From sequence record NC_001901.1: a stretch of 46,375 nucleotides of DNA. One strand, given 5' to 3'. The notes under the pieces were generated by a model, which worked only from the letters and a program-made list of their open reading frames with translations, was not told the DNA's origin and did not search any database. Source of the stretch: Escherichia phage N15. Numbering within the stretch: position 1 is the first letter of the stretch; every line of letters begins with the position of its first letter. Both the position numbers and the translations under genes were made by a program. This document shows, one piece after another, positions 1 through 46,375 of this stretch.

Positions 1-88
1 GGGCGGCGTCCGCGCAGATTCTCGCTATATATGAAAAATTTGGACATGAGGTTGTTGTTTAATCATTGCTGAAAACTGGTGAGGGAAT
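1..88. other. cos region (left end); first 12 nt gggcggcgtccg identical to last 12 nt of window, followed by AT-rich cosB-like segment
   Basis: Identical 12-mer at both termini; layout resembles lambda cos (GGGCGGCG...); terminase genes start immediately downstream. Confidence 0.8.
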
Positions 89-595
89 ATGGCCGTGTTA
101 TTGAATAAATCTGATATGGCTTCCTCGCTGGGAATATCCGTCCAGGCCTTTGATAAATGGGGTGTCCAGCCTGTAGAGAAGAGGGGTCGTGAAGTCTTCT
201 TTGATGTTCGGTCAGTCGTAGATAACCGGCTCGAAAACCAGAGCAGAAAACTACAACCATCTCCGGGTGACGACGATGATGGTGTCAATATTGATTATGA
301 ACGTTGGCGTTTAACTCGTGCGAATGCTGATGCGGCTGAGCTGGCCAATGAGAAAAAGCGTCGCGAGGTCGTAGAGACTGCGTTTTGTACCTTCGTGTTA
401 TCCAGAATTGCCGCTGAAATATCCAGTATCCTGGATGGCATACCCCTTTCGATGCAGCGCCGGTTCCCTGAACTGGAAAATCGGCATATCGAGTTCCTGA
501 AAGGGGACGTAATAAAGGCGATGAATAAGGCTGCGGCGCTGGATGAACGGATTCCGGGGTTGTTGAATGATTATATCGACCAGTCAGGTAGCTAA
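89..595 (+). CDS. terminase small subunit (lambda Nu1-like)
   Basis: First gene after cos, RBS GAGGGA before ATG, N-terminal HTH-like region, overlaps start of large terminase as in lambda. Confidence 0.8.
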   Translation: MAVLLNKSDMASSLGISVQAFDKWGVQPVEKRGREVFFDVRSVVDNRLENQSRKLQPSPGDDDDGVNIDYERWRLTRANADAAELANEKKRREVVETAFCTFVLSRIAAEISSILDGIPLSMQRRFPELENRHIEFLKGDVIKAMNKAAALDERIPGLLNDYIDQSGS

Positions 596-2489
596 TCTGC
601 GAACAGCGGTAAAAGCTGGTCTGAAATCACTATACCGCCCGGAACCCATGACAGCTGTCGAATGGGCCGATGCGCATTATTACCTTCCGAAAGAATCCGC
701 TTATCAGGAGGGTCGCTGGGAAACACTGCCATTTCAGCGCGCGATCATGAATGCGATGGGCAGTGACTATATTCGCATTGTTAACGTCATTAAGTCGGCG
801 CGAGTAGGCTATTCGAAAATGCTCCTCGGCGTCATTGCTTATTTCATCGAGCACAAACAGCGTAATGAGTTGCTGTGGCTGCCGACCGACGGCGACGCAG
901 ATAATTTCATGAAGTCACACGTTGAACCGACGATTCGTGATGTCCCTTCTCTGTTATCACTTGCACCCTGGTACGGGAAAAAGCACAGGGACAATACCCT
1001 GTCGATGAAGCGTTTTACCAATGGCCGTGGATTTTGGTGCCTGGGCGGTAAGGCTGCAAAAAACTATCGTGAAAAATCAGTAGATGTAGTTGGTTACGAT
1101 GAACTGGCGGCGTTTGACGCAGACATTGAGAAAGAGGGTTCGCCGACCTTCCTGGGGGATAAGCGTATCGAGGGCTCTGTTTGGCCCAAATCCATACGCG
1201 GTTCGACACCGAAATTGCGTGGAACGTGTCAGATTGAGCGAGCAGCAAAAGAGTCCGGGCATTTTATGCGATTTCATGTCGCATGCCCGCATTGTGGTGA
1301 AGAGCAATATCTTAAATTTGGTGACCGGGATACGCCTTTTGGCTTCAAATGGGAGCCTGAGCAGGCCGAAACGGTCTACTACCTCTGCGAGCATAATGCT
1401 TGTGTCATTAAGCAACATGAACTGGACTTTTCCAACGCTCGTTATATTTGCGAATTGACCGGAATATGGACGCGAGACGGGCTTCGCTGGTTCTCATCGT
1501 CTAATGCTGAAATTGACCCGCCTGAAAGCGTAACTTTCCACATCTGGACTGCTTATAGCCCGTTTACCACCTGGGTACAGATTGTTAAAGACTGGTTCAA
1601 AACGAAAGGCGACACGGGTAAACGCAAAACATTCGTGAACACCACCTTGGGTGAGACGTGGGAAGCGAAAATCGGTGATCGGCCCGATGCGGACGTGTTA
1701 GCTGAGCGTAAAGAGCACTTTGATGCTGCAGTGCCTGAGCGAGTGGCGTATCTGACAGCTGGTATTGACTCCCAGCTCGACCGTTACGAAATGCGTGTAT
1801 GGGGATGGGGGCCGGGAGAGGAAAGCTGGCTTATCGACCGGCAAATCATCATGGGTCGTCATGATGATGAGTCTACGCTTGCTCGCGTGGATGAGGCGAT
1901 TAACAAGACATACACGCGCCGGAACGGTGTTGAAATGTCTATCTCCCGTATTTGCTGGGACATCGGTGGCATTGATCCCACTATCGTCTACAACCGCTCT
2001 AAAAAACACGGTCTGTTTCGTGTGATCCCGATTAAGGGTGCCTCGGTTTATGGAAAACCGGTAGCGAATATGCCCCGCAAGCGTAACAAAAACGGTGTTT
2101 ATCTGACTGAGGTGGGTACTGATACCGCTAAAGAGCAGATTTATAACCGCTTCACGCTGATTGTCGAGGGAGATGAACCTCTGGCCGGTGCCGTTCACTT
2201 CCCCAACAACCCCGATATTTACGATCTTTCTGAGGCGCAGCAGCTGACCGCCGAAGAGCTGGTAGAAAAGTGGGTTGATGGGAAGAGAAAAATCATATGG
2301 GACAGCAAAAAGAGGCGAAATGAGGCTCTCGACTGCTTTGTTTACGCACTGGCGGCGCTTCGTATCAGCATATCCCGCTGGCAGCTTAACCTTGATTCAC
2401 TTCTGGCCAGCCTGCTGGAGGAAGAGGGCACCCGTAACAATAACAAGACCCTGGCGGATTACGCGCGGGCATTATCTGGAGAGGAATAA
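567..2489 (+). CDS. terminase large subunit (lambda gpA-like)
   Basis: 640 aa; near-colinear similarity to lambda gpA as I recall it (e.g. [44 protein letters not shown]). Confidence 0.95.
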
Positions 2490-2695
2490 TGGCAACACAG
2501 ACTGAACTGGATGCCGCGCGCGCTGCGTTACATGACCTGATGATGGGGAAACGTGTGGCGACAGTACAAAAAGACGGTCGAAGAGTGGAATTTACAGCTA
2601 CCTCAGTCAGCGATCTGAAAAAGTATATCGCCGACCTTGAATCACAGGTCGGAACCACATCACGACGCCGGGGGCCTGCTGGGTTTTACGTATGA
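2489..2695 (+). CDS. head-tail joining protein (lambda gpW-like)
   Basis: 68 aa, same length as lambda W; [41 protein letters not shown] matches remembered W; start overlaps terminase stop. Confidence 0.85.
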
Positions 2696-4284
2696 AAATA
2701 CCATCTTTAGTGGGACCTGACGGGAAAACATCCCTTCGGGAATACGCGGGATATCATGGAGGTGGTGGCGGGTTTGGTGGTCAGCTGCGAGGCTGGAATC
2801 CGCCGAGCGAAAGTGCAGATGCAGCACTCCTTCCCAACTATTCTCGTGGAAATGCCCGCGCTGACGATCTGGTGCGAAATAATGGCTATGCGGCAAATGC
2901 CGTGCAGCTCCACCAGGACCACATCGTCGGGTCATTTTTCAGACTCAGTTATCGACCAAGCTGGCGTTATCTGGGTATTAATGAGGAAGATTCACGCGCA
3001 TTTTCGCGGGATGTGGAAGCTGCATGGAATGAGTATGCCGAGGATGACTTTTGCGGGATTGATGCCGAACGTAAGCGCACGTTTACGATGATGATCCGCG
3101 AAGGTGTGGCCATGCATGCGTTTAACGGTGAATTATGCGTGCAGGCGACCTGGGACAGCGATTCAACGCGTCTTTTCCGCACCCAGTTCAAAATGGTCAG
3201 TCCGAAGCGCGTCAGCAACCCGAACAATATCGGTGATACCCGGAACTGTCGTGCCGGTGTAAAAATCAATGATAGCGGTGCTGCGCTGGGATATTACGTC
3301 AGCGACGATGGCTATCCCGGCTGGATGGCGCAAAACTGGACCTACATCCCTCGCGAACTACCCGGCGGTCGACCTTCGTTTATCCATGTATTCGAACCGA
3401 TGGAGGATGGACAGACCCGTGGGGCCAATGCGTTTTACAGCGTGATGGAGCAGATGAAAATGCTCGACACCCTGCAAAATACCCAGCTCCAGAGCGCGAT
3501 AGTGAAGGCTATGTATGCGGCTACCATCGAGAGTGAGCTGGATACCCAATCGGCGATGGACTTTATTCTCGGTGCAGATAATAAAGAGCAGCAGAGCAAA
3601 CTGACGGGCTGGCTCGGCGAAATGGCAGCCTATTACTCTGCTGCGCCGGTTCGCCTTGGCGGGGCAAGGGTCCCACACCTGTTGCCAGGGGATTCTCTTA
3701 ACCTTCAGTCGGCGCAGGATACCGATAACGGCTATTCAACGTTCGAACAATCCCTGCTGCGTTATATTGCTGCAGGGCTGGGTGTGTCGTATGAGCAGCT
3801 TTCACGAAATTATTCGCAGATGAGCTACTCGACCGCACGCGCAAGTGCTAACGAGTCCTGGGCGTACTTTATGGGGCGTCGAAAGTTTGTGGCATCCCGA
3901 CAGGCCTGTCAGATGTTTCTTTGCTGGCTTGAAGAGGCGATTGTCCGCCGCGTGGTCACGCTTCCTTCGAAAGCCAGGTTCAGTTTCCAGGAGGCGAGAA
4001 CAGCCTGGGGGAATGCCAACTGGATTGGTTCTGGTCGAATGGCAATTGACGGTCTGAAAGAGGTGCAGGAAGCCGTCATGCTAATCGAAGCAGGTCTCAG
4101 TACGTATGAGAAAGAGTGCGCCAAACGCGGTGATGATTATCAGGAGATTTTTGCCCAGCAGGTCCGGGAATCAATGGAGCGTCGTGCTGCGGGTCTGAAC
4201 CCACCGGCATGGGCCGCTGCCGCTTTTGAGGCTGGAGTGAAAAAATCAAACGAGGAGGAGCAAGATGGCGCACGAGCTGCGTAA
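2692..4284 (+). CDS. portal protein (lambda gpB-like)
   Basis: 530 aa, position and size as lambda B; start overlaps W stop (ATGA). Confidence 0.9.
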
Positions 4285-5608
4285 TCTTCCGCATATTGCC
4301 AGTATGGCCTTTAATGAGCCACTGATGCTTGAACCCGCCTACGCGCGGGTTTTCTTTTGCGCGCTGGCTGGCCAGCTGGGTATCACCCGGCTGACAGATA
4401 CTGTCGCTGGCATCACGCTTGATGCAGGACAAATTGCCGAACCGCTGGCGTTATTTGGTGATGATGATGACATGGAACCCCGTCCATCACGCAGTTATCA
4501 AGTGGCAAATGGTGTCGCAGTTTTACCCGTTTCCGGCACGCTGGTCAGTAAAACCCGCTCGCTGCAGCCTTATTCCGGCATGACGGGTTACAACGGGATC
4601 ATCGCTCGCCTGCAGCAGGCAATCAGTGACCCCGGCGTAGATGGCATCCTGCTGGATATGGATACGCCAGGCGGAATGGTGTCCGGGGCATTTGACTGCG
4701 CCGACATTATTGCCCGTATGCGCGATATCAAACCCATCTGGGCGCTGGCCAATGACATGAACTGCAGCGCAGGGCAGCTTATTGCCAGTTCAGCATCGCG
4801 GCGGCTGGTCACACAAACGGCCAGAACCGGATCCATCGGGGTCATGATGGCGCACAGCAACTATGGTGCTGCGCTCAAAACTAACGGCGTTGAGGTCTCG
4901 CTGATTTACAGCGGCGATCACAAGGTCGACGGCAACCCTTACGAAAAACTACCAGAAGATGTGCGTGCTGATTTCCAGACGCGTATCGATGCCACTCGTC
5001 AGATGTTCGCCGAAAAGGTTTCCGCTTATACCGGTATGTCCGTTCAGGACGTACTGGACACCGAAGCGGCAGTATTCTCCGGCCAGGAGTCAGTGGACAA
5101 CGGTTTGGCGGATGAACTTGTTAACAATACCGATGCGCTCGGCGTGATGCGCGAAGCACTCGACAGACGCAAAAAAATAACCATTGGAGGAACTATGCCA
5201 TCACCTTCTGCATCAGCTGTGGCCACTAAGCCAGCTGACCAGGCAGCAACTCAGACAACTGCCTCAGCTGAACAGGTCACTACCGTTGACACGACCATTG
5301 CTTCCGTAGAGGCCCCTGTAGATGTCAGTGCGCAGGTCACTGCAGCAGTAGCTGCAGAGAATAGCCGCATCATGGGCATCCTGAACTGTGAAGAGGCGAA
5401 AGGGCGTGAGTCACAGGCGCGTGCACTGGCCGAAACGCCGGGTATGACGGTAGAGAGTGCACAGCGCATTCTGGCGGCTGCACCGCAAAGTGCCCAAGCG
5501 CGTACCGACACGGCGCTGGATCGTCTGATGGAAACAGCACCAGGCGCACTTTCAGCAGGCAGCGCATCTTCTGATGCCGCTGACGATTTGTTAAACACCC
5601 CAGTTTAA
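4265..5608 (+). CDS. head maturation protease / minor capsid protein (lambda gpC-like, S49/ClpP-like)
   Basis: 447 aa, strong RBS GAGGAGGAG, synteny after portal, Ala/Gln-rich C-terminal scaffold-like tail. Confidence 0.85.
   Translation: MAHELRNLPHIASMAFNEPLMLEPAYARVFFCALAGQLGITRLTDTVAGITLDAGQIAEPLALFGDDDDMEPRPSRSYQVANGVAVLPVSGTLVSKTRSLQPYSGMTGYNGIIARLQQAISDPGVDGILLDMDTPGGMVSGAFDCADIIARMRDIKPIWALANDMNCSAGQLIASSASRRLVTQTARTGSIGVMMAHSNYGAALKTNGVEVSLIYSGDHKVDGNPYEKLPEDVRADFQTRIDATRQMFAEKVSAYTGMSVQDVLDTEAAVFSGQESVDNGLADELVNNTDALGVMREALDRRKKITIGGTMPSPSASAVATKPADQAATQTTASAEQVTTVDTTIASVEAPVDVSAQVTAAVAAENSRIMGILNCEEAKGRESQARALAETPGMTVESAQRILAAAPQSAQARTDTALDRLMETAPGALSAGSASSDAADDLLNTPV
5195..5608 (+). 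CDS. putative nested scaffold protein (lambda Nu3-like), in-frame internal start within C
   Basis: GGAGG RBS 5 nt upstream of in-frame ATG at 5195; lambda C/Nu3 paradigm. Confidence 0.5.
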   Translation: MPSPSASAVATKPADQAATQTTASAEQVTTVDTTIASVEAPVDVSAQVTAAVAAENSRIMGILNCEEAKGRESQARALAETPGMTVESAQRILAAAPQSAQARTDTALDRLMETAPGALSAGSASSDAADDLLNTPV

Positions 5609-5617
5609 GAGGCTATC

Positions 5618-5950
5618 ATGGCAATTACTGAAGTTTTCACACATAAGCAGCCGCTCGGTAACAGCGACCCGGCACACACCGCGTATGGTCCTGGCGAACT
5701 GACGGCTTCCACTCCAGCCATGACACCGCTCATGCTGGATGCCACTTCTGGCAAGCTGACCGTCTGGGATGGTGCTCATGCTGGCGCGGCAACAGGCATC
5801 CTCGCTGTAACCGCAGACCAGAACAGCGCAGAACTGGCTTTTTATAAATCTGGCTCTTTCCGTATTGAAGATGTCCTCTGGCCATCTGCCGTCACCGACG
5901 AAAACATTAAACGTAACGCGTTCGCCGGTACTGCAATCAGCATCGTTTAA
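5618..5950 (+). CDS. head decoration protein (lambda gpD-like)
   Basis: 110 aa; GNSDPAHTA...AMTPLMLD...FAGTAISIV matches remembered lambda D. Confidence 0.9.
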
Positions 5951-5980
5951 TCCGCGTTTTTACAACCACCATCATTCATA

Positions 5981-6006
5981 AAAGCCGCCTGCGCGGCTTT
6001 TTTTAT
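5981..6006 (+). terminator. rho-independent terminator-like hairpin after D gene
   Basis: agccgcctgcgcggct stem-loop followed by T8. Confidence 0.6.
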
Positions 6007-6017
6007 GGGAAAAATCT

Positions 6018-7043
6018 ATGTCCGTTTACACCACTGCCCAGCTGCTGGCGGTCAATGAGAAGAAATTCAAATTCGATCCGCTCTTCCTGCGCATCTTTTT
6101 CCGCGAAACTTATCCCTTCAGTACAGAGAAGGTTTACCTGTCGCAAATTCCTGGCCTGGTCAACATGGCGCTGTACGTCTCGCCGATTGTCTCCGGCAAA
6201 GTGATCCGCTCCCGTGGCGGCAGCACGTCTGAATTCACGCCAGGTTATGTGAAGCCGAAACACGAAGTTAACCCACTGATGACTCTTCGCCGCCTGCCGG
6301 ATGAGGATCCACAGAACCTCGCTGACCCGGTCTACCGCCGTCGCCGCATTATCCTCCAGAACATGAAGGATGAAGAGCTGGCGATTGCGCAGGTCGAAGA
6401 GAAGCAGGCTGTTGCGGCGGTACTCAGTGGGAAATACACCATGACCGGGGAAGCGTTCGAGCCTGTTGAAGTTGATATGGGGCGCAGCGCTGGTAACAAC
6501 ATTGTCCAGGCCGGTGCGGCTGCGTGGTCCTCCCGCGACAAAGAAACGTATGACCCGACCGATGACATTGAAGCCTACGCGCTCAACGCCAGCGGTGTGG
6601 TCAACATCATTGTGTTCGATCCGAAGGGCTGGGCGCTGTTCCGTTCCTTCAAGGCAGTGAAGGAGAAACTGGATACGCGTCGAGGCTCTAACTCTGAGCT
6701 GGAAACCGCCCTGAAAGACCTGGGCAAGGCAGTTTCCTACAAGGGGATGTATGGCGATGTGGCCATCGTGGTCTACTCCGGCCAGTACATCGAAAACGAC
6801 GTCAAAAAGAACTATCTGCCAGACCTGACGATGGTCCTGGGTAACACTCAGGCGCGCGGCCTGCGTACCTATGGTTGCATTCTTGATGCCGATGCCCAGC
6901 GAGAAGGTATCAACGCTTCGACGCGTTACCCGAAAAACTGGGTGCAAACGGGCGATCCGGCGCGTGAATTCACCATGATTCAGTCAGCCCCGCTGATGCT
7001 GCTGGCAGACCCGGACGAGTTCGTGTCCGTCAAGCTGGCATAA
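6018..7043 (+). CDS. major capsid protein (lambda gpE-like)
   Basis: 341 aa, same length as lambda E and near-colinear with it (YTTAQLLA...KFKFDPLFLR...GLRTYGCI...MLLADPDEFVSV). Confidence 0.95.
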   Translation: MSVYTTAQLLAVNEKKFKFDPLFLRIFFRETYPFSTEKVYLSQIPGLVNMALYVSPIVSGKVIRSRGGSTSEFTPGYVKPKHEVNPLMTLRRLPDEDPQNLADPVYRRRRIILQNMKDEELAIAQVEEKQAVAAVLSGKYTMTGEAFEPVEVDMGRSAGNNIVQAGAAAWSSRDKETYDPTDDIEAYALNASGVVNIIVFDPKGWALFRSFKAVKEKLDTRRGSNSELETALKDLGKAVSYKGMYGDVAIVVYSGQYIENDVKKNYLPDLTMVLGNTQARGLRTYGCILDADAQREGINASTRYPKNWVQTGDPAREFTMIQSAPLMLLADPDEFVSVKLA

Positions 7044-7088
7044 CTTCCACCTGTGGCCCATTCGGGCCACCTTTCTGGAGTATTACCC

Positions 7089-7523
7089 ATGACAGAGAAA
7101 GAAAAGCTGATTGCTCGGCTGAATGAACTTGGTACCCAGCTTAACCGCGAAGTCAGCACCAGCGGCACCATTCAGGAACTCACTATGCGTATTGCTGAGC
7201 TTGAAGAGGAGCTGGATGGAGACGCCACCTCGGTTGACGGCGAAAGCGGCGGGCAGAATGCTGCCGACAGCACCGACAGCACCGACAGCACCGACAGCAC
7301 CGACAGCACCGACAGCGATGTTGCTGATGTGGAAAAAGTAAAATCGGAAGCGGGTACAAATGGTGACCAGGTATCAGTAGAAACGCTGGCTACCCTGCAT
7401 GTTGAGGCACTACATGCCACGCGTAACGAACCGGTATCCATCGTTGAGCCCGGTGTGATTATCCGCGTATCCGAACAGGATGCAGACGAGCTGATCTCAA
7501 AGGGGCTGGCTCGCGAAGTCTGA
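7089..7523 (+). CDS. DNA packaging protein (lambda gpFI-like) with internal (TDS)n repeat
   Basis: RBS CTGGAG then ATG at 7089; LIARLNELGTQLNREVS and LHVEALHATRNEPV resemble lambda FI; longer ORF from 7053 lacks RBS. Confidence 0.75.
   Translation: MTEKEKLIARLNELGTQLNREVSTSGTIQELTMRIAELEEELDGDATSVDGESGGQNAADSTDSTDSTDSTDSTDSDVADVEKVKSEAGTNGDQVSVETLATLHVEALHATRNEPVSIVEPGVIIRVSEQDADELISKGLAREV
7266..7316 (+). repeat. tandem 9-bp repeat (gacagcacc) x5.7 encoding DSTDSTDSTDSTDSTDSD inside FI-like gene
   Basis: Direct reading of sequence; perfect tandem copies. Confidence 0.95.
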
Positions 7524-7533
7524 AGGGGGCCGC

Positions 7534-7887
7534 ATGGCTGATTTCGATAATCTCTTTGACGAGGCCATGTCGCGAGCAGATGGTGCTATCCGTGGTGTGA
7601 TGGGTACAGAGGCAAAGGTGATGTCAGGCACTTTGTCAGGTGCAACCCTGGTCGGTGTATTTGATGATCCAGAAAACATCGGTTATGCCGGCGCCGGGAT
7701 TCGCGTTGAAGGTACCAGCCCGACGCTGTTTGTTAAAACCTCCACAGTCAGCCAGCTGCAGCGTATGGACACACTGACGATTAACGGGCGGCAATTCTGG
7801 GTTGATCGTGTTGGTCCTGATGATTGTGGATCATGTCACATCTGGCTGGGTAACGGCACTCCGCCAGCTTCTTCGCGCCGCCGTTAA
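7534..7887 (+). CDS. head completion / head-tail joining protein (lambda gpFII-like)
   Basis: 117 aa; MADFDNLFD...FDDPENI...FWVDRV...PDD.GSCH.WLG matches lambda FII. Confidence 0.9.
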   Translation: MADFDNLFDEAMSRADGAIRGVMGTEAKVMSGTLSGATLVGVFDDPENIGYAGAGIRVEGTSPTLFVKTSTVSQLQRMDTLTINGRQFWVDRVGPDDCGSCHIWLGNGTPPASSRRR

Positions 7888-7896
7888 GGAGCGCCC

Positions 7897-8451
7897 ATGT
7901 CATTAAAAGGCCTTGAACAGGCGATAGAAAACCTTAACAGCATCAGCAAAACGGCTGTCCCGCGTGCGTCGGCGCAGGCTGTTAACCGCGTGGCAAACCG
8001 GGCCGTCAGCCGCAGCGTGGCGGTCGTATCAAAAGATACGCGCGTACCGCGAAAACTGGTAAAGCAACGCGCCAGGGTGAAGCGTGCGACGGTCAATAAA
8101 CCTCGCGCGCTTATCCGTGTAAACCGGGGCAATTTACCGGCCATTAAACTCGGAACCGCAAGCGTGCGACTTTCCCGCAGAAAACGGGATAAGAAAGGGG
8201 CCAACAGCGTTCTGCGTATAGGGCCGTTCCGTTTTCCGGGCGGTTTTATCCAGCAACTTAAAAATGGCCGCTGGCATGTCATGAGGCGTACGTCAAAACC
8301 TCGTTACCCCATTGAAGTGGTCAGCATCCCGCTGGCAGCTCCATTAACTACGGCGTTTAAAGAAGAACTGCCAAAGCTCATGGAGTCAGATATGCCCAAA
8401 GAACTCCGGGCATCCCTTACCAACCAACTCAGGTTAATTCTGACACGATGA
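7897..8451 (+). CDS. tail completion protein (lambda gpZ-like)
   Basis: 184 aa; LEQA.ENL..ISKTAVP...KLVK.RARLKRATV resemble lambda Z. Confidence 0.85.
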   Translation: MSLKGLEQAIENLNSISKTAVPRASAQAVNRVANRAVSRSVAVVSKDTRVPRKLVKQRARVKRATVNKPRALIRVNRGNLPAIKLGTASVRLSRRKRDKKGANSVLRIGPFRFPGGFIQQLKNGRWHVMRRTSKPRYPIEVVSIPLAAPLTTAFKEELPKLMESDMPKELRASLTNQLRLILTR

Positions 8452-8846
8452 AACACAGAGATATTCGCAAGGTGATTATTGACGCGCTGGAGAGCGCGAT
8501 TGGTACTGACGCCATTTATTTTGACGGCAGACCTGCAGTGCTCGAAGAGGGTGATTTTCCCGCTGTTGCCGTTTACCTGACCGATGCGGAATACACAGGG
8601 GAAGAACTGGACGCCGACACCTGGCAGGCCATTCTGCATATCGAAGTCTTTCTTGAGGCTCAGGTACCTGATTCTGAGCTGGATGACTGGATGGAGACGC
8701 GAGTGTATCCGGTTCTCGCAGAGGTTCCAGGGCTTGAATCCCTTATCACCACAATGGTTCAGCAGGGCTATGACTACCAGCGCGATGACGATATGGCGCT
8801 GTGGAGTTCTGCCGACCTGAAATATTCCATTACTTACGACATGTGA
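8448..8846 (+). CDS. tail terminator protein (lambda gpU-like)
   Basis: 132 aa; [39 protein letters not shown] matches lambda U. Confidence 0.9.
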
Positions 8847-8853
8847 GGACCCT

Positions 8854-9591
8854 ATGGCCACACCAAACCCGCTGGCACCAACAAAAGGTGCTGGTACCAC
8901 CCTCTGGGTTTACACCGGAACCGGTGATCCATACGCCAATCCGCTTTCAGACGTTGACTGGCTGCGTCTGGCAAAGATTAAAGACCTGCAGCCCGGTGAA
9001 CTGACCGCCGAATCTGAGGATGACACCTACATCGATGATGAGAATGCCGACTGGACATCAACGATGCAGGGGCAGAAATCAGCCGGTGAAACCAACCTCA
9101 CTCTCGCGTGGATGCCGGGAGATTCCGGTCAGCAGGACCTGGTGAACTGGTTCGATGAAGGCACCGTGAAGGGGTATAAAATCAAATATCCGAATGGTGT
9201 TGTCGACGTCTTTAAGGGCTGGGTGAGCAGTCTAGGCAAGACCATCTCGTCTAAAGAGGTCATGACCCGCACGGCAAAAATCACCAACAATGGCAAACCA
9301 TCGCTGGCCGAAGACAGTGGTACAGCGCCGATTGCTGTTACGGGGATCAGCCTGGATAAATCCACGGCGGCTGTGGCGGTTGCAGCCACGACGCAACTGG
9401 TGGTTTCTGTCCTGCCAGCAAGTGCTTCAGATAAGTCTTTCCGCGTAGCCAGCTCTGATCCATCAAAAGCAACGGTCACCGTCAGCGGTAATACCCTGAC
9501 TGTCACCGGCGTAGCGGCAGGCACCGTCGAAATCATCGTCATGAGCAATGATGGTAACTTTGTGGCGATCTGCAAAGTCACTGTTTCCTGA
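8854..9591 (+). CDS. major tail tube protein (lambda gpV-like) with C-terminal Big_2-like Ig domain
   Basis: 245 aa; C-terminal [15 protein letters not shown]...[16 protein letters not shown] typical of bacterial Ig-like domain; synteny. Confidence 0.9.
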
Positions 9592-9628
9592 TAACCGGGG
9601 CGCGAGCCCCGTTCCCCCCGGAGTAATT

Positions 9629-10051
9629 ATGTTTCTAAAGAGCGAACTGCTTGAATGCAACGGCAGCAGCGTCACATTGTTCCAGCTGTCAGCGCTACAG
9701 CGTATTGAACACCTCGAATACCTGAAACAGCTGGAAGCGGTTGAGGTGGGCGATTTTCAGGCGGCCATTACCTTTACTGTGAAGAGTGGAGCGTATCTCG
9801 TCGCAATGTCGCTCTGGCACGGACACCCTTTGAAAGGCTCACAGGGAGAAAACGCGGCGGCGGAAGTGGCAAAGATTCAGGATGAGGTCATGCAGACATG
9901 GCCGACCGAACTGGTTGCCGAAGCGGAATATAAGGTGAAACTCCTGTCCGGAATGATTGCGCCTGTCATTGATGAACCGACTTCATCCGGTGAAGAACGT
10001 AATGAACCTGCTGAACCCGTTACTGCGGAAAAGCCCTCGCCAGTGAGCTGA
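9629..10051 (+). CDS. tail assembly chaperone (lambda gpG-like)
   Basis: RBS GGAG before ATG 9629; MFLKSE...VTLFQLSALQRIEHLEYLKQ resembles lambda G. Confidence 0.8.
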   Translation: MFLKSELLECNGSSVTLFQLSALQRIEHLEYLKQLEAVEVGDFQAAITFTVKSGAYLVAMSLWHGHPLKGSQGENAAAEVAKIQDEVMQTWPTELVAEAEYKVKLLSGMIAPVIDEPTSSGEERNEPAEPVTAEKPSPVS

Positions 10052-10059
10052 AATTTGCC

Positions 10060-10380
10060 ATGAAACTGGCGCGTGAGTTCGGTCGCCCGGACTGGCGTGC
10101 CATGCTTGCTGGCATGTCCTCAACGGAGTACGGCGACTGGAAAATCTTCTACCAGGACAATTATTTTCATGATGCGCAGCTGGATGCTCATTTCTCCGGT
10201 TTGCTCTACACCATCTCAACCCTGTTTTTTGCCGATCCGGAGTTAACCCCGGACAGTTTCAGCATTCTTTCCCCTGCACCGGAAGCCATCGACATCGATG
10301 ATCCGGATGACGATACGCTGATGGCGAAGGCTGCAGGTATTTCAGGAGGCGTGCGCTATGGCCCAGACGGCAGTCGGTGA
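10060..10380 (+). CDS. gpT-like region, probably expressed only as G-T fusion by -1 frameshift near 10027-10033
   Basis: ORF in -1 frame relative to G, open from 10015; lambda G/T programmed frameshift paradigm. Confidence 0.55.
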   Translation: MKLAREFGRPDWRAMLAGMSSTEYGDWKIFYQDNYFHDAQLDAHFSGLLYTISTLFFADPELTPDSFSILSPAPEAIDIDDPDDDTLMAKAAGISGGVRYGPDGSR

Positions 10381-12874
10381 CCTGGTCGTTAACCTTGACG
10401 TTAACTCGACAAAATTCAACGAGCAGCTCAGCTACGTTAAAAAAGAATTAAAGCAGACCGGCAATACGGCAAACGATGAAGCGTTACGTATCCAGCAGTC
10501 CTTCAGCCGCCAGGAGAACGCCGCGCGTAAGGCGGGTATTTCAGTGGGTCAGTATAACGCAGCGATGCGTATGCTCCCGGCGCAGTTTACTGACGTGGCC
10601 ACGCAGCTTGCGGGTGGGCAGAACCCCTGGCTGATTCTGCTTCAGCAGGGCGGTCAGGTTAAGGACTCCTTTGGCGGGATCATTCCGACATTCCGGGCGT
10701 TGCTGGGGACGATTTCCCCGTTGATGGTCGGCATTGGTGCATTGTCCGTTGCAACGGGCGCGTTGTTCTATGCCTGGTACCAGGGCTCTTCCACTCTGTC
10801 TGATTTCAACAAAACGCTGGTACTGTCGGGGAACACAGCCGGACTGACAGCTGACCGCATGCTGGCACTGGCGCGGAACGGACAGGCAGCGGGGCTAACG
10901 TTCAACCAGACCAGTGAAGCCCTGACCGAGCTTATCAATGCAGGTGTGCGTACTGGCTCGCGCTTTGATGAAATGAGCCAGGCGGTGGCGCGGTTTACTG
11001 ATGCCTCCGGCGTGCCGGTGGAGAAAGTCGCGGCAGCCTATGGCAAGCTCGCAACTGACCCGACATCGGGCCTGATCGCGATGGCCCAGCAGTTCCATAA
11101 CGTTACCGCTGAACAGATTGCCCATGTGGCGCAGCTGCAGCGTGCCGGTGATGAGGCTGGCGCACTGCAGGCGGCTAACGAGGCTGCAACAGCCGGATTC
11201 AACGACCAGACCAAAGCCATCCGCGACAATATGGGGACGATTGAATCTTCAGCGGACTCCCTGAAGCGCGCCTTCAAGTCGATGTGGGATGCGGCTCTGG
11301 ATATTGGGCGACCTGACACCGCGCAGGAGATGGTGGCAAAAGCCGAAGCTGCGTTCAAAAAAGCCGATGAAATCTGGAACCTGCGTAAAGGTGACCGATA
11401 TGTCAATGATGAGGCCCGCGCCCGATTCTGGAATGACCGCGAAACAGCCAGACTGGCGCTGGATATGGCGCAGCAGCAGGCGGGAATAGCCAGGGCGAAT
11501 GAAGAGAATGCATCGCGCGAAGCGGCTGCTGAATCGGATCGCCAGAAGTATGCTGCGCAGGCACAGGCAAACTATGCCAAAACGCAGACGGCACTGGAGA
11601 AATACACGGCCAGGCAGAGCGAGCTTAACAAGGCGCTGAAAGAGGGGCGGATCCTCCAGGCTGACTACAACATCAACCTGGCTGCCGCGAAAAAAGAGTA
11701 CGAAGACACCCTTAAAAAGCCGAAGAAGACCCCGGCAATCAGAACCCCCGCAGGTGCCCGTGCAACCGATACGGCCAGCGCCCAGACGCTGGAGCTGCAG
11801 GCACAGCTGCGCACCCTGCAGGAGCATAAGAGCATCAATGACACCATCAGCCAGCAGCGTCAGGAGCTGTGGCGTCAGCAGTCCCGCTTTACGGTTCTGG
11901 AAGAGGCCGCGAAGACCCGGACGCTTTCTGCTGAGGAAAAATCCCTGCTGGCCAGTAAAAGCGAGGTGCTTTCCCGTGCGGAGCTGAATGCGAAGCTCGG
12001 CGATCAGATAGTGGCTCAGGAGCGGCTTAATCGCCTGCAGGATACGTCTCAAAAATACGTCACGCAGATCGGCGAGAAAACCCGAGCCCTGGCGGAAAGT
12101 GCTGGTATGAGCAGTCGTGCAGCACAACGCCGCAATGAAGAGGCCCAGCTTCTTCAGGGCTGGAAAAATGGTGGCGGGTCTGAGAACGATGCCGGTTATC
12201 AGAATGAGCTACAGGCGCTGCAGGCGTATTACGCCGAGCAGGATAAGCTGCGGGACGACTGGCAATCCGGGGCCAAATCCGCATGGGCAGATTATGTTGA
12301 TTCTGCTTCAGATGCTTATGGCCAGATGAAGTCGTTTGCCACCAGTACGTTTGATGGCATCGGGCAAAATATGGCTGACATGCTGACGCGCGGAAAGGCT
12401 GACTGGGCTGACTTCACCCGCTCCACGCTCTCCATGCTGACACAGATCCTGCTGAAACAGGCGATGGTAGGCCTGGTGGATTCAGCGACAACCGCGCTGG
12501 GATTTGCAGGTGGCGGTTATACCGGTTCAGGCGGGAAATATGAACCTGCAGGTGTCGTTCACCGTGGTGAATTTGTTTTCACCAAAGAGGCTACAAACCG
12601 GATCGGCGTCGGCAATCTTTACCGGATGATGAAAGGGTATGCCACGGGTGGGTATGTCGGGGGCGGTGGTACAGGTCCAGCTGCAGCACCTTTCGGTGTC
12701 AGTGTATATGCCCCGGTGACGGTCGAAAATGCTTCCGGTAACGCACAGCAGCAAAACGACGGAGACAGGCTGGGTAAAGCGTATCAGCAGGTGATTAACA
12801 AATCTGTCAACGATGGCATCGCCAGGGCAATCCAGCCCGGTGGGCTTATCTGGAATGCGACCAATCGCAGGTAA
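10358..12874 (+). CDS. tail tape measure protein (lambda gpH-like)
   Basis: 838 aa, AGGAGG RBS, long coiled-coil-rich sequence, Gly-rich C-terminal part, synteny. Confidence 0.95.
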   Translation: MAQTAVGDLVVNLDVNSTKFNEQLSYVKKELKQTGNTANDEALRIQQSFSRQENAARKAGISVGQYNAAMRMLPAQFTDVATQLAGGQNPWLILLQQGGQVKDSFGGIIPTFRALLGTISPLMVGIGALSVATGALFYAWYQGSSTLSDFNKTLVLSGNTAGLTADRMLALARNGQAAGLTFNQTSEALTELINAGVRTGSRFDEMSQAVARFTDASGVPVEKVAAAYGKLATDPTSGLIAMAQQFHNVTAEQIAHVAQLQRAGDEAGALQAANEAATAGFNDQTKAIRDNMGTIESSADSLKRAFKSMWDAALDIGRPDTAQEMVAKAEAAFKKADEIWNLRKGDRYVNDEARARFWNDRETARLALDMAQQQAGIARANEENASREAAAESDRQKYAAQAQANYAKTQTALEKYTARQSELNKALKEGRILQADYNINLAAAKKEYEDTLKKPKKTPAIRTPAGARATDTASAQTLELQAQLRTLQEHKSINDTISQQRQELWRQQSRFTVLEEAAKTRTLSAEEKSLLASKSEVLSRAELNAKLGDQIVAQERLNRLQDTSQKYVTQIGEKTRALAESAGMSSRAAQRRNEEAQLLQGWKNGGGSENDAGYQNELQALQAYYAEQDKLRDDWQSGAKSAWADYVDSASDAYGQMKSFATSTFDGIGQNMADMLTRGKADWADFTRSTLSMLTQILLKQAMVGLVDSATTALGFAGGGYTGSGGKYEPAGVVHRGEFVFTKEATNRIGVGNLYRMMKGYATGGYVGGGGTGPAAAPFGVSVYAPVTVENASGNAQQQNDGDRLGKAYQQVINKSVNDGIARAIQPGGLIWNATNRR

Positions 12875-12879
12875 CAGTT

Positions 12880-13227
12880 ATGACGATAGAAACATTCTCC
12901 TGGGGGATTAAGGTCTCCAGCCAGCCCACCGAGGGAAGCAAAGACACTGTCAGGAAGATCCAGTTCGGCGACGGGTACGCACAGGTGAGCGGCTCAGGTC
13001 TGAATGACGAGATTCGCACCTATGAGTTTTCCTTTTCAGGGGATCCGATTACAGCGAATGAAATTCATGCCTTCCTTCGGCGGCATAAAGTGAAATCGTT
13101 TATTTTCACTCCGCCGTTCGGCGATACCGCGCTGTGGCGTGTCGAGGCTGACACGCTCAAAAAGGTGGTTAAAAACGTAAAAGTGATAACCGTAACCGCA
13201 ACGTTTGAACAGGCATTTGCACCATGA
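12880..13227 (+). CDS. minor tail protein (lambda gpM-like)
   Basis: 115 aa, synteny after tape measure. Confidence 0.8.
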   Translation: MTIETFSWGIKVSSQPTEGSKDTVRKIQFGDGYAQVSGSGLNDEIRTYEFSFSGDPITANEIHAFLRRHKVKSFIFTPPFGDTALWRVEADTLKKVVKNVKVITVTATFEQAFAP

Positions 13228-13979
13228 GTCTTAATGCTGATTATCAAAAACTTGAGCCGGGCAATGAAGTCCGGCTTTTTTCTGTCGATGGCACAGCGTT
13301 CGGTATGTCAGATGTACTCCGCTTTCACGCACATAACATCGCGCATACCCCGGAAGAGATTGAGGCTGCAGGCGGGGATGAGAATAAACTTCCGGCGAAG
13401 TCCATCTGGTGGCAGGGGGAGGAGTATAAAGCCTGGCCGTGTCAGGTTGAGGGTATTGAAGCGACCACGGACGGTACTAGTCCACAGCCAAAACTGACGG
13501 TGGCGAACCTCGACAGCTCTATCTCGGCGCTCTGTCTGGCGTATGACGATCTGCTGCAGGCGAAAGTCACTATCCATGACACGCTGGCGAAGTATCTGGA
13601 TGCCAGAAACTTTCCGCAGGGTAACCCCACCGCAGATCCGTCACAGGAAAAGCTGAAGGTCTTTTATATTGACGCCAGAAACACCGAGACGGATGAAGTG
13701 GTGGAATTTATCCTTTCCAGCCCGATGGATTTACAGGGCCGGATGATACCGACCCGGCAGCTGCATTCTCTGTGTTCCTGGTGCATCCGGAACAAATACC
13801 GAACCGGCGACGGCTGCGACTACGCCGGAACGCGCTATTTCGACAAGCACAATAACCCTGTTGACGATCCTTCGCTGGATGAATGCAACGGTACGCTGAC
13901 GGCCTGCAAGCTGCGTCATGGAGACAGCAACGAGCTGCCGTTCGGCGGTTTCCCCGGTACATCCCTTATCAGGAGCTGA
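13224..13979 (+). CDS. minor tail protein (lambda gpL-like)
   Basis: 251 aa, Cys-rich C-terminal cluster (CSWC...C...C), synteny. Confidence 0.8.
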   Translation: MSLNADYQKLEPGNEVRLFSVDGTAFGMSDVLRFHAHNIAHTPEEIEAAGGDENKLPAKSIWWQGEEYKAWPCQVEGIEATTDGTSPQPKLTVANLDSSISALCLAYDDLLQAKVTIHDTLAKYLDARNFPQGNPTADPSQEKLKVFYIDARNTETDEVVEFILSSPMDLQGRMIPTRQLHSLCSWCIRNKYRTGDGCDYAGTRYFDKHNNPVDDPSLDECNGTLTACKLRHGDSNELPFGGFPGTSLIRS

Positions 13980-13980
13980 T

Positions 13981-14712
13981 ATGCGCCAGAAAACCATTGA
14001 TGCCATCATGGCGCACGCCGCTGCGGAATATCCGCGCGAGTGCTGCGGCGTGGTAGCGCAGAAAAGCCGGGTTGAGCGCTATTTCCCCTGCCGCAACCTC
14101 TCAGCCGAGCCGACAGAGCATTTTCACCTTTCTCCTGAAGACTACGCAGCTGCCGAGGACTGGGGGACGGTGGTGGCCATTGTTCACAGCCACCCTGACG
14201 CCACGACACAGCCGAGCGAACTGGATAAAGCGCAATGTGATGCAACGCTGCTGCCCTGGCATATTGTGAGCTGGCCGGAGGGGGATTTACGCACTATTCA
14301 GCCGCGCGGGGAACTGCCGCTACTGGAGCGCCCGTTCGTGCTTGGCCACTTTGATTGCTGGGGGCTGGTCATGAGCTATTTCCGGCAGACCCACGGTATC
14401 GAACTCCATGATTACCGCGTCGACTATCCCTGGTGGGAGAACAGCTATCCGGACAACTTCTATCAGGACTGCTGGTACGAGTGCGGATTCAGGGAGTTTG
14501 ACGGCCCGCCTCAGGAAGGGGACCTCGTCATCATGCAGGTGCAGGCGGATAAGTGGAACCATGCCGGAATATTGCTGGAAGGTAACATGCTGCTGCACCA
14601 TCTTTACGGGCATCTGAGCCAGCGCGTGCCGTATGGTGGCTACTGGCAGGAGCGCACGATGAAAATCGTTCGATATAAAGATGTAAGGGGTAATGAAGCA
14701 TGCAGGAAGTGA
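13981..14712 (+). CDS. tail assembly protein (lambda gpK-like), JAMM/MPN + NlpC/P60-like
   Basis: HSHPDATTQPSELD JAMM-like motif and Cys/His motif FDCWGLV; ATG immediately after L stop. Confidence 0.85.
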   Translation: MRQKTIDAIMAHAAAEYPRECCGVVAQKSRVERYFPCRNLSAEPTEHFHLSPEDYAAAEDWGTVVAIVHSHPDATTQPSELDKAQCDATLLPWHIVSWPEGDLRTIQPRGELPLLERPFVLGHFDCWGLVMSYFRQTHGIELHDYRVDYPWWENSYPDNFYQDCWYECGFREFDGPPQEGDLVIMQVQADKWNHAGILLEGNMLLHHLYGHLSQRVPYGGYWQERTMKIVRYKDVRGNEACRK

Positions 14713-15290
14713 TGAGCCGTATTGAGCTTGGCGGTGTGCTCGGAAAAACGTTCGGCAAAGTTCATCATCGCCTGATTTCCCGCGTGAGCGAGGCGGGTGT
14801 TGCGCTGGCAAAGACGGTTCCGGGATTTGAGCAGTTTATGATCTCCAGCCAGCGCCGTGGGCTCACTTATTCCGTATTCAAAGGGAAAAAGAATATTGGT
14901 GTTGATGACCTTGGCTTCCCGGTCACCGGCGATGTTATCCGCATTGTTCCGGTCATTATCGGGAGTAAAAAAGCGGGTGTACTACAGACTATTTTAGGTG
15001 CGGTTCTGGTTGCTGTCGGTGTGGTTCTTAATTTCACGCCCTGGGCTGCGGCTTCACCATTCTTCTACAAACTTGGTGCCGCAGTCATGCTGGGCGGCGT
15101 TGTCCAGATGCTTTCCCCTCAACCAGCGGGTCTGGCCAGCAAACAAAGCTCTGATAACCGCGCCTCCTACGCGTTTGGCGGGGTCACAAATACCGCTGCG
15201 CAGGGCTACCCGGTACCACTTCTTTATGGTCGTCGGCGAATTGGCGGCGCGATTATTTCTGCCGGGATATATGTCGAAGATCAGCAGTAA
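14700..15290 (+). CDS. tail assembly protein (lambda gpI-like)
   Basis: 196 aa; hydrophobic Gly/Ala-rich middle and LLYGRRRIGG tail resemble lambda I. Confidence 0.8.
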   Translation: MQEVMSRIELGGVLGKTFGKVHHRLISRVSEAGVALAKTVPGFEQFMISSQRRGLTYSVFKGKKNIGVDDLGFPVTGDVIRIVPVIIGSKKAGVLQTILGAVLVAVGVVLNFTPWAAASPFFYKLGAAVMLGGVVQMLSPQPAGLASKQSSDNRASYAFGGVTNTAAQGYPVPLLYGRRRIGGAIISAGIYVEDQQ

Positions 15291-15304
15291 ATAAAAACCT
15301 TCTT

Positions 15305-15331
15305 TCAGCCACCTCCGGGTGGCTTTTTTTA
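15305..15331 (+). terminator. rho-independent terminator-like hairpin between I-like and J-like genes
   Basis: agccacctccgggtggct hairpin followed by T7. Confidence 0.6.
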
Positions 15332-15341
15332 TGGGCGCAAT

Positions 15342-18300
15342 ATGGCTACATCTACTCCGATTAGAGGCCGCAAGGGCGGCAGCTCCAGTTCCCGCACCCC
15401 TACCGAACAACCAGACGATCTCCAGTCCGTAGCGAAGGCCAAGATTCTTGTTGCGCTGGGAGAGGGGGAATTTGCCGGGCAGCTAACGGCTAAAGATATT
15501 TATCTTGATGGCACACCACTTGAGAACGCTGATGGGTCGCAGAACTTTAGCGGCGTGGCGTGGGAGTTCCGTCCGGGGACTCAGGCTCAAAACTACATCC
15601 AGGGAATCCCCGGTACCGAGAATGAAATCAGCGTCGGTACCGAAGTTTCAAGCGCTACCGCCTGGACGCACACCTTTACCAATACCCAACTGTCAGCTGT
15701 TCGTCTGCGGCTCAAATGGCCATCGCTGTTTAAACAGGAGGACGACGGCGATCTGGTTGGCTATTCGATTAACTACGCTATTGATCTGCAGACCGATGGC
15801 GGCACCTGGCAGACGGTGCTTAATACCAGCGTAACCGGGAAAACAACATCCGGCTACGAGCGCAGCCACCGTATCGACTTACCACAGGCGGGAAGCACAT
15901 GGACGGTACGCATTCGCAAGCTCACGGCAGATGCCAATAGCGCGAAAATAGGCGACAAGATGACGCTGCAGAGCTACACAGAGGTCATTGACGCCAAACT
16001 GCGTTATCCAAATACCGCGCTGCTGTACATCGAATTCGACTCAAGCCAGTTTAACGGCTCTATCCCGCAAATATCCTGCGAACCGCGAGGGCGTGTTATC
16101 CGCGTACCGGATACTTACGACCCAGAAACCCGCACTTATAACGGCACCTGGCTGGGGACGTTTAAATGGGCATGGACTGATAATCCGGCCTGGATTTTTT
16201 ACGATCTGGTGGTGAGTGACCGCTTTGGCCTTGGCGACCGCCTGACGGCAGCAAATATTGATAAATGGACGCTTTACCAGGTTGCACAATATTGCGATCA
16301 GCCGGTACCAGACGGAAAAGGCGGTTCCGGCACCGAGCCTCGCTATACCTGTAACGTGTATGTGCAGGAGAGGAATGACGCTTATACCGTTTTGCGTGAT
16401 TTTGCGGCCATATTCCGTGGCATGACGTACTGGGGCGGCGATCAAATCGTTGCGCTGGCTGATATGCCCCGCGATGTGGATTACAGCTATACGCGCGCTA
16501 ATGTGGTTGACGGCCGTTTTACCTATTCAGGCAGCACCACGAAAACCCGCTACACCACGGCACTGGTTTCCTGGTCCGATCCGGGCAACGCCTATGCAGA
16601 CGCGATGGAGCCTGTATTTGAACAGGAACTCGTGTCCCGCTTTGGTTCAAACCAGCTCGAAATGACAGCTATTGGTTGTACCCGACAGTCAGAGGCAAAC
16701 CGTAAGGGGCGCTGGGGTATCCTGACCAATAATAAGGATCGCGTCGTATCGTTCAATGTCGGTCTGGACGGCAACATTCCACAGCCCGGTTATATTATTG
16801 CGGTTGCCGATGAGCTGCTATCCGGGAAGGTGATGGGAGGGCGTATCAGAGCGGTTAATGGTCGCGTCATTACTCTAGATCGTGATTCTGCAGCAGCAGC
16901 CGGAAGCCGCCTCATGGTTAACCTGCCGTCTGGCGCATCGCAGAGCAGGACGATACAGAGCGTAAACGGTCGGGCGGTCACCGTGACCACGGCATACAGC
17001 GAAACGCCGGAAGTAGAATCGGTGTGGATTGTCGAATCCGACGAGCTTTATGCGCAGCAATATCGCGTTATTAGCGTCGCTGATAATAATGATGGAACGT
17101 TTTCGATTTCGGGTGTTTTTCACGATCCGGATAAGTATGCCCGTATTGATACCGGCGCAATCATCGACCAGCGACCAATAAGCGTTATTCCTCCAGGTAA
17201 CCAGTCTGCGCCAGCCAATATTGTGATCAGCTCGTTTTCGGTGGTTCAGCAGAATGTCAGCGTTGAGACCATGCGCGTCAGCTGGGACCAGGCGAAAAAC
17301 GCAATTGCCTATGAGGCACAGTGGCGTCGTAATGACGGGAACTGGGTGAATGTGCCGCGCAGCTCCACCACATCCTTCGATGTTCCGGGCATTTACGCAG
17401 GACGCTATCTGGTTCGTGTGCGTGCCATAAATGCCGCCGAAATTTCGTCCGGATGGGGCTATTCAGAAGAGAAAACGCTGACGGGGAAAGTGGGCAATCC
17501 GCCAAAGCCTGTTGGATTCACGGCCACGGGCATTAACTGGGGGATTCGTCTGAACTGGGGGTTTCCGGCAAACACCGGCGATACGTTAAAAACGGAAATC
17601 CAGTACACAGCTAATAGCGACTTTTCAGATCCTTTGCTGCTTACCGACGTCCCATATCCCTCATCTGAATATATCCAGCTTGGACTGAAGGCTGGGCAAG
17701 AGTTCTGGTACCGCGCGCAGCTGGTCGACAGAACGGGTAACGAGTCCGGGTATACCGACTGGATAAGGGGGATGTCTAACGATAATGCCGATGATTATCT
17801 TGGCGATCTTGCAGACGACTTTATGAAGGCGGAGGACGGGGAGCGTCTTACCGGTGATATAGATACCAATATTGAGGGAATACTGCAGAACGCGCTGGCC
17901 AATCATGGAACAGTCGAGCATCAATGGGCGCAATACGGAGAAGTTCGTGCCGATATTCTTGTAGTCAAAACGACTATTGCTGAAGTTGACAGGGCAATGG
18001 CCGAAATGTCAACTCAGGTGCAGGCGCAGATAAGCGACGTCACTGCGGCACTGGAGGACAAACTTACCGCCGTGGTCGATGCCTCCGGCGCTTCGGCGAT
18101 CTACACCCTTAAAGCAGGCGTGAGGATAAACGGCATCATGTATAACGCAGGGATGTCGATTGCCGTTCTGGCGCAGGCAGGGCAGCCGATTGTTACCCGC
18201 GTAGGTTTCAACGCTAACCAGTTCGTGCTGATGAGTGGCAGTGGTGATACCCAGTATTCGCCGTTCGCGGTGGTTAATGGCCAGGTCTTTATCAGCTCTG

Positions 18301-18527
18301 CGTTTATCCAGGATGGCACGATCACGAATGCCAAAATCGGTAATTTTATCCAGTCCAACAATTATGTCGCCGGGCAGTCCGGGTGGAAACTGGATAAAGG
18401 AGGTACCTGGGAAAACTACGGCAGCGACGGGGAGGGCGCAAGAAAGACTACGAATGTAACGGACAGCATCAGGGACGCGAACGGCGTTCTCCGCGTACAG
18501 ATTGGTAAAATTACGGGGGTATTTTGA
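15342..18527 (+). CDS. central tail fibre / host specificity protein (lambda gpJ-like)
   Basis: 1061 aa; gpJ family N-terminal region and internal fibronectin-III-like segment; synteny. Confidence 0.95.
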   Translation: MATSTPIRGRKGGSSSSRTPTEQPDDLQSVAKAKILVALGEGEFAGQLTAKDIYLDGTPLENADGSQNFSGVAWEFRPGTQAQNYIQGIPGTENEISVGTEVSSATAWTHTFTNTQLSAVRLRLKWPSLFKQEDDGDLVGYSINYAIDLQTDGGTWQTVLNTSVTGKTTSGYERSHRIDLPQAGSTWTVRIRKLTADANSAKIGDKMTLQSYTEVIDAKLRYPNTALLYIEFDSSQFNGSIPQISCEPRGRVIRVPDTYDPETRTYNGTWLGTFKWAWTDNPAWIFYDLVVSDRFGLGDRLTAANIDKWTLYQVAQYCDQPVPDGKGGSGTEPRYTCNVYVQERNDAYTVLRDFAAIFRGMTYWGGDQIVALADMPRDVDYSYTRANVVDGRFTYSGSTTKTRYTTALVSWSDPGNAYADAMEPVFEQELVSRFGSNQLEMTAIGCTRQSEANRKGRWGILTNNKDRVVSFNVGLDGNIPQPGYIIAVADELLSGKVMGGRIRAVNGRVITLDRDSAAAAGSRLMVNLPSGASQSRTIQSVNGRAVTVTTAYSETPEVESVWIVESDELYAQQYRVISVADNNDGTFSISGVFHDPDKYARIDTGAIIDQRPISVIPPGNQSAPANIVISSFSVVQQNVSVETMRVSWDQAKNAIAYEAQWRRNDGNWVNVPRSSTTSFDVPGIYAGRYLVRVRAINAAEISSGWGYSEEKTLTGKVGNPPKPVGFTATGINWGIRLNWGFPANTGDTLKTEIQYTANSDFSDPLLLTDVPYPSSEYIQLGLKAGQEFWYRAQLVDRTGNESGYTDWIRGMSNDNADDYLGDLADDFMKAEDGERLTGDIDTNIEGILQNALANHGTVEHQWAQYGEVRADILVVKTTIAEVDRAMAEMSTQVQAQISDVTAALEDKLTAVVDASGASAIYTLKAGVRINGIMYNAGMSIAVLAQAGQPIVTRVGFNANQFVLMSGSGDTQYSPFAVVNGQVFISSAFIQDGTITNAKIGNFIQSNNYVAGQSGWKLDKGGTWENYGSDGEGARKTTNVTDSIRDANGVLRVQIGKITGVF

Positions 18528-18829
18528 TGACGTGGGGCATTCAGACGTGGGATGCCAATGGCAACCCGAACAATTACGGTATTAAGCCAGTTTCAGTGGT
18601 AGGCCGCATCCCGCTTTCTGAGGGGCAAAATTCCGGAAGCTGGTCTTTTGCCATTCCGGCAGGAATGAAGGTTGGGTTTGCCGTTTCTCTGGATAAGGGG
18701 GCGGTCTCTGTGGGACGACGTATCGTCGCCAGCGGAAATACGATAACTCTTTCCGCGGCAAGCAGCGTAGGGATTGGAAACTATCCAGCATCTGAATGTG
18801 AGCTCATAGTTTATGTGGAGAAAGCCTAA
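18527..18829 (+). CDS. hypothetical protein downstream of J
   Basis: ATG overlapping J stop (ATGA); shares W-x-I/F-x-x-WDA-x-G motif with next ORF. Confidence 0.5.
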   Translation: MTWGIQTWDANGNPNNYGIKPVSVVGRIPLSEGQNSGSWSFAIPAGMKVGFAVSLDKGAVSVGRRIVASGNTITLSAASSVGIGNYPASECELIVYVEKA

Positions 18830-19506
18830 TGGCAGATTATGGCGCGCTGATTGCTCTGGAAAACGGAAATCCTTTTATTACCCCACAGTCCACACCATTC
18901 TGTCTATACAGAAAGGTAGTGGTTAACTCAGTGGCAAATGGGGCATACCACGGTGCTTCTGCGACGGTAGCTCTGGATGCTTCTTATCCGGCGATGGTTT
19001 TTTGCAAAACGAGTGATACAGCCCAGCCCACTACAGTCGGGGCAACCCGGTCAGGAGGAAACATTCTTGTTGGATCGAGCAGTCCTTATGGACAGGCACA
19101 TACATTAACGGCTTACATCTTTGCTATTTATCCTCAGACATTGCCAAAATGGGGATTTGCTATCTGGGATGCCACTGGGAAGTTGGTTCTGACAAACGAA
19201 AGTCGGATATTGAGTGACCTTGTGACTGTTGGGTCGCCTGGATCTACGACAGGTGGAATTAATATTGACGTCACTCTGCCTGGTAGTTATGCGGTGGCAC
19301 CCGCTATTCTTGGCTCCCAGATAATCCAGAACAATAACACTAAACCACCCACTATTGTGAATATCACCGCTTACTCAGGATGTCGGTTTAATGGTTCATC
19401 AACCAGAATTAATGCCGCGCCGTCGACAACGGCTACAGGTTCTGCTGCGGGAGGGACAACGACTGGAATAGCTTTGACGGCCATCAACACCGCAGCATAC
19501 GATTAA
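18829..19506 (+). CDS. hypothetical protein downstream of J (paralogous motif to preceding ORF)
   Basis: RBS GGAGAAAG; start overlaps previous stop; Thr/Gly/Ala-rich C-terminus. Confidence 0.5.
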   Translation: MADYGALIALENGNPFITPQSTPFCLYRKVVVNSVANGAYHGASATVALDASYPAMVFCKTSDTAQPTTVGATRSGGNILVGSSSPYGQAHTLTAYIFAIYPQTLPKWGFAIWDATGKLVLTNESRILSDLVTVGSPGSTTGGINIDVTLPGSYAVAPAILGSQIIQNNNTKPPTIVNITAYSGCRFNGSSTRINAAPSTTATGSAAGGTTTGIALTAINTAAYD

Positions 19507-19617
19507 TTGATCGTTATTATCGATTGATTAATGAATATCTATATACCTTATTGGCTATTATTGGCATCGTAATACTGTTATTGTTTATAAACTTATATTT
19601 ACGGGGAATTTTCAAAA

Positions 19618-19854
19618 ATGGGAAAAACCATTATTGCCATTGGATTTTCGTTATTACTTTCTGGATGCTCAGGTATGCTCGAAAAGCAGTCTCCAGTGTG
19701 TACTGGCACAGCTTTGATAGGTGGTCAGGAAACAGAAGTTCAAATTTACAGCATTCGTAAGCAAAACAATCAGACTATGTATCGAGCTGGCTATCCGTTC
19801 AATTGGCAGTGGGTTGGGAAAAATAACTTTATTTCAACCACGTGTGGCACCTAA
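19618..19854 (+). CDS. cor: small lipoprotein, Cor-like (FhuA-directed superinfection exclusion / lysogenic conversion)
   Basis: 78 aa, signal peptide with lipobox LLSGC; AT-rich upstream region; terminator downstream; position after tail genes as for phi80/N15 cor. Confidence 0.6.
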   Translation: MGKTIIAIGFSLLLSGCSGMLEKQSPVCTGTALIGGQETEVQIYSIRKQNNQTMYRAGYPFNWQWVGKNNFISTTCGT

Positions 19855-20020
19855 ATTTGTTATTAAAAATGCTATAAGGTAGCATTATGTCGCTGTTGTG
19901 AATCCACCTATGCGGATGGGCGTACAGCTGAGCTATCTCTGATGAGATCGTAAACGAGACCGCGGACTCTTTGGCTGGAGAGTTCACTGGGAGGCACCCA
20001 GCACAACAGCAACCAATTAC

Positions 20021-20047
20021 AAACCCTGCTTCGGCAGGGTTTTTTAT
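20021..20047 (+). terminator. rho-independent terminator
   Basis: accctgcttcggcagggt hairpin followed by T-run. Confidence 0.7.
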
Positions 20048-20065
20048 TGCCCAAAAGGAGGGCAT

Positions 20066-21478
20066 ATGTCAGCAGGAACGATCACCCTGACAAACGGGTC
20101 CGCTATTGTTGGCGGTTCCGGAACCTCATTCGCAACTGAACTTGCTGCAGGTGACTTCATTGTCTCTACTGTGGGCGGCGTTCCGTATACGCTGCCCGTT
20201 AAATCGGTAGAGAGTAATGCCCAATTGACACTGGTCAGCAACTTTACAGGGCCGACACAGTCTGGGGCAGCTTGGTCAGCTGTTCCCCGCGTGGCGCTGA
20301 ACATGGTAACTGCCGCGCTGGTAGCGCAAAGTGCTGAAGCGCTGCGGGGACTGAATTACGACAAACAGAACTGGCAGCAGGTCTTCAGCGCGGCAGGCAA
20401 CATAACTGTGAAGCTACCAGACGGCACCACCTTCACCGGCCCGTCATGGCCGTCTGTAATCAGCCAGACAAGCACATTGAACGGGAAAACTGGCGGACTA
20501 GTTCAGGGTTCCTTATTGGTAACGCCAGGCGATTCTATTGGTGTCAAGAGTGGAACAGGCGGAGACAAAACCATTGTTCTGGTAAATAGCCCTTCCGATG
20601 GTCCGGTTGGCACGTATGTGAACTCTATTGCGGGAAATTATTACTCAGGTAATTGGCGAATGGGGGCTGTTCGCGGTGATGGGGTGGATGTATCCCGAGT
20701 TCAGTTGAATATTTACGATGGTGTTTCATCATCCGCATCGTTTATGTTTTATCCTAATGAGCTATTTAAGGCATCTTCTTGTGGTGCTCCTGGAGATTTT
20801 CGGGGGGATGCGTGGGGTGTTCTTAATGGTTGGGCAAAAAACATTTCATTCTATAGAGAGAATTTATCCTCGCCTAATAACGGTGGTTTTGTACCCTTTG
20901 GTAGATGGAATAGTTACTGTTCTGGTGGTTACTACTCCACAGCAGGACTCGGTTCTTTGGCAACCGGGCCCCAGTCCTTTGCTGATATAGTTATGACAAC
21001 ATTATGCGATGCTGGTAATGCTGGCCAGAGAACTTTTTACTTTCAGACAACTTCTGGCGACATTGTTACAACCGGAGCTGGCGCGGCTCCAGGTAACTAT
21101 ATTTTTTCCAAGCAAGCTAACTGTGATATCACGCTGAAGCATAATGTGAAATACGATGATGGTTACCAGTCATACGAAAATATTAAACAATTACAGCCCA
21201 CTACATACGTCTACAAAGATGATCCTCGTGAGAGAGTCCGTCGTGGCATCATTGCTCAGGATGTTATGAAGATCGACAGCGAGTATGTAAAGTTAGTCCC
21301 GGCAACACCGAAATTTGATAGCGAAGGTAACCGGATTGATGCTGACGATACGCTAGCACTGGATAACAACGTCATCATGCTTGATACCGCGCTGGCGCTG
21401 AACTATGTCATTAAACAGCTGGAAGCTACACAGAAAGAACTTGCTGACCTTAGAAATCATTTTGCTGGTTCTTTATAA
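20066..21478 (+). CDS. side tail fibre protein with C-terminal intramolecular chaperone (peptidase S74-like) domain
   Basis: RBS AAGGAGGG; C-terminal GIIAQDV...ALDNNVIMLDTALALNYVIKQLEA is the typical auto-cleaving chaperone domain of tail fibres/tailspikes. Confidence 0.75.
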   Translation: MSAGTITLTNGSAIVGGSGTSFATELAAGDFIVSTVGGVPYTLPVKSVESNAQLTLVSNFTGPTQSGAAWSAVPRVALNMVTAALVAQSAEALRGLNYDKQNWQQVFSAAGNITVKLPDGTTFTGPSWPSVISQTSTLNGKTGGLVQGSLLVTPGDSIGVKSGTGGDKTIVLVNSPSDGPVGTYVNSIAGNYYSGNWRMGAVRGDGVDVSRVQLNIYDGVSSSASFMFYPNELFKASSCGAPGDFRGDAWGVLNGWAKNISFYRENLSSPNNGGFVPFGRWNSYCSGGYYSTAGLGSLATGPQSFADIVMTTLCDAGNAGQRTFYFQTTSGDIVTTGAGAAPGNYIFSKQANCDITLKHNVKYDDGYQSYENIKQLQPTTYVYKDDPRERVRRGIIAQDVMKIDSEYVKLVPATPKFDSEGNRIDADDTLALDNNVIMLDTALALNYVIKQLEATQKELADLRNHFAGSL

Positions 21479-21659
21479 GCAAACCGCCGCCCATCGCATG
21501 CAAGAATGGGTGGCGGCTTAAATCTGCTCACAAAGAGCTACTGCCAAAAAATTTACAGAAGCCATAATTCGAATCGTGAGAATAACTTAGAAACGAAACT
21601 GCGAGCCTTTCAACAGCTACGCGCTGGCTGATACTTGCATATACTTTGAAATAAAACTA

Positions 21660-21675
21660 CTGTATAAAAAAACAG
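21660..21675 (+). promoter_or_regulatory. LexA (SOS) box CTGTATAAAAAAACAG
   Basis: Matches CTGT-N8-ACAG consensus with AT-rich centre; upstream of UmuD'-like gene. Confidence 0.75.
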
Positions 21676-21691
21676 TTATATGGTGAGAGTT

Positions 21692-22078
21692 ATGGGATTC
21701 CCGAGCCCGGCACAGGACTACGTTGAAGAACGAATATCACTGGACAAGCTCCTCTTGACTAGGCCATCGGCTACCTACTTCATGCGCGCCGGTGCCACTC
21801 ACTATCAAGAAGGTATCCTGTACGGTGCATTGCTGGTTGTTGATGCGTCACGTACACCATGTGACGGCTCGTTACTTGTTTGCCGGATGGATGGCGAACT
21901 TAGGATAAAGCGGTACCGTAAGTCACCAACCCCTCATCTTGAGGATTTGCAAACAGGAAGAAGAGAAGAGATACCGAAATATGATGATGAAACGAGTCCG
22001 GATGCAATATTTGGCGTGATCACGTACAGCATTAACGACATGAGGTCAGGTGAATTTGATGATTGTCCAGTGTTGTAA
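21692..22078 (+). CDS. UmuD'-like protein (already lacks UmuD N-terminal arm)
   Basis: GFPSPAQDYVEERISLDKLLLTRPSATYF aligns with E. coli UmuD from the Cys24-Gly25 cleavage site onward; alternative start 21680. Confidence 0.75.
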   Translation: MGFPSPAQDYVEERISLDKLLLTRPSATYFMRAGATHYQEGILYGALLVVDASRTPCDGSLLVCRMDGELRIKRYRKSPTPHLEDLQTGRREEIPKYDDETSPDAIFGVITYSINDMRSGEFDDCPVL

Positions 22079-22085
22079 AAAGCGA

Positions 22086-22115
22086 AAAGCCCCACGTATG
22101 TGGGGCTTTTTTTAT
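22086..22115. terminator. bidirectional terminator between umuD'-like and sopB
   Basis: agccccacgtatgtggggct hairpin flanked by A-run and T-run. Confidence 0.7.
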
Positions 22116-22120
22116 TGACC

Positions 22121-23149
22121 CTATTTTTTCTCTTTATTTTTTATAATATTTTCCAACTTATCGAGGTCGCGATTAACCTGCTCAGCTGCACCTAATTCTG
22201 CCTCCAATAACGCTTCTATTTTTTTTATTAAATTAGAGGGTATTTTACGGCTATCTACTTTCAAAGTGACAAAACTACCCTTGTATTTAGCTACAACACC
22301 TTCACCATATTTCTTCTCGGTCTTGGGCATTTCTTCCTTATCGACAAGAATAAAGTCCTGTAGTGCCTGAATAATTCTTGCGGGCTCGAAATCCTCTCCA
22401 GCTTGCTTCATACGAAGCAACTGCTTCGCACCATCGAGCATAGTCTGCTCGTTACCCTTATACACTTTAGATAAAGCATCGCCAGCGCGAGCTGATAGCT
22501 CTCCCGGATGCTTGAAGATAGACAGGATCTCCCTCGGTAATCCGGCGGTATTCATGCAGCGGTTCACGATATTACGGTCGATGCCCTCTGCTTCAGCCAG
22601 GGCTTTAACGTTACCATCAAATTCTTTCAGTCGGCGCAAGTACCGTTTCCCGCGTTCGTATGCACTGGTTGGCCGATAGTCGTTACCCAACTGTGACAAC
22701 TGCTGCATTTGTTCATCATCCAGCTCTCCAACGAGAACCCGATAATCGCTACCAGTGATGATGGCTGTTTTGCGGCGGCGTGAGCCATCGGCAATTTCGA
22801 TAATGCCTGACGTCCTTCTGGCGAACGCGGGGTTCTGCTGTCCTGAAGTGAGGAATGAAGGGATAAGGTCGGCCAGCGCTGATTCGTTCAGCAATTCCTG
22901 ATCACGTTCATTACCGAGCCAAACCATTGTGGCCTTTTCGACTTTATCAGCAGGAATGGTTTCCAGCTTAAAAGTCACGTTGCGGCCGCAAACCGGTAGC
23001 GTAATGCTATTCCCGGACAACGAACTTAATTTGCTCTGTAAGTCGCCAACCATCGGCGAAACCGATGGCGCTTTTTGCGGCGCATTATGGTTATTGCTCA
23101 TGAACGTTTCGATGTTGGGCGCATTTTTTAATATAGAGCGATTCTTCAT
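22121..23149 (-). CDS. sopB: partition protein SopB (ParB family)
   Basis: ITLPVCGR, GNERDQELL, DLIPSF, GIIEIADGSRRRK, GELDDEQM, GNDYRPTSAYERG match F-plasmid SopB; ATG 23149 with GGGAGG RBS. Confidence 0.9.
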   Translation of the reverse strand: MKNRSILKNAPNIETFMSNNHNAPQKAPSVSPMVGDLQSKLSSLSGNSITLPVCGRNVTFKLETIPADKVEKATMVWLGNERDQELLNESALADLIPSFLTSGQQNPAFARRTSGIIEIADGSRRRKTAIITGSDYRVLVGELDDEQMQQLSQLGNDYRPTSAYERGKRYLRRLKEFDGNVKALAEAEGIDRNIVNRCMNTAGLPREILSIFKHPGELSARAGDALSKVYKGNEQTMLDGAKQLLRMKQAGEDFEPARIIQALQDFILVDKEEMPKTEKKYGEGVVAKYKGSFVTLKVDSRKIPSNLIKKIEALLEAELGAAEQVNRDLDKLENIIKNKEKK

Positions 23150-23151
23150 AG

Positions 23152-24315
23152 TTAGTCCTCCCAACGAGGTTTGATTAGATCTTCGAAAATTTCTTTGCAG
23201 ACTGGCTCCCAGATTTCCACTGCATTTCGCCAGGCATTAAGCGTTGAGCGTTGATTTGCTGCTTGCTCAAATACGGTGCGCATCTTGATCTGGCCTTTAC
23301 CAACTTCATCAGTGACCCGCACGACCTGTCGCAAGACCATAGCTCCCCAGGTATTTCGAATCTGCTCCTCCATCCACCGGGACTGATTGCCGTTAGTAAG
23401 GCTGTATTTGGTCAGGAGCAGGCGGACGACAGGTTCAAAGCCGCCCAAATCGACGGTTTCAAGCAGGTCGAGCAGCATGGTGAAAAACTGAAGAACTGAT
23501 GCATAGTCGAACAGCTCTGCAGGGGTTGCTACCACGATGACGTCAGCAGCACAGACAACGTTAATAGTTCCCGTACCCAAGTTTGGCGCGCTGTCTATGA
23601 CGATAATGTCGTAGTTATCCCATACAGACTCGATAGCAGCACGAAGCATCAGATGAGGGGGATGAGGTAGCTTCCCCTCGGAATGGTACTGCATCAGATC
23701 TGTTTCAATGCGGTGAAGGGCCAGGCAGCTGGGGATTATGTCGAGACCCGGCCAGCATGTTGGTTTTATCGCATATTCAGCGTTGTCGCGTTTACCCAGG
23801 TAAAATGGAAGCAGTGTATCGTCTGCGTGAATGTGCAAATCAGGAACGTAACCGTGGTACATAGATGCAGTCCCTTGCGGGTCGTTCCCTTCAACGAGTA
23901 GGACGCGGTGCCCTTGCAAGGCTAACCATTGCGCCTGGTGTACTGCAGATGAGGTTTTATAAACCCCTCCCTTGTGTGACATAACGGAAAGTACAACCGG
24001 GTTTTTATCGTCAGGTCTTTGGTTTGGGTTACCAAACACACTCCGCATATGGCTAATTTGGTCAATTGTGTAGCCAGCGCGACGTTCTACTCGGCCCCTC
24101 ATCTCAAAATCAGGAGCCGGTAGACGACCAGCTTTTTCCGCGTCTCTGATAGCCTGCGGTGTTACGCCGATCAGGTCTGCAACTTCTGTTATACCCCAGC
24201 GGCGAGTAATACGACGCGCTTCCGGGCTGTCATCGCCGAACTGTGCGATGGCAATAGCGCGCGTCATTTCCTGACCGCGATTGATACAGTCTTTCAGCAA
24301 ATTAATTAACGACAT
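23152..24315 (-). CDS. sopA: partition ATPase SopA (ParA family, Walker-type)
   Basis: EMTRAIAIAQF..DDSPEARRITRRW, KGGVYKTS Walker A, near-colinear with F SopA; likely start 24315 (GAGG RBS); ORF extends to 24360. Confidence 0.9.
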   Translation of the reverse strand: MSLINLLKDCINRGQEMTRAIAIAQFGDDSPEARRITRRWGITEVADLIGVTPQAIRDAEKAGRLPAPDFEMRGRVERRAGYTIDQISHMRSVFGNPNQRPDDKNPVVLSVMSHKGGVYKTSSAVHQAQWLALQGHRVLLVEGNDPQGTASMYHGYVPDLHIHADDTLLPFYLGKRDNAEYAIKPTCWPGLDIIPSCLALHRIETDLMQYHSEGKLPHPPHLMLRAAIESVWDNYDIIVIDSAPNLGTGTINVVCAADVIVVATPAELFDYASVLQFFTMLLDLLETVDLGGFEPVVRLLLTKYSLTNGNQSRWMEEQIRNTWGAMVLRQVVRVTDEVGKGQIKMRTVFEQAANQRSTLNAWRNAVEIWEPVCKEIFEDLIKPRWED

Positions 24316-24376
24316 CCTGTTTCCTCTCAAACATGCCCTTATCTTTGTGTTTTTCATCATACTTTACGTTTTTAAA

Positions 24377-24420
24377 GCAAAGCAACATAAAAAAAGCAAA
24401 GTGACTTAGAAAACGCAAAG
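24377..24420. promoter_or_regulatory. three GCAAAG (=CTTTGC on - strand) repeats with 19-bp phasing upstream of sopA; putative SopA autoregulatory operator
   Basis: GCAAAG at 24377, 24396, 24415; F-plasmid sopAB operator is built from CTTTGC repeats. Confidence 0.6.
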
Positions 24421-24774
24421 TTAAGGTTCAAATCAATTTTTTGATGCGCTACAGAAGCTATTTAGCTTCATCTAAGCGCAACGGTATTACTTACGTTGGT
24501 ATATTTAAAACCTAACTTAATGATTTTAAATGATAATAAATCATACCAATTGCTATCAAAAGTTAAGCGAACATGCTGATTTTCACGCTGTTTATACACT
24601 TTGAGGCATCTCTATCTCTTCCGTCTCTATATTGAAACACAATCAAAGAACATCAATCCATGTGACATCCCCCACTATCTAAGAACACCATAACAGAACA
24701 CAACATAGGAATGCAACATTAATGTATCAATAATTCGGAACATATGCACTATATCATATCTCAATTACGGAACA

Positions 24775-24830
24775 TATCAGCACACAATTGCCCATTATAC
24801 GCGCGTATAATGGACTATTGTGTGCTGATA
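24775..24830. other. telRL telomere resolution site: 56-bp inverted repeat with central 22-bp perfect palindrome (telO) CCATTATACGCGCGTATAATGG
   Basis: TATCAGCACACAAT...ATTGTGTGCTGATA outer arms and central palindrome read directly; matches remembered N15 telRL. Confidence 0.9.
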
Positions 24831-24994
24831 AGGAGAACATAAGCGCAGAACAATATGTATCTATTCCGGTGTTGTGTTCCTTTGTTATTCTGCTATTATG
24901 TTCTCTTATAGTGTGACGAAAGCAGCATAATTAATCGTCACTTGTTCTTTGATTGTGTTACGATATCCAGAGACTTAGAAACGGGGGAACCGGG

Positions 24995-26890
24995 ATGAGC
25001 AAGGTAAAAATCGGTGAGTTGATCAACACGCTTGTGAATGAGGTAGAGGCAATTGATGCCTCAGACCGCCCACAAGGCGACAAAACGAAGAGAATTAAAG
25101 CCGCAGCCGCACGGTATAAGAACGCGTTATTTAATGATAAAAGAAAGTTCCGTGGGAAAGGATTGCAGAAAAGAATAACCGCGAATACTTTTAACGCCTA
25201 TATGAGCAGGGCAAGAAAGCGGTTTGATGATAAATTACATCATAGCTTTGATAAAAATATTAATAAATTATCGGAAAAGTATCCTCTTTACAGCGAAGAA
25301 TTATCTTCATGGCTTTCTATGCCTACGGCTAATATTCGCCAGCACATGTCATCGTTACAATCTAAATTGAAAGAAATAATGCCGCTTGCCGAAGAGTTAT
25401 CAAATGTAAGAATAGGCTCTAAAGGCAGTGATGCAAAAATAGCAAGACTAATAAAAAAATATCCAGATTGGAGTTTTGCTCTTAGTGATTTAAACAGTGA
25501 TGATTGGAAGGAGCGCCGTGACTATCTTTATAAGTTATTCCAACAAGGCTCTGCGTTGTTAGAAGAACTACACCAGCTCAAGGTCAACCATGAGGTTCTG
25601 TACCATCTGCAGCTAAGCCCTGCGGAGCGTACATCTATACAGCAACGATGGGCCGATGTTCTGCGCGAGAAGAAGCGTAATGTTGTGGTTATTGACTACC
25701 CAACATACATGCAGTCTATCTATGATATTTTGAATAATCCTGCGACTTTATTTAGTTTAAACACTCGTTCTGGAATGGCACCTTTGGCCTTTGCTCTGGC
25801 TGCGGTATCAGGGCGAAGAATGATTGAGATAATGTTTCAGGGTGAATTTGCCGTTTCAGGAAAGTATACGGTTAATTTCTCAGGGCAAGCTAAAAAACGC
25901 TCTGAAGATAAAAGCGTAACCAGAACGATTTATACTTTATGCGAAGCAAAATTATTCGTTGAATTATTAACAGAATTGCGTTCTTGCTCTGCTGCATCTG
26001 ATTTCGATGAGGTTGTTAAAGGATATGGAAAGGATGATACAAGGTCTGAGAACGGCAGGATAAATGCTATTTTAGCAAAAGCATTTAACCCTTGGGTTAA
26101 ATCATTTTTCGGCGATGACCGTCGTGTTTATAAAGATAGCCGCGCTATTTACGCTCGCATCGCTTATGAGATGTTCTTCCGCGTCGATCCACGGTGGAAA
26201 AACGTCGACGAGGATGTGTTCTTCATGGAGATTCTCGGACACGACGATGAGAACACCCAGCTGCACTATAAGCAGTTCAAGCTGGCCAACTTCTCCAGAA
26301 CCTGGCGACCTGAAGTTGGGGATGAAAACACCAGGCTGGTGGCTCTGCAGAAACTGGACGATGAAATGCCAGGCTTTGCCAGAGGTGACGCTGGCGTCCG
26401 TCTCCATGAAACCGTTAAGCAGCTGGTGGAGCAGGACCCATCAGCAAAAATAACCAACAGCACTCTCCGGGCCTTTAAATTTAGCCCGACGATGATTAGC
26501 CGGTACCTGGAGTTTGCCGCTGATGCATTGGGGCAGTTCGTTGGCGAGAACGGGCAGTGGCAGCTGAAGATAGAGACACCTGCAATCGTCCTGCCTGATG
26601 AAGAATCCGTTGAGACCATCGACGAACCGGATGATGAGTCCCAAGACGACGAGCTGGATGAAGATGAAATTGAGCTCGACGAGGGTGGCGGCGATGAACC
26701 AACCGAAGAGGAAGGGCCAGAAGAACATCAGCCAACTGCTCTAAAACCCGTCTTCAAGCCTGCAAAAAATAACGGGGACGGAACGTACAAGATAGAGTTT
26801 GAATACGATGGAAAGCATTATGCCTGGTCCGGCCCCGCCGATAGCCCTATGGCCGCAATGCGATCCGCATGGGAAACGTACTACAGCTAA
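24995..26890 (+). CDS. telN: protelomerase (telomere resolvase, tyrosine-recombinase-like)
   Basis: 631 aa starting MSKVKIGELINTLVNEVEAIDASDRPQGDK, recognised as N15 TelN; acidic C-terminal tail; adjacent to telRL. Confidence 0.95.
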   Translation: MSKVKIGELINTLVNEVEAIDASDRPQGDKTKRIKAAAARYKNALFNDKRKFRGKGLQKRITANTFNAYMSRARKRFDDKLHHSFDKNINKLSEKYPLYSEELSSWLSMPTANIRQHMSSLQSKLKEIMPLAEELSNVRIGSKGSDAKIARLIKKYPDWSFALSDLNSDDWKERRDYLYKLFQQGSALLEELHQLKVNHEVLYHLQLSPAERTSIQQRWADVLREKKRNVVVIDYPTYMQSIYDILNNPATLFSLNTRSGMAPLAFALAAVSGRRMIEIMFQGEFAVSGKYTVNFSGQAKKRSEDKSVTRTIYTLCEAKLFVELLTELRSCSAASDFDEVVKGYGKDDTRSENGRINAILAKAFNPWVKSFFGDDRRVYKDSRAIYARIAYEMFFRVDPRWKNVDEDVFFMEILGHDDENTQLHYKQFKLANFSRTWRPEVGDENTRLVALQKLDDEMPGFARGDAGVRLHETVKQLVEQDPSAKITNSTLRAFKFSPTMISRYLEFAADALGQFVGENGQWQLKIETPAIVLPDEESVETIDEPDDESQDDELDEDEIELDEGGGDEPTEEEGPEEHQPTALKPVFKPAKNNGDGTYKIEFEYDGKHYAWSGPADSPMAAMRSAWETYYS

Positions 26891-26894
26891 AAGA

Positions 26895-26927
26895 AAAGCC
26901 ACCGGTGTTAATCGGTGGCTTTTTTAT
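26895..26927. terminator. rho-independent terminator after telN
   Basis: gccaccggtgttaatcggtggc hairpin + T-run. Confidence 0.75.
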
Positions 26928-27063
26928 TGAGGCCTGTCCCTACCCATCCCCTGCAAGGGACGGAAGGATTAGGCGGAAACTGCAGCTGCAACTACGGACA
27001 TCGCCGTCCCGACTGCAGGGACTTCCCCGCGTAAAGCGGGGCTTAAATTCGGGCTGGCCAACC

Positions 27064-27858
27064 CTATTTTTCTGCAATCGCTGGCGATGTTAGTTTCGTG
27101 GATAGCGTTTCCAGCTTTTCAATGGCCAGCTCAAAATGTGCTGGCAGCACCTTCTCCAGTTCCGTATCAATATCGGTGATCGGCAGCTCTCCACAAGACA
27201 TACTCCGGCGACCGCCACGAACTACATCGCGCAGCAGCTCCCGTTCGTAGACACGCATGTTGCCCAGAGCCGTTTCTGCAGCCGTTAATATCCGGCGCAG
27301 CTCGGCGATGATTGCCGGGAGATCATCCACGGTTATTGGGTTCGGTGATGGGTTCCTGCAGGCGCGGCGGAGAGCCATCCAGACGCCGCTAACCCATGCG
27401 TTACGGTACTGAAAACTTTGTGCTATGTCGTTTATCAGGCCCCGAAGTTCTTCTTTCTGCCGCCAGTCCAGTGGTTCACCGGCGTTCTTAGGCTCAGGCT
27501 CGACAAAAGCATACTCGCCGTTTTTCCGGATAGCTGGCAGAACCTCGTTCGTCACCCACTTGCGGAACCGCCAGGCTGTCGTCCCCTGTTTCACCGCGTC
27601 GCGGCAGCGGAGGATTATGGTGTAGAGACCAGATTCCGATACCACATTTACTTCCCTGGCCATCCGATCAAGTTTTTGTGCCTCGGTTAAACCGAGGGTC
27701 AATTTTTCATCATGATCCAGCTTACGCAATGCATCAGAAGGGTTGGCTATATTCAATGCAGCACAGATATCCAGCGCCACAAACCACGGGTCACCACCGA
27801 CAAGAACCACCCGTATAGGGTGGCTTTCCTGAAATGAAAAGACGGAGAGAGCCTTCAT
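27064..27858 (-). CDS. antirepressor with N-terminal Bro-N domain
   Basis: IRVVLVGGDPWFVALDICAALNIANPSDALRKLD is a typical Bro-N signature; RBS GGGGAGG. Confidence 0.75.
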   Translation of the reverse strand: MKALSVFSFQESHPIRVVLVGGDPWFVALDICAALNIANPSDALRKLDHDEKLTLGLTEAQKLDRMAREVNVVSESGLYTIILRCRDAVKQGTTAWRFRKWVTNEVLPAIRKNGEYAFVEPEPKNAGEPLDWRQKEELRGLINDIAQSFQYRNAWVSGVWMALRRACRNPSPNPITVDDLPAIIAELRRILTAAETALGNMRVYERELLRDVVRGGRRSMSCGELPITDIDTELEKVLPAHFELAIEKLETLSTKLTSPAIAEK

Positions 27859-28085
27859 TGCGCCTCCCCGGATTTCAGCTGCTCAGAAAGGGACAGGGAG
27901 CAGCCGCGAGCTTCCTGCGTGAGTTCGCGCGCGACCTGCAGAAGTTCCGCAGCTTCCTGCAAATACAGCGTGGCCTCATAACTGGAGATAGTGCGGTGAG
28001 CAGAGCCCACAAGCGCTTCAACCTGCAGCAGGCGTTCCTCAATCGTCTCCAGCAGGCCCTGGGCGTTTAACTGAATCTGGTTCAT
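27855..28085 (-). CDS. small protein in antirepressor operon (76 aa)
   Basis: RBS GAGG 5 nt upstream; overlapping start/stop with neighbours. Confidence 0.55.
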   Translation of the reverse strand: MNQIQLNAQGLLETIEERLLQVEALVGSAHRTISSYEATLYLQEAAELLQVARELTQEARGCSLSLSEQLKSGEAQ

Positions 28086-28246
28086 GCGATCACCTCGCTG
28101 ACCGGGATACGGGCTGACAGAACGAGGACAAAACGGCTGGCGAACTGGCGACGAGCTTCTCGCTCGGATGATGCAATGGTGGAAAGGCGGTGGATATGGG
28201 ATTTTTTGTCCGTGCGGACGACAGCTGCAAATTTGAATTTGAACAT
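28082..28246 (-). CDS. small protein (about 54 aa), first gene of antirepressor operon; start uncertain
   Basis: AGGA RBS 9 nt before ATG at 28246; longer ORF to 28384 runs into the terminator. Confidence 0.35.
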   Translation of the reverse strand: MFKFKFAAVVRTDKKSHIHRLSTIASSEREARRQFASRFVLVLSARIPVSEVIA

Positions 28247-28411
28247 GGTATGCATTCCTATCTTGTATAGGGTGCTACCACCAGAGTTGAGAATCTCTAT
28301 AGGGGTGGTAGCCCAGACAGGGTTCTCAACACCGGTACAAGAAGAAACCGGCCCAACCGAAGTTGGCCCCATCTGAGCCACCATAATTCAGGTATGCGCA
28401 GATTTAACACA

Positions 28412-28489
28412 CAAAAAAACACGCTGGCGCGTGTTGTGCGCTTCTTGTCATTCGGGGTTGAGAGGCCCGGCTGCAGATTTTGCTGCAGC
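28412..28489 (-). ncRNA. candidate small regulatory RNA / attenuator leader: promoter (TTGACG-18-TAGAGT) followed about 75 nt later by intrinsic terminator
   Basis: -35 at 28525-28520, -10 at 28501-28496, hairpin aacacgc/gcgtgtt + U-run at 28435-28412 on - strand; N15 immA and P4/P1 immunity RNA paradigm. Confidence 0.45.
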
Positions 28490-28613
28490 GGGGTAACTCT
28501 ACCGCCAAAGCAGAACGCACGTCAATAATTTAGGTGGATATTTTACCCCGTGACCAGTCACGTGCACAGGTGTTTTTATAGTTTGCTTTACTGACTGATC
28601 AGAACCTGATCAG

Positions 28614-28964
28614 TTATTGGAGTCCGGTAATCTTATTGATGACCGCAGCCACCTTAGATGTTGTCTCAAACCCCATACGGCCACGAATGAGCCACTGGAA
28701 CGGAATAGTCAGCAGGTACAGCGGAACGAACCACAAACGGTTCAGACGCTGCCAGAACGTCGCATCACGACGTTCCATCCATTCGGTATTGTCGACGACC
28801 TGGTAAGCGTATTGTCCTGGCGTTTTTGCTGCTTCCGAGTAGCAATCCTCTTCACCACAAAGAAAGTTACTTATCTGCTTCCAGTTTTCGAACCCTTCTT
28901 CTTTGAGCCGCTTTTCCAGCTCATTCCTCCACAAAACAGGCACCCATCCTCTGCGATAAATCAT
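28614..28964 (-). CDS. hypothetical membrane protein (last gene of repA operon)
   Basis: RBS AAAGGA; hydrophobic C-terminal segment LWFVPLYLLTIPFQWLI. Confidence 0.5.
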   Translation of the reverse strand: MIYRRGWVPVLWRNELEKRLKEEGFENWKQISNFLCGEEDCYSEAAKTPGQYAYQVVDNTEWMERRDATFWQRLNRLWFVPLYLLTIPFQWLIRGRMGFETTSKVAAVINKITGLQ

Positions 28965-28966
28965 GA

Positions 28967-29296
28967 TTATTTGTCCTTTAAATAAGGCTGTAGAACTGCA
29001 AAATCGCTCTCGTTCACATGCTGTACGTAGATGCGTAGCAAATTGCCGTTCCATCCCTGTAATCCACCTTCTTTGGAAAGATCGTCCTTGACCTCACGAA
29101 GAACCTTATCCAATAGCCCTGCGGCACAAGAAATTGCCTGCTCTGGATCAGCAAATTCATATTGATTAATAGGTGATTGCCACACACCAAAAACAGGAAT
29201 CATCTTTTCGGCTAAACGCCTCTCCTGTTCTTTCTTAATCTCAAGTTGTAAGCGGACCAGCTCACCATCCATCATTTTTTGTAGATCATGCGCCAC
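28967..29296 (-). CDS. hypothetical protein
   Basis: Tightly packed with neighbours; RBS-like GGGGGTGA. Confidence 0.5.
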   Translation of the reverse strand: MAHDLQKMMDGELVRLQLEIKKEQERRLAEKMIPVFGVWQSPINQYEFADPEQAISCAAGLLDKVLREVKDDLSKEGGLQGWNGNLLRIYVQHVNESDFAVLQPYLKDK

Positions 29297-29299
29297 TAT

Positions 29300-29629
29300 T
29301 CACCCCCACTGGCCATCAGCAAATAAAGCTTCATACTCGGACACCGGCAGGCGGCTTCCACGGATTGAAAGGTCAAGCCAACCACGTCCAGATGGGTCAG
29401 CCTTATCCGATTCTTCCCACCGTTCTGCAGCTGTAGCAACCAGGCATTCTACCGCCTTCATGTAGTCTTCTGTACGGAACCAGCCGTAGTTAATGCCACC
29501 ATCAGTAACTGCCCAGGCCATCTTTTTCTCTTCGGCCTCAATAGCCCGGATGCGGTTATCGCACAGCTCGCGACAGTACTTCAGCTGTTCGTAATCCAGT
29601 TGCTTCAGGAACTCTGGTGTCGACGTCAT
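29300..29629 (-). CDS. hypothetical protein
   Basis: Tightly packed, AAGGTGA upstream. Confidence 0.5.
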   Translation of the reverse strand: MTSTPEFLKQLDYEQLKYCRELCDNRIRAIEAEEKKMAWAVTDGGINYGWFRTEDYMKAVECLVATAAERWEESDKADPSGRGWLDLSIRGSRLPVSEYEALFADGQWG

Positions 29630-29874
29630 AGTGGCTTCACCTTATAGGCTTTTAGAAGCGCCCTGGCTTCGTCTGTGTGGTCTTCCATGCTCTTATCGCT
29701 GGCAATGCAGCAATAAACTCCCTCACTATCTGAGAACCCGTTCATCCGAATGATCGTGAATGGAAGTTCCCGGCCAGTTTTATAATCGCTATAGCTTGTC
29801 GCGTCGTGGCTGACCTTGACCACATAAGGGTCGTAGCCCTCCACGATGACAAGGCATTCCCGTTGTTTTCCCAT
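29626..29874 (-). CDS. hypothetical protein (82 aa) immediately downstream of repA
   Basis: GGAGGGG RBS; ATG 11 nt after repA stop. Confidence 0.5.
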   Translation of the reverse strand: MGKQRECLVIVEGYDPYVVKVSHDATSYSDYKTGRELPFTIIRMNGFSDSEGVYCCIASDKSMEDHTDEARALLKAYKVKPL

Positions 29875-29885
29875 TACCCCTCCGG

Positions 29886-32800
29886 TTATATCGCCACGGC
29901 TTGCCGCTGGCTTAGAAACGCTTTCAGCAGCCTTATTTCGCGTACTGATAGCAGGTCCATAAATTCGGTCATGTACAGCGAGGCGAACGTTCTCGCGATG
30001 CTGGCCACTGGCCACAGGCGTACCGCCTCCATTTCGGTTGCTGGCAACGCGTTCTCCGCCCACGCCTCCGGTACCGCCACCGGGATAGCCTCCAGTGCCT
30101 GGATAATTACTGATTGTGGGGCGTCCGGAACGTGCTCTGTTTTGGATCGAGGGTTACCATGTATATCTATATTTAGATCCAAATCGCGATCCACTTCGAT
30201 GGTGGTTTTTTCCACCTTACGTGCGTGAATTGATAAACCGGCCTCGCGGCGCTTCTCCACGATATTCATGAGGAACTCGACCGAGTCCGGGTCAATGGAA
30301 CGCATCGTGGGGCGTGCATCGCCGTCTCTGGCGCGTCTGGTCTTACTGGATAGCCCCATAGACTCCAGGATGCCTATGCAGAGGTCTGCAGGCGCTTTCT
30401 TCTTGCCTTTCTCTGTGTTGAAGCCGCCGATGCGTAAAACGTTGTTTAGCAGATCGCGCCGTTCCGGCGTGAGCAGGTTATCTCTGGCGCGTTTGAGGGC
30501 GTCCATGTCTGCTTCACCTTCCAGGGTTTTTGGATCGATACCGCAGTCGCGGAAGTACTGCTGCAGCGTCGCCGATTTGAGGGTGTAGAAACCACGCATG
30601 CCTATCTCAACAGCAGGGGTCGATTTCACTCGGTAATCGGTTATGGCCGGGAATTTAGCCTGGAACTCTGCGTCGGCCTGTTCCCGCGTCATGGCCGTAG
30701 TGACGAACTGCTGCCATCTTCCGGCAACGCGATAAGCGTAGGTAAAGTGAATCAACGCTTCTTCACGGTCAAGGCGACGGGCGGTTATCTCATCCAGCTG
30801 CATGGTTTCAAACAGGCGCACTTTTTTCAGGCCGCCGTCGAAATAGAATTTTAACGCCACCTCGTCGACATCCAGCTGCAGCTCCTTTTCGATGTCCCAG
30901 CGGACCAGCTGGGCCTGCTCATCCAGGGACAGGGTGCGTTTTTTTATCAACTCATCGTGTTCGGCCTGGTCAGGAGTATCGACACTCAGGTGGCGCTCCA
31001 TAAGCTGCTCAAAGACCAGTTCACGGGCTTCTTTACGTAAATCCTTACCGATGCTGTTTGCAAGCGCGTCGGTGGCCATAGGCGCGACCTGATAGCCATC
31101 ATCATGCATGATGCAAATCATGTTGCTGGCATAATCATTTCTGGCCGATGCCTCGAGCGCGGCGGCTTTAATTTTGAGCTGCATGAATGAAGAGTTAGCC
31201 ACGCCGAGTGAAATTCGGTCACCGTCAAAGACAACGTCTGTCAGCAGCCCGGAGTGGCCAGCCGTTTCGAGCAAGGCCTGCGCGTAGGCGCGTTTGATTT
31301 TTTCCGGATCGGTTTCACGTTTACCGCGAAGCTTGTCGAAACCGATAATGTATTCCTGAGCTGTACGGTCGCGGCGCAGCATCTGGATGGCGTCGCTGGG
31401 GACCACTTCGCCGCAGAACATGCCGAAATGGCGGTGGAAGTGTTTCTCCTCAATCGATACACCTGAAGATATCGACGGGCTGTAGATGAGGCCGTCATAT
31501 TTTTTCACCATCACTTTAGGCTGGTTGGTGAAATCGTCGACTTCCTTCTCCTGTTTGTTTTTCTGGTTAACGCAGAGAAACTTTTTGTCAGGGAACTGTA
31601 GTCTCAGCTGCATGGTAACGTCTTCGGCGAACGTCGAACTGTCGGTGGCCAGCATGATTCGTTCGCCGCGTTGCACTGCAGCGATAACCTCGGTCATGAT
31701 CCGATTTTTCTCGGTATAAAATACGCGGATAGGCTTGTTGGTTTCGCGGTTGCGAACGTCGACCGGGAGTTCAATCACGTGAATTTGCAGCCAGGCAGGT
31801 AGGCCCAGCTCCTCGCGTCGCTTCATCGCCAGTTCAGCCAGGTCAACAAGCAGATCGTTGGCATCGGCATCCACCATAATGGCATGCTCTTCAGTACGCG
31901 CCAGCGCGTCGATAAGCGTGTTGAATACGCCTACCGGGTTTTCCATCGCACGCCCGGCCAGAATGGCACGCAGGCCCTGTGTTGCTTCATCGAAGCCGAA
32001 GAAGTCATGCTGGCGCATCAGCGGTTGCCAGCAGCCTTTAAGTATGGAGTTGATGCAAATAGTCAGCTTGTTGGCATATGGCGCCATTTCCTGATAGCCG
32101 GGATCCTGATAATGCAGAATGTCGGCTTTCGCGCCTTTCCCTTCGGTCATCATTTCATGCAGGCCGCCTATCAGGGATACGCGGTGCGCGACGGAAACGC
32201 CACGCGTGGACTGCAGCATCAGTGGACGCAGGAGGCCTGTCGATTTACCCGACCCCATCCCGGCGCGGACAATAACGATGCCCTGCAGCTGTGCGGCGTA
32301 TGTCATCACCTCATCGGTCATCCTGGAGGTTTCAAACCGTTTGTAAGTGATGTGTGACGGGCGAAGGTTCGGGTTGGTGATGCGTTCACTGAACGAACGT
32401 GATGTTTGCGCGGCACGGCATTTGCGATTCAACCGGCGCGTAATGTGATCTTTAACGGTACCGTTATAAATTTCTGCGATACCCATATCCCGCAGCGTGC
32501 TGCTGAAAAGGCGCATAAGTTCTTTCGGGCTGTTTGGTACCGGGCATGTCAGCATGCCAATATCAACGGCGCGAAGCAGTTCTTTGGCAAAAGTGCGTCT
32601 GTTCAGACGCGGGAGAGTACGCAGCTTATTCAGCGTGATCGACAACAGGTCGGTTGCACGGCTCAGATGATTTCTCGTTAACTGGCGAGCGACTTCCTTC
32701 AGCCCTCTCAGGCTGTGCAGGTCGTTAAAATCGCTGCATTCCAGCTCAGGGTCATCCTCAAAAGTTGGGTAAACACATTTGACGCCGGAAAACTTCTCCA

Positions 32801-33860
32801 TGATGTCGAATCCGGTGCGGAGGCCTGTGTTGCCTTTTCCTTCAGCTGAGGATTTGCGGTCGTTATCGAGAGCGCAAGTGATTTGCGCAGCCGGGTACAT
32901 GTTCACCAGCTGCTCGACAACGTGAATCATGTTGTTAGCGGAAACCGCAATGACTACCGCGTCAAAGCGTTTTTTCGGGTCGTTTCTGGTCGCCAGCCAG
33001 ATGGATGCCCCGGTGGCGAAACCCTCTGCAGTCGCAATTTTTTGCGCCCCCTGCAGGTCGCCAATAACAAAGCATGCACCGACGAAATCACCGTTAGTGA
33101 TGGCGCTGGTCTGGAACTTGCCACCATTCAGATCGATACGTTGCCAGCCAACAATCCGCCCGTCTTTTCTTCCGTCCAGGTGGGACAGAGGTATCGCCAT
33201 GTAAGTTGTTGGTCCACGGCTCCATTTCGCACTGTCGTGACTGGTCACGCGACGTATATCACAAGCGCCAAATACGTCACGAATTCCCTTTTTTACCGCA
33301 TAAGGCCAGGAGCCATCTTCAGCTGGCGAATGTTCCCAGGCGCGATGGAAAGCCAACCATCCAAGCAGGCGTTCCTGCTCCATCTGATTGTTTTTTAAAT
33401 CATTAACGCGTTGTTGTTCAGCTCGGAGGCGGCGTGCTTCAGCCTGGCGCTCCATGCGTGCACGTTCTTCTTCCGGCTGAGCGACCACGGTCGCACCATT
33501 CCGTTGCTGTTCACGGCGATACTCCGAAAACAGGAATGAAAAGCCACTCCAGGAGCCAGCGTCATGCGCTTTTTCAACGAAGTTAACGAAAGGATAACTG
33601 ATGCCATCCTTGCTCTGCTCAAGGCGTGAATAGATTTCCACACGGCCTTTAAGGCTCTTCTGCAGAGCTTCCGGGGAGGAATTATTGTAGGTGGTATAGC
33701 GCTCTACACCACCGCGCGGATTGAGCTGAATCTTATCAGCACACGCAGGCCAGTTGATACCGGCCATCTTCGCCAGCTCAGTCAGCTCATCACGTGCCGC
33801 GTCAAGCAGTGAAAACGGATCGCTGCCAAAGCGCTCCGCGTAGAATTCTTGTAAGGTCAT
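29886..33860 (-). CDS. repA: replication protein RepA, multidomain primase-helicase
   Basis: 1324 aa; Walker A GMGSGKST; size and position (downstream of cB) as N15 RepA. Confidence 0.9.
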   Translation of the reverse strand: MTLQEFYAERFGSDPFSLLDAARDELTELAKMAGINWPACADKIQLNPRGGVERYTTYNNSSPEALQKSLKGRVEIYSRLEQSKDGISYPFVNFVEKAHDAGSWSGFSFLFSEYRREQQRNGATVVAQPEEERARMERQAEARRLRAEQQRVNDLKNNQMEQERLLGWLAFHRAWEHSPAEDGSWPYAVKKGIRDVFGACDIRRVTSHDSAKWSRGPTTYMAIPLSHLDGRKDGRIVGWQRIDLNGGKFQTSAITNGDFVGACFVIGDLQGAQKIATAEGFATGASIWLATRNDPKKRFDAVVIAVSANNMIHVVEQLVNMYPAAQITCALDNDRKSSAEGKGNTGLRTGFDIMEKFSGVKCVYPTFEDDPELECSDFNDLHSLRGLKEVARQLTRNHLSRATDLLSITLNKLRTLPRLNRRTFAKELLRAVDIGMLTCPVPNSPKELMRLFSSTLRDMGIAEIYNGTVKDHITRRLNRKCRAAQTSRSFSERITNPNLRPSHITYKRFETSRMTDEVMTYAAQLQGIVIVRAGMGSGKSTGLLRPLMLQSTRGVSVAHRVSLIGGLHEMMTEGKGAKADILHYQDPGYQEMAPYANKLTICINSILKGCWQPLMRQHDFFGFDEATQGLRAILAGRAMENPVGVFNTLIDALARTEEHAIMVDADANDLLVDLAELAMKRREELGLPAWLQIHVIELPVDVRNRETNKPIRVFYTEKNRIMTEVIAAVQRGERIMLATDSSTFAEDVTMQLRLQFPDKKFLCVNQKNKQEKEVDDFTNQPKVMVKKYDGLIYSPSISSGVSIEEKHFHRHFGMFCGEVVPSDAIQMLRRDRTAQEYIIGFDKLRGKRETDPEKIKRAYAQALLETAGHSGLLTDVVFDGDRISLGVANSSFMQLKIKAAALEASARNDYASNMICIMHDDGYQVAPMATDALANSIGKDLRKEARELVFEQLMERHLSVDTPDQAEHDELIKKRTLSLDEQAQLVRWDIEKELQLDVDEVALKFYFDGGLKKVRLFETMQLDEITARRLDREEALIHFTYAYRVAGRWQQFVTTAMTREQADAEFQAKFPAITDYRVKSTPAVEIGMRGFYTLKSATLQQYFRDCGIDPKTLEGEADMDALKRARDNLLTPERRDLLNNVLRIGGFNTEKGKKKAPADLCIGILESMGLSSKTRRARDGDARPTMRSIDPDSVEFLMNIVEKRREAGLSIHARKVEKTTIEVDRDLDLNIDIHGNPRSKTEHVPDAPQSVIIQALEAIPVAVPEAWAENALPATEMEAVRLWPVASIARTFASLYMTEFMDLLSVREIRLLKAFLSQRQAVAI

Positions 33861-33975
33861 TTTTTAGCCTTTCCATGCGAATTAGCATTTTTTCGGGTTG
33901 AAAAAATCCGCAGGAGCAGCCACAATAAACGCACTATCTTTCTGAAGGACGTATCTGCGTTATCGTGGCTACTTC

Positions 33976-34013
33976 CTGAAAAAGGCCCGAGTTTGCCGAC
34001 TCGGGTTTTTTTT
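33976..34013. terminator. bidirectional terminator between cB and repA
   Basis: cccgagtttgccgactcggg hairpin flanked by A- and T-runs. Confidence 0.65.
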
Positions 34014-34078
34014 CGTCTTTTTTCGGCTGCTACGGTCTGGTTCAACCCCGACAAAGTATAGATCGGATTAAACCAGAA

Positions 34079-34094
34079 TTATAGTCAGCAATAA
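34079..34094. promoter_or_regulatory. palindromic site TTATAGTCAGCAATAA upstream of repA (operator candidate)
   Basis: Same TTAT(A/T)-N6-(T/A)ATAA architecture as the two sites in the cB-cro intergenic region. Confidence 0.4.
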
Positions 34095-34108
34095 ACCCTG
34101 TTATTGTA

Positions 34109-34717
34109 TCATCTACCCTCAACCATGAACGATTTGATCGTACCGACTACTTGGTGCACAAATTGAAGATCACTTTTATCATGGATAACCCGTTGAGAGT
34201 TAGCACTATCAAGGTAGTAATGCTGCTCGTCATAACGGGCTAATCGTTGAATTGTGATCTCGCCGTTATTATCACAAACCAGTACATCCTCACCCGGTAC
34301 AAGCGTAAGTGAAGAATCGACCAGGATAACGTCTCCCGGCTGGTAGTTTCGCTGAATCTGGTTCCCGACCGTCAGTGCGTAAACGGTGTTCCGTTGACTC
34401 ACGAACGGCAGGAATCGCTCTGTGTTGGCAGGTTCTCCAGGCTGCCAGTCTCTATCCGGTCCGGTCTCTGTCGTACCAATAACAGGAACGCGGTCTGGAT
34501 CAGATTCAGTGCCATACAGTATCCATTGCACGGGCTTACGCAGGCATTTTGCCAGCGATAGCCCGATCTCCAGCGACGGCATCACGTCGCCACGTTCTAA
34601 GTTTTGGACGCCCGGAAGAGAGATTCCTACAGCTTCTGCCACTTGCTTCAGCGTCAGTTTCAGCTCTAAACGGCGTGCTTTCAGTCGTTCGCCTCGTGTT
34701 TTCATACCCTTAATCAT
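34109..34717 (-). CDS. cB: CI-like prophage repressor (N-terminal HTH, C-terminal S24-like fold with catalytic dyad substituted)
   Basis: LTLKQVAEAVGISLPGVQNLERG HTH; C-terminal ..VGNQIQ..PGDVILVD...EITIQRL aligns to lambda CI/LexA but Ser and Lys are replaced. Confidence 0.85.
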   Translation of the reverse strand: MIKGMKTRGERLKARRLELKLTLKQVAEAVGISLPGVQNLERGDVMPSLEIGLSLAKCLRKPVQWILYGTESDPDRVPVIGTTETGPDRDWQPGEPANTERFLPFVSQRNTVYALTVGNQIQRNYQPGDVILVDSSLTLVPGEDVLVCDNNGEITIQRLARYDEQHYYLDSANSQRVIHDKSDLQFVHQVVGTIKSFMVEGR

Positions 34718-34728
34718 AAATGATCTCT

Positions 34729-34744
34729 TTATAGCTGGCTATAA
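34729..34744. promoter_or_regulatory. operator-like palindrome TTATAGCTGGCTATAA in cB-cro intergenic region
   Basis: 7-bp inverted arms read directly; between divergent cB and cro. Confidence 0.55.
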
Positions 34745-34777
34745 TTTTTATAAATTATACCTAGCTTTAATTTTCAC

Positions 34778-34793
34778 TTATTGATTATAATAA
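34778..34793. promoter_or_regulatory. operator-like palindrome TTATTGATTATAATAA just upstream of cro
   Basis: 5-bp inverted arms; same architecture as 34729 site. Confidence 0.45.
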
Positions 34794-34798
34794 TCCCC

Positions 34799-35014
34799 AT
34801 GAAACCCGAAGAACTTGTGCGCCATTTCGGCGATGTGGAAAAAGCAGCGGTTGGCGTGGGCGTGACACCCGGCGCAGTCTATCAATGGCTGCAAGCTGGG
34901 GAGATTCCACCTCTACGACAAAGCGATATAGAGGTCCGTACCGCGTACAAATTAAAGAGTGATTTCACCTCTCAGCGCATGGGTAAGGAAGGGCATAACA
35001 GTGGAACTAAATAG
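34799..35014 (+). CDS. cro: Cro-like repressor
   Basis: 71 aa, divergent from cB, HTH GVTPGAVYQWLQAG. Confidence 0.75.
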   Translation: MKPEELVRHFGDVEKAAVGVGVTPGAVYQWLQAGEIPPLRQSDIEVRTAYKLKSDFTSQRMGKEGHNSGTK

Positions 35015-35747
35015 CATTCGGGCCTGTGTATCTACGGCTCTGTCAGATATTCATTATCTCCAGCGCGGCATCCTTGAGGTCCAGCTGGAGCAGCTGCGTC
35101 TCGCAAGCTCTGACCGTTTCACTGACAAACCAACCAGAACGATCTGCATCGGCGATACGGAATCTTATGAAATCTCTGTGCCTGCCGAACCCGTTCGTTA
35201 TCACGTTGGTAAATCCTTCAAACGGTCTTCAATGCTGCTGACTGAATTAGATTTCATGACCGCCAGCTGGCGACGTGCCATTGAGCAGTTAAACAGTGAA
35301 GAAACTGCATGGTTGCATTATTGCTATGGATGCAAACCAAATTATAAGAATGATGTAACTGTTTGCCAGTGGCTGTGGATGGATTTTTTAATTGCGCATT
35401 CCAGAGCGGGCTTTAAAAAAATGAAAGCCCCAACAAAAAAAATTATGCAGAGATTAACTTACTACGGAATACAGCAAGTTAAATGTGAAATATTTCACGA
35501 ACTGCATGATTCGGATATTGATGGAATGGAGCGAGACGAACACATAAGTTCTTTAGTGGGTGTATCCGTCGAAAGCTGGCGTAAGGATTATAAAAAACGC
35601 TGGTTATTACTGAAATCACGATGCATGCATCTTAACGATACCGCGTTATTAAATGCGGCGGAGAAGCGCTGTGAAATCATCGAAAGCCATCGTGCAAGAA
35701 GTGCCGACCTGCCTGTGTCAGCAGGTTATGCTCAGGAAACCAGATAA
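35001..35747 (+). CDS. putative late-gene antiterminator (Q-like by position); start uncertain (GTG 35001 with AAGGAAGGG RBS, or ATG 34959)
   Basis: Position immediately after cro as in lambdoid phages; Cys cluster CYGC...C; no motif-level confirmation possible. Confidence 0.4.
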   Translation: MELNSIRACVSTALSDIHYLQRGILEVQLEQLRLASSDRFTDKPTRTICIGDTESYEISVPAEPVRYHVGKSFKRSSMLLTELDFMTASWRRAIEQLNSEETAWLHYCYGCKPNYKNDVTVCQWLWMDFLIAHSRAGFKKMKAPTKKIMQRLTYYGIQQVKCEIFHELHDSDIDGMERDEHISSLVGVSVESWRKDYKKRWLLLKSRCMHLNDTALLNAAEKRCEIIESHRARSADLPVSAGYAQETR

Positions 35748-35973
35748 GCCTGTACTCCGGTACTCTGGCCTCCGTAACGAGTACATCATCTGGTGCCCGA
35801 CATGCGGCTATCGGACTCTTCCTGACAGTAACAGGCAATCCGTAATTACTGAATGGTATTTATCAAATCAACCAGGCAACAAGCATATAGAAAATATCTG
35901 GCTCAAACGTTATCTGGAAATCAAAGAGGGTGCGACCTCGGTCGCACGAGATAATGAAGAATACTCCATTTAA
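35719..35973 (+). CDS. possible small protein with CPTC motif; contains centromere-like palindrome in its 3' end
   Basis: 85-aa ORF, weak RBS; coding status uncertain. Confidence 0.25.
   Translation, partial: QQVMLRKPDKPVLRYSGLRNEYIIWCPTCGYRTLPDSNRQSVITEWYLSNQPGNKHIENIWLKRYLEIKEGATSVARDNEEYSI
35930..35947. repeat. centromere-like palindrome GTGCGACCTCGGTCGCAC (SopB-binding site candidate)
   Basis: One of three copies of GTGCGACC-NN-GGTCGCAC in the window. Confidence 0.7.
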
Positions 35974-36157
35974 GCAAGGCCCCATGTCGCGCACTGATGC
36001 GGAAAATATTTCTGACCTTTATAAGAAAAAAGGTCATGAAGTAGTTATCGCAGAATCCATGAATTTAGATGGAACTTATTATGTTTACGTTACGCTACCT
36101 GAATTAAAGCAAGAGCCTAAGCCATCCAAAACCTTTCAACAAAGAATATGGGAGTAA
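35954..36157 (+). CDS. hypothetical small protein (alternative start 35984)
   Basis: ORF with AAGG RBS before 35984. Confidence 0.35.
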   Translation: MKNTPFKQGPMSRTDAENISDLYKKKGHEVVIAESMNLDGTYYVYVTLPELKQEPKPSKTFQQRIWE

Positions 36158-36159
36158 CA

Positions 36160-37074
36160 ATGGTAAATATCCAAAAAACGATTTTAGCGATGATTATGCA
36201 TAAATGGCTTAAGAGCGATTATGTTGTCATTGACACGGAAACAACAGGGCTGGGCGAATATGCTGAGATTATCGAAATTGCGATCATCAATATGCGCGGA
36301 GAAGTTTTGCTGGACACTTTGGTTAAACCGACCAAACCGATCCCTCCTGAAGTAACCGAAATAAACCACATCACAAACGAAATGGTCGCCAGTGCACCAG
36401 CGTGGTGTGATGTGTTCCCGAAGGTGCTGGCGATCATCAGTAAACACAAATGGCTGGCCTGGAATTCTGGTTTCGATGCTCGCATGCTGGAACAGACCTG
36501 CTTGAACACGATTTTTTTAAATAAAAATGCTTATTACGTGACCGCAATGGTTTCCCGTATTCACACGAGCCATATTGACGCTAAAGCAGTCTACGACACG
36601 TGGTACGGAGAGTACGATGCGAAGCACCAGGCTTTCAAGCGCCAGAGCCTGACAATCGCAGCTGCCCGACACGGTGTATTGCTGGAAGGAGCACACCGCG
36701 CTCTGGCCGACTGCAAAATGGTTCTGGCCGTACTGCAAAAAGTCTGCGCTCCCGTTCCTCAGATTGAAAGCTCTGTCGAGAAAGACCTGCCACCCTGCCC
36801 GTTCTGTTATGGGCCACCATCGTTGTTCACCCATTACCTGAATGACAAAGGCTATTCCCCTTTATATCAGCCCGTGAATTATGGCGATGATGGCCTGTAC
36901 GTAGGTTCGTATGTCTTTTGCCATGAATGCGGCGCACAGGGTGAAGAAGTAGGAGGCCACGCCTACGAAGATTCAGATGTAGAGCAGCTCGAAGCAGCAG
37001 CCAGGAATGTCTGGTCCGATCGCAACGAACGCCACCGCGACCTGTATACAGCCTCTCGAAACGTCGAAGAGTAA
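36160..37074 (+). CDS. DnaQ-like (DEDDh) 3'-5' exonuclease with C-terminal Cys-rich zinc-ribbon-like domain
   Basis: VVIDTETTGL (Exo I), WNSGFDARML (Exo II), HRALADC (Exo III); C-terminal CPFC...CHEC; RBS GGAG. Confidence 0.7.
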   Translation: MVNIQKTILAMIMHKWLKSDYVVIDTETTGLGEYAEIIEIAIINMRGEVLLDTLVKPTKPIPPEVTEINHITNEMVASAPAWCDVFPKVLAIISKHKWLAWNSGFDARMLEQTCLNTIFLNKNAYYVTAMVSRIHTSHIDAKAVYDTWYGEYDAKHQAFKRQSLTIAAARHGVLLEGAHRALADCKMVLAVLQKVCAPVPQIESSVEKDLPPCPFCYGPPSLFTHYLNDKGYSPLYQPVNYGDDGLYVGSYVFCHECGAQGEEVGGHAYEDSDVEQLEAAARNVWSDRNERHRDLYTASRNVEE

Positions 37075-37079
37075 GATGA

Positions 37080-37580
37080 ATGAACAGACTCAATCAAATC
37101 GCACTGGTGACAGCCATCACCAAAGAACTTAACCGACAAATTCCCGATTTACCCGCAGATGGACGGATGAACATAGTCATCAAAGCAGCCAACGATATCT
37201 GTGCTGAGTATTCCCGTGAACTGGTTGCCGCTTCTGCAGGTATGGGGTTGGAAGCATGGTTGAATAGCGACGACACCGGCAGCAGCAGCCTCTATTTGGC
37301 ATGGTGCTTGAGTCACGGCCAGTTTGGTTACTGGCAGGGACGCAAGCAGCCAGAGGTGGCTTATCCCCATGACCCAGATGATCTTGGGCGCTGCATTCGC
37401 CTGATAGAGGCAGTGCCTGAGTTCGGCGGCAAGATACCAGAGATGTCTCACCGTGGGCATGAGTGGCTGGCGGTAACAACCAATTGGGAACGGTGGGTTG
37501 AACTTTACGCCTGCGGTAAGGCCCGTGAACTCTATAGAGAAATGAAGGCTGCATATTTAAGAGGTAGCAGCGATGAGTAA
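37080..37580 (+). CDS. hypothetical protein
   Basis: 166-aa ORF, tight packing. Confidence 0.5.
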   Translation: MNRLNQIALVTAITKELNRQIPDLPADGRMNIVIKAANDICAEYSRELVAASAGMGLEAWLNSDDTGSSSLYLAWCLSHGQFGYWQGRKQPEVAYPHDPDDLGRCIRLIEAVPEFGGKIPEMSHRGHEWLAVTTNWERWVELYACGKARELYREMKAAYLRGSSDE

Positions 37581-38166
37581 ATCCCCTAAAGAAATGTATG
37601 CGGTCCCTGAGTGGATGCGTCAGTTCCTGCCGTTGTTTCAAAACACAGGGGGTAATGACGTCGAGGAGCTGCTGCACGATGAAGACACCAACATGTTTGC
37701 CAATAGCGTTCGCTACATGTTTATCGTGTCAGCGCGTTCTCAGTTTGCCTTGCTGATGGATATGTATAGCAAAGGCATCATCACTGGCAGAACTGGCGCA
37801 GAAGAAAGTTCCGACACACTAACCGATGGTCAATTACTTTTTCGCTTGCAGGACTTCTATGGCGCAGGACAAGACGCCATTGAGATTAACGATCATGAAT
37901 ATGCTCAGGAATGTACTGACGTTGTAAGCATCATTCGCGAGGTCATTGAATCACGGAAAAAACTGAAAGACGCAGAGAAGCGGATTGCTGAACTGGGTCG
38001 CAAGCCGACATGGATTAACCATTGTGACAAGACGGTTCCAGCTGCACTGCGATATTTAGCCGAGAATCCGCGACCGATTGGTGGAAGCTCGACTTATAAC
38101 ACCGAACATCTTTATGACCTGGCGCGTGAAATAGAAGTTACTGCCGGTACCACGAAAGGAGAGTGA
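37573..38166 (+). CDS. hypothetical protein
   Basis: 197-aa ORF overlapping neighbours by a few nt. Confidence 0.5.
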   Translation: MSKSPKEMYAVPEWMRQFLPLFQNTGGNDVEELLHDEDTNMFANSVRYMFIVSARSQFALLMDMYSKGIITGRTGAEESSDTLTDGQLLFRLQDFYGAGQDAIEINDHEYAQECTDVVSIIREVIESRKKLKDAEKRIAELGRKPTWINHCDKTVPAALRYLAENPRPIGGSSTYNTEHLYDLAREIEVTAGTTKGE

Positions 38167-38477
38167 GCATGGCTAACTTGCTCGACTTACTCGGCATCGA
38201 ATCCCGGCGCTGTAGCATGACGCTTGTTGAGTACAAATATGACCCGAATGAGAGGGAGCGACTTTCAAAGTATCTCGTCAGGCATACATCCAGCGTTAGC
38301 AAAACAACCCTAGAGCAATACGTCACCGTTGAGCGCGACCGTTATGGAGCATTCAAGCCTGTTGTCGCATTGGACGATTTTCCCAGCGGACTAAGCGACA
38401 GGGAATCAATGTTGAAACTGGCGGACTGGCTGCATCGCCTTGGCGTAGCGATTGAAGATGAATGGAGTAACCCATGA
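38163..38477 (+). CDS. hypothetical protein
   Basis: RBS AAGGAGAG; overlapping start/stop. Confidence 0.55.
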   Translation: MSMANLLDLLGIESRRCSMTLVEYKYDPNERERLSKYLVRHTSSVSKTTLEQYVTVERDRYGAFKPVVALDDFPSGLSDRESMLKLADWLHRLGVAIEDEWSNP

Positions 38478-38893
38478 TCACTATCACCAAAGAATGGCTG
38501 CAGAAGACCATCGCTGAATTTGAAACTAACTGCGACGATATTCCCTTTGGACTGGACGATGATGACGCGAAAATTCTGCAGGTTCTGAAATGGAAACTCG
38601 CATCGCTGGCCGTTGATACTTCTGCGGCTGGTATCGTCGACTACGGCGGCCCTTTATCACTTTCAGAGGAGTTTGTTTATACGTTTCGATCCTCGCGCTT
38701 AATCGCGTTGGGTGAGCCTGTGTATACCGTTCCACCTGCAAAGGATGTCCAGCAAGTAGCCGAACTGACAATGCTGGTTAAACGCTTAGCCTACTCCCTC
38801 AGACACGCTAAACCAGACAGTAAATTGCCCGATGATGCTATGTCCTATTTGAGCGGAAAGGGCCTGATTAGGATTGAGGATATTTTGCGATGA
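38474..38893 (+). CDS. hypothetical protein
   Basis: RBS GGAG; overlapping start/stop. Confidence 0.55.
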   Translation: MITITKEWLQKTIAEFETNCDDIPFGLDDDDAKILQVLKWKLASLAVDTSAAGIVDYGGPLSLSEEFVYTFRSSRLIALGEPVYTVPPAKDVQQVAELTMLVKRLAYSLRHAKPDSKLPDDAMSYLSGKGLIRIEDILR

Positions 38894-38945
38894 TCACCAC
38901 CAGAAAATGCATGCCGGCAGCGGCAGTATCACAGGAGACTAAGTG

Positions 38946-39272
38946 ATGGCACTGACACCCGCAGAACGGCAAAGGATCCGCCGAGAGAAGCTAAAAAAGC
39001 AAGGAACCACCAGGCGTGATTGGGTTCTGGAGCCGGATGAGCTGCGTATGCTCGGCGAAATTTGCATACAGCGTCGTCCGGGGCGAGAGCCGTATTCTGA
39101 AAATGAGGTTATTGGCCTCCTGATCCGCAAGAACTACAAAGAGCTGCAAAAGAAACTTTCCGGTTCGTGTTCGCGGTGTGGGAAGCAACTTCCGGTAGCC
39201 GATTGCCTGTTTGATGGCGAAGGTACATGCCAGCTGACCACTCTCAGATTGAAGCTGGCCATTAAAGCGTGA
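38946..39272 (+). CDS. hypothetical protein with C-terminal CxxC
   Basis: RBS AGGAG before ATG 38946. Confidence 0.5.
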   Translation: MALTPAERQRIRREKLKKQGTTRRDWVLEPDELRMLGEICIQRRPGREPYSENEVIGLLIRKNYKELQKKLSGSCSRCGKQLPVADCLFDGEGTCQLTTLRLKLAIKA

Positions 39273-39292
39273 CTGGTCACGGAGGGTTAAAA

Positions 39293-39514
39293 ATGGATAA
39301 AAAAGCATTGTTATTCGAACGCCTTCGGCAGAGAAGCGAAAGCAGTCTGGCCAGCGGAGGTGATGGGTTTATTTTTGCCTCAATGCTGGCGTTCGACATC
39401 GGTCTGAACACAAGAACGATCCGGGGGATGCTGGACTCTGCTGTGAAAAATGGAACCCTGGAAAAAAAAGAACGTGGAGCTGGCCGTGCACATAAGTACC
39501 GGACAATTCAGTAG
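39293..39514 (+). CDS. hypothetical protein (73 aa)
   Basis: RBS GGAGGG 5 nt before ATG; preceded by palindrome GTGACTGGTCAC. Confidence 0.5.
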   Translation: MDKKALLFERLRQRSESSLASGGDGFIFASMLAFDIGLNTRTIRGMLDSAVKNGTLEKKERGAGRAHKYRTIQ

Positions 39515-39563
39515 TTTAATCAAAAAAATTGCCAAAAAATGGTTGTATCGTTTGCGGATTTCC

Positions 39564-39579
39564 CTGTGTTTATATACAG
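39564..39579 (+). promoter_or_regulatory. LexA (SOS) box CTGTGTTTATATACAG
   Basis: CTGT-N8-ACAG with AT-rich centre, immediately followed by TATTAAAT (-10-like). Confidence 0.7.
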
Positions 39580-39603
39580 TATTAAATAACCTTGGTAGAC
39601 AAA

Positions 39604-39831
39604 ATGGTATACGATTCAATGACAGATGCAGCCGTGTCATGTTGTGAAAAACTTGATTCCCAGCTAAGCGATCTCGATGCTGTCCTGGATATGGTGAGCA
39701 CCGTTATGGCCTCACCAGAGGCCAGCCTTCATATGAATGAGGCGGCACGTCTTCTGCGCATGTCTCGTAATATGGTCCACAGATGCAAGGATGTTGTCGC
39801 GGATGAGCTCATTCGGCAGGCTGGCGAATAA
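39604..39831 (+). CDS. small protein (75 aa) under LexA box; candidate SOS-inducible antirepressor
   Basis: First ORF downstream of LexA box; N15 is reported to be induced via an SOS-regulated antirepressor, but assignment to this ORF is my inference. Confidence 0.4.
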   Translation: MVYDSMTDAAVSCCEKLDSQLSDLDAVLDMVSTVMASPEASLHMNEAARLLRMSRNMVHRCKDVVADELIRQAGE

Positions 39832-39866
39832 AAAAGGGAAAGGCGAGATACCCTCGCCTTTCCCTT
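39827..39866. terminator. bidirectional terminator (12-bp stem) between + strand small gene and - strand toxin-antitoxin operon
   Basis: gggaaaggcgag / ctcgcctttccc stem with A-run upstream. Confidence 0.65.
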
Positions 39867-39895
39867 GTTACTTCACCTGCAGATACTCGTCTTAA

Positions 39896-40183
39896 TCAAT
39901 ACACAGCATGAATATCAATGCTTGCACCGCAAGCCTTAGCGTATCGAGATAGTGTCTTCATGCTGGCACCTAGTGGGTTGCTTTCCAGGCGGCTAATTGC
40001 TGATGGCTGCAACCCCATGCGTTCAGCCAGCGCAGACTTCGTCAGGCCAGCTTTCTCCCTCATCTCGTAGAGCATTTCAACCATCGCCAACTCCTTGTCG
40101 GCATCTTCGTAACCCCGGATAGCCTCCGGGGTATTGAGCAGTTCTTCTTTCACCTGATTAAATGGGATGCCTTTTACTTTCAT
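39896..40183 (-). CDS. HTH (XRE-family) antitoxin, HigA-like
   Basis: 95 aa; LTKSALAERMGLQPSAISRLE HTH; ATG overlaps toxin stop (TAATG). Confidence 0.75.
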   Translation of the reverse strand: MKVKGIPFNQVKEELLNTPEAIRGYEDADKELAMVEMLYEMREKAGLTKSALAERMGLQPSAISRLESNPLGASMKTLSRYAKACGASIDIHAVY

Positions 40184-40494
40184 TAGCTCATCTCCTTCAG
40201 ACGCGTTCTGGCGATATCAATTGCGTGGGTAGGCGTCTTTTGCGTCTTCTTAACAAATGCATGTAGCAGATAAATTTCGTTACCTACCGCGTAAGCGTAC
40301 AGCGTTCTCGCTATGTTTTTATCCCCTACCCTTAGTTCGAAAAGGCCACCACCGATAACGCGGCTATGAGGCATTTTCAGCTTGTTCCCTTCACTTTCCA
40401 GTCTCTCGATCAGCCGGGTCATGCGACCGCGTAGCTCATCAGGTAATTCTTTAAGCTCATCCAGCGCTGCCGGGTGGGTTATCACGTTAAACAT
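40183..40494 (-). CDS. RelE/ParE-superfamily toxin, HigB-like (toxin-first operon)
   Basis: 103 aa from ATG 40494 with AGGAGG RBS; LKMPHSRVIGGGLFELRV...LYAYAVGNEIYLLHAFVKKTQKTP typical of this family. Confidence 0.75.
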   Translation of the reverse strand: MFNVITHPAALDELKELPDELRGRMTRLIERLESEGNKLKMPHSRVIGGGLFELRVGDKNIARTLYAYAVGNEIYLLHAFVKKTQKTPTHAIDIARTRLKEMS

Positions 40495-40554
40495 AGTATA
40501 ACCTCCTGATGTGGAAAATATACTAAAAACGTAAAAATCACACAATAGGCAAAT

Positions 40555-40570
40555 TTCACTAAAAAGTGAA
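40555..40570. promoter_or_regulatory. palindrome TTCACTAAAAAGTGAA upstream of toxin-antitoxin promoter (operator candidate)
   Basis: 5-bp inverted arms; candidate -35 TTGTGT / -10 TATATT on - strand just downstream. Confidence 0.45.
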
Positions 40571-40660
40571 AAATAAAGCTGGATGTGCTTATTGGGCAGA
40601 GTTACAGTTTGTGTCGTTGAGAGGGGTAAAGCCCATAACCGCATGAATCTGGAGTAAATT

Positions 40661-40882
40661 ATGAATTATCAAGGCAACGAAAAAATGCGCAAAGATGCGG
40701 CAGATATTTCTAACGAGCTGTATGAGTTATGGCAGAAAGTGAAGCGTTTTGAGCGTGAATACAGCTTTAACAGTAAAAACCTGACCGACCGACTGGCTGG
40801 CCGCCTTATTGGAACGATGGAGCCTAAGCTGGCAGAGTTGAACAAATTTATGGCCGATGTCGATTACCAGTTCGAAGATTAA
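40661..40882 (+). CDS. hypothetical protein (73 aa)
   Basis: RBS GGAG; clean ORF. Confidence 0.5.
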   Translation: MNYQGNEKMRKDAADISNELYELWQKVKRFEREYSFNSKNLTDRLAGRLIGTMEPKLAELNKFMADVDYQFED

Positions 40883-40891
40883 GGAGGCTCT

Positions 40892-41119
40892 ATGCACGCG
40901 AAAGAAATACGCCGGAATATGACCGAAGAAGCGTTAAGCGTTGAGTTCGTAATGCGTGGGCATCCACGCATTAGCCTGGCAGAGCTGAGTGAAGCCTGCC
41001 GCTTAAGCCAGGCATCAACAGAGTTTATTATTGAGCAGATGGTTTGTTTTGGTGTGGCGCGGCGCGGCGCTTTCGGAAGATACTCACTAACAAACGAGTA
41101 TGAAAACGGAATAATCTGA
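40892..41119 (+). CDS. hypothetical protein (75 aa)
   Basis: RBS AAGGAGG. Confidence 0.55.
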   Translation: MHAKEIRRNMTEEALSVEFVMRGHPRISLAELSEACRLSQASTEFIIEQMVCFGVARRGAFGRYSLTNEYENGII

Positions 41120-41123
41120 TATC

Positions 41124-41141
41124 GTGCGACCATGGTCGCAC
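41124..41141. repeat. centromere-like perfect palindrome GTGCGACCATGGTCGCAC
   Basis: Perfect 18-bp palindrome (20 bp with flanking C/G). Confidence 0.75.
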
Positions 41142-41161
41142 GGAATAGAAAACGAAAAAGG

Positions 41162-41190
41162 TTGGCAAAACAGCTATTTTTAGGTATCTT
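41162..41190 (+). promoter_or_regulatory. candidate promoter TTGGCA-17-TATCTT (possible late promoter)
   Basis: Good -35/-10 match with 17-bp spacer; intrinsic terminator about 40 nt downstream, as in lambdoid PR'/tR' units. Confidence 0.45.
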
Positions 41191-41226
41191 TTTTCTAAGT
41201 TGGGATTTTTACGCCTGACTTCCGAA

Positions 41227-41251
41227 TAACCGCCTACGGGCGGTTTTTTTG
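41227..41251 (+). terminator. rho-independent terminator (tR'-like)
   Basis: accgcctacgggcggt hairpin + T7. Confidence 0.7.
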
Positions 41252-41386
41252 TGCCTGAAAAAGTGGGCGCGGGACGAGTTGCAGCTCATCCCGCGGTCAA
41301 CCCATGCCAGAGGTATAGGCTGAACCCAAAGCCCACCCGCGATGCGCATCGCTGGGTTAGCTTACCCAGGCAGAACCATAATAGCT

Positions 41387-42475
41387 ATGTTAAAAACTAC
41401 ACAAATCAATGGAGCGCAGCTCGTTTGCGCAGATTCTCTGCAATTCATAAAAACCATCCCTGATAATTCCGTAAACCTGATCGCGACAGACCCGCCCTAT
41501 TTTGGCGTTAAGTCGAACGACTGGGACAACCAGTGGGAAAGTGACGCGGACTTTTTGGGCTGGCTTGATGAGTTTCTGGCGGAGTTCTGGAGGATACTGG
41601 CCCCAAATGGAAGCCTGTATATGTTTTCCGGTTCGCGGCTTGCGGCAAAAGTTGAATTACTTACCCGCGACCGTTTCAATGTTTTGAACCACATCACCTG
41701 GGCTAAACCGAGCGGTGTATGGCGGCGGCAAAATAAAGAGAGCCTGCGAGCATTCTTCCCGGCAACCGAGCGCATCATATTCGCTGAACATTACGGCGCG
41801 TCTGGCTATGCGAAAGGTCAGTCGGGTTATGCCAGCAAATGTGCAGAGTTGCGGAAAGACGTATTTTCTCCGTTGATTGGAGCATTTGCATCAGCCCGAC
41901 AGCAGCTGGGGATTTCAGCTGCGGACATCAACGCTGCGACAGGGAAAAAGATGTGTTCACACTGGTTTTCCTCGTCGCAGTGGCAGTTACCGTCGCTGGA
42001 TGACTTCAACAAGCTGCATGAGCTGTTTATGCAGCGGGCGCAAGTTCTCGGCGTAGCATGTCCTCCGCCATTCGATATCGGGTATAGCGAGCATGAAAAG
42101 CAGTATGCCGATCTAAAAACGCAATACGATGCGGTTAAAGCGCAATACGATGGCCTTAAGGCTCAGTATGAAAGCCTGCGCCGCCCGTTCTCTGTGACTG
42201 CAGATGTTCCCTATACGGATGTTTGGGAGTTCCCACCGGTGCAGTATTACCCAGGGAAACACCCGTGCGAGAAGCCAGCTGCGATGATGGAACATATCAT
42301 CAGGAGCAGCTCTCGCCCCGGCGATGTAGTCGCCGACTTCTTCATGGGGTCCGGTAGTACGATTAAGGAGGCTCTGAAGCTTGGGCGTAAGGCCATAGGC
42401 GTAGAAATTGAAGAAGAGCGTTACCTGCAGACAGTAGAAGAAGTTAAAGAAGTAGTAAAAAAAGAAGAGAGTTGA
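41387..42475 (+). CDS. DNA N6-adenine methyltransferase (beta-class, DPPY before FxGxG)
   Basis: NLIATDPPYF (motif IV) precedes DFFMGSGST (motif I); start uncertain (41342 or 41387). Confidence 0.8.
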   Translation: MLKTTQINGAQLVCADSLQFIKTIPDNSVNLIATDPPYFGVKSNDWDNQWESDADFLGWLDEFLAEFWRILAPNGSLYMFSGSRLAAKVELLTRDRFNVLNHITWAKPSGVWRRQNKESLRAFFPATERIIFAEHYGASGYAKGQSGYASKCAELRKDVFSPLIGAFASARQQLGISAADINAATGKKMCSHWFSSSQWQLPSLDDFNKLHELFMQRAQVLGVACPPPFDIGYSEHEKQYADLKTQYDAVKAQYDGLKAQYESLRRPFSVTADVPYTDVWEFPPVQYYPGKHPCEKPAAMMEHIIRSSSRPGDVVADFFMGSGSTIKEALKLGRKAIGVEIEEERYLQTVEEVKEVVKKEES

Positions 42476-42488
42476 TCTCACTTATACA

Positions 42489-42512
42489 ACCCGCCTCTGG
42501 CGGGTTTTTTAT
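42489..42512 (+). terminator. rho-independent terminator after methyltransferase
   Basis: cccgcctctggcggg hairpin + T6. Confidence 0.7.
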
Positions 42513-42609
42513 TGGTGCCGTCCAGGCGACATCTTTGCGTTATTCCGTAATGCATCGGGCGGCGTTTCATCTGCACACAGCCTCCGCAAATATAGCGAGG
42601 TAAGAGACC

Positions 42610-42915
42610 ATGAGAATGAACGATCACTCAGGGAACATCTTCACGCAATTATTTGCGTGGCTTGGAACCATAGCTGCAGCGCTGGGTTTTACCACCCAAG
42701 ACATGATTTACATGTTTTTCGGGGCTGTGGGGCTTCTAATCTCCCTTGCATCCTTCATCAACGGAAGAATTGATGCACGCCGCCGTCGGAAAGAAGATGA
42801 GAAGCGAACGGCAATGATAAGGGCTTACCTGGAAGAAGTTAGCGATAAGCCTATCGAAGAACGTCCGACAGCGGTGAGCGTAGTAGCGGATGTACTCGCT
42901 AAGGCAGGCGAGTGA
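42610..42915 (+). CDS. holin (two TMDs, dual-start MRM motif)
   Basis: Two hydrophobic helices, charged C-terminus, Met-Arg-Met N-terminus; first gene of lysis cassette. Confidence 0.7.
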   Translation: MRMNDHSGNIFTQLFAWLGTIAAALGFTTQDMIYMFFGAVGLLISLASFINGRIDARRRRKEDEKRTAMIRAYLEEVSDKPIEERPTAVSVVADVLAKAGE

Positions 42916-43451
42916 TGGCTAACAGGGCAAAATTAAGCGCAGCCGTTCTAAGTTTGATTCTTGCTGGCGCGTCAGCCCCACAAATTCTCGACCAGTTTTT
43001 GGATGAGAAAGAGGGAAATAGCCTTACTGCTTACAAAGATGGCAGCGGCATCTGGACGATATGCCGTGGTGCCACAATGGTTGATGGCAAGCCAGTAATG
43101 CAGGGCATGAAGTTGACGCAGGCCAAATGCAATCAGGTAAACGCCATCGAACGCAATAAGGCTCTTGCGTGGGTTGACCGCAATATCAAAGTTCCTCTGA
43201 CCGAACCGCAGAAAGCCGGTATCGCATCTTTCTGCCCGTACAACATAGGCCCAGGCAAATGCTTCCCATCGACGTTCTATAAGCGTCTTAATGCTGGCGA
43301 CCGCCACGGGGCTTGTGAGGCGATCCGATGGTGGATAAAGGATGGTGGCCGCGACTGTCGACTGACCAAGGGCCAGAAGAATGGATGCTATGGGCAAGTT
43401 GAGCGGCGTGACCAGGAAAGTGCGTTGACGTGCTGGGAGATAGACCAGTGA
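42915..43451 (+). CDS. SAR endolysin, T4-lysozyme-like (GH24)
   Basis: N-terminal weakly hydrophobic Ala/Gly/Ser-rich signal-anchor; catalytic E...D...T in EGNSLTAYKDGSGIWT; phage 21 R-like. Confidence 0.85.
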   Translation: MANRAKLSAAVLSLILAGASAPQILDQFLDEKEGNSLTAYKDGSGIWTICRGATMVDGKPVMQGMKLTQAKCNQVNAIERNKALAWVDRNIKVPLTEPQKAGIASFCPYNIGPGKCFPSTFYKRLNAGDRHGACEAIRWWIKDGGRDCRLTKGQKNGCYGQVERRDQESALTCWEIDQ

Positions 43452-43993
43452 ATCCGTCCCCATTAATCGCAGCAATAAAAGCCTGGTGGAAGCCTTTATT
43501 CGTGCTGATTTTTGCGGCCAGCGCGTTTATCGCTGGCAATGTCTGGAGCAACAGGGCATGGGAAAAAAGGTGGGCTGACCGTGATAGTGCTGAGTCCTCG
43601 CAAAAGGTCAACGCGCAGACAGCCGCCAGAATGATAGAGCAAGGGCGAATTATTGCCCGTGATGAGGCCGTAAAGAATGCCAAAGAGAAAGCAGCTGCCG
43701 CGCGTGATGCTTCTGCTCGTTTGGCTGGCACTGTTAGTCAGCTGCAGCAACAGGCAAGAAAACTCGCTACCCGCCTGGACGCCGCAAAGCACACCGCAGA
43801 TCTTGCCGCTGCCGTCAGAGGCAAAACAGCCGGAGCCAACGCTGCAGTGCTCGCCGACATGCTCGGAAGTCTTGCAGCAGAAGCTAAATATTATGCTGAA
43901 CGATCTGACGAAAGCTATCGAGCAGGAATGACCTGCCAGCGTATTTATGACTCGGTTAGAGAGTCAAATAACCAATCTGGAGCCTCGCAATAG
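43430..43993 (+). CDS. Rz-like inner-membrane spanin (i-spanin)
   Basis: N-terminal TMD then Ala/Gln/Arg-rich coiled coil; GTG start (43430 or 43448) overlapping endolysin end. Confidence 0.7.
   Translation: MLGDRPVNPSPLIAAIKAWWKPLFVLIFAASAFIAGNVWSNRAWEKRWADRDSAESSQKVNAQTAARMIEQGRIIARDEAVKNAKEKAAAARDASARLAGTVSQLQQQARKLATRLDAAKHTADLAAAVRGKTAGANAAVLADMLGSLAAEAKYYAERSDESYRAGMTCQRIYDSVRESNNQSGASQ
43677..43931 (+). CDS. Rz1-like outer-membrane lipoprotein spanin embedded in +1 frame of Rz (start 43677 or 43707)
   Basis: Lipobox LLVSC after hydrophobic leader; Pro-rich mature part; embedded in Rz. Confidence 0.6.
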   Translation: MPKRKQLPRVMLLLVWLALLVSCSNRQENSLPAWTPQSTPQILPLPSEAKQPEPTLQCSPTCSEVLQQKLNIMLNDLTKAIEQE

Positions 43994-44029
43994 CGGGGCT
44001 TTTTTATAGCTAAAATCAGCGGAGAGAAA

Positions 44030-44233
44030 ATGGCGAAAATCAAACTGACCCTCGAACAAATTAAATCTTTGGCTAAGTTTGCAGAGGAAGAAGGCCAGCC
44101 TGAATACACAATCTGTCATGGTCAAATCCCCGGCTTCGATAATGTTCCAGATTACAATGGTTTGATTGCGTTTTCTGGCTCTGAAGAGCATGGCGTTCTG
44201 GCTTTGGAAGATATGGAGCAGGGTGATAAGTGA
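44030..44233 (+). CDS. hypothetical protein (67 aa)
   Basis: RBS GGAGAGAAA. Confidence 0.5.
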   Translation: MAKIKLTLEQIKSLAKFAEEEGQPEYTICHGQIPGFDNVPDYNGLIAFSGSEEHGVLALEDMEQGDK

Positions 44234-44565
44234 TGAAAGTTTATATCGCCGGGCCAATGACAGGCCGTGAAAATTATAACCGTGCCGCTTTCAATAAAGA
44301 GGCAGACCGCCTTACCCGCCACGGTCACACAGTTCTGAACCCAGCCAGCCTTCCTGATGGTCTGGAACAGCGCGAATACATGGATATCTGTTTTGCGATG
44401 CTCCGCTGCGCTGATGCAATCATGATGCTGCCAGGCTGGCAAGCGTCGTCCGGTGCGACAGCCGAATATCACTACGCGTACAAAATGGAATTGCCAGTCT
44501 ATACGGTTCTGCATTATCCACCTGTAGCGCTTGAGAAGGAAATTGATGAGCGCCTTTTACAATGA
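44233..44565 (+). CDS. DUF4406-like / nucleoside 2-deoxyribosyltransferase-like protein
   Basis: N-terminal MKVYIAGPMTG motif; ATG overlaps previous stop. Confidence 0.55.
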   Translation: MKVYIAGPMTGRENYNRAAFNKEADRLTRHGHTVLNPASLPDGLEQREYMDICFAMLRCADAIMMLPGWQASSGATAEYHYAYKMELPVYTVLHYPPVALEKEIDERLLQ

Positions 44566-45541
44566 ATTTGAAAGATATCCCGCAACATGGCTAAGCAACC
44601 TGATCGCGAACGGTTCAATAGCAAACGGCATTGTTGATGAGCGCTCTATTGTTGATGTTGCTCCGTCAGATGTTATCAATAAAACGCAATGCCACTGGTT
44701 TGCTGGGATTGGAGTTTGGAGTTATGCGTTGCGTTTAGCTGGCTGGCCAGATAGCCGTTCTGTATGGACAGCCAGCCTGCCATGCCAGCCGTGGAGCTCT
44801 GCAGGAAAGGGAGGAAAATTTGATGACGAACGACACCTCTGGCCTGTGTTTTTCAGACTCGTTAAAGAGTGCCGCCCTCCAGTCATTTTTGGTGAGCAGG
44901 TTTCAAGCAAGGACGGCCTTGAGTGGTTCTCAGCTGTACAAACTGACCTGGAAAATGCGGGCTATGCCGTTGCAGCGCTTGATACATGCGCAGCGAGCGT
45001 CGGTGCTCCGCACATCAGACAAAGAATCTTCTGGATGGCCTACGACTACAGCCAGCAATACCAAAACGGCGATAAAGGATGTAGTGAAAATACTGGCCAG
45101 AAGAGCAGCGGGACGACAGTCGAACTTGCAGGATGTAGCAGTTCTTGCCGGATGGAATACACCGACAGCATCAGACTGCAAAGGAGGGTATCAGGGAGGG
45201 AGGATACGAAACGGGAAATTATCGACCGACCGCCTGGATGTAACATCGCAGTTGGCGGGATGGTCACCCGAAACGCTCCCGTCACTGAATTCAAACCAGA
45301 AAATCACAGCGCCCTGGGGGCCGTGCAGACTGACTCATACTGGAGAGATATTGACTGGCTCTTCTGCCAGGATGGAAAGTGGAGGCCAGTTGAACCCTCA
45401 TCATTCCCGCTGGCTGATGGGATTGCCGGTCGAGTGGGCCAGTTGCGCGCCTACGGGAACGCGATAGTCGCTCCATTAGCGGCAGCATTCATCACCTCGG
45501 CTTATCAGGCAATCCAGGACTTCGAATCCCAAAAAAAATAA
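44546..45541 (+). CDS. DNA C5-cytosine methyltransferase-like protein
   Basis: FAGIGV (motif I-like), [11 protein letters not shown] (PCQ motif IV), FGEQV (ENV-like), QRIFWMAY (VIII), YGNAIV (X); RBS GAAGGAAA. Confidence 0.6.
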
Positions 45542-45560
45542 CATTTAGTGTTCCGCTTTC

Positions 45561-45578
45561 GTGCGACCACGGTCGCAC
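45561..45578. repeat. centromere-like palindrome GTGCGACCACGGTCGCAC
   Basis: Third copy of GTGCGACC-NN-GGTCGCAC. Confidence 0.7.
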
Positions 45579-45695
45579 GCTTTTCCATTCTCATAGACAT
45601 GAGCGTTGCTGCGTAACGGGTTCATTGCCCAATCTGCGTCGCGTATAGCGCTCATGTTTATGAGAGTTGCCTCAACACATCTAAAAGGATCTATC

Positions 45696-46319
45696 ATGTC
45701 AGAATCTGTAAGCATCAGTCATGTAGCAACGATGTCTAAACCGTTTGGTGTAAACGTCGAATGGAAATGGCCAAATGGCAGCAGCTGGTTTTCCAAGTTG
45801 GAACTGCAATGCCTCCGCGAAGACGGGCGGCTAGTGAAAGAGTGCATATATTATCCGAATACTAGCCATCTTATTTCCGGTCTTAAATGTGGTGAGCGCG
45901 TGCAGGTACGGGTGCGCATCGTTGCAGTGAACGGTTCTACCCGAGACTGGCAGGTTAGTGACTGGATTCAAGGCGAATCATCTGTTGATGCTGGCGATAT
46001 CGTCCAGTGGTTGGAAGACGAAATCCGGAACAGCGAGACGTTTAAAGTATTTCGCGGCCAGTGCTTTATTAACGAAGGAAAGATTGGCAATGGCATCGTT
46101 TCTACGAACTATAACGTGAAGTTGAACATGAGCGACACTGCCAAGCAGCATGGATGTGGATTGTTCGTTGGTATCGATGTGCAGAAGGGCAAGGCGTCAG
46201 GGGCTGAAGGGAAAACATCTGAGCTTAAAAAAGAGATCGACGAATGGATTACAGAGACGATCCATCTGCATTGCCGCCCAGGTGGCATTATCTGGCAGGC
46301 TACAAGGCGCAATCGATAA
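45696..46319 (+). CDS. hypothetical protein with FN3-like segment and tape-measure-like C-terminal motif
   Basis: RBS AAAGGA before ATG 45696; C-terminus PGGIIWQATRRNR resembles tape measure C-terminus PGGLIWNATNRR. Confidence 0.5.
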   Translation: MSESVSISHVATMSKPFGVNVEWKWPNGSSWFSKLELQCLREDGRLVKECIYYPNTSHLISGLKCGERVQVRVRIVAVNGSTRDWQVSDWIQGESSVDAGDIVQWLEDEIRNSETFKVFRGQCFINEGKIGNGIVSTNYNVKLNMSDTAKQHGCGLFVGIDVQKGKASGAEGKTSELKKEIDEWITETIHLHCRPGGIIWQATRRNR

Positions 46320-46363
46320 CTATTATCGTTTACGGGTCCTTTCCGGCAATCCGCCCTGTTACG

Positions 46364-46375
46364 GGGCGGCGTCCG
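46364..46375. other. cos right end; 12 nt identical to window start
   Basis: gggcggcgtccg at both termini. Confidence 0.8.

Follow-up and report, generated by a model that had tools for sequence, protein, structure and literature searches.

The window analysed here is the complete genome of Escherichia phage N15 (NC_001901.1) in virion orientation, a stretch of 46,375 nucleotides. The junction of interest lies in the structural operon, between an I-like tail assembly gene and a J-like gene. The late-operon features and the Q gene described below are on the plus strand unless stated otherwise. The I-like gene (14700-15290) encodes 196 aa in the ORF list and ends with a TAA stop at 15288-15290. 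It has no match in Pfam, and its identity rests on the names of identical and homologous proteins. The exact sequence is called 'tail assembly protein' in the protein collection, and its homologue in mEp237 and HK225 is labelled 'tail assembly protein I'. The J-like gene (15342-18527) starts with the ATG at 15342 and encodes the central tail fibre or tip attachment protein of 1061 aa. This protein is identical to N15 gp21 (NP_046916.1) and matches the Pfam families FNIII-A_GpJ, Phage-tail_3 and Phage_Tail_Tip. Pfam also supports the assignment of D (HDPD), E (Phage_cap_E), L and K in this operon.

The two genes are separated by 51 nt. The stop codon of I is followed by an A/T-rich spacer of 16 nt (15291-15306), which is variable in relatives and is the place where some of them carry cargo insertions. 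Then comes a hairpin, AGCCACC-UCCG-GGUGGCU (15307-15324), with a stem of 7 bp, 5 of them G-C, and a loop of 4 nt. The energy of the stem is -13.2 kcal/mol. The whole gap folds at -15.3 kcal/mol, which corresponds to z = -2.15 against shuffled sequences. A U-tract of seven T (15324-15330) adjoins the hairpin, its first T being the last base of the stem. The remaining 11 nt before the ATG of J (15331-15341) make up the J leader, ATGGGCGCAAT. It has a weak GGG Shine-Dalgarno-like element, and few stretches of the region are better conserved. The hairpin is co-directional with both flanking ORFs. The first-pass annotation had placed a strong hairpin and seven T between I-like and J-like genes at 15305-15331. 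This is borne out by the sequence, the fold and the covariation described below, and the coordinates are correct within 2 nt.

Other signals were considered for this gap. A search for a J promoter gave no consensus match, and there are only 11 nt between the T-run and the ATG, so a J promoter in the gap is rejected. An ATG at 15331 could open a 33-codon ORF (15331-15432) that overlaps the start of J, but it is out of the J frame. It is probably not a real start, since the equivalent triplet is ACG in most of the relatives used for the D-E comparison below. Past the stem, the minus strand reads GAAAGAAGG, which has no T-run, so this is not a two-way terminator. Rfam has no family at the I-J hairpin or at its twin in the D-E gap.

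A loose consensus scan of the whole window found 24 terminator-like sites where 18.9 ± 3.7 were expected, which is no enrichment. A score of the d'Aubenton-Carafa type, which combines hairpin energy and T-tract, exceeds 15 at 14 sites in 46 kb, both strands included. I-J ranks third among these with a score of 43, and D-E ranks eleventh with 28. Three plus-strand sites above 15 are in the structural operon (89-19506, 19 kb). Two of the three are the D-E and I-J gaps, and by a count from the ORF list about 1.3% of the operon is non-coding gap. The third site (13254-13277), a hairpin with six T, falls within the 5' end of gene L and is rejected as a terminator, being kept in close relatives only; in more distant ones both the T-run and the pairing are gone. 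Its loss where the protein sequence changes marks it as a side effect of the coding sequence. Elsewhere, hairpins with an A-run before the stem and a T-run after it make two-way terminators at 22085-22110 and 26894-26923, which are among the strongest scores of the window. One is between the tail-fibre region and sopB, and the other is after the protelomerase gene.

Conservation of the hairpin and insertion of cargo genes upstream

The closest viral contigs have a J N-terminus that is 90-99% identical to that of N15. All 80 of them have a hairpin and 5-8 T, located 11-22 nt upstream of J. Prophage loci across the Enterobacterales, including Xenorhabdus, Yersinia, Erwinia and Rahnella, have the hairpin and the T-run in 78 of 80 cases. 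One of the two exceptions has a single internal mismatch and the other is an incomplete locus. The hairpin of these prophages is 2-20 nt from the inferred start of J, and 11-20 nt from it in all but one. Every locus of the lambda clade has AACCGCC-NNNN-GGCGGTT at the same place, followed by an interrupted T-run, TTTTGTCGTTT. A Pseudomonas-type clade, in which J is only ~55% identical, has the order hairpin, T5-8, (A/C)ATGCC, GGAG and ATG in at least 70 of 77 loci, a lower bound because the automated finder misses stems whose A-U extension eats into the T-run. The T1 clade has the hairpin in 17 of 18 loci. In one Dhillonvirus I and J overlap and the hairpin is absent.

The stems of these hairpins are diverse: GCCACC/GGTGGC, CCGCC/GGCGG, GGACGC/GCGTCC, GGTCGC/GCGACC, ACCTCC/GGAGGT and GCCCGC/GCGGGC are all found. 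The pairing was examined in 91 distinct sequences aligned with MAFFT, which shifted some stems by one column and makes the following counts conservative: the stem pairs in 96.4% of cells, changes on both sides are seen in 6 of the 7 pairs, and there are 80 double-change cells compared with 28 ± 8.6 in shuffles. This last number was reached by none of 500 shuffles. When the partner strand was slid by 1-3 columns as a control, pairing fell to 32-60%. A register anchored on the loop is fitted to the structure and was used only for comparing G·U with A·C; its inner six pairs comprise 514 Watson-Crick, 29 G·U and 1 A·C. This imbalance implies that the target of selection is the plus-strand RNA and neither the DNA nor the other strand. 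A minus-strand terminator or a DNA cruciform is rejected on the same grounds, together with the lack of a minus-strand T-run. UUCG is the loop seen most often (27/91). In 100 distinct relatives that were picked for the spacing of N15, a choice that favours the T-run figure, the entropy is 0.00 bits for the T-run, 0.16 for the J leader, 1.25 for the loop and ~1.5 for the spacer. The corresponding values for J codon positions 1, 2 and 3 are 0.30, 0.23 and 1.13 bits. Conservation and covariation exclude a chance origin of the hairpin. The comparisons indicate that it is kept by selection as an RNA structure in hundreds of relatives.

It is worth considering what happens on the other side of the hairpin. 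In megablast alignments with HK225, HK022 and several E. coli prophages, homology starts at the hairpin itself (15307-15310). The identity of I is 55-96% in relatives whose J N-terminus is 90-99% identical. The distance between I and J in relatives is bimodal, being either 35-63 nt or 316-1031 nt. The long forms contain at least ten kinds of ORFs of low GC content (0.33-0.47). These are found on either strand, in every case upstream of the hairpin. They include an 88-aa ORF that overlaps the stop of I, a UPF0257 lipoprotein, proteins of 309-323 aa and srb-like ORFs of 73 aa. A Pfam search with ten cargo proteins identified the one UPF0257 lipoprotein and one weak aspartyl-protease match, and otherwise almost nothing. 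The hairpin 5' of J is present with or without cargo, and the minus-strand cargo of HK022 has a terminator-like hairpin of its own. This implies that the hairpin belongs to the J module and was not imported with cargo. The I-J junction marks a hot spot for cargo-gene insertion in relatives, a point the first-pass annotation missed. No cargo was seen in the D-E gap among 80 relatives. The I-J gap of N15 itself contains no ORF and has no plus-strand promoter-like site just upstream, so it does not have the makings of a moron.

Other hairpins of the late operon and the putative antitermination system

A similar terminator had been reported after the D-like gene, at 5981-6006. It is real, and we place it at 5980-6004. 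The D-like gene on its 5' side occupies 5618-5950 and matches Pfam HDPD, and the E-like gene on its 3' side occupies 6018-7043 and matches Pfam Phage_cap_E. The hairpin in the DNA is AAAAGCCGC-CTGC-GCGGCTTTT (5980-6001), with seven T at 5998-6004. The RNA would read AAAAGCCGC-CUGC-GCGGCUUUU followed by seven U. The energy is -8.0 kcal/mol for the GC core and -12.3 kcal/mol for the extended stem. We compared this site in 80 relatives, one of which has an incomplete locus. Every full-sequence locus has the stem core GCCGC/GCGGC and one flanking pair (6 bp). The T-run has 6-8 T across the set, the loop has at least 15 forms, and the upstream sequence is variable. The stem varies little, so the case for D-E rests on the pattern of conservation and not on covariation; the HK225 annotation and lambda, discussed below, also support it. 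Distant lambda-like head modules have comparable elements. Vibrio phage K279 has a hairpin and T-run between its D-like and E-like genes, and in Aeromonas PhAER-1 and Salmonella Season12 a hairpin is found after E rather than between D and E.

Two more hairpins in the operon were overlooked by the first-pass annotation. The one after E, GUGGCCC-AUUC-GGGCCAC (7053-7070), has a poor U-tract, CUUUCU. Its homologue in HK225 is annotated as a rho-independent terminator, and the sequence confirms the correspondence. The one after V, CGGGGC-GCGA-GCCCCG (9596-9611), has no U-tract and an energy of -12.4 kcal/mol, and HK225 has an annotated stem_loop at the corresponding V-G position. There are four gaps longer than 10 nt in the structural operon: D-E (67 nt), I-J (51 nt), E-FI (46 nt) and V-G (37 nt). 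All four contain a GC-rich hairpin, and only D-E and I-J have a full U-tract. Hairpins are thus found 3' of the three most abundant structural genes, D, E and V. A further terminator (20021-20042) is located after a cor-like lipoprotein ORF and an STnc100 match and before the tail fibre gene, and HK225 has a terminator at the corresponding position after cor. The surrounding region (19618-20048) is AT-rich. Its 78-aa lipoprotein ORF is apparently cor, as the corresponding HK225 gene is annotated Cor, and it is followed by the Rfam STnc100 match (19863-20048, 72.5 bits) that ends in this terminator. The region has the look of a classical moron within the late operon.

The window also encodes the protelomerase, SopA, SopB, a 1324-aa primase/helicase-like protein, an S24-type repressor, Cro, a Q-family antiterminator and a C4 antisense RNA. 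The last of these is a minus-strand Rfam match (C4, 78.8 bits) that adjoins a match to isrK (62.4 bits), the two occupying 28301-28489. An 18-bp palindrome, GTGCGACC-NN-GGTCGCAC, is present in four copies (33479-33496, 35930-35947, 41124-41141 and 45561-45578) where 0.01 are expected. The phiKO2 homologue of the copy at 41124 is annotated 'putative plasmid partitioning site', and from their sequence and arrangement the four palindromes look like dispersed centromere sites for SopB.

The Q-family gene (34959-35747) matches Phage_antiter_Q (PF06323) with E = 1.4e-110. N15 Q has been described as a putative antiterminator (PMC4488713). A candidate late promoter, TTGGCA-17 nt-TATCTT, is found at 41162-41190, and its phiKO2 homologue is annotated 'putative late promoter'. 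About 38 nt from it there is a promoter-proximal, tR'-like terminator, AACCGCC-UACG-GGCGGUU with a T-run (41228-41245), whose phiKO2 homologue is annotated 'terminator, putative'. The region 41162-41245 is the probable target of Q. Terminator score and energy identify another site between the methylase gene and a putative holin gene (42488-42506), inside the presumed late transcript. A transcript from the promoter at 41.2 kb would cross terminators at 41228, 42488, 5980, 15307 and 20021. With several canonical terminators within it, the N15 late string should depend on processive antitermination, which is expected for a phage that has Q. Lambdoid late operons are switched on via Q antitermination (PMC2629481), and the 27-gene late transcript of lambda requires Q (PMC10695390). 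The late promoter has been described as active in lysogens, but with the transcript stopped just downstream without Q (PMC7547250). We found no transcript data in the open literature that span the I-J or D-E sites of lambda or N15.

The role of the I-J hairpin

We argue that the I-J site is probably a canonical intrinsic (Rho-independent) terminator of the late operon, acting on the sense strand and inherited as an ancient boundary directly 5' of J. As polymerase exits gene I, the nascent RNA would fold into the 7-bp GC-rich hairpin 16 nt past the stop codon. That distance should be enough for a terminating ribosome not to block the hairpin. Seven U follow, and we infer that unmodified polymerase would release there. 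In lytic growth polymerase would acquire Q at the late promoter (near 41.2 kb) and become terminator-resistant. The modified polymerase would then pass the I-J site, as it would those at 41228 and 42488, the D-E site and the one after cor. Q read-through is the natural reading since N15 has a Q gene as well as a likely late promoter that is followed by an early terminator. In the plasmid-prophage state Q would not be made, and the I-J site may then insulate J from stray or cargo transcription upstream. The first-pass annotation had argued that these sites would stop the late transcript unless it is antiterminated. This was sound reasoning in view of the terminator features, the conserved RNA structure, the annotations in HK225 and T1, the PF06323 Q protein and the phiKO2-like promoter and terminator. 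Its interpretation is partly supported as a whole, being largely right with the exception of an idea about stoichiometry that is discussed next. Some observations do not fit neatly. N15 has no cargo gene or promoter-like site just upstream of the hairpin, which goes against a need for insulation. The lambda clade tolerates an interrupted T-run. The terminator is also kept in T1, a virulent phage with no prophage state, so insulation in the prophage cannot be the sole reason for its upkeep. The distribution makes the boundary 5' of J look ancient and useful in lytic growth too.

The stoichiometry idea has the site as a partial attenuator. Q-modified polymerase would still terminate there sometimes, which would lower the mRNA for J and the distal tail fibre relative to the upstream genes. 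J is needed in few copies in lambda tails, and the Shine-Dalgarno-like element in the J leader is only weak. The terminator of virulent T1 must act in lytic growth, and J is preceded there by TGTATAAT. This layout suggests that J expression is deliberately uncoupled from the upstream genes. Since T1 keeps the terminator and follows it with a promoter-like element, attenuation stays alive as an idea for I-J, but not for D-E. D and E are needed in near-equal and very high copy numbers in lambda, and the major tail gene V is downstream of D-E, so attenuation at that site does not match the requirement. The genes just upstream of J (H, M, L, K and I) are likewise low-copy, which weakens the idea at I-J as well, and we consider it unlikely. 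One can also read the hairpin as an mRNA stability element that shields either the upstream 3' end against 3'-5' exonucleases or, once the transcript has been cleaved, the 5' end of J mRNA. The presence of GC-rich hairpins in all four of the larger gaps fits this, as do their position after the genes of the most abundant proteins in three of four cases and the fact that distant lambda-like head modules also have a hairpin behind a D-like or E-like gene. However, stabilisation does not call for a U-tract, and at both I-J and D-E the T-run is one of the best-conserved parts. The proteins encoded in the segment upstream of I-J are of low abundance. A stabilising role is compatible with termination and leaves the strict U-tract unexplained. 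As the main explanation it has some chance, though a rather small one.

The low entropy of the T-run and leader, the least variable positions (0-0.16 bits), could instead reflect the initiation of J translation. The U-run would be a landing pad for the ribosome (S1), and the hairpin would shield the leader from upstream structure. The order of hairpin, U-run, AUG-like triplet, Shine-Dalgarno element and start is common to N15, lambda and the Pseudomonas-type clade. But a covarying GC-rich stem with UUCG-type loops and an adjoining U-run is the signature of a terminator, and terminators of the same design close operons elsewhere in the window. The T1 hairpin is ~50 nt from the J start with a promoter-like element between. 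We think this reading quite improbable. The last scenario is that the hairpin is a linker for recombination at the DNA level, or the functionless leftover of a moron terminator. Homology to HK225, HK022 and several prophages does break exactly at the hairpin, the identities of I and J are uncoupled, and cargo is always inserted just upstream. Stems that change in sequence and still pair, tolerating G·U and not A·C, point to selection on RNA structure and not on DNA identity. The hairpin is present regardless of cargo, even where the cargo is on the opposite strand with a terminator of its own (HK022), so it is not brought in by morons. The covariation and the excess of G·U over A·C already largely refute this scenario, and we give it hardly any credence.

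If the I-J site is a terminator as we argue, a wider role can be proposed tentatively. It would be an ancient maintained boundary in the lambda-like tail modules of Enterobacterales, Pseudomonas-type and T1 phages that halts every polymerase lacking the Q modification and thereby provides a universal 'safe harbour' for cargo genes upstream, and together with D-E it could be a fail-safe in lysogens. This is conceivable, though we would not call it likely. If true, accessory genes, possibly including defence genes, could be expressed from a prophage while J and the host-range genes stay off. The I-J and D-E terminators might then keep capsid and tail-tip proteins silent in lysogens. The J-proximal terminator is also a very stable landmark, which could help to mark off the host-range module and to locate I-J cargo in prophages. 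It also offers an experimental handle on the poorly studied N15-type Q.

Comparison with known systems

HK225 has the closest described counterpart. Its record (JQ086371) annotates a rho-independent terminator at 15508-15532, before the central tail fibre gene, and this is the homologous site. The stem AGCCACC/GGTGGCT, the T-run and the 11-nt J leader are the same as in N15. The loop is UCAG in HK225 and UCCG in N15. An additional 88-aa ORF, which overlaps the stop of I, separates I from the hairpin in HK225 and is missing from N15. The HK225 record further has terminators after D, E and cor and a stem-loop after V, matching the other hairpins of N15. Lambda has AACCGCC-UGCG-GGCGGUU between I and J, at the same position in the same gene order and with two compensatory pair changes relative to N15. 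Its U-tract is interrupted (UUUUGUCAUUU), unlike the seven T of N15, so the lambda I-J site should terminate more weakly. The lambda D-E gap has GGCCGC-CUGU-GCGGCU and seven T at the same position as the N15 twin.

T1 (NC_005833) has an annotated rho-independent terminator at 24972-24994, between ST34 (the I homologue) and ST33 (the J homologue). This hairpin, AACCCGC-CUUGC-GCGGGUU with eight T, is at the same gene junction as in N15. T1 is virulent. Its terminator precedes the extended -10-like element TGTATAAT and a ~40-nt leader; N15 has no room for a promoter. From this layout J in T1 probably starts its own transcript. One Webervirus likewise has an I-J terminator followed by TGTACAAT and a longer leader. 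Such an extended -10-like element, TGTATAAT or TGTACAAT, is found 3' of the I-J terminator in T1-like virulent phages such as T1 and Klebsiella phage FZ10, where J seems to be transcribed separately from a promoter of its own.

The genome as a whole resembles the lambda-type system of Q antitermination. N15 likewise has a Q-family gene, a candidate late promoter with an early terminator, and terminators within the late string. The Q gene of N15 is ~5.4 kb from the candidate late promoter, whereas the two are adjacent in the lambda-type system. We take lambda Q to be of a different family from the PF06323 protein of N15. Morons offer another comparison, and those of lambdoid phages carry their own promoter and terminator (PMC3594210). 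The low-GC genes that relatives have between I and the hairpin resemble such cassettes, and the hairpin would terminate the transcripts of plus-strand cargo. N15 differs in having no extra gene or promoter there, and its hairpin is independent of cargo. The I-J terminator had already been recognised by the annotators of HK225 and T1, so it is an ordinary site of a known kind. What is added here is modest: how widely the site is conserved, and the cargo hot spot that it borders.

Follow-up and report, generated by a model that had tools for sequence, protein, structure and literature searches.

A predicted STnc100-family small RNA, complementary to the fhuA leader, behind the superinfection exclusion gene cor of phage N15

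The locus considered here belongs to Escherichia phage N15 (NC_001901.1); all positions refer to the window, that is, the whole stretch of 46,375 nt that was analysed, and features are on the plus strand unless stated otherwise. The ORF list gives an open reading frame with an ATG at 19618 and a stop codon at 19852-19854 (19618-19854, stop included), which encodes a 78-aa prelipoprotein beginning with MGKTIIAIGFSLLLSGC. A previous sequence-only reading of this DNA had described a lipoprotein signal peptide in this ORF, and the residues agree with it: the lipobox, as read from the sequence, is L13-S14-G15-C16 following MGKTIIAIGFSLL, with Cys16 as the acylated cysteine and a serine at the +2 position. 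The protein matches the NCBIfam equivalog NF047972, 'phage exclusion lipoprotein Cor', with 134.5 bits over residues 1-76 of 78 (curated cut-off, 31 bits), as well as PHROG 1119, 'Cor superinfection exclusion protein' (E = 3.4e-32), while a Pfam search with the same ORF returned no matching model. The window shows 99.9% identity to the N15 telN/cA record, so that what had been called a Cor-like protein is the product of the N15 cor gene itself. The Cor proteins of N15, phi80 and HK022 are reported to inactivate FhuA and to block the adsorption of FhuA-dependent phages in lysogens (PMC3594210). An overlapping ORF at 19524-19760 on the same strand was rejected, being without family support.

The surroundings of cor are also as previously described, between J-associated genes and the side tail fibre. 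Homologues of two small post-J genes (18524-18829 and 18829-19506; PHROG 557 and 425) lie on the 5' side, a tail-fibre gene (20066-21478; PHROG 1980, Pfam Peptidase_S74) follows the unit on the 3' side, and cor occupies this same position, after the post-J genes and before the tail fibre gene, in HK225, mEp213 and Eho49. The spacer upstream of cor (19507-19617), which carries a ribosome-binding site GGGGA at 19603-19607, proved as AT-rich as had been noticed over its approximately 110 bp, its GC content being 0.24 in the interval 19500-19599 and 0.29 in 19550-19649 against about 0.5 in both flanks. The only sigma-70-like match of the scan upstream of cor is TTGACG-18-TACGAT (19474-19503), located within the end of gene 23 and agreeing with the consensus at 9 of 12 positions; as a cor promoter it is at best a weak candidate, absent from the upstream regions of the other cor loci compared, and no consistent -35/-10 pair precedes cor across the 12 loci. 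GATC-rich inverted repeats are conserved upstream of cor in the same 12 loci. At the other end of the unit (20011-20048), a single-stranded linker (20011-20020) leads into an intrinsic terminator, which the earlier reading had ended at 20047 and which the terminator scan finds at 20021-20048, with a 9-bp stem (20021-20042) followed by TTTTTTATT, its U-tract lying at 20043-20048. This terminator is common to cor and to the small RNA described below, and in loci devoid of the RNA body it comes directly after cor.

Between cor and the terminator lie 166 nt of non-coding sequence (19855-20020), a gap for which a small RNA had been suggested as a possibility when its length was put at about 165 nt. 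This sequence folds with an energy of -67.5 kcal/mol (z = -4.6), a value equalled by none of 200 shuffles, and the covariance model of the Rfam family STnc100 (RF02076) matches positions 19863-20048 in full (model positions 1-206) with 72.5 bits, above the gathering score of 47 bits (E = 1e-13 for the whole window). The region behind cor is, on the strength of this match, a member of the STnc100 family, which turns the suggestion of a small RNA into a family assignment. The RNA strand is the plus strand, since it is fixed by G-U pairs in the helices P1 and P4. The predicted small RNA comprises 157 nt (19892-20048), and a sigma-70-like promoter (19857-19885), made of a -35 element TTGTTA at 19857-19862, a 17-nt spacer and a -10 element TAGCAT at 19880-19885, would probably start it at about 19892. 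In N15, L003, L057, L062, ES18, Eho49 and L160 the invariant GTGAATCC follows the end of the predicted -10 element at a distance of exactly 12 nt, so that the promoter position is kept in seven of the nine cor-linked copies; L006 and L224 are without a predicted internal promoter. No counterpart of the N15 RNA region was found in complete E. coli genomes at E <= 1e-5.

Other readings of the gap were considered. A 78-codon open frame on the minus strand (20065-19829, 78 aa) is present in N15 and in L003 and might encode a small protein. This is barely credible: in relatives the frame is lost, with 1-7 stops and with longest open stretches of 51-71 aa whose frame shifts, and the substitutions are compensatory for RNA helices, many of whose pairs are G-U and would be A-C mismatches on the other strand. 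The minus-strand ORFs that cross the gap are also without family support. The five-helix layout was also read as tRNA-like, and ARAGORN found nothing; a hammerhead-like CUGAUGAG...GAAAC at 19938-19960 was discarded on account of an unfitting stem II and GAAA box, and ribozyme families gave no match at E <= 10.

The RNA is built from five covarying helices and a covarying pseudoknot. The closing helix P1 pairs its 5' strand GCUGUUGUG (19892-19900) with CACAACAGC (20002-20010) and shows compensatory changes; in the alignment of 70 sequences, to which the following helix values also refer, 98.8% of its cells are paired. The hairpin P2, CCACC/GAUGG (19904-19919), stands just behind an invariant GUGAAUCC and is 99.1% paired, two of its pairs having changed on both sides. 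Helix P3 (19920-19963) joins GCG at 19920-19922 to CGC at 19961-19963 around a variable insertion; it is 94.8% paired and its third pair is of the GC, AU or UA type. The hairpin P4, GGACUCU/AGAGUUC (19964-19985), is 93.3% paired with all six of its six pairs changed on both sides, and its loop GGCUG (19973-19977) forms the pseudoknot with CAGCU at 19925-19929. Hairpin P5 (CUGGG AGGCA CCCAG, 19987-20001) is nearly invariant in the family, with a U-A to C-G change at its second pair. Altogether, 88% of cells are paired in the 70 sequences as opposed to 39-46% in controls with slid partners, the helix covariation score reaches 0.361 against 0.162 in shuffles (none of 500 as high), and a comparison of 14 sequences shows compensatory changes at 16 of 29 pairs. 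The pseudoknot is only 54.5% paired in fixed MAFFT columns, with slides 0 and +1 scoring equally, because two registers coexist; it was judged instead by a per-sequence test with foreign-partner controls, in which the duplex with its own partner (mean energy -9.4 kcal/mol) is more stable than those with foreign (-6.2) or shuffled (-5.0) loops, and the own partner takes a median rank of 0.11. Even in the fixed columns its covariation (0.309 versus 0.192) was not attained by any of 500 shuffles.

The RNA body behaves as a clean insertion or deletion within the cor unit and is carried by approximately 12 of 80 cor loci. The order cor stop, RNA body, same terminator is found in N15, L003, L006, L057, L062-65, L068, L070, L072, ES18 and Eho49; in about 65 other cor loci the stop is followed by some 17 nt and the terminator, and phi80, HK225 and mEp213 have cor with no RNA gene behind it. 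The RNA-bearing loci sit on deep branches of the Cor tree, which would make the pairing of cor with the RNA an old one. Most members of the family are found elsewhere: 115 of the 123 unique STnc100 cores are not beside cor, the majority being located between Q and holin, and in these roughly 115 places the core often occurs in tandem and has no upstream gene partner. This distribution bears on the possibility that the structured region acts in cis only, as a 3' UTR that stabilises the cor mRNA against 3' exonucleases or serves as a platform for its processing. Lying between the cor stop and the cor terminator, the region is necessarily part of any cor transcript, and the predicted internal promoter is missing in L006 and L224, as such a role would allow; the reading is nonetheless improbable, given that the same core exists without an upstream partner in so many other places, that most cor genes do without it, that a positionally conserved promoter precedes the RNA, and that a stabiliser would leave 22 nt of fhuA complementarity, described below, unexplained. 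Control of read-through into the tail-fibre gene 25, by an attenuator or antitermination RNA acting at 20021-20048, is more improbable still. Late transcription can indeed reach gene 25 only through the terminator immediately behind the element, but the inversion of the cor-RNA segment in ES18 has left the terminator beside the tail fibre gene, the arrangement of terminator and tail fibre gene is the same where the RNA body is missing, and the usual place of STnc100 is elsewhere.

The variable insertion inside P3 carries two blocks complementary to the leader of fhuA, the gene of the receptor that Cor inactivates. Block 1, UAUCUCUGAUG (19934-19944), is the perfect complement of fhuA positions -16 to -6, CAUCAGAGAUA, in the Shine-Dalgarno region, and block 2, CGUAAACGAGA (19949-19959), that of positions -42 to -32, UCUCGUUUACG, at the predicted 5' end of the mRNA; the blocks are therefore two collinear perfect 11-mers against the E. 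coli leader. In a comparison that covered 43 K-12 genes including fhuA, the two-block score is 22 for fhuA and at most 15 for the 42 others, and 5000 dinucleotide shuffles gave a maximum of 18, none reaching 22. The hybrid of the RNA with fhuA has a calculated energy of -29.3 kcal/mol, about -18 kcal/mol net of opening costs. Block 2 is mostly unpaired in the ensemble of the RNA itself (probability 0.71; opening cost 2.1 kcal/mol), half of block 1 is hidden in a 5-bp hairpin (probability of being unpaired, 0.46), and opening both blocks together costs 8.3 kcal/mol. The complementarity stops where a conserved -10 element, (T/C)ATAAT, predicts the start of the fhuA transcript; this start is deduced from sequence, and block 2 would have no RNA partner if transcription began downstream of -32. 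The literature searched for the fhuA transcription start yielded nothing usable, one 'fhuA promoter' paper dealing with Vibrio cholerae. No exact second copy of the 11-mer TCTCGTTTACG exists in the window. The genes of N15 were tried as targets as well, and a duplex scan of long segments of the RNA against all its translation starts gave only long, interrupted and uninformative duplexes.

The blocks go with cor. Both are present in seven of eight cor-linked cores and in one of the 115 others (Fisher p = 9e-10), where the cor-linked RNAs form one related lineage and the seven are not to be counted as independent events. Within the lineage, the blocks stay perfect, with identity down to 75-87% elsewhere in the RNA. 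L231 retains a middle piece of the antisense leader, AGUGAAUGA.

The match also follows the host. In the RNA of an Erwinia phage one block is altered, and the altered sequence fits the variant fhuA leader that is present in Erwinia and Kalamiella genomes. When the pattern was taken from this RNA, it led to three metagenome contigs in which the match lies directly upstream of fhuA, as had been predicted beforehand, and the FhuA proteins of these contigs are closest to that of Erwinia. On the leaders of most Enterobacteriaceae, RNAs of the Enterobacteriaceae type score 21-24, with 17-19 on those of Klebsiella and Buttiauxella, and on the leaders of Erwiniaceae they score 15-18; the Erwinia phage RNA reaches 20-23 on the latter and 18-19 on the former, and the L057-type RNA gives equal scores on both. 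As the fhuA leader is highly conserved among Enterobacteriaceae, this co-variation rests mainly on one contrast, that of Erwiniaceae versus Enterobacteriaceae.

These observations are relevant to the view that the N15 copy is an ordinary STnc100 RNA with other targets, whose fhuA match is of no regulatory consequence and represents, for example, a remnant of captured host DNA. The family is indeed widespread away from cor, most of its 123 unique cores having been counted between Q and holin; its characterised member EcOnc27/sRNA103 has been tied to fimZ and espA and not to fhuA (PMC7873438, PMC12711010), and the piece of antisense leader in L231 is compatible with leader capture. However, an unselected captured segment should decay evenly, which is not what the perfect blocks in a diverging RNA display, the Erwinia phage copy has the Erwinia version of the block, and the shuffles exclude a chance origin of the match. 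We regard this view as unlikely, albeit less so than the cis-acting and read-through alternatives.

The reading we favour, and hold to be probable rather than assured, is that the N15 locus is a two-part anti-FhuA unit consisting of the Cor protein and an antisense-type RNA. The first product is Cor, a small outer-membrane lipoprotein reported to inactivate the FhuA receptor. The second would be the STnc100-family RNA of about 157 nt encoded directly downstream, probably made both from its own promoter just past the cor stop and by read-through from cor, and ending at the terminator common to cor. Both 11-nt blocks would be displayed by the variable loop of P3: block 2, being open, would initiate pairing with the fhuA mRNA at the 5' end of its leader, after which block 1 would mask the ribosome-binding site and prevent translation. 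The lysogen would thus make less FhuA, and Cor would disable the FhuA that is made. Besides the transcription start of the RNA, we infer its dependence on Hfq, the repression of fhuA, and a resulting effect on phage and colicin sensitivity. Deletion of hfq in a strain without such a prophage left the fhuA transcript level unchanged (PMC5389530), a result that neither supports nor excludes silencing of fhuA by the RNA. The RNA is dispensable for the known exclusion phenotype, since most cor loci lack it and Cor alone has been reported to exclude. Compared with the earlier reading of the locus, what is new is that the RNA is a separable module, that a promoter of its own probably precedes it, and that it shows complementarity to the fhuA leader.

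A broader proposal, which we put forward tentatively and consider less probable than the two-part unit, is that STnc100/PasD constitutes a pseudoknotted scaffold with an exchangeable antisense loop, the P3 insertion, which would silence whichever host genes the loop selects; the cor-linked loop would be aimed at the fhuA leader, and Cor and the RNA together would represent an old two-layer receptor shutdown. In enterobacterial genomes, few orphan small-RNA families are as abundant as STnc100/PasD. To our knowledge, Cor has so far been regarded as an exclusion system of a single gene, and no function has been assigned to STnc100, an RNA abundant in prophages. If the prediction of the two-part unit holds, fhuA would be the first concrete and directly testable target for a member of the family, a receptor-blocking protein and a receptor-silencing RNA could travel as one mobile unit, and the variable loop of the scaffold would appear to be the seat of target specificity, so that the many other copies, including the one behind stx2, could be interpreted along these lines. 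The phages T1, T5 and phi80, colicin M and albomycin all enter through FhuA; a cell carrying the unit would consequently be changed in its sensitivity to these agents and affected in ferrichrome iron uptake.

Both components have described relatives. In its full-length family match, lipobox and genomic position, the N15 protein is the same as the Cor lipoprotein known from phi80, N15, HK022 and the mEp phages, whereas the RNA gene behind N15 cor is not part of the described unit. With STnc100, also named EcOnc27 or sRNA103, and its relative PasD, which are Hfq-associated small RNAs of prophages, the N15 RNA shares the helices, the intrinsic terminator and a prophage-borne origin; the Stx-phage members EcOnc27/sRNA103 are bound by Hfq and have been seen on Northern blots (PMC7873438, PMC12711010). 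The N15 copy differs in being divergent (72.5 bits versus 207.7 for 933W) and in its site: it lies in the tail region behind cor, the usual sites being directly behind stx2B or in the interval from the late promoter/Q to the lysis genes, and it is without an antisense partner such as AsxR, with which STnc100 often occurs. The pseudoknot and the fhuA complementarity appear neither in the Rfam structure line nor in the 2026 preprint on PasD/STnc100. [quoted passage not shown] In both cases a horizontally acquired sRNA is directed at a TonB-dependent outer-membrane receptor, although the N15 case is a prediction and that of Esr41 is experimental. Esr41 belongs to a different family (RF02676), targets cirA, chuA and bfr, leads to colicin resistance rather than phage exclusion, and is not accompanied by a protein that acts on the receptor it represses. 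In its organisation, the N15 cor unit, with its AT-rich upstream region, its own terminator, its place between tail genes and its variable presence among related phages, resembles the morons of lambdoid phages, which are independent promoter-gene-terminator units inserted between essential genes; it would differ from them in comprising two genes, one for a protein and one for an RNA, served by two promoters and a single terminator.

The open reading frame at 19618-19854 (+ strand) encodes 78 amino acids beginning MGKTIIAIGFSLLLSGC, with an L-S-G-C lipobox and Cys16, and is cor, as the sequence-only reading had proposed and as was known already. Its product matches the NCBIfam equivalog NF047972 'phage exclusion lipoprotein Cor' at 134.5 bits (cut-off 31) and PHROG 1119 'Cor superinfection exclusion protein' at E = 3e-32; the Pfam search with this ORF returned no matching model. 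The Cor proteins of N15, phi80 and HK022 are reported to shield lysogens from FhuA-dependent phages through receptor inactivation (PMC3594210). In the N15 window of 46,375 bases, whose 24.7-28.8 kb part agrees at 99.9% identity with the GenBank entry for the N15 telN/cA region and which also encodes partition, protelomerase and tail genes, the setting described earlier is found again: homologues of two small post-J genes (PHROG 557 and PHROG 425) lie 5' of cor, an AT-rich spacer of 111 bp (GC 0.24-0.29 vs about 0.5 around it) precedes it, and the terminator scan places an intrinsic terminator (9-bp stem at 20021-20042, then a T-run) ahead of the tail-fibre gene, gene 25 (20066-21478; PHROG 1980, Peptidase_S74). 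The AT-rich upstream region and the terminator favour the reading of cor as a moron with its own unit; the promoter is the soft point, the sole sigma-70-like match 5' of cor in the promoter scan being at 19474-19503 with 9/12 positions, and no consistent -35/-10 pair upstream of cor was found across the 12 cor loci compared. Two GATC-rich inverted repeats, GATTGATCGTTTTnAnCGATCAAT ... ATTGATCTAnnnAATCAATTAT, are common 5' of cor in many of the viral-contig and prophage loci compared, designated by L-numbers (L001 about 1570-1640, L284, L004, L007, L074, L006), with a diverged version at about 19503-19535 in N15, and may act as an operator or place cor expression under Dam-sensitive control.

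The stop codon of cor and the terminator are separated by 166 non-coding bases, for which a small RNA had been suggested. This proved well founded: the RNA behind cor is a member of the known family STnc100 (Rfam RF02076; 19863-20048, + strand, 72.5 bits vs a gathering score of 47, E = 1e-13 with the whole window as search space), and the stretch folds with -67.5 kcal/mol (z = -4.6 vs shuffles). Thus both the observation and the interpretation of the earlier reading hold overall, the gene being already known and the RNA belonging to a described family. STnc100 is among the most often annotated bacterial small RNAs and has no assigned function (PMC9029176); a 2026 preprint relates it to PasD. 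Rfam models also match above their gathering scores at two adjacent places in the N15 immunity/antirepressor region, a C4 antisense RNA (28301-28388, minus strand, 78.8 bits) and isrK (28414-28489, minus strand, 62.4 bits).

The scaffold of the RNA consists of five nested helices (P1-P5), which are 93-99.7% paired in 70 sequences of less than 90% mutual identity; for the whole structure in this set, covariation was 0.361 vs 0.162 in shuffles, with none of 500 shuffles as high, and slid-partner controls fell to 39-46% paired. RNAalifold on 14 sequences gave 29 pairs, with compensatory changes at 16. G-U pairs are frequent in P1 and P4, which identifies the plus strand as the RNA strand; they also contradict a peptide encoded on the minus strand of the gap, a scarcely credible reading whose frame is, in addition, unconserved. 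A sixth interaction, between bases just inside P3 (19925-19929) and the P4 loop (19973-19977), forms a pseudoknot, which is absent from the Rfam structure line of RF02076 and is not mentioned in the 2026 preprint on PasD and STnc100. Its partner sequences vary widely among copies (CAGC/GCUG, CAGUC/GACUG, CUAGAC/GUCUAG, CAACUA/UAGUUG, UUGAUC/GAUCAA and others), and pairing averages -9.4 kcal/mol with the own loop vs -6.2 with the loops of other copies and -5.0 with shuffled loops, the own partner having a median rank of 0.11. With alignment columns fixed, two registers share the signal, and covariation still lies above all 500 shuffles.

The interval from the cor stop codon to P1 contains a -35/-10 pair with a 17-nt spacer, reading TTGTTA...TAGCAT in N15, TTGTCA...TAGCAT in L057, L062 and phage ES18 (L002), TTGATT...TAAAGT in Erwinia phage Eho49 and TTGTTA...TAGAAT in L003. 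The distance from the end of the -10 to the invariant GTGAATCC is exactly 12 nt in seven of nine cor-linked copies. The -10 position predicts an RNA of 157 nt, made from its own promoter, whose start would fall on the first base of P1 (about G19892). Among the nine copies, L006 and L224 have no such pair, and their RNA would depend on read-through from cor. That the gap RNA is a purely cis-acting 3' UTR is accordingly a reading to be kept in mind, improbable as it appears. A palindrome, ATGCTA-TAAGG-TAGCAT (19869-19887), overlaps the spacer and -10 of the predicted promoter; it is N15-specific, without conservation in relatives.

When the sequence 3' of cor was compared in 80 loci encoding Cor relatives, taken from viral contigs, about 65 presented, like HK225 and mEp213, a short form in which the stop codon is followed by about 17 nt and a terminator homologous to that of N15. 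About 12 loci (N15, L003, L006, L057, L062-65, L068, L070, L072), together with ES18 and Eho49, carry an extra body of about 145 nt before the same terminator, so that the RNA body behaves as a clean insertion or deletion within the cor unit. When 41 distinct Cor proteins were placed in a neighbour-joining tree, loci with the RNA stood on deep branches and the short form fell mostly into one derived clade, which, with midpoint rooting only, favours an old cor-RNA association and later deletion. In ES18 (L002 1455-1880), an inversion has turned cor together with the RNA body against the tail operon, and the terminator remains in the tail-operon orientation; this copy is below Rfam significance, with P2 and P5 mutated, as if decaying without its terminator. 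Both this inversion and the loci lacking the RNA contradict a control of read-through into gene 25, which is very unlikely to be the role of the element. In L062/L111 (IMGVR_UViG_2648501434_000005) the unit precedes not a tail-fibre gene but a 946-aa protein whose start resembles a tape-measure protein, and has thus shifted to another tail-gene context.

Since Cor acts on FhuA, pairing of the RNA with fhuA was examined. Among the 43 genes of a 50-kb K-12 segment, only two have an 11-nt perfect match, fhuA and a second gene that pairs with the terminator stem. Block 1 of the RNA (19934-19944, UAUCUCUGAUG) is complementary to fhuA -16 to -6 relative to the start codon (CAUCAGAGAUA), the Shine-Dalgarno region, and block 2 (19949-19959, CGUAAACGAGA) to -42 to -32 (UCUCGUUUACG). 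In antiparallel alignment the two blocks are collinear, with 4 nt between them on the RNA side and 15 nt on the leader side; their two-block score is 22 for fhuA and 15 for the next-best of the 43 genes, and 5000 dinucleotide shuffles of the RNA gave a mean of 8.5 and a maximum of 18. The computed hybrid amounts to -29.3 kcal/mol, or about -18 kcal/mol net once both partners are opened. The P3 insertion, the most variable part of the family's scaffold, holds both blocks; block 1 takes up the 5' arm of a 5-bp hairpin and its loop, and block 2 is mostly single-stranded in the modelled ensemble (0.71 unpaired, opening 2.1 kcal/mol), as would be expected of a seed. Of 5422 E. coli genomes, 4201 have the fhuA leader at 99% identity or more, and the leader is also conserved in Salmonella, Citrobacter, Klebsiella, Enterobacter and Buttiauxella. 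It carries a conserved (T/C)ATAAT element 7 nt 5' of the block 2 target, from which a transcript start at about -42 is predicted, exactly at the end of the complementarity; no mapped fhuA start was found in the accessible literature.

Scanning viral and genomic contigs by pattern and requiring both invariant motifs yielded 126 elements, only seven of them behind a cor gene; most lie between the Q antiterminator and holin genes, often in tandem sets of two or three that differ in their P3 insertions (L084 2473-2910; L087 1794-2451; L101, L217, L220, L221, L233). It is therefore conceivable, though unlikely, that the N15 RNA is an ordinary STnc100 member with targets elsewhere and an inert fhuA match. 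Both blocks occur in seven of eight cor-linked copies vs 1 of 115 others (123 unique cores, related by descent and not independent events; Fisher p = 9e-10). In the Eho49 RNA, block 1 is a variant with one extra base (UUCUCUGAAUGAG), and the leader predicted from it beforehand was sought in metagenomes as TCGTTTACG-N(8-30)-CATTCAGAGAA; the 26 matches are about the chance expectation, and three stand directly 5' of a fhuA homologue whose product is 89-90% identical to Erwinia FhuA. The same variant, (C)TCATTCAGAGAA, is present in genomes of Erwinia sp., E. typographi and Kalamiella. With RNAs of the Enterobacteriaceae type (N15, ES18, L006, L224), the leaders of E. coli, Salmonella, Citrobacter and Enterobacter give scores of 19-24, those of Klebsiella and Buttiauxella 17-19 and those of Erwiniaceae 15-18; with the Eho49 RNA, Erwiniaceae leaders give 20-23 and Enterobacteriaceae leaders 18-19, a co-variation resting on one between-clade contrast. 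Away from cor, an element between Q and holin in a Kalamiella sp. prophage (L231 3446-3560) carries AUUCUCcUGAAUGA, which, with one base bulged out, matches the Shine-Dalgarno region in the fhuA leader of its own host (UCAUUCAGAGAAU), and retains AGUGAAUGA, complementary to a central part of the leader of the E. coli type.

The best-supported reading, and a fairly probable one, is an anti-FhuA unit with two products in N15: Cor acts on the FhuA protein in the outer membrane, and the RNA would base-pair with fhuA mRNA at its 5' end and its ribosome-binding site, reducing synthesis. Lowering target synthesis is the usual action of base-pairing small RNAs. What appears to be new, judged from sequence comparison, is a cor-linked STnc100 lineage that unites a predicted promoter of its own and a scaffold containing a pseudoknot with a loop complementary to the mRNA leader of the Cor-blocked receptor; within the accessible literature, no paper on a prophage RNA aimed at fhuA was found. 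A characterised member of the family is EcOnc27/sRNA103, an Hfq-bound, Northern-confirmed STnc100 copy directly 3' of stx2B that forms a dyad with AsxR (PMC7873438; PMC12711010). In phage 933W (L086 1801-2060) the canonical copy scores 207.7 bits and begins 75 nt past stx2B, with AsxR (88.1 bits) next to it, downstream on the opposite strand; the N15 copy, unlike that of 933W, has no space for an antisense partner, as gene 25 begins 18 nt past the terminator. The action proposed for the N15 RNA resembles that of Esr41, an island-encoded RNA of a different family that represses the CirA receptor and confers resistance to colicins 1A/1B (PMC5286369).

Follow-up and report, generated by a model that had tools for sequence, protein, structure and literature searches.

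HumD of phage P1 and its relatives

A relative of the gene studied here is HumD of phage P1, the founding member of its family. McLenigan et al. (1999), whose work is also cited in PMC7092418, present P1 HumD as a functional homologue of UmuD′, and the title of their paper states that it 'facilitates SOS mutagenesis'. In the P1 record, a LexA binding site is annotated for the gene, together with the note 'functionally complements E. coli UmuD′'. P1 HumD (YP_006569.1) is 69.8% identical over its full length to Gp26, the product of gene 26 of Escherichia phage N15 (a telomere, or linear-plasmid, phage), and the HumD proteins of P7 and SJ46 show the same 69.8% identity. Like Gp26, the P1 protein starts at the UmuD cleavage site and ends in the same C-terminal tail, and its gene lies just downstream of a LexA site and is not accompanied by umuC. 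The two proteins differ at the former active site, where P1 HumD keeps a serine (ADSH) and Gp26 has a threonine (GATH). They also differ in their genomic neighbours, with lxr and phd/doc adjoining P1 humD, whereas a tail-fibre gene and sopB flank N15 gene 26. Our literature search found no experiment on N15 Gp26, P1 HumD being the only family member for which tests were retrieved.

Gp23 of Klebsiella phage phiKO2 is 64.8% identical to Gp26 and also has a threonine at the position of UmuD Ser60 (ANTC). The phiKO2 region is syntenic with that of N15, comprising a tail gene, a LexA site, the umuD′-like gene, a terminator, sopB, sopA, telRL and the protelomerase gene. The phiKO2 gene differs from that of N15 in its GTG start codon and in the presence of a divergent dinI-like gene (gene 22) that shares the LexA site. 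In N15, the corresponding 180-bp gap at 21480–21660 (compare positions 2681–2923 of the viral locus L002) contains no minus-strand ORF of at least 30 aa. The cellular counterparts, E. coli UmuD and UmuD′ (PDB 1umu, 1ay9, 1i4v and 8gmt), the accessory subunit of Pol V, have the S24 fold and the Lys97 equivalent in common with Gp26. Compared with UmuD, Gp26 lacks the 24-residue arm and the cleavage site, has Thr in place of Ser60 and carries an additional acidic tail of 10 residues, and its gene is not part of an operon with umuC.

Broken copies of humD were encountered as well. In BTP1/P22-like contigs from IMG/VR (L023–L025, positions 3001–3373), the reading frame is interrupted by a stop codon after residue 28 and the 3′ end is frameshifted, yet the LexA box is retained, and these copies look like pseudogenes. 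Truncated humD fragments were also observed in Stx and lambdoid phages.

Identity and start codon of gene 26

All coordinates refer to the phage N15 record NC_001901.1, the 46,375 nt of which were analysed as one strand from 5′ to 3′ and are referred to as the window. The coding sequence at 21692–22078 on the plus strand comprises 128 codons and a stop codon. Exact-sequence look-up matched all 128 residues of its product (21692–22075) to the N15 'UmuD-like protein' Gp26 (NP_046921.1, AAC19062.1 and UniProt O64339). The gene is already known as N15 gene 26, a member of the HumD family, and the feature is an ordinary one whose recognition here is a rediscovery. There is little new in it as a discovery, since it is annotated in GenBank, its P1 homologue was published in 1999 and the family is curated at NCBI.

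The longest reading of this frame in the ORF list spans 21680–22078 and gives a protein of 132 aa, and the Logan gene call likewise takes the upstream ATG at 21680. Translation almost certainly begins instead at ATG 21692, which gives the 128-aa protein beginning with MGFPSPA, and the 132-aa Logan call is probably wrong. This assignment is based on the homologue starts, with MGF at the aligned start in ~116 of 120 homologue clusters (mostly as MGFPSPA), on the NCBIfam HumD profile, whose first position corresponds to the Met of ATG 21692, and on the 128-aa form in GenBank. It is also based on the relatives, in which the position of the upstream N15 ATG lies within a conserved Shine–Dalgarno sequence, GGAGGTGAG. 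In N15 the Shine–Dalgarno sequence is GGTGA (21682–21686, plus strand), located 5 nt before ATG 21692, and P1 humD has a GGTGA in a similar place, a few bases before ATG-GGN-TTC.

The initial annotation had named a start further upstream, with an intact cleavage arm, as one finding that would overturn its reading of the gene. An in-frame TAA stop codon at 21665–21667 on the plus strand, inside the LexA box, rules out any such start, and an N-terminal cleavage arm is therefore impossible for Gp26.

Gp26 is homologous to UmuD from the cleavage site onward

Gp26 scored 204.1 bits against the NCBIfam HumD equivalog model NF051876 ('HumD family translesion DNA polymerase'; cut-off 120), the match extending over the full length of the protein (residues 1–128 on profile positions 1–129 of 129). 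The UmuD subfamily model, by contrast, remained below its cut-off (81 vs 110 bits). The Pfam Peptidase_S24 domain (PF00717) was recognised with 36.6 bits (cut-off 23.3) and was the only Pfam match in the 132-aa reading, covering its residues 5–81, and PHROG 811 ('UmuD-like protein') matched with E = 4e-48. Some databases name such proteins LexA-family transcription factors, a designation that does not suit Gp26, which has no DNA-binding domain.

Homologues are widespread, with 99 phage records in a tblastn search of a phage collection and 548 proteins at E ≤ 1e-10 in a large protein database. These proteins are uniform in length and start, many are named 'HumD family', and they come mostly from Enterobacter, Escherichia, Citrobacter, Salmonella and Klebsiella. 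The nearest solved relatives by sequence are E. coli UmuD′ and UmuD (HMMER against PDB; 1umu, E = 6.6e-19). An AF2 model of Gp26 had its best PDB matches in UmuD and UmuD′ (TM 0.59–0.74), and the fold also matched LexA. The model is of moderate quality (mean pLDDT 67.6, core ~80), with residues 8–23 and 117–128 below 50.

HMMER against PDB and MAFFT agree in placing Met1 of Gp26 on UmuD Cys24 and Gly2 on Gly25, and in tblastn K-12 UmuD matches the window only through residues 25–139, over which the identity is ~38–40%. Gp26 thus starts at the Cys24|Gly25 cleavage position without the N-terminal arm, as HumD family members do. The tetrapeptide GATH lies on GDSM of UmuD, aligning Thr36 (codon ACT, 21797–21799, plus strand) with the nucleophile Ser60 after a deletion of one residue just before it, and RIKR lies on TVKK, aligning Lys73 (codon AAG, 21908–21910, plus strand) with the general base Lys97. 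HMMER and MAFFT concur on both positions. The initial annotation had proposed that the ORF corresponds to UmuD only from the cleavage site onward, with Thr at the Ser60 position and Lys kept at the Lys97 position, and the alignment with UmuD and the S24 domain showed its residue-level statements to be correct throughout.

A LexA operator overlaps a putative umuDC-like promoter

The LexA box that had been proposed upstream of the ORF also withstood scrutiny. The palindrome CTGTATAAAAAAACAG at 21660–21675 is a near-consensus LexA box and forms the 16-mer core of a 20-mer operator, TACTGTATAAAAAAACAGTT, at 21658–21677. Of these 20 positions, 18 agree with the umuDC operator of E. coli K-12, TACTGTATATAAAAACAGTA, and two differ. 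Strict CTGT-N8-ACAG matches occur three times in the window vs 0.49 expected, and none of 100 shuffles reached three. Of 24 HumD-type viral loci, 22 have a strict box whose distance to the start codon is 32–37 nt, as does P1, and LexA sites are annotated at the position equivalent to the N15 box in the records of P1 and phiKO2.

The E. coli umuDC promoter is arranged with its −10 hexamer forming the left end of the operator. In N15 the left end of the operator, TACTGT (21658–21663), doubles as the probable −10, and a −35-like hexamer, TTGCAT (21635–21640, plus strand), lies 17 nt upstream of it. The spacing of TTGCAT-17 nt-TACTGT is the same as that of TTGATC-17 nt-TACTGT in E. coli umuDC, and most HumD loci carry TTGATC at 17–18 nt from the −10. 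From the comparison with E. coli umuDC and the relatives, we infer that TTGCAT and TACTGT constitute a umuDC-like promoter of gene 26. The hexamers are weak, and a simple promoter scan called no promoter at the LexA box because the −10 matches at only 3/6 positions. With an operator at its promoter, gene 26 has the arrangement of a member of the SOS (LexA) regulon.

Gene 26 stands alone without umuC

The segment 21600–22120 contains, in order, an AT-rich leader, the palindrome, a purine-rich ribosome-binding region, the ORF ending at 22078 and a hairpin. The hairpin (22085–22110) is GC-rich, has T-runs on both sides and was flagged on the minus strand; on the plus strand its stem is followed by TTTTTTTATT. 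It lies between gene 26 and the convergent sopB and is a probable bidirectional terminator, and the phiKO2 record shows a putative terminator at the matching place. Two partition genes convergent with gene 26 come next on the minus strand, a SopB-like ORF (22121–23164) and a ParA/SopA-like ORF (23152–24360). The first 19.5 kb of the window are occupied by a lambdoid head and tail module that is HK225- and phi80-like, and this is followed by the tail-fibre gene with an endosialidase-chaperone domain, sopBA, a telomere palindrome, and genes for protelomerase, Rep and a Q antiterminator. The telomere palindrome, CCATTATACGCGCGTATAATGG, is perfect over 22 bp (24792–24813), is located upstream of the protelomerase gene (24953–26890) and corresponds to the telomere-resolution core telO of N15 and phiKO2. 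The Rep protein encoded by N15 repA is of the primase/helicase type and has 1324 aa.

No umuC homologue was detected in the window, as the initial annotation had stated. Searches by tblastn with UmuC of K-12 and UmuC of a phage contig (IMS domains confirmed) gave a best E value of 0.32, and no IMS domain was present in the ten larger ORFs that were scanned beyond the structural module, all of which have other identities. In the positive control, umuC was present at full-length umuD loci such as L027. Gene 26 is hence a stand-alone gene without a cognate umuC, as is typical of the HumD family. It is not organised as a umuDC-type Pol V operon, the downstream positions being taken by the terminator and the convergent sopB.

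Proposed role of Gp26

These features make it very probable that Gp26 is a LexA-controlled, pre-made analogue of UmuD′ that works with host UmuC, a reading drawn from sequence comparison and from the analogy with P1 HumD. In the lysogen, host LexA would occupy the operator at 21658–21677, which overlaps the −10 of the umuDC-type promoter, and keep gene 26 off. Upon DNA damage, RecA would become activated, LexA would cleave itself and gene 26 would be transcribed. Because the 128-aa product starts at the point where RecA-stimulated self-cleavage cuts UmuD, Gp26 would be born in the UmuD′ form, and the slow post-translational activation step would be skipped.

HumD of P1 reportedly dimerises and binds both UmuC and RecA filaments. 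Gp26 most likely dimerises and binds host UmuC in the same manner, giving rise to a Pol V-like translesion polymerase. If N15 Gp26 acts as P1 HumD does, its production during induction of a damaged prophage would help to replicate damaged phage or host templates, which is where we infer the benefit to the phage. The proposal in the initial annotation of a LexA-repressed, lone UmuD′ form that depends on a host polymerase is in line with these results, and it agrees with both P1 HumD and the existing annotation of N15 Gp26.

The initial annotation had also considered a checkpoint modulator, for which nothing in our analysis speaks. The checkpoint role belongs to uncleaved UmuD, and Gp26 is without the N-terminal arm of that form.

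A near-invariant C-terminal tail

The HumD-specific tail of Gp26, SGEFDDCPVL, corresponds to residues 119–128 (22046–22075, plus strand) and is absent from UmuD in the alignment. In the form GEFDDCPV(M/I/L)-COOH, it belongs to the best-conserved parts of HumD proteins. Its last eight positions are each at least 81% conserved in 112 clusters, seven of them >92%, with counts of 112 for E, 111 for F, 108 and 112 for the two D residues, 105 for C, 109 for P, 104 for V and 108 for M/I/L. The tail resembles, as a resemblance only, the C-terminal tip of E. coli SSB, MDFDDDIPF-COOH. Our full-text literature search for the tail motif found no mention of it, and the AF2 model is uninformative in this part, where its confidence is low (pLDDT <50, residues 117–128).

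The near-invariant tail and the conserved Thr-His/Tyr pair at the former active site suggest that HumD proteins are under constraints beyond those of a simple UmuD′ surrogate. We see a small chance that they are more than UmuD′ without cleavage and that the SSB-like tail and the Thr-His/Tyr pair confer a role in recruitment or interference that UmuD′ lacks. The tail could dock HumD, or the HumD2–UmuC polymerase, on the pockets through which host replication and repair proteins interact with SSB; alternatively, it could compete with SSB for those pockets. If this is true, an SSB-mimic tail would provide phage HumD with a function that the cellular protein does not have, and the C-terminal tail is the one feature of the locus that we flag as meriting experiment.

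Gp26 might instead act mainly on RecA filaments or on the host SOS/UmuD pool, as a modulator and not as a translesion cofactor. It could do so by capping RecA filaments, by titrating UmuD and UmuD′ as heterodimers, or by recruiting or competing for SSB-binding proteins through the tail, and would thereby tune recombination and the SOS response during induction. UmuD′ binds RecA filaments and UmuD′2C inhibits recombination; the tail suggests a partner not shared by UmuD′, and the residues at the old active site are conserved rather than drifting. Nevertheless, we regard this as unlikely. The UmuD′ core is well conserved (38–40% identity, residues 25–139), and binding of a partner by the tail would be hypothetical, and the tail has no confident predicted structure. 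Furthermore, complementation of UmuD′ is noted in the P1 record, and the title of McLenigan et al. (1999) assigns to P1 HumD the facilitation of SOS mutagenesis. A UmuD′ analogue serving host UmuC is the role that we prefer for Gp26.

The former protease site is probably vestigial

Self-cleaving S24 proteins have a Ser nucleophile, a Lys general base and an Ala/Cys-Gly scissile bond N-terminal to the core. Gp26 retains the general base (Lys73), carries Thr36 in place of the Ser nucleophile and begins at the Gly of the scissile bond, so that on its sequence it is classed as an S24-fold homologue and not as a self-cleaving member.

Residue frequencies were determined for 121 proteins, namely Gp26 and the 120 best HumD cluster representatives. 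The Ser60 position is occupied by Thr in 103 of the 121, by Ser in 15 and by Ala in 3, and the following residue is His in 107. At the Lys97 position, Lys is found in 117 proteins, Met in 3 and Thr in 1. The threonine is thus the norm of the HumD family and not a peculiarity of the N15 gene. In viral contigs it is encoded by ACG, ACA and ACT, with Ile in one locus, which suggests that the Thr is maintained by selection and not frozen by recent ancestry, and the Thr together with the following His or Tyr is held across synonymous codon changes.

In an IMG/VR subclade (L017–L022 and L026, ~3001–3387), Met replaces Lys97 (RIMRYR) and Thr-Tyr takes the place of Ser60 and Met61. The catalytic dyad is therefore entirely gone in these proteins, while the LexA box, the length and the C-terminal tail are intact. 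Every full-length umuD in the same scan (L027–L033), on the other hand, retains GDSM and has a genuine umuC downstream of it. In HumD proteins, the missing arm is accompanied by a lost constraint on the catalytic chemistry. Ser60 was reportedly shown by Nohmi et al. (1988) to be required for cleavage but dispensable when pre-made UmuD′ acts in mutagenesis. The predominance of Thr, the occurrence of Ser and Ala at the same position and the change from Lys to Met in one subclade argue for a vestigial protease site and against new chemistry. The S24 site of Gp26 would have no substrate left, which fits the replacement of Ser by Thr and, in the subclade, of Lys by Met. In the HumD family, the protease dyad decays once the cleavable arm is lost, while the tail and the LexA operator stay fixed, and the family illustrates neatly how a self-processing enzyme has been converted in nature into a subunit with a purely structural role.

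It is highly improbable that Gp26 is instead a working Thr/Lys peptidase acting in trans on another protein, such as host UmuD or a different LexA-like protein. UmuD is known to undergo cleavage between molecules, a Thr nucleophile is possible in principle and the equivalent of Lys97 is kept in 117/121 proteins. However, the former GDSM now reads GATH and is preceded by a one-residue deletion, Ala (three clusters) and Ile (one locus) also occur at the nucleophile position, and a whole subclade has exchanged Lys for Met while its LexA box and the remainder of the protein are kept. Next to no credence can be given to the idea that gene 26 is what is left of a decaying umuDC operon and no longer has a function, since the degenerate catalytic residues and the broken relatives (the in-frame stop in L023–L025 and the truncated copies in lambdoid and Stx phages) are outweighed by 548 homologues (E ≤ 1e-10) of uniform length and start, by the conservation of operator, Shine–Dalgarno sequence and C-terminal tail, by synonymous codon variation that keeps the amino acids and by the noted complementation of UmuD′ by the P1 member.

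Other LexA boxes and S24-fold proteins in N15

A second LexA box, CTGTGTTTATATACAG, is located in an intergenic region at 39564–39579, just upstream of a plus-strand ORF of 75 aa (39604–39831) whose product weakly matches PHROG 10889 ('anti-repressor', E = 1.2e-8). The N15 antirepressor AntC is LexA-controlled according to Mardanov & Ravin (2007), as cited in PMC3121763, and the box and the 75-aa ORF presumably represent the AntC antirepressor locus. As the antirepressor also appears to lie behind a LexA box, production of Gp26 would coincide with prophage induction. The third CTGT-N8-ACAG match in the window, CTGTCGGGGAACACAG at 10823–10838, lies inside the tape-measure gene, has a GC-rich spacer and is probably due to chance.

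A repressor-like protein of 202 aa with HTH_3 and Peptidase_S24 domains is encoded on the minus strand at 34109–34717 and is presumably the N15 prophage repressor CB. It has Gln at the UmuD Lys97 position (ITIQRL vs FTVKKL) and is therefore a second S24-fold protein of N15 with a disabled dyad, which fits an induction that depends on the antirepressor and not on cleavage. Beside the antirepressor locus, two adjacent small ORFs on the minus strand (39896–40644) encode a 95-aa HTH regulator (PHROG 1373) and a 153-aa protein whose residues 51–152 match PHROG 2523, a group of unknown function; by its layout, the pair looks like a toxin–antitoxin system.

Follow-up and report, generated by a model that had tools for sequence, protein, structure and literature searches.

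Coliphage N15 (genus Ravinvirus) is the type specimen of the telomere phages, and its protelomerase TelN, together with the target site telRL, forms a well-studied system. Cleaving and joining of DNA to covalently closed hairpins was reported for exactly this protein and this site (Deneke et al. [quoted passage not shown] The pair has been widely used as a tool, in pJAZZ linear vectors, in doggybone DNA, and to linearise the chromosomes of E. coli and yeast (PMC2847241, PMC9637730, PMC13381899).

Klebsiella phage phiKO2 encodes TelK (PDB 2V6E), which has the same four domains as TelN, the same Tyr425, and 77% amino acid identity to it over the full length. The central 26 bp of the phiKO2 site (GCCCATTATACGCGCGTATAATGGGC) differ from those of N15 at one position; telO, the perfect palindrome in the middle of telRL, and the CGCGCG at its centre are identical. 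The layout is also like that of N15, with a divergent parAB-like operon and ATTGTGTTAYGAT repeats in the flanks. The two systems differ in that the annotated phiKO2 telRL is 50 bp rather than 56 bp, that TelK has 640 amino acids and a longer acidic linker than TelN, and that the flanks are largely unalignable beyond a core of about 42 bp. Yersinia phage PY54 (Tel/pal), like P840, belongs to the telomere phages and has the N15 lifestyle. It shares ten central nucleotides (TACGCGCGTA) with the N15 site, and the tel and telN genes were reported to be about 60% identical (PMC3540006). The C-terminal module of about 46 amino acids is recognisably conserved between the PY54 protein and TelN (40-46% identity). 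The PY54 palindrome is 42 bp long and is accompanied by a separate 15-bp flanking inverted repeat, reported to be important in vivo but dispensable for resolution in P840, a relative of PY54 (PMC10612081). ResT of Borrelia and TelA of Agrobacterium have a catalytic domain family in common with TelN (Pfam ResT-TelK_cat) and share its mechanism, in which the cuts are staggered by 6 bp and the intermediate is a 3'-phosphotyrosine, but they are without the muzzle and stirrup domains (PMC3558466). Unlike the phage site, their targets are chromosomal or plasmid telomeres, with sequences unrelated to telRL.

The locus described here lies in a window of 46375 nucleotides, the whole stretch of DNA that was analysed. 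Positions 24741-27000 were 100% identical to GenBank U63086.1, which annotates the same stem-loop as telRL and the same ORF as telN, so that the 56-bp telRL and the 631-amino-acid TelN are those of N15 with no differences. This partial record was the only N15 match in the phage collection, whose hits did not include the complete N15 genome. Window length, cos ends, and gene order all fit the N15 virion genome. The window is the N15 genome in its virion form, which defines the element, so the rest of it can be annotated against a large literature. Features of the region are collected in Table 1.

Table 1. Features of the telomere-resolution region and its genomic context, in window positions unless residues are given
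Feature	Position	Strand	Remarks
sopB	22121..23164	-	centromere-binding protein; Pfam SoPB_HTH, E = 8e-21; listed ORF, true start may be downstream
sopA	23152..24360	-	ParA-type partition ATPase, divergent from telN; Pfam AAA_31 and CbiA
sigma-70-like match	24530..24559	-	10/12; best of the intergenic region, towards sopA; consensus match only
tos region	24610..24974	.	about 365 bp; telRL and flanking repeats; fragment used in the field as the full telomere site
left flank arm-like sites	24630-24643, 24678-24691, 24691-24704, 24752-24765	all -	span 24630..24765
left flank GAACA cores	24648, 24683, 24696, 24738, 24770
telRL	24775..24830	.	56-bp inverted repeat, minimal TelN substrate; 'telRL-site' stem_loop in U63086.1
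telRL left outer arm TATCAGCACACAAT	24775..24788	-
telO	24792..24813	.	perfect 22-bp palindrome; identical in phiKO2 and in five Enterobacter relatives
central CGCGCG	24800..24805	.	read from sequence; putative cuts 6 bp apart flank it
telRL right outer arm ATTGTGTGCTGATA	24817..24830	+
local inverted repeat	24833-24853 / 24885-24905		telN side only
right flank arm-like sites	24895-24908, 24908-24921, 24952-24965	all +	right flank repeats, with the local inverted repeat, span 24833..24965
telN	24995..26890	+	protelomerase, 631 aa; ATG at 24995, stop ends at 26890
TelK_N	TelN residues 4-78		Pfam
muzzle	TelN residues 81-198		Pfam TelK_muzzle
catalytic	TelN residues 260-428		Pfam ResT-TelK_cat PF16684, E = 8.7e-24; includes Y425
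stirrup	TelN residues 444-534		Pfam TelK_stirrup
acidic linker	TelN residues 538-585		followed by terminal module of about 46 aa
terminator-like hairpin	26894..26923	.	G+C-rich, with T runs; just 3' of telN
repA	29886..33860	-	1324-aa linear-plasmid replication protein; role from PMC2847241
centromere-like palindrome GCGACCACGGTCGC	33481..33494	.	inside repA
further centromere-like palindromes	35932-35945, 41126-41139, 45563-45576

TelN and its target site

The initial annotation had taken the 631-amino-acid ORF for the N15 protelomerase TelN, and both the identity to U63086.1 and the domain content confirmed this. TelN contains the four protelomerase Pfam domains TelK_N, TelK_muzzle, ResT-TelK_cat, and TelK_stirrup (E values from 1e-24 to 1e-61), and the accessory domains PF22853, PF20849, and PF20818 were each matched essentially over their full length. 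A phmmer search of the PDB aligned TelN with TelK at E = 0, ungapped over residues 1-537, and with ResT (8VS5) at E = 8.6e-05. TelN carries R275, K300, R383, H416, and Y425, the first four of which are, by TelK numbering, putative active-site residues. The Y425F form of TelN is catalytically dead, without resolution activity (PMC12624138). Judged by their sequence, the ORF is TelN itself and the palindrome is the annotated telRL.

The C-terminal 52 amino acids of TelN had no Pfam match, even at E = 10, and matched PDB sequences at chance level only. A single-sequence AlphaFold model of this segment gave a beta-hairpin and a helix (pLDDT 75), for which Foldseek returned nothing from the PDB at E ≤ 0.001. 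Matches in tblastn were found solely at the C-terminus of enterobacterial protelomerases.

The target site was also as first described, an inverted repeat of 56 bp around a perfect 22-bp palindrome. The repeat consists of two abutting 28-nt arms that are complementary at 26 of 28 positions, the sole mismatches coming from TGC/ACT triplets. When telRL was folded as single-stranded DNA, its z score against shuffles was -8.7. The central palindrome, CCATTATACGCGCGTATAATGG (telO), is the longest perfect one in the 46-kb window, and it occurs once even when three mismatches are allowed; none of 100 shuffles gave a match. It was invariant among the five Enterobacter relatives and phiKO2, while identity in the surrounding spacers fell to as low as 56%. 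telRL lies upstream of telN, at a measured distance of 164 nt (the earlier estimate was about 165 bp), and its dyad at 24802/24803 is near the middle of the genome, about 53% along the virion map. A palindromic target with CGCGCG at its centre next to the gene is an arrangement expected of a TelN-TelK type protelomerase. All known protelomerases cut with a 6-bp stagger, and in the TelK target CGCGCG lies between the scissile positions (PMC3558466). By analogy with that target, the cuts in N15 probably fall at the edges of CGCGCG.

A linear-plasmid prophage

The region is best explained as the telomere-resolution module of coliphage N15, in which TelN and telRL, the latter within the tos region, maintain the prophage as a linear plasmid with hairpin ends. 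We put the probability of this reading at about 0.97. It rests on sequence identity, on the domains and catalytic residues of TelN, on the structure of the target site and its genomic surroundings, and on where a linear record of a related prophage ends. No sequence feature was found that contradicts it. The initial annotation had proposed lysogeny as a linear plasmid with closed ends and had regarded this as described biology rather than a novelty; on both counts it is borne out, and the interpretation is supported, textbook biology and already known.

The genomic context includes a partition system and a replication protein of the element's own, which characterise N15-like prophages and are provided here by sopAB with its centromere-like palindromes and by RepA. 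Pfam assignments upheld the proposal that sopAB is divergent from telN, both genes being on the minus strand and telN on the plus strand, and the sopA homologs in related elements are annotated as SopA. Four dispersed GCGACCNNGGTCGC centromere-like palindromes were found in the window, compared with 0.11 expected, and a centromere site of N15 is known within repA (PMC2847241). The Pfam matches of RepA itself were weak (origin-binding/helicase, E = 3.6e-06; Toprim below the curated cutoff). The same 12 nt, GGGCGGCGTCCG, are present at both ends of the window as cos ends, and the left arm of the window contains lambdoid structural genes.

The chemistry, the capping function, and the replication cycle that complete this explanation are taken from the literature (life cycle and capping: PMC2847241, PMC10612081, PMC12624138). 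Virion DNA would circularise after infection through its 12-nt cos ends, and a TelN dimer, with a catalytic mechanism like that of tyrosine recombinases and topoisomerase IB, would then bind the two halves of telRL. Each Tyr425 would attack one of the strands flanking CGCGCG, so that 3'-phosphotyrosyl links form and 5' overhangs of 6 nt are left. These would fold back, and the 5'-OH of each would attack the phosphotyrosine of the opposite strand within its own half-site, sealing two covalently closed hairpins with their tips at the dyad. The prophage would then be a linear plasmid, permuted by about 53% with respect to the virion map; one tip would lie about 190 bp from telN and the other about 440 bp from sopA. 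After every round of replication driven by RepA, the telomere palindromes, now duplicated, would be resolved by TelN through the same steps, and TelN would remain on the hairpins, shielding them from SbcCD, while SopAB would partition the plasmid through the four dispersed centromere sites.

The ORF could instead be a conventional tyrosine integrase and the palindrome an attP site, an operator, or a terminator, in which case the prophage would be integrated or circular. The catalytic fold of TelN is indeed related to that of tyrosine recombinases (PMC3558466), the terminator scan flagged the palindrome as a hairpin too, and the closest relatives in the plasmid collection, from Enterobacter, are circular records in which telRL is intact and internal, as is the record of Enterobacter phage MStein-2023a in the phage collection. 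Taken at face value, these circular records argue against linearity. They are more likely to be artefacts of assembly, given that telLL, telRR, and telRL have nearly all their k-mers in common, or to reflect lytic or virion forms in culture. The linear GenBank record of NAR688, a phiKO2-like prophage, has the same arm at both ends, pointing inward; one end falls exactly at the telO dyad and the other 6 nt past it. An integrase is also difficult to reconcile with identity to the experimentally characterised TelN and telRL, with plasmid-type partition and replication genes, and with a protein whose four domains are all protelomerase-specific. The Phage_integrase family (PF00589) matched neither TelN nor any other scanned ORF, and none of the 25 ORFs of at least 150 amino acids that were scanned had a Pfam match to an integrase, resolvase, or recombinase family, in line with the integrase absence that had been part of the original case for linearity. 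PHROGs named no integrase among four ORFs that Pfam left unassigned, and the remaining long ORFs were in the lambdoid tail block and matched annotated phages. A megablast of the region against 5,426 complete E. coli genomes gave no match. An integrase with attP was therefore rejected as extremely improbable.

Repeats flanking telRL

The tos fragment extends well beyond telRL. Primers from PMC2847241 mapped to 24610-24627 (tosLOC) and 24955-24974 (tosROC-2), which places the left boundary of tos about 165 bp further left than the start at 24775 given in the initial annotation. An outer inverted repeat of 29 nt within tos (24624-24652 and 24943-24971) is 86% complementary. When up to four mismatches are allowed, the telRL outer arm recurs seven times in the flanks, compared with 0.27-0.39 expected; none of 2000 shuffles reached seven, and all seven copies are mirror-oriented about the dyad. 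The density of GAACA between 24600 and 24990 was 12.8 times that of the whole window, though two of the right-side GAACA sites (24835 and 24848) break the mirror orientation. The earlier observation that GGAACATA-type motifs recur on both sides of the palindrome held for these arm-like copies and for GAACA; it did not hold as an enrichment of exact GRGAACATA, of which there are two occurrences, a number reached by 10 of 100 shuffles and so not significant alone. The GGAACATA motifs are better regarded as members of a broader repeat family, present on both sides of the palindrome, whose units are mirror-oriented and are degenerate versions of the telRL outer arm.

The repeats also left a footprint in related elements. 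Blocks containing them were 78-99% conserved in the five relatives, compared with 56% in the spacers, the highest value being for the block at 24943-24966 (99%); these blocks were picked partly after the alignment had been seen. Read outward from the tip, ATTGTGTT / TTGTGTTA is common to both N15 arms, both phiKO2 arms, and one NAR688 end. The natural TelN target has been given as about 310 bp long, including the degenerate copies L1/L2 and R1/R2 (Deneke et al. 2002, as cited in PMC12624138).

The GAACA / ATTGTGTT repeats may be accessory TelN sites, for example for the stirrup domain (CTD1), which would place several TelN molecules on each telomere, either to shield it from SbcCD in a cap or loop or to repress the promoter of telN. 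This reading would add to the main explanation and not replace it. It is favoured by the excess and shared orientation of the arm-like copies, by their conservation and recurrence in phiKO2 and NAR688, and by the extended natural target; in the prophage, moreover, the telN promoter would have to sit among the repeats, at most 192 bp from the tip. On the other hand, 56-bp telRL alone is enough for processing, the flanking inverted repeat is dispensable in P840, and protection survives deletion of CTD1 when the protein is induced (PMC12624138). The post hoc choice of conservation blocks and the two GAACA sites against the mirror orientation also count against it, and we regard accessory binding as plausible at somewhat less than even odds.

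Alternatively, the repeats may serve a factor other than TelN, as a promoter or operator of telN or sopAB for another regulator or as sites for a host architectural protein, with their likeness to the arm reflecting shared descent only. In both N15 and the phiKO2-like phages, the same three positions set the flank consensus GATTGTGTTAYGAT apart from the arm ATTGTGTGCTGATA, so the flank repeats form a distinct conserved class, and the local inverted repeat present only on the telN side is operator-like. However, no regulator emerged as a candidate, the repeats also occur on the sop-side arm, where the telN promoter is absent, and extended occupancy of the region is ascribed to TelN in the literature (PMC12624138). 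A factor other than TelN is rather unlikely.

The accessory-site reading can be extended to one in which the GATTGTGTTAYGAT-like arrays on the two sides (24630-24765 and 24833-24965) are low-affinity secondary TelN sites that assemble a multi-protein cap or loop on each hairpin, and in which telN expression may be self-limiting on the telN side because the promoter must lie among the repeats near the tip. We offer this fuller picture tentatively, as one that is possible but less likely than not. If it were true, tos would be a true telomere-like repeat array and more than a decorated recombination site. The idea has already been floated in PMC12624138, where higher-order capping at the flank copies is a speculation; the present analysis contributes the rule for repeat orientation, statistics on repeat enrichment, the footprints seen in relatives, and the motif shared with phiKO2-like phages. 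Both the flanking tos repeats and the C-terminal module of TelN are relevant to the capping that protects hairpin telomeres from Mre11-Rad50 (PMC12624138).

A sigma-70 scan from the telomere tip to the start codon of telN found no plus-strand promoter, and two candidates picked manually, TTGTTA-19 nt-TATAGT and a CATAAT without a -35 element, were rejected as too weak. At the other end of telN, the terminator scan scored the terminator-like hairpin on the minus strand, and a T run also follows the hairpin on the plus strand; a 'putative bidirectional' terminator is annotated at the equivalent place in phiKO2.

The telRL site and its protelomerase

The region 24741-27000 is 100% identical to GenBank U63086.1. 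At matching coordinates that record carries the telN CDS and a stem_loop described as "telRL-site; formation of the N15 terminal hairpin loops". The feature is N15's own, previously known TelN/telRL system, described biology rather than a novelty, as the initial annotation held, and the value of the identification lies in naming the element. The proposed 56-bp inverted repeat, telRL, was confirmed as two abutting arms of 28 nt with 26 of 28 positions complementary per arm, and the triplets TGC and ACT are the sole source of mismatches. As a single strand, the 56-mer had a folding z-score of -8.7 relative to shuffles. Its center, telO (CCATTATACGCGCGTATAATGG), is a perfect 22-bp palindrome, the longest in the 46 kb, which occurred once in the window at ≤3 mismatches (0 matches over 100 shuffles) and was unchanged across five Enterobacter relatives and phiKO2. 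The center of telO is CGCGCG (24800-24805); this hexamer separates the scissile positions in the target of TelK, the phiKO2 protelomerase, and cuts are 6 bp apart in all known protelomerases (PMC3558466).

The 631-aa ORF expected about 165 bp past telRL begins after a measured gap of 164 nt, and its identification as TelN rests on the U63086.1 match, on four protelomerase Pfam domains found in order (E-values 1e-24 to 1e-61) and on similarity to TelK. In a phmmer search of PDB sequences, TelK (2V6E) matched at E = 0, ungapped across residues 1-537, and ResT at 8.6e-05; full-length identity to TelK was 77%. R275, K300, R383 and H416 were also found in TelN and are presumably active-site residues by TelK numbering, though Tyr425, within the motif LHYKQF, is the only one confirmed as catalytic. 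Resolution activity is absent in TelN Y425F (PMC12624138).

TelN residues 538-631 (26606-26887) comprise an acidic linker (23 D/E per 48 residues) and a conserved ~46-residue module, predicted to be a beta-hairpin plus helix (pLDDT 75). The module was found solely at the C-terminus of enterobacterial protelomerases and had no match in Pfam, PDB or Foldseek searches. Neither of the two known activities requires this module (PMC12624138).

These data support telomere resolution as the reading of telRL and telN in N15. According to the literature on its chemistry and life cycle (PMC2847241, PMC10612081, PMC3558466, PMC12624138), virion DNA would circularize via cos and a TelN dimer would bind telRL. 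Each Tyr425 would cut one strand, flanking CGCGCG, to give 3'-phosphotyrosine links, and the 6-nt 5' overhangs would fold back and be joined to the other strand of their own half-site, leaving two hairpins with tips at 24802/24803. We infer the exact N15 cut positions from the identical TelK core. The prophage would be a linear plasmid, permuted by ~53%, that is replicated by RepA and partitioned by SopAB, with TelN re-resolving duplicated telomeres and capping the hairpins against SbcCD.

Coordinates of features in the N15 sequence
Feature	Position	Strand	Remark
STnc100 sRNA	19863-20048	+	Rfam, 72.5 bits, full length
Peptidase_S24 ORF	21680-22078	+	132 aa, UmuD-like
sopB	22121-23164	-	SopB HTH domain, Pfam
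sopA	23152-24360	-	ParA-type ATPase, Pfam
Outer inverted repeat, framing region	24624-24652 / 24943-24971		29 nt
telRL	24775-24830		
telO	24792-24813		
Local inverted repeat, telN side only	24833-24853 / 24885-24905		
telN (ATG to stop end)	24995-26890	+	631 aa
TelK_N	TelN residues 4-78		Pfam
Muzzle	TelN residues 81-198		Pfam
ResT/TelK catalytic	TelN residues 260-428		Pfam
Stirrup	TelN residues 444-534		Pfam
Antirepressor (Bro-N)	27064-27858		
Antirepressor	27855-28085		
ORF, "cA secondary immunity repressor"	28082-28384	-	100 aa
C4 antisense RNA	28301-28388	-	Rfam, 78.8 bits
isrK	28414-28489	-	Rfam, 62.4 bits
GCGACCNNGGTCGC palindromes	33481-33494, 35932-35945, 41126-41139, 45563-45576		
Gp49-like ORF	40183-40644	-	PF05973
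DNA methyltransferase ORFs	41342-42475, 44531-45541	+	

Repeats flanking telRL

The initial annotation also reported recurring motifs on both sides of telRL. These are real but were under-described: the literal GRGAACATA occurs only twice, a count equaled by 10 of 100 shuffles, while arm-like sites are enriched. The density of GAACA in 24600-24990 is 12.8 times that of the whole window, and a scan with the telRL outer arm ATTGTGTGCTGATA (≤4 mismatches) found seven additional flank sites. The rest of the window predicts 0.27 such sites and composition-matched shuffles 0.39, and 0 of 2000 shuffles yielded as many as seven. All four left sites are on the minus strand and all three right sites on the plus strand, mirrored about the dyad. 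Published primers for "tos" (PMC2847241) were located at 24610-24627 and 24955-24974, so the recognized functional region is 365 bp long and starts 165 bp before 24775. In an alignment with the five relatives, repeat blocks were 78-99% conserved and spacers 56%, a comparison that is descriptive because some block boundaries were set after the alignment was viewed. Outward from the hairpin tip, ATTGTGTT / TTGTGTTA sites, with a consensus near GATTGTGTTAYGAT, were common to both N15 arms, both phiKO2 arms and one end of NAR688, a phiKO2-like prophage. The natural target of TelN is reported to span about 310 bp and to include degenerate copies of the arm motif (PMC12624138, citing Deneke et al. 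2002); the orientation, enrichment and conservation of the repeats are compatible with this view, though they do not prove TelN binding.

Only 192 bp separate the hairpin tip from the telN ATG in the prophage; the promoter of telN must sit there, amid the repeats, which makes telN autoregulation plausible. A simple sigma-70 scan of these 192 bp gave zero plus-strand candidates.

Linear ends, partition and integrase search

Hairpin ends are unreadable from virion-form sequence, and the evidence on them comes from relatives. In the linear NAR688 record, one end falls exactly at the telO dyad (GCGTATAATGGGCTATTGTGTGCT...) and the other 6 nt past it, with the same arm pointing inward at both ends. 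The start of the 48ST307 record, about 36 nt past the dyad, would be consistent with reads running round a hairpin. Counting against linear ends, the Enterobacter N15-like plasmids and phage MStein-2023a were deposited as circular with telRL internal. Such deposits would most likely be an assembly artifact, because replicated telomere palindromes and telRL have nearly all k-mers in common, or else reflect lytic forms in culture.

Close relatives of 24600-25400 (86-95% identity) were all Enterobacter plasmids or phages, all circular deposits with telRL internal; a megablast search of 5,426 complete E. coli genomes with this segment, which covers telRL and the 5' portion of the telN gene, gave 0 matches. 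E. coli does have more distantly related telomere phages (YDC107_1, PhiR46_1). The N15-like plasmid p53EVA-1 of Enterobacter cloacae (38.3 kb) retains telRL, the right flank and telN; on the left, homology stops ~70 bp from telRL, and the 400 bp examined there contain no annotated sopA. This plasmid may represent a telomere phage that was rearranged or truncated.

The sopAB genes proved divergent from telN, as had been proposed, both being Pfam-supported and on the minus strand. Four copies of the 14-bp palindrome GCGACCNNGGTCGC (0.11 expected) are candidate SopB centromere sites. On the virion map all four fall in the right arm, none adjoins sopAB, and one is within repA, where an N15 centromere has been placed (PMC2847241). 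The Peptidase_S24 ORF lies just downstream of sopB, and this gene is present at the corresponding position in phiKO2.

The claim that no integrase is present held among the 25 scanned ORFs of at least 150 aa, which gave 0 matches to integrase, resolvase or recombinase Pfam families, and PHROGs named none in four Pfam-unassigned ORFs. The long ORFs beyond these 25 are in the lambdoid tail block.

Genome frame and other features

The rest of the window fits N15. Lambdoid head and tail genes fill its left 19 kb, with ~90% identity to HK225 and mEp237, and the next closest record after U63086.1 was Enterobacter phage MStein-2023a, classified in Ravinvirus. The 12 nt GGGCGGCGTCCG at both ends (1-12 and 46364-46375) appear to be the cos overhang written twice, which would make the unique genome 46,363 bp. 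The STnc100 match, a gammaproteobacterial sRNA, has the tail genes on one side and, on the other, a 470-aa ORF carrying a Peptidase_S74 (endosialidase chaperone) domain. The right arm also encodes the Gp49-like protein and two DNA methyltransferases, one of N6/N4 type (E = 3.6e-50) and one with a partial C-5 cytosine type match (E = 1.2e-15).

The C4 match overlaps the 5' end of the ORF annotated in U63086.1 as the cA repressor, and the layout looks like the P1 immI operon, with c4 RNA, then icd, then the antirepressors at 27855-28085 and 27064-27858. Given this layout and overlap, the secondary immunity repressor may be an RNA instead of the cA protein.

Follow-up and report, generated by a model that had tools for sequence, protein, structure and literature searches.

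The immA operon of phage N15: a target-bearing leader of the isrK type ahead of a C4-family antisense RNA

The region analyzed here contains Pa, the promoter of the immA (anti-immunity) operon icd-antA-antB of phage N15, followed by a structured leader; it is read from the minus strand of a 46,375-bp stretch of DNA, the whole N15 genome (hereafter, the window). A preliminary description, drawn up from the letters and a list of open reading frames, had likened the architecture to that of the N15 immA region, and database comparison shows that it is this region: a megablast search with positions 27000-29100 returned the deposited N15 fragments U63086 and U63085 at 99.8-100% identity, and telomere phages of Klebsiella, Enterobacter, and Escherichia gave 77-84% matches to the same interval. 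The elements follow one another on the minus strand in the order Pa, leader, CA RNA, icd, antA, antB. The immA promoter region lies between these three genes and an upstream ORF of 146 aa, which ends at 28614. The list of open reading frames also places a protelomerase-like ORF at 24953-26890 on the plus strand and a RepA-like ORF of 1324 aa at 29886-33860 on the minus strand. The plus strand of the promoter-terminator region holds only a 44-aa ORF (28394-28528) and a mirrored terminator stem that lacks a proper T-run, and we treated both as incidental. Coordinates of all features are collected in Table 1.

Table 1. Features of the immA promoter, leader, antisense RNA, and operon of N15 (positions are those of the window).
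Feature	Position	Strand	Details
Pa -35 hexamer TTGACG	28520..28525	-	TTGnnn equally placed in 20/20 related loci
Pa -10 hexamer TAGAGT	28496..28501	-	18-nt spacer; TAnnnT-type hexamer ending 6 nt before hairpin 1 in 20/20 loci
Leader RNA, isrK / P4 seqA-t1 / c4-a1b1 type	28413..28489	-	Rfam isrK, 62.4 bits at 28489-28414
Leader hairpin 1 (GCUGCAG / CAAAAU / CUGCAGC)	28470..28489	-	5/7 pairs changed on both sides in 19 loci; 96% of cells paired
Leader hairpin 2	28453..28469	-	Loop carries site a1; loop position agrees with the P1 annotation and Weinberg 2010
Site a1, UCUCAAC	28463-28457	-	In the loop of leader hairpin 2; complementary to a'
Site b1, ACAAGAAG	28441..28448	-	In the single-stranded linker ahead of the terminator; complement of the b' loop
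Outer helix, GCGCAC (28441-28436) with GUGUGU (28412-28407)	28407..28441	-	RNAalifold; encloses the terminator hairpin and U-run
Intrinsic terminator	28413..28435	-	Stem 28435-28429/28424-28418, loop GCCA, U-run 28419-28413
C4-family antisense RNA gene (N15 'CA RNA')	28301..28388	-	Rfam C4 (RF01695), 78.8 bits; gathering score 45
b' element, CUUCUUGUA	28344-28336	-	Loop of C4 RNA hairpin 2
a' element, GUUGAGAA	28330-28323	-	Multiloop junction of C4 RNA
Site a2, UUCUCAAC	28286..28293	-	Second a' target, upstream of icd
Element GGUGGUAGC	28274..28282	-	Can pair with the 3' strand of the stem that closes C4; in the alternative hairpin so formed, the loop holds a2
Site b2, UACAAGA, with the icd Shine-Dalgarno AGGA	28256..28267	-	b2 28267-28261; AGGA 28259-28256
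icd	28082..28246	-	54 aa, opens the operon, cell-division-inhibitor-like; residues 2-49 match NCBIfam NF033153 phage_ICD_like (E 1.2e-18)
antA	27855..28085	-	76 aa, 4-nt overlap with icd stop; from the ORF list
antB	27064..27858	-	264 aa, 4-nt overlap with antA stop; Pfam Bro-N, E 4.2e-19

The three ORFs that the preliminary description had placed in the operon, one of them with a Bro-N domain, are icd, antA, and antB, and the Bro-N match belongs to the last. AntA was without a family match in searches with protein family models. Notes in the phiKO2 record liken its homologues to N15 Icd, AntA (the antirepressor), and AntB (the auxiliary antirepressor); by these notes, AntA, 76 aa long, would be the antirepressor and AntB, which carries the Bro-N domain, its auxiliary. 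The 1996 GenBank record of the N15 immA DNA (U63086, the same DNA as ours) contains a 100-aa ORF, 28384-28082, as the CDS of a 'cA secondary immunity repressor', a protein that overlies both the C4-family RNA and icd. The Icd-like model covers only residues 48-95 of that ORF, so the true start of icd is the ATG at 28246, 55 nt beyond the C4-type RNA. ORF calls in this place, the old 100-aa 'cA' CDS as well as the 'ash family protein' of relatives, are artefacts overlying RNA genes.

Pa is a constitutive-type sigma-70 promoter. It is present as first described, TTGACG-18-TAGAGT at 28525-28496 of the minus strand, and its geometry is conserved in the 20 related loci introduced below: in every one of them (20/20), the end of a -10-like hexamer lies exactly 6 nt ahead of hairpin 1, and TTGnnn stands 17-18 nt upstream of the hexamer. 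The promoters that share this arrangement include P51b of P1, as annotated in its record, and PLE of P4. Judged from promoter geometry, transcription would start near 28489, ~7 nt past the -10 hexamer. A pattern scan over 5 kb found 2 promoter-like sites where 4.0 +/- 2.0 were expected, so the bare promoter pattern does no better than chance; the same scan found 13 terminator-like sites against 4.5 +/- 2.4 expected, and the bare terminator pattern was likewise judged not significant. Since patterns of either kind are not significant by themselves, support was taken from homology and covariation. A palindrome, CGTGAC-NN-GTCACG (28549-28562), sits upstream of the -35 hexamer at a distance of about 23 bp. 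We considered it as an N15 SopB centromere repeat and rejected the assignment, the published repeats being GTGCGACC-NN-GGTCGCAC (PMC7205306).

Scanned against Rfam at gathering thresholds, the whole 46,375-bp window gave three matches, two of which, isrK and C4, are at immA. The isrK match (RF01394; 62.4 bits against a gathering score of 50, E 4e-11 for the whole window) runs through the full model, positions 1-77, and spans exactly the interval from promoter to terminator, with the terminator as the model's third hairpin. In a permissive scan, c4-a1b1 (RF03163, the a1 and b1 targets of C4 antisense RNA) was a near miss at 28502-28449 (42.4 bits against a cut-off of 46.7; E 1.9e-9 for a 501-nt search). 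The leader is the target-bearing side of the system, a member of the isrK / P4 seqA / P1 a1b1 family, and not the repressor RNA.

Folding of the RNA, which the preliminary description had proposed as a check, yields hairpin 1, hairpin 2, and the terminator (-26.7 kcal/mol, z -2.7). The 7-bp hairpin with a U-run that had been read at 28435-28412 is there: a stem of AACACGC/GCGUGUU is followed by seven U in a row, with a hairpin energy of -10.0 kcal/mol, and the stem co-varies, with 92% of cells paired across loci and three of six pairs changed on both sides. The interval between promoter and terminator is ~78 nt. A transcript that began near 28489 and ended here would be about 73-77 nt long, in agreement with the ~75 nt first given. 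Taken together, the leader helices, terminator included, have 91.6% of cells paired in 19 sequences, compared with 24-55% in slid controls, and 11 of their pairs are changed on both sides, compared with 4.9 +/- 1.4 in shuffles, none of which (0/500) reaches 11. The alignment also contains an outer helix (83% of cells paired across loci; three of six pairs changed on both sides). Because it encloses the terminator and its U-run, this helix could arise only once the terminator has been read through. Its place is past the 3' end of the isrK model, and we found no description of it in the literature searched.

Past the terminator, 25 nt beyond the isrK match and ahead of icd, begins an 88-nt gene for a C4-family antisense RNA. 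The preliminary description had the ORFs of the operon begin after the terminator; it thereby passed over the intervening RNA gene, which lies almost wholly outside the coordinates it covered and which encodes the actual regulator RNA. The C4 segment takes the fold of its family, in which a long stem closes over two inner hairpins (-43.3 kcal/mol, z -4.0), and none of 200 shuffled sequences was as stable. Judged by sequence, this N15 CA RNA is the counterpart of P1 c4 and P4 CI.

The elements a' and b' of the CA RNA each have a target on either side of the gene. In the leader, a1 and b1 are perfect complements of a' and b' (7 nt and 8 nt, respectively) in the correct order. Downstream, the pairing of b' with b2 runs on over the Shine-Dalgarno sequence of icd with one bulged U, the AGGA being 9 nt before the ATG, and b2 adjoins a GGAG/AGGA motif in every locus compared. 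In dinucleotide shuffles, both ordered sites arose by chance in 7 of 100,000 cases for the leader and in 0 of 100,000 for the downstream pair. The leader sites have the same sense as a2 and b2; a1/b1 and a2/b2 would therefore compete for the same a'/b', and the short RNA cannot pair with the icd sites. Between a2 and b2, the element GGUGGUAGC tracks the C4 3' strand in phiKO2, P88, ARM81ld, mEp460, P4, and LPM4, as judged by eye and without a formal score. A comparable overlap with hairpins downstream is noted in the Weinberg 2010 supplement.

To place the locus among its relatives, a distant blastn search with 28230-28540 was used, which returned 87 phage records and 261 plasmid records. For comparison, we fetched 18 diverse loci together with P4 and P1. 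The 18 and P4, a panel that takes in telomere phages, P88, mEp460, a phage of the Stx type, two Aeromonas phages, and plasmids, were scanned jointly, and each of these 19 gave a C4 match; in 18 of them an isrK match lies upstream, at a distance of 18-35 nt (107 nt in P4); the sole exception is an Arsenophonus plasmid, in which the Rfam scan gave no isrK match above threshold. In six relatives, c4-a1b1 scores above its cut-off.

Across 20 loci, P1 and P4 included, a', b', and both copies of their targets co-vary. By an eye count, the loci contain about 12 different 'a' and about 16 different 'b' sequences, and wherever an a or a b has changed, all three copies are altered together. The two parts reassort independently: N15 has the b of Ecl53EVA with a different a, and the a of YDC107 with a different b. 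Summed over the loci, cognate duplexes reach -805.6 kcal/mol, compared with -513.4 +/- 22.7 kcal/mol for permuted partners, and 0 of 20,000 permutations equaled the cognate sum. Because this three-way complementarity co-varies across loci, the sequence comparison indicates that pairing of the C4-type RNA with the leader and with the region upstream of icd is under selection, and that N15 is a typical member of the group.

The preliminary description had likened the locus to the RNA-controlled anti-immunity loci of P4 (CI RNA) and of P1 and P7 (c4). The type of locus was rightly recognized; the roles within it were not, since the short RNA is of the isrK type and the counterpart of CI and c4 is the gene at 28388-28301. 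A published account treats IsrK and C4 as structural homologues of P4 seqA and CI and states that N15, P1, and P7 use similar systems (PMC3632133). For N15 itself, the title of Ravin, Svarchevsky and Deho 1999 (Mol Microbiol 34:980) has the antirepressor controlled 'by a small processed RNA'.

P4 (NC_001609) has the same order of elements, with isrK at 8692-8615 and C4 at 8507-8420, and shares with N15 the promoter geometry of PLE, a two-part complementarity on both sides of the antisense RNA, and, downstream of cI, a 51%-identical match to N15 Icd. The two differ in the spacer between leader and antisense RNA (107 nt in P4, 25 nt in N15) and in the a and b sequences themselves, which are GUGAGAA and UUCACAGG in P4 but UCUCAAC and ACAAGAAG in N15. 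They differ also in what is controlled: in P4 the system is the primary immunity and acts over replication genes, whereas in N15 it holds an antirepressor operon off.

The order is again the same in the immI locus of P1/P7; in P1 (NC_005856) the annotation reads P51b, a1, b1, c4, a2, b2, icd, ant. There, too, a C4-family RNA is followed by icd and then by the antirepressor, and b2 is at the ribosome-binding site of icd. Its C4 scores 68.8 bits and its c4-a1b1 51 bits, whereas its leader reaches only 35.1 bits with isrK, below the cut-off of 50. Between b1 and c4, P1 has a terminator-like hairpin whose loop is 12 nt long and whose U-run is interrupted. Upstream, P1 has another promoter, P51a, under the control of C1, and we found no equivalent of it in N15. 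The antirepressors differ as well, being Ant1/2 in P1 and the 76-aa AntA with the Bro-N protein AntB in N15.

Salmonella Gifsy-1 isrK, the founding member of the isrK family, was compared by its published description (Hershko-Shalev 2016, PMC4825925). IsrK ends at its own Rho-independent terminator, and read-through gives an orf45-anrP antirepressor mRNA together with a processed downstream RNA of ~80 nt, STnc1160; the long RNA adopts two conformers, the short IsrK activates translation in trans, and the co-expressed downstream RNA does not behave as a simple termination factor (PMC4825925). A short terminated RNA, a read-through mRNA with a processed RNA, and alternative conformers between leader and downstream sequence are common to both loci, the N15 counterparts being predicted from sequence and folding. 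Activation in trans by the short RNA was demonstrated by experiment in Gifsy-1, whereas for N15 it is suggested by analogy. The first ORFs are placed differently: orf45 overlaps the downstream RNA, whereas in N15 the C4-type RNA is followed by icd at a distance of 55 nt.

The explanation that we consider quite likely as a whole combines a Pa leader, a processed CA RNA, a block of icd, feedback through the leader, and a decoy. It builds on what is observed at the locus, namely its anatomy, the family membership of its RNAs, the co-varying three-way complementarity, and the possibility that pairing of b' with b2 occludes the Shine-Dalgarno sequence. The ~77 nt transcribed from near 28489 fold into two hairpins and the terminator, with a1 in the loop of hairpin 2 and b1 in the linker. 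Termination would catch most polymerases and give a short RNA of the isrK type; the remainder would go on to transcribe the 88-nt CA RNA, which would then be cut from the transcript. The a' and b' elements of the CA RNA would pair with a2 and b2 and cover the Shine-Dalgarno sequence, leaving icd untranslated, as in P1 and P4, and, by coupling or polarity, the lack of icd translation would silence antA and antB as well, whose ORFs overlap, again on the model of P1 and P4. Pairing of a'/b' with a1/b1 in the nascent leader would lead to more termination, by analogy with t1 of P4. Through this leader feedback, the CA RNA may limit its own synthesis and tighten repression, and the released short RNA may titrate the CA RNA as a decoy, as IsrK does in Gifsy-1. 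Three observations weigh against parts of this scheme: masking of a1/b1 leaves the predicted terminator essentially unaltered and so lends no support to enhanced termination, the read-through RNA is predicted to prefer pairing of its leader with C4 in cis (both below), and the downstream RNA of Gifsy-1, when co-expressed, was no simple termination factor.

Several of these steps have precedents in the better-known systems. RNase P excises the C4/CI-type RNA from the operon transcript in P1 and P4, and Rho-dependent polarity operates in P1. CI RNA reportedly raised termination at P4 t1 in vitro (Briani et al. 2000, cited in PMC4825925), and earlier work on P1 and P4, which includes Citron and Schuster 1990 and Heinrich et al. 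1995, is reported to provide part of the basis for processing, the icd block, polarity, and feedback. By extension from P1, from P4, and from the published N15 title, the CA RNA of N15 would likewise be processed, block translation, and promote termination; on processing, the annotation of P1 bears as well. The preliminary description had held that expression of the antirepressor would need either readthrough of the terminator or processing of the short transcript. Read-through is indeed required; the regulator, however, would come from the read-through transcript and not from the short one.

Other readings turn chiefly on what the short leader RNA does. That the ~75-nt RNA from promoter to terminator is itself the antisense repressor of the c4/CI type has in its favor a size near that of c4 (77 nt in P1) and its position as the first stable-looking RNA of the operon. 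We give this idea hardly any credence: the RNA matches the isrK and c4-a1b1 types and not C4, Rfam scans gave no C4 match within 28489-28412, the C4 model matches 28388-28301 instead, and the conserved sites of the leader, having the same sense as the copies at the icd ribosome-binding site, would not pair with them. A more serious contender, possible if still on the unlikely side and compatible with the explanation preferred above, makes the short RNA mainly an activator in trans, an anti-antisense RNA such as IsrK is in Gifsy-1. Its a1/b1 would bind the CA RNA, or the C4 segment of the read-through mRNA, and so free the icd ribosome-binding site; the terminator would govern how much decoy is made relative to repressor RNA, and the operon would be switched on. 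The leader does score above the isrK family threshold, its sites do compete in the same sense for a'/b', and trans activation has been shown experimentally for IsrK (PMC4825925). The Weinberg 2010 supplement describes the a1b1 motif and recalls a competition of a1/b1 with a2/b2 for c4, as proposed for P1. Folding is also in keeping with such an activator: in the read-through RNA, pairing of the leader with C4 in cis is predicted at -103.1 kcal/mol and the C4 fold at -98.6 kcal/mol, and the two conformers, 4.5 kcal/mol apart, are near-isoenergetic in the manner of the structure A/B model of Gifsy-1. Against it stands the repressive role of the P4 seqA region, which is needed to establish immunity (PMC3632133). 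Moreover, a lysogen would make decoy and repressor constitutively from one promoter, so that a switch needs an extra input, and we found none.

The terminator might instead be a plain constitutive attenuator that does no more than reduce transcription of the operon, with a1/b1 serving only in cis, for example in folding or processing of the CA precursor, and with no RNA-RNA control in trans at the leader. When a1/b1 were masked in equilibrium folding to mimic bound CA RNA, the predicted probability of the terminator moved from 0.937 to 0.947 with no antiterminator visible, so that its formation appears independent of the state of these sites; among relatives treated in the same way, a clear gain was seen only in mEp460 (0.40 to 0.87) and LPM4 (0.18 to 0.95). 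For CA-dependent termination itself, this result decides neither way. Of the folds predicted for read-through RNA, the one with leader and C4 paired in cis has the lowest energy, and this conformer, if formed in vivo, would compete with maturation of the CA RNA. The independent reassortment of a and b with co-variation argues for a selected pairing, although pairing in cis would also fit, and the effect that CI RNA is said to have on t1 termination in vitro speaks against an attenuator that is merely constitutive. On balance we regard this reading as improbable.

The preferred explanation, in which the CA RNA represses icd and feeds back on its leader, admits a tentative extension that we would put forward with considerable doubt: the leader terminator as a ratio-setting device, an RNA-only feedback circuit that sets the antirepressor threshold in N15. 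Each transcription event at Pa could yield either a short a1/b1 decoy or one CA RNA together with one target mRNA; CA RNA would promote termination when bound to the nascent leader and would itself be sequestered by free decoy. The outer helix might mark read-through RNA for processing. In the literature searched, we found no report of a ratio-setting circuit or of a role of the outer helix for N15.

The locus is already known, immA having been published in 1999 and isrK and C4 being curated Rfam families. A reading of the raw sequence made without tools thus recovered a real and experimentally studied regulatory cassette, and the present analysis corrects its anatomy by assigning the part of repressor RNA to the C4-type element past the terminator and that of a target-bearing leader to the short RNA. 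Counterpart systems have been studied experimentally in P1, P4, and Gifsy-1, and among the roles known from them, the candidates for the leader and terminator of N15 are feedback on termination or action as a decoy.

RNA that reads through the intrinsic terminator of the isrK-type leader, transcribed from the immA operon promoter Pa, and only such RNA, can form an outer helix that encloses both the terminator hairpin and its U-run. This helix falls beyond the limits of the Rfam isrK model (RF01394), and compensatory changes preserve it in P4, PA2, ARM81ld and P1. An alternative pairing is possible farther downstream, between GGUGGUAGC (28282-28274) and the C4 closing stem's 3' strand, which gives a hairpin whose loop holds a2, a target site of the C4-type RNA. 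As judged by eye, the downstream copy tracks the C4 strand in phiKO2, P88, ARM81ld, mEp460, P4 and LPM4; in N15, no U-run is present 3' of the hairpin.

Upstream of Pa lies the perfect 14-bp palindrome CGTGAC-NN-GTCACG, which recurs in two further perfect copies in N15. Seven telomere-phage relatives carry it at the identical distance upstream of the promoter, and among the loci compared, P1, P4, P88 and the lambdoid loci have no counterpart at this promoter-upstream position. Two identities considered for the palindrome were ruled out: the SopB centromere repeat, which reads GTGCGACC-NN-GGTCGCAC (PMC7205306), and, by location, the described CB operators. The region between the upstream ORF and Pa also contains a tandem repeat, CTGATCAG...CTGATCAG, which has two Dam sites (GATC), as well as an imperfect inverted repeat of 10 nt.

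Features of N15 and related loci (N15 coordinates unless stated)
Feature	Coordinates	Strand	Remarks
Palindrome, copy 1	28549-28562		~23 bp upstream of Pa -35
Palindrome, copy 2	33236-33249		within repA
Palindrome, copy 3	39268-39281		directly ahead of small plus-strand ORF
Tandem repeat	28590-28612	minus	directly 3' of 146-aa ORF stop
Inverted repeat	28551-28560 with 28592-28601
Outer helix, GCGCAC / GUGUGU	28407-28441	minus	around terminator
Alternative hairpin	28274-28311	minus	C4 closing-stem 3' strand with GGUGGUAGC
'cA secondary immunity repressor' CDS	28082-28384	minus	100 aa, in U63086
'ash family protein' calls	L015 1577-1741; L016 1470-1625, 1646-1819		related plasmids
STnc100 match	19863-20048	plus	72.5 bits (cut-off 47)
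Icd match	P4 (NC_001609) 8180-8332	minus	tblastn, 51% identity

Protein annotations overlap the RNA genes of these loci, both in N15, where the CDS belongs to a 1996 GenBank record of an N15 fragment, and in related plasmids, where the calls cover the isrK- and C4-type RNAs. Elsewhere in the window, Rfam detects STnc100, a gammaproteobacterial sRNA, in a match whose 3' end is a hairpin followed by a U-run.

The N15 Icd protein, encoded by the first ORF of the operon, has a tblastn match in P4 that lies downstream of the CI RNA, within the old 'cI gene product' CDS. Because of this match, N15 and P4 also have in common a protein downstream of the antisense RNA.

Follow-up and report, generated by a model that had tools for sequence, protein, structure and literature searches.

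N15 partition uses dispersed sites, the SopB sites IR1-4, for which the published oligonucleotides give (T)GCGACC-NN-GGTCGC(A) (Table 4 of PMC7205306), and SopB specificity separates single-base changes (PMC2910045). The CB/Cro operators of the same phage are 16-bp T-A-(N)10-T-A sequences, with OR1-3 located between cB and cro and OL1-2 upstream of repA (PMC4997575). The matS site is the 13-bp GTGAC-RNY-GTCAC with a 3-bp spacer (PMC3603311), and LacI at O3, at the 3' end of lacI, exemplifies roadblock autoregulation through truncated mRNA and SsrA tagging (PMC3711431). The element described here, a 14-bp palindrome, CGTGACTGGTCACG, with the arms GTGAC and GTCAC around a 2-bp centre, resembles each of several such systems in part. 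Like IR1-4, it is short, has a 2-bp non-palindromic centre and is scattered along the N15 right arm with one copy in repA, but none of IR1-4 (GCGACC-NN-GGTCGC, at 33481, 35932, 41126 and 45563) coincides with it, and a SopB centromere site is ruled out by both sequence and position (PMC7205306). With matS it shares the half-sites, the two-fold symmetry and the small number of dispersed sites per replicon, but every copy has a spacer of 2 bp, not 3 bp, and it is borne by phages that are otherwise devoid of matS. It also resembles the operators of small ribbon-helix-helix (RHH) regulators of phages and plasmids (Arc, Mnt, CopG and the omega heptads) in being compact and symmetric, with 12-14 bp that can be read as two inverted 7-bp units.

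The 14-bp palindrome is a genuine and non-random feature of N15. The window (the whole 46,375-nt stretch analysed, NC_001901.1) holds three exact copies (Table 1), embedded in flanking sequences unrelated to each other. A previous sequence-only reading had listed two of them and suggested a genome-wide motif search, which, when run, recovered both and added the overlooked third copy inside repA; the two had been located properly, albeit with spans (28563-28549 on the minus strand and 39270-39283 on the plus strand, the latter off by 2 bp) that are corrected in Table 1. The same reading had considered an exact repeat unlikely by chance. This does not hold for two copies, because 36 14-mers have exactly two positions in the window and a duplicated 14-mer as such is not rare, but it does hold for three: at k=14, CGTGACTGGTCACG is the sole dispersed (non-tandem) word that reaches at least 3 copies, and none of 100 shuffles matched the observed count. 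The half-sites are not enriched across the N15 genome (17 GTCACG observed vs ~23 expected).

Table 1. Coordinates of the palindromic sites and neighbouring features in the N15 window
Feature	Position	Strand	Remarks
C4 antisense RNA	28388-28301	-	Rfam; follows the isrK-type RNA
isrK-type RNA	28489-28414	-	Rfam; first base is the predicted Pa +1 (28489)
Pa -10, TAGAGT	28501-28496	-	
Pa -35, TTGACG	28525-28520	-	
Pa promoter, sigma-70-like	28496..28525	-	downstream of site 1; the -35 (TTGACG) and -10 (TAGAGT) are 18 nt apart
Site 1, CGTGACTGGTCACG	28549..28562	-	between the last repA-operon gene and the promoter (Pa) of the isrK/C4-RNA antirepressor operon
ORF closing the repA-operon genes	28614..29054	-	beside site 1
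repA ORF	29886..33860	-	contains site 2
Site 2, CGTGACTGGTCACG	33236..33249	+	in repA and antisense to it, over codons about 204-209 (R-V-T-S-H)
Invariant 11-mer, ACGTCACGAAT	33274..33284	+	holds one half-site, GTCACG, 27 bp from site 2
gp46 gene, 108 aa	38946..39272	+	RBS GGAGA upstream of ATG 38946; proposed binder
Site 3, CGTGACTGGTCACG	39268..39281	+	overlaps the last codon and TGA of gp46; directly next to the 73-aa gene's RBS
73-aa winged-helix gene	39293..39514	+	directly downstream of site 3; likely regulated target, rival candidate binder

Site 1 had been described as lying just upstream of a -35 element, and this is indeed the case, the distance to TTGACG being 23 bp. Both the site and this spacing are kept in 6 divergent relatives, and the arms reach 9 bp in PhiR46_1, MStein and YDC107. 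The centre of the site falls at about -66.5 relative to the predicted Pa start, which corresponds to neither classic activator nor classic repressor positions.

The repA coding sequence around site 2 is, as judged from alignment, under constraint at the DNA level. Among 38 unique repA sequences, the 17-nt TCGTGACTGGTCACGCG at site 2 is the longest invariant run over 1.2 kb of coding DNA, and in the same comparison it exceeds the arm length of the functional SopB IR1. The peptide encoded here lies in a variable loop, because the PY54 RepA has a 4-aa insertion at this very position. Two RepA genes (from the loci L071 and L117) that are only 55-60% identical have full palindromes at these codons even though the encoded residues differ. 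In both of them a complete palindrome (CGTGACGTGTCACG in L071) also appears at the position equivalent to ACGTCACGAAT, 32 bp from the equivalent of site 2.

Site 3 was found at the same place in 48 out of 48 IMG/VR loci retrieved via the gp46 homologue. Its reported proximity to the RBS of the 73-aa ORF was borne out, as it ends 11 nt before the ATG. An operator-like palindrome at the 3' end of a candidate regulator's own coding sequence is found for N15 gp46 and in six other lineages. The ORF lister places the start of gp46 at GTG 38943, giving 109 aa.

All three sites occupy orthologous positions in every N15/phiKO2-type phage-plasmid examined. Over about 60 related loci the consensus is Y-GTGAC-NN-GTCAC-R, with fixed arms and a variable centre and edges; the arms do not change in any of 83 unique contexts, GTGAC is preceded on its 5' side by a pyrimidine without exception (C 149, T 17), and the spacer is 2 bp in 62 unique contexts and 3 bp in none. 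This combination of symmetric invariant arms with a free centre is the one seen for dimer-binding sites, and on comparative grounds the palindrome is conserved by selection on DNA.

By the same kind of comparison, the motif is linked to the gp46 gene, both within the telomere phages and across unrelated elements. Wherever a telomere-phage locus encodes a gp46 homologue, the motif is present too, and 13 PY54-like or more distant telomere-phage loci have neither; the agreement between gene and site is perfect across these loci, with the weight of within-group co-occurrence limited by the phylogenetic non-independence of N15-like phages. Farther away, an exact GTGAC-NN-GTCAC lies over the homologue's stop codon in L061, L062, L065/66 and L069, in epsilon15 gp49 and in the Yersinia P2-like phage vB_YenM_201.16, and within the 3' part of the homologous gene in the Mu-like L067 and the lambdoid L068; in L063 a core with one mismatch is found 3 nt past the stop. 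Two exact cores elsewhere in the locus were seen in Vibrio K308, L067, L068 and L071, and in K308 and L071 there is no palindrome at the end of the gp46-homologue gene. No site was seen near the homologues in L064 and L070, both of which are very short contigs. Overall, the loci of distant gp46 homologues contain 10 exact cores in 97 kb, compared to 0.09 expected.

The gp46 protein belongs to phrog_536 of PHROGs, annotated as 'transcriptional regulator' in the transcription regulation category, and the record note of epsilon15 gp49 names N15 gp46. The named hosts of the family are all gamma-proteobacteria (Salmonella, Pantoea, Citrobacter, Enterobacter, E. coli, Serratia, Yersinia, Vibrio and Aeromonas). 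The protein has a conserved basic N-terminal helix, two other helices and four Cys in a C-terminal motif, and these features are compatible with a DNA-binding role. The small size of gp46 and a strand-helix-turn-helix pattern that could be RHH recall the RHH regulators, from which it differs in the additional four-Cys motif. Pfam, NCBIfam, PADLOC and PDB sequence searches gave no significant match for gp46. RHH_1 (Pfam) was touched by one of 26 family members at a non-significant E=0.07, and the resemblance to RpoN-CTD, the TraR/DksA zinc finger and RHH_1 is weak and non-significant. The AF2 monomer model has a low-confidence pLDDT of 57, at which a Foldseek search is meaningless.

The sequence-only reading had proposed a common DNA-binding regulator. 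A shared site is supported by the invariant arms, the constraint in repA and the linkage to a protein family; the number of sites and the candidate binders have to be revised. Two of these candidates, cB and Cro, do not fit, as their 16-bp operators occur only in immB and upstream of repA (PMC4997575); a CB/Cro operator is ruled out by length, sequence and location. The best candidate binder, gp46, encoded just upstream of site 3, had not been listed among them. In our assessment, the three palindromes are probably (with a probability of about 0.6) sites for a dimer or a pair of dimers of gp46, which would act as an early regulator or a transcriptional roadblock.

The gene and its site would then form a portable cassette; in many unrelated temperate phages the palindrome incorporates the TGA that ends the gene. 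In N15, gp46 is made from the early-right operon and would occupy three positions, each inside or at the end of an early transcription unit. At site 3, bound gp46 may present a roadblock that limits transcription into the genes for the 73-aa and 79-aa proteins. RNA polymerase would halt there before the stop codon of gp46 is transcribed, which makes autoregulation via non-stop mRNA and tmRNA tagging possible, as for LacI at O3. The two arrangements have in common a palindromic operator (a candidate one in N15) at the end of the regulator's own gene, whose occupancy would stop RNA polymerase ahead of the stop codon and shield the downstream genes. They differ in that the palindrome of gp46 sits on the stop codon itself, in an arrangement conserved across many unrelated phages, and that the gp46 family and LacI are unrelated proteins. 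At site 2 and its flanking half-site, in the 5' third of repA, gp46 might damp repA expression; at site 1 it might keep read-through transcription out of the antirepressor operon or modulate Pa.

If gp46 does bind these sequences, they would constitute an unnoticed regulator-operator pair at three control points of the N15 life cycle (around the antirepressor promoter, in the replication gene and where the early-right operon ends), and by having its operator on its own stop codon the regulator would possess a compact and portable device for autoregulation and polarity. Well-studied elements (epsilon15, SPN1S, and P2-like, Mu-like and lambdoid prophages) carry the cassette too, with its gene still labelled 'hypothetical'. 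We found no account of the 14-mer or of a 'matS-like' phage motif in the literature, albeit a mention in the original N15 and phiKO2 genome papers is possible; the RefSeq record of phiKO2 has features for LexA, telRL, partition sites, promoters and terminators, but none at the three sites. Engineers of N15-based linear vectors should take note of a cis element within repA.

The co-occurrence of gene and site could alternatively reflect a cis element needed by the gp46 gene or a site bound by a conserved host factor. More generally, the palindrome may serve another factor or process (a host protein, a recombination or module junction, a fork or partition site) and merely travel with the gp46 gene, an account that we regard as unlikely, although the assignment of gp46 as the binder is itself inferential. 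The dispersed partition sites of N15 offer a precedent (PMC7205306), and the three sites lie on both sides of the internal ori (about 30.14-30.20 kb) with a mirrored orientation of the centre (site 1 on the minus strand, sites 2 and 3 on the plus strand). On the other hand, this orientation says little, as there are just three sites and the centre differs from one relative to another. The SopB sites have another sequence and lie elsewhere, and a RepA ori iteron is ruled out, since the annotated repeats (about 30137-30198) are GATCCAAATCG-like and unrelated to the 14-mer. The tight cassette found in lambdoid, Mu-like, P2-like and epsilon15-like phages, which are unlike in replication and segregation, favors a self-contained protein-site pair.

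The identity of the arms with host matS raises the question of cross-talk with chromosome organisation. It is quite improbable, in our view, that gp46 and its stop-codon palindrome form a widespread, self-contained cassette of gamma-proteobacterial temperate phages, with a site mimicking matS with one base less, that goes beyond transcriptional control and would organise or position (pro)phage DNA or interfere with the Ter-organisation by MatP, MukBEF and ZapB, the three copies of N15-type linear plasmids bracketing ori and the immunity region as a structural domain.

The 73-aa protein, also among the earlier candidates, might bind the palindrome to autoregulate at site 3 and act at the other two sites. 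It has a confidently predicted winged-helix topology (AF2 pLDDT 91.7), its top Foldseek matches are winged-helix DNA-binding regulators (the best full-length one being PefI, TM 0.71/0.73), and its start codon is close to site 3. The phyletic pattern disagrees and makes this very unlikely. PY54-like telomere phages keep the 73-aa gene though they have neither gp46 nor the motif; in all, homologues (47% identical in PY54, with HMM E-values from 1e-12 to 1e-20 elsewhere) occur at 11 loci of PY54-like or other telomere phages, where both the motif and any alternative upstream palindrome are missing. Conversely, an HMM search found a homologue in none of 10 distant motif-bearing loci, and the family is restricted to telomere phages, whereas the motif is not. 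A profile search of genome contigs with the 73-aa alignment returned two close relatives only.

Slightly more doubtful still is binding by host MatP, with the palindromes serving as short 'matS-like' sites that tether or organise the linear plasmid prophage (for example at mid-cell via ZapB, or by MukBEF unloading). The arms are identical to those of matS, GTGAC[AG]N[TC]GTCAC (PMC3603311, PMC8669397), N15 is a low-copy plasmid that requires positioning, and the gamma-proteobacterial host range of the gp46 family would suit this role. However, the 3-bp spacer of matS was encountered in none of the unique contexts, no 13-bp matS was found in the N15 window, and prophages are entirely devoid of matS (PMC3603311). 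The absence of the motif from PY54, a Yersinia phage, implies that it follows the phage gene and not the host. MatP and gp46 have no detectable homology (hhalign probability of 0.1% for the gp46 family profile vs E. coli MatP).

Finally, next to no credence can be given to a function as RNA (a hairpin, terminator or translational operator), in spite of sites 1 and 3 being identical along the local transcription, with G-rich/AAAAT flanks in common, and of the RBS adjoining site 3: a hairpin or terminator is ruled out by the inconsistent MFE folds (with insignificant z-scores at sites 2 and 3) and by the lack of a T-run or terminator call at any site, a loop of 2 nt is sterically precluded and leaves a stem of 4-5 bp at best, site 2 runs antisense to repA, and the strict two-fold symmetry of the arms around a free centre is the signature of a DNA-bound dimer.

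Exact word search of the 46,375-bp N15 window (whose repA is 100% identical to GenBank U63085, telN/cA 100% to U63086 and the cB/Q region 99.5% to U45242) revealed exactly three copies of the palindromic 14-mer CGTGACTGGTCACG (see table). The sequence-only reading had reported this word at two places; the word is real, but the copy inside repA (site 2) had been missed, and the positions of sites 1 and 3 had been 1-2 bp off. Its argument that an exact 14-mer is unlikely to occur twice by chance is weak alone, as 36 14-mers occupy exactly two positions in the window; what distinguishes CGTGACTGGTCACG is that no other non-tandem word reaches three copies at k=14. The observed count was attained by no shuffle of the sequence, the flanks of the three copies are unrelated, with the likeness ending exactly at the 14-bp edge, and lone half-sites are not enriched across the genome.

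The prophage of N15 is a linear plasmid. Site 1, as first described, lies just upstream (23 bp) of the -35 element of a TTGACG/TAGAGT promoter, Pa, whose predicted +1 (28489) is the exact start of an Rfam isrK-type RNA, which is followed by a C4 antisense RNA. Site 3 covers the last codon and the TGA stop of the gene for gp46 (108 aa) and, in agreement with the earlier description, adjoins the GGAGGG ribosome-binding site of the 73-aa ORF, ending 11 nt before its ATG.

Coordinates of the palindromes and neighbouring features (N15 window unless another locus is named)
Feature	Position	Strand	Remarks
Site 1, CGTGACTGGTCACG	28549-28562	-	
Site 2, CGTGACTGGTCACG	33236-33249	+	inside repA
Site 3, CGTGACTGGTCACG	39268-39281	+	
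SopB IR1-4, GCGACC-NN-GGTCGC	33481-33494, 35932-35945, 41126-41139, 45563-45576		
sopBA	22.1-24.4 kb		ORF map
telN	24.95-26.9 kb		ORF map
Antirepressor operon	27.06-28.4 kb	-	ORF map
repA	29886..33860	-	ORF map
cB	34109..34717	-	ORF map
cro/Q and early-right operon	from 34.8 kb		ORF map
isrK Hfq-binding RNA (Rfam)	28414-28489	-	62 bits; downstream of Pa
C4 antisense RNA	28301-28388	-	79 bits; after isrK
79-aa ORF	39592-39831		second gene past site 3; matches phrog_10889 'anti-repressor', E=1e-8
Self-complementary octamer CTGATCAG, two copies 3 nt apart (CTGATCAGGTTCTGATCAG)	28594-28612		just upstream of site 1 in transcription direction
9-bp unit CCGACAGCA, ~5.5 tandem copies	7264-7313		left (structural) arm
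Hairpin AAGGGAAAGGCGAGG...CCTCGCCTTTCCCTT, perfect 15-bp stem, T-run	39834-39866		
Degenerate copy CGCGACTGGTAACG, locus L006	13903	-	
Degenerate copy CGCGACTGGTAACG, YDC107_1 (L010)	22414	+	
Degenerate copy CGCGACTGGTAACG, ~20 IMG/VR loci	~975 bp downstream of site 3		
PY54 (L007) centromere palindrome, ~10 dispersed copies	e.g. 508, 6566, 26513, 31240, 34394, 40976, 44409		

The comparative analysis showed that the three sites keep their positions, and their orientation relative to one another, in MStein-2023a, phiKO2, KpLi5, 48ST307, PhiR46_1 and YDC107_1, relatives diverged down to ~76% RepA identity and ~77% DNA identity. They likewise occur in 48 IMG/VR loci reached via a neighbouring gene and in N15-like loci recovered independently through RepA. 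The arms GTGAC/GTCAC are unchanged in all 83 unique sequence contexts while the two central bases and the first and last base vary, the base 5' of each GTGAC being always a pyrimidine (C 149, T 17), which yields the site model Y-GTGAC-NN-GTCAC-R. Fixed symmetric arms with a variable centre and edges are the pattern expected of a DNA site bound by a symmetric dimer. In a 1.2-kb repA alignment of 38 unique sequences, the longest invariant run is TCGTGACTGGTCACGCG (17 nt), which exceeds either arm of the functional SopB site IR1, whose arms are invariant and whose centre is variable. PY54 RepA carries four additional residues at the place of the peptide encoded by site 2 (R-V-T-S-H), so this invariance is not explained by constraint on the protein. 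The second-longest run, ACGTCACGAAT (33274-33284), includes one lone half-site, and in two loci with RepA only 55-60% identical (L071 and L117) full palindromes occupy both repA positions, 32 bp apart, and are kept despite amino-acid changes. The distance from site 1 to the Pa -35 element is likewise invariant. The palindrome is very probably a real protein-binding DNA site under selection (probability about 0.9).

The PhiR46_1/YDC107-type subgroup carries in its toxin-antitoxin region a degenerate copy, CGCGACTGGTAACG, with two arm mismatches, which may be a weak site or merely reflect shared ancestry. Apparent motif counts are inflated by records in which the plasmid-arm genes (repA, antirepressor operon, protelomerase) are doubled and inverted; these records (L010 and several IMG/VR contigs, among them L017/L018, L030/L035 and L053) resemble head-to-head dimers or artefacts of assembly around the telomere.

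Two adjacent gene products were compared as candidate binders. The 73-aa protein, proposed earlier, has a confident winged-helix model (pLDDT 91.7), and its structural neighbours are DNA-binding regulators, with PefI as the best full-length match. The product of the preceding gene, gp46 (translated from the ATG at 38946 behind a good ribosome-binding site, and mentioned by name in the annotation of epsilon15 gp49), belongs to phrog_536, 'transcriptional regulator', and searches of Pfam and NCBIfam assigned it no family. A basic helix, TPAERQRxRRxR, is conserved at its N-terminus, the C-terminus carries a CxxC...C...C motif, and the pattern of one segment could be ribbon-helix-helix; its monomer model is poor (pLDDT 57). 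The phyletic patterns tell the two candidates apart. Every gp46-bearing locus in the RepA-based sample has the motif, while 13 PY54-like or more distant loci have neither gp46 nor motif, and 11 of these 13 nevertheless retain a homologue of the 73-aa protein. In PY54 itself that homologue (47% identity) is encoded without any palindrome upstream of its gene, and the phage has no gp46 homologue and no motif copy; the one palindrome dispersed over its genome is that of the F-type centromere, TGGGACC-NN-GGTCCCA, with no second family. These centromere palindromes (~10) outnumber the four IRs of N15.

The strongest evidence linking gp46 to the site comes from its distant relatives, for which a profile search of 1.8 billion representatives gave 89 matches and the genomes of relatives were inspected. 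In several of them an exact GTGAC-NN-GTCAC spans the TGA with which the homologue itself ends. These are an unclassified element, assembled from a sequencing run, with resolvase and toxin-antitoxin genes (L061; its protein cluster includes Salmonella enterica), a Pantoea lambdoid prophage with the homologue next to int (L062), a nin region of lambdoid type that is common in Citrobacter, Enterobacter and E. coli (L065/66) and a small metagenomic contig where the palindrome is again followed by a ribosome-binding site and ATG (L069), and likewise the gp49 locus of Salmonella phage epsilon15 and a Yersinia P2-like phage. In a Mu-like prophage the palindrome falls inside the gene towards its 3' end, 27 nt short of the stop, and the transposase gene holds a further copy; in another lambdoid prophage it also falls inside the 3' part, 113 nt short of the stop, and a further copy precedes the start of the Q gene by 24 nt. 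One locus (L063), whose protein cluster includes a Serratia sequence, has a one-mismatch copy 3 nt past the stop, and Vibrio phage K308 has two exact copies within 7.6 kb. Aeromonas phage 85AhydR10PP (L137) carries an asymmetric variant, GTGACCGGACAC, at 230 and 2882 with shared flanks (tcaaaY...), each preceding an ATG by ~25 nt, in one case the ATG of the gp46 homologue itself; this may be a diverged site type, with the operator in front of the gene instead of at its end. Only two loci, the very short contigs L064 and L070, yielded no palindrome. Overall, 10 exact cores were observed in 97 kb of distant loci vs 0.09 expected, and none of these loci encodes a homologue of the 73-aa protein, a distribution that, with its retention in motif-less loci, speaks against it as the binder. 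Since gene and palindrome occur together across unrelated phage types, they form a cassette that has moved among phages differing in replication, integration and packaging, the simplest reading of which is a protein plus its cognate site. By these comparisons gp46 is the most likely binder, an assignment that we consider reasonably probable.

The arms are those of the E. coli matS site, 13-bp GTGAC[AG]N[TC]GTCAC, to which the host protein MatP binds (PMC3603311, PMC8669397). In every copy, however, the spacer measures 2 bp (62 unique contexts, against 0 with 3 bp), which excludes matS identity by definition; 13-bp matS is absent from the window, and according to Bobay et al. from prophages altogether (PMC3603311). 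The gp46 profile showed no similarity to MatP (hhalign probability 0.1%; MatP sequence checked against PDB 4d8j), and recognition of the N15 palindromes by MatP is unlikely. CB and Cro, also named earlier as candidates, do not fit, as their five operators, each 16 bp long and of the form T-A-(N)10-T-A, map to immB and the region upstream of repA (PMC4997575). Our initial idea, the dispersed SopB centromere sites of N15, was rejected, because IR1-4, with the palindrome GCGACC-NN-GGTCGC of the published oligonucleotides (PMC7205306), differ from the 14-mer in sequence and position; IR1 lies inside repA, at a distance of just 232 bp to site 2. The repeats annotated for the ori within repA resemble GATCCAAATCG and are unrelated to the 14-mer. 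An RNA element is improbable, as a 2-nt loop cannot form, minimum-energy folds at the sites do not use the palindrome consistently, fold z-scores are insignificant at sites 2 and 3 and terminator-like features were called at none of the three sites.

Each of the three N15 sites is found inside an early transcription unit or at the end of one. Site 1 (centre ~-66.5) lies between the last gene of the repA operon and Pa of the isrK/C4/antirepressor operon, site 2 and the accompanying half-site fall within the 5' third of repA, and site 3 closes gp46 and is followed by the 73-aa gene and a 79-aa gene. The anti-repressor match of the latter means that sites 1 and 3 both precede antirepressor-type genes. 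As its gene is in the CB-repressed early-right operon, gp46 would be expected after infection or induction, and could then act as a sequence-specific roadblock or repressor limiting late-early read-through into these genes. A roadblock acting on a regulator's own gene has a documented precedent in LacI, which at O3 truncates lacI mRNA, the product being SsrA-tagged and degraded (as related in PMC3711431, citing Abo et al. 2000); the recurrent building of the palindrome on a TGA codon would suit such an autoregulatory device.

A full-text literature search, whose scope lay outside the original N15 and phiKO2 genome papers, returned nothing relevant on CGTGACTGGTCACG or a matS-like phage motif, and the phiKO2 record, though rich in annotation, lists no feature at the three sites. 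The pair would belong to a known kind, phage regulator plus palindromic operator; its unusual features are the stop-codon placement conserved across phage families and the match of the arms to matS.

Several other features of the window were recorded. The isrK and C4 RNA families are known from Gifsy-type and P1/P7-type systems, and their succession downstream of Pa means that the N15 secondary-immunity leader combines two RNA families. The CTGATCAG octamer pair is largely conserved in the alignment of relatives. An RNA fold of N15 allows the upstream GATCAGTCA to base-pair with TGACTGGTC in site 1 (z = -2.7), a pairing not conserved in PhiR46_1. The CCGACAGCA unit is the only other highly repeated word. 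The hairpin at 39834-39866 probably terminates transcription from both sides, that of the early-right operon and that of the toxin-antitoxin genes converging on it, and its 12-mer AAGGGAAAGGCG is found again at 32132.

Follow-up and report, generated by a model that had tools for sequence, protein, structure and literature searches.

The cB locus and its surroundings

The window analysed comprises the whole genome of coliphage N15 (46,375 bp), in which the repressor gene cB lies on the minus strand and is flanked by cro and Q (Table 1). The segment 33900-35100 is 100% identical to GenBank record U45242, the N15 immB record, where the open reading frame is annotated as "cB: repressor protein", and the product CB matches the PHROG 4 transcriptional repressor with an E-value of 9e-32. 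The 1324-aa repA, telN and other N15 landmarks are also present in the window. Open reading frames on the plus strand that overlap cB, such as the one of 120 aa at 34422-34784, are antisense to this conserved gene and were rejected as unsupported.

The listed open reading frame of the divergent gene cro opens at a TTG at 34781, and the start at the ATG at 34800 that we give in Table 1 is our own reading. Pattern searches of the cB-cro intergenic region returned three palindromic operator-like sites that resemble TTATAG-N4-CTATAA; their centre-to-centre spacings are 26 and 23 bp, values close to those of lambda. One further site, of the OL type, was found between cB and repA. Published work on N15 describes 16-bp operators, three OR and two OL (PMC4997575). 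With an XRE-type helix-turn-helix repressor, a divergent cro and multiple intergenic palindromes, the locus has the composition of a lambda-type CI/Cro switch. The operator-like pattern was also matched by TTATACGCGCGTATAA, a perfect 16-bp palindrome at 24795-24810, about 140 bp upstream of telN, which in all likelihood is the central part of telRL/telO, where telomeres are resolved, and not a CB operator.

Table 1 Features of the cB locus and of the antirepressor loci in the N15 genome (window coordinates).
Feature	Position	Strand	Basis or remark
cB, N15 prophage repressor	34109..34717	(-)	202 aa; stop codon 34109-34111; ORF list
XRE/Cro-C1-type helix-turn-helix domain, aa 12-66	34520..34684	(-)	Pfam HTH_3, E 7.8e-12
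Peptidase_S24-like C-terminal domain, Pfam core aa 106-175	34193..34402	(-)	PF00717, 35.9 bits, E 6.7e-9
Vestigial cleavage site Thr85-Gly86	34460..34465	(-)	Opposite Ala-Gly of QAGP relatives and LexA AAGE; pairwise and multiple alignments
Gln120 codon CAG, at the S24 nucleophile Ser position (LexA S119, CI S149)	34358..34360	(-)	Nine GDSM relatives aligned
Gln157 codon CAA, at the general-base Lys position (LexA K156, CI K192, UmuD K97)	34247..34249	(-)	All alignments
cro, lytic repressor, divergent from cB	34800..35014	(+)	Pfam P22_Cro, E 1.1e-22
Three 16-bp palindromic operator-like sites, cB-cro intergenic	34729..34793		Pattern searches
Operator-like site TTATAGCTGGCTATAA	34729-34744		Pattern search
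Operator-like site TTATACCTAGCTTTAA	34755-34770		Pattern search
Operator-like site TTATTGATTATAATAA	34778-34793		Pattern search
OL-type operator-like site TTATAGTCAGCAATAA, between cB and repA	34079..34094		Pattern searches
LexA (SOS) box CTGTGTTTATATACAG	39564..39579		Exact CTGT-N8-ACAG; 25 nt upstream of antC ATG
antC, 75-aa antirepressor of CB, SOS-controlled	39604..39831	(+)	PHROG 6301 (E 1.4e-26), PHROG 10889 'anti-repressor' (E 1.2e-8)
immA anti-immunity operon	27064..28384	(-)	ORFs; without LexA box
immA first ORF, 100 aa (icd in literature)	28082-28384	(-)	ORF list
antB, 76 aa, AntC paralogue	27855-28085	(-)	PHROG 6301 (E 1.6e-30), PHROG 10889
antA, Bro-N antirepressor	27064-27858	(-)	Bro-N E 4.2e-19; PHROG 130 anti-repressor Ant

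Domains and fold of CB

The first-pass annotation had described the cB product as an XRE-type helix-turn-helix protein with a C-terminal domain resembling that of CI and LexA, and our profile and structure searches bear this description out. Both domains are recognised by Pfam with scores above its thresholds, the gathering score for Peptidase_S24 being 23.3 bits. In a search of PDB sequences, the helix-turn-helix domain matches DdrO, P22 C2 and the N-terminal domains of 434 Cro/cI. The same kind of search with phmmer, using CB or its C-terminal domain alone, returned at best weak matches to UmuD (E ~0.01).

An AlphaFold2 model of CB, computed with 27 family members as input, has a mean pLDDT of 85.3 and predicts five helices (aa 8-68) followed by a beta-rich C-terminal domain with strands at aa ~76-194. 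Foldseek searches of the PDB with this model placed the lambda repressor at the top (3bdn, 8gmu, 2ho0) and LexA next (1jhe, 1jhh, 8gms), with a probability of 1.00; 1kca and the LexA structure 3jso were further matches. Among these, 3bdn is the full-length lambda repressor, and the group 2ho0, 8gmu and 1kca comprises fragments of lambda CI and the complex with RecA. The N-terminal domain of the model matched P22 C2, 434 Cro and DdrO. The profile match, the fold and the homology along the full length to relatives that carry the motifs make CB a structural homologue of the S24 proteins.

Substitution of the self-cleavage residues

To place the catalytic positions we aligned CB with nine relatives of 40-46% identity that retain the dyad (P0065, P0067-P0073 and P0077). 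At three gap settings, the nucleophile Ser falls on Q120, the general-base Lys on Q157 and the Ala of the cleavage site on T85. The Ser of G-D/N-S-M and the Lys of TVK(R/K)L had both been read as Gln from the sequence of CB alone, and the alignments place these two residues at Gln120 and Gln157. Read by eye, the plus-strand triplets ctg and ttg at these positions give CAG (Q120) and CAA (Q157) on the minus strand.

The Lys column is occupied by Gln157, within ITIQRL, in every alignment, be it with close relatives, LexA, lambda CI or UmuD and by MAFFT, HMMER or pairwise comparison. The Ser register against the distant references slips by one residue, with N119 opposite UmuD (HMMER), Q120 opposite lambda CI and I121 opposite LexA, and none of these three candidates is a Ser; there is no Ser anywhere in residues 116-124 of CB (TVGNQIQRN). 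The alignment with UmuD was reproduced on PDB chains. A one-column shift of GDSM in the large MAFFT alignments was dropped, since the nine pairwise alignments to intact relatives give Q120.

All three sequence elements of an active S24 autopeptidase, namely the Ser of G-x-S-M, the strand Lys and the Ala/Cys-Gly scissile bond, are missing from CB. The alignments confirm that the residues needed for self-cleavage are all substituted, and the change of the scissile Ala-Gly to Thr85-Gly86 is an extension of the earlier observation on the dyad. Because Ser, Lys and scissile Ala-Gly are all lost, CB would be unable to sense DNA damage itself.

These results agree with published work. For the CB proteins of phiKO2 and N15, Hammerl 2016 (PMC4997575) states that neither a site for RecA cleavage nor the Ser and Lys that are essential was detected. 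In vivo, an N-terminal HALO fusion of the N15 repressor, HALO-cI(N15), was non-proteolytic under ciprofloxacin, and the VP882 repressor used as control was cleaved (Silpe 2023, PMC10432266, Fig. 1b). The proposal that RecA cannot make the repressor cleave itself has in effect already been put to an SOS test in that study, and it survived.

Relatives of CB and the decay of the triad

A profile search retrieved full-length relatives with 40-46% identity to CB in which QAGP, (V/I/M)GDSM and (I/V)K(R/K)L are kept. One of them, P0070, has an intact triad and occupies the position of cB, flanked by cro-Q and, on its other side, by a repA of 1308 aa and telN, on N15-like contigs of 43 kb. Since these orthologues keep the motifs and P0070 lies at the same genomic position, CB descends from an intact autopeptidase.

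Within the CB clade, the Ser column contains Q, L or V and the Lys column Q, F, Y, L, M or G, while L115, Y125, G128, D129, L132, D134, G142, R176 and G192, which are fold residues, are invariant. This pattern of drifting catalytic columns and invariant fold residues points to relaxed catalytic constraint with structural constraint retained.

In a neighbour-joining tree, drawn without support values, the half-decayed repressors P0074/75 and P0066 are nested inside the intact clade. P0074/75 keep the Ser (GNSI in P0074) and carry Gln for Lys, and P0066 carries Thr for Ser (GDTT) and keeps the Lys; both have Thr-Gly at the cleavage site. Full decay is seen in the N15 clade and in a third one (P0053-55, 58, 63, 76 and 78). 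This distribution in the tree suggests at least three independent decays of the triad among CB relatives.

Frameshifted or shortened cB alleles were also seen in Klebsiella and Enterobacter assemblies (P0026, P0027, P0039, P0038, P0045, P0050, P0056, P0059 and P0060). Several of these encode 141-145 aa, with the helix-turn-helix domain alone left, and in others the linker or the helix-turn-helix region is scrambled. Defective prophages or assembly errors may account for these alleles.

antC, the immA operon and the LexA box

The motif CTGT-N8-ACAG occurs three times in the N15 genome (at 10823, 21660 and 39564), against 0.49 occurrences expected by chance. The third of these sites lies at antC, a small gene outside the immunity region that in this way carries a consensus SOS box at its promoter. 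A simple scanner called no sigma-70 consensus promoter around the box, and AntC matched no family in Pfam.

Mardanov and Ravin (2007), as relayed in PMC3121763 and PMC4488713, identified AntC as a LexA-controlled antirepressor of the N15 repressor, and antC is described in the literature as the gene that initiates N15 induction. Binding of LexA to CTGTGTTTATATACAG and of AntC to CB is taken from the published work in this summarised form. Together, the position of the box upstream of antC and the published role of AntC support the proposal that N15 is induced through an antirepressor.

Directly downstream of antC and convergent with it, at 39896-40494 (-), is a pair of genes encoding a Gp49 protein (HigB/RelE-like, Pfam E 8.5e-30) and an HTH_3 protein (E 1.4e-12), which is probably a toxin-antitoxin module. 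The same Gp49/HTH pair adjoins the LexA-boxed AntC homologue of a distant relative, locus L004.

The Bro-N operon had also been counted by the first-pass annotation among the loci that fit induction by an antirepressor. This stands in part: the operon is real, and AntA has a Bro-N domain (E 4e-19). The whole-genome search found no CTGT-N8-ACAG at or near it, all three sites being elsewhere, and since it lacks a LexA box the immA operon is not part of the SOS route. The literature treats immA as a separate anti-immunity locus controlled by a small processed RNA. The operon is a second, SOS-independent route to CB inactivation.

The second gene of this operon, antB, has a function that is described in the literature as not elucidated. 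AntB and AntC give a Smith-Waterman score of 70, compared with 24 +/- 4.5 for shuffled sequences (~10 SD above), and have the common core EA(S/T)L..(N/Q)EAA.LL; BLASTP with composition adjustment returned no AntB-AntC alignment. The common PHROG matches and the score above shuffles lead us to regard the two proteins as homologous. This paralogy suggests that the same small-protein family may serve both N15 antirepression routes.

The antA/antB/icd operon occupies the repA-telN interval in N15 (26890-29886) and in L004. In four loci with intact or half-decayed repressors (L001, L002, L005 and L006), the interval contains no antA/antB/icd operon and 0-1 small open reading frame. This variable content fits the published view of the interval as a slot for induction modules.

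Co-occurrence of triad loss and AntB/AntC-family genes

The association between repressor state and antirepressor was then assessed across the family. We fetched 159 loci, on contigs encoding homologues from the protein searches and from IMG/VR, and the N15 window was added as the sixtieth CB-family locus, with membership of the family set at >=33% identity. The state of the triad was assigned by alignment to an intact relative, AntB/AntC-family open reading frames within 10 kb were identified by jackhmmer, and SOS boxes were searched. An open reading frame was called LexA-boxed when an exact CTGT-N8-ACAG ended <=40 nt upstream of its called start or overlapped that start.

A LexA-boxed AntB/AntC-family open reading frame was present at 49 of the 57 CB-family loci with a decayed triad; five others had a family member without an exact box, and three had neither. 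Neither element was found at the three CB-family loci with an intact triad, nor at any of the 79 loci of distant S24 repressors with an intact triad. The co-occurrence runs in the direction predicted by the first-pass annotation. Most of the loci are N15/phiKO2-like, and the counts are therefore not phylogenetically independent and amount to a small number of separate evolutionary contrasts. Within the CB family, just three loci with an intact triad are available because the IMG/VR scan seeded with the intact clade returned only distant S24 repressors (25-34% identity) and missed the intact sister clade.

Two of the five loci without an exact box end at a contig edge. A third, L003, carries a one-mismatch LexA box, CTGTTTATTAATCCAG, followed by dinI (Pfam DinI, E 6e-12) and an AntB/AntC-family open reading frame (jackhmmer E ~1e-14), at 4185-4690 (-); its telomere-phage repressor has 35% identity to CB and lacks the dyad. 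In L004, whose repressor is a 52%-identity relative, AntC is divergent, with 31% identity over 45 aa, and its gene lies behind a perfect LexA box.

The loci of the half-decayed repressors, L005 (P0066) and L006 (P0074), which come from N15-like telomere phages, have no AntB/AntC-family open reading frame and no SOS box beside a small gene in the ~17 kb covered around the repressor gene, from telN to the terminase. L005 has a perfect LexA-type box, CTGTTATATTTTACAG, at 16676, within the annotated 5' end of telN.

Discussion

Our results make it very probable that CB, the repressor that maintains N15 as a linear plasmid prophage, is a lambda-CI-like protein that has lost self-cleavage, and that SOS induction of N15 proceeds through the LexA-controlled antC; no observation speaks against this model. 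CB is best classed as an S24 homologue that is not a peptidase, inside a CI/Cro switch of the lambda type to which an induction module of the N15 LexA/AntC type is coupled.

In the mechanism that we propose, the N-terminal helix-turn-helix domain of CB would bind the 16-bp palindromic operators, three of which lie in the cB-cro interval, with others upstream of repA. The dead S24 domain presumably keeps its fold so that CB can dimerise and bind its operators cooperatively, as lambda CI does. Because CB has lost its catalytic residues and its cleavage site, DNA damage would induce N15 by way of a LexA-controlled antirepressor. Host LexA would read the SOS signal, occupying the consensus box over the antC promoter; once LexA is cleaved, the 75-aa AntC would be made, bind CB non-covalently, probably in a stoichiometric manner, and take it off its operators. 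The immA operon would provide the SOS-independent route through the Bro-N protein AntA and the AntC paralogue AntB.

A different explanation is that CB still cleaves itself with a non-canonical nucleophile and base, so that activated RecA (RecA*) inactivates it directly and AntC is merely accessory. The S24 fold is retained, and Thr116, whose side chain has a hydroxyl group and which precedes the Ser position by four residues, could be imagined in such a role. The scissile Ala-Gly is gone as well, however, and within the clade the dyad columns also contain L, V, F, Y, M and G, a freedom that catalytic residues would not be expected to show. Together with the absence of N15 repressor proteolysis under SOS in an experiment in which the VP882 control was cleaved (PMC10432266), which largely refutes this explanation in vivo, these observations leave non-canonical self-cleavage highly improbable. 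It is even harder to credit that the S24 similarity of the C-terminal domain is convergent or due to chance, the domain being an unrelated beta-rich oligomerisation module; we give this almost no weight. Direct sequence matches to solved S24 structures are indeed weak (UmuD, E ~0.01) and the TM-scores of the whole model are low, the latter because the two domains of CB are oriented differently. These points are outweighed by the Pfam match above the gathering score, by the Foldseek probability of 1.00 to the C-terminal domains of lambda CI and LexA, and by a continuous series, at 35-46% full-length identity, to proteins with QAGP, GDSM and IKRL at the same genomic position.

Somewhat less remote, yet still very unlikely, is an SOS induction of N15 that depends mainly on the Bro-N operon (antA/antB) and not on antC. 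AntA strongly matches phage Ant antirepressors and AntB is a paralogue of AntC, both of which would suit an inducing role. Against this, the exact LexA-type sites at 10823, 21660 and 39564 leave the operon without a box at or near it, and the literature, for antC as summarised in the citing articles, places immA under a small processed RNA and gives antC as the initiator of induction. Induction through LexA and antC, with CB unable to cleave itself, is accordingly the reading that we retain.

CB has the same overall plan as lambda CI, P22 C2 and LexA, with an N-terminal DNA-binding domain, a linker and an S24 beta-domain, and with lambda CI and P22 C2 it also has in common the XRE-type helix-turn-helix. 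The divergent cro and the three intergenic operators make N15 resemble a lambda-type switch. CB differs from these three proteins in that Ser, Lys and Ala-Gly are all substituted and, by the published experiment under ciprofloxacin, RecA-dependent proteolysis is absent. The cI gene of VP882-type telomere phages occupies the same position as cB, beside repA-telN in linear plasmid prophages; unlike CB, its product keeps the dyad and is cleaved on SOS. To our knowledge, the CI of coliphage 186 and the Gifsy repressors are not S24-domain proteins, unlike CB. N15 is like coliphage 186 (Tum) and Salmonella Gifsy-1/-3 (GfoA, GftA) in that the repressor is uncleaved and a LexA-repressed small antirepressor gene lies outside the immunity region (PMC3121763). 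AntC itself belongs to PHROG 6301 and 10889, and the order LexA box-dinI-AntC-like gene in L003 brings to mind phage 186, in which the Tum antirepressor is fused to DinI.

The decay of CB, its resistance to proteolysis and its AntC-mediated induction are already published, in line with the remark in the first-pass annotation that its reading was consistent with reports on N15. Since this biology is established, its confirmation adds no new knowledge for N15; the induction mechanism was nonetheless correctly inferred from the raw sequence at that first stage. Repressor classification by catalytic residues also has a precedent, as Silpe 2023 classed 271 repA-telN phage repressors in this way, found 210 to be putatively non-autoproteolytic, and noted N15-like repA-telN loci in most of the phages that were excluded (PMC10432266). 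Our analysis adds the mapping of T85, Q120 and Q157 by means of intact orthologues and the family co-occurrence count. What is new beyond this is the graded decay series, the paralogy of AntB and AntC, the AntC-like operon linked to dinI and another degenerate S24 protein in the N15 genome.

The cB locus offers a textbook-style handover of SOS sensing from a phage repressor to host LexA and a small antirepressor, an arrangement that allows cross-talk between prophages and additional inputs for induction. The by-products of this analysis are incremental and might aid the mapping of transitions from autocleaving to antirepressor-controlled repressors. We put forward, as a tentative and rather doubtful idea, that such transitions are recurrent and coupled among the repressors of telomere phages, with loss of the triad accompanied by gain of an AntB/AntC-family gene, and that the vestigial cleft and uncleavable linker of CB serve as the docking surface for AntC/AntB. 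If this idea were correct, the phages with the P0066 and P0074/75 repressors would be induced by some further input.

The second degenerate S24 protein of N15 is encoded by a UmuD-like open reading frame of 132 aa within window positions 21660-22078 (+), which matches Pfam S24 with 36.6 bits and PHROG 811 (UmuD-like) with an E-value of 2e-48 and has 38% identity to E. coli UmuD. In this protein, Thr40 lies opposite the catalytic Ser60, and Lys77 is retained. The open reading frame starts at the equivalent of the Cys24/Gly25 cleavage site of UmuD (MVRVM-GFPSP...), and its product would therefore be a ready-made UmuD'. The start of this open reading frame is preceded, 5 nt upstream, by a perfect LexA box, CTGTATAAAAAAACAG, which occupies 21660-21675.
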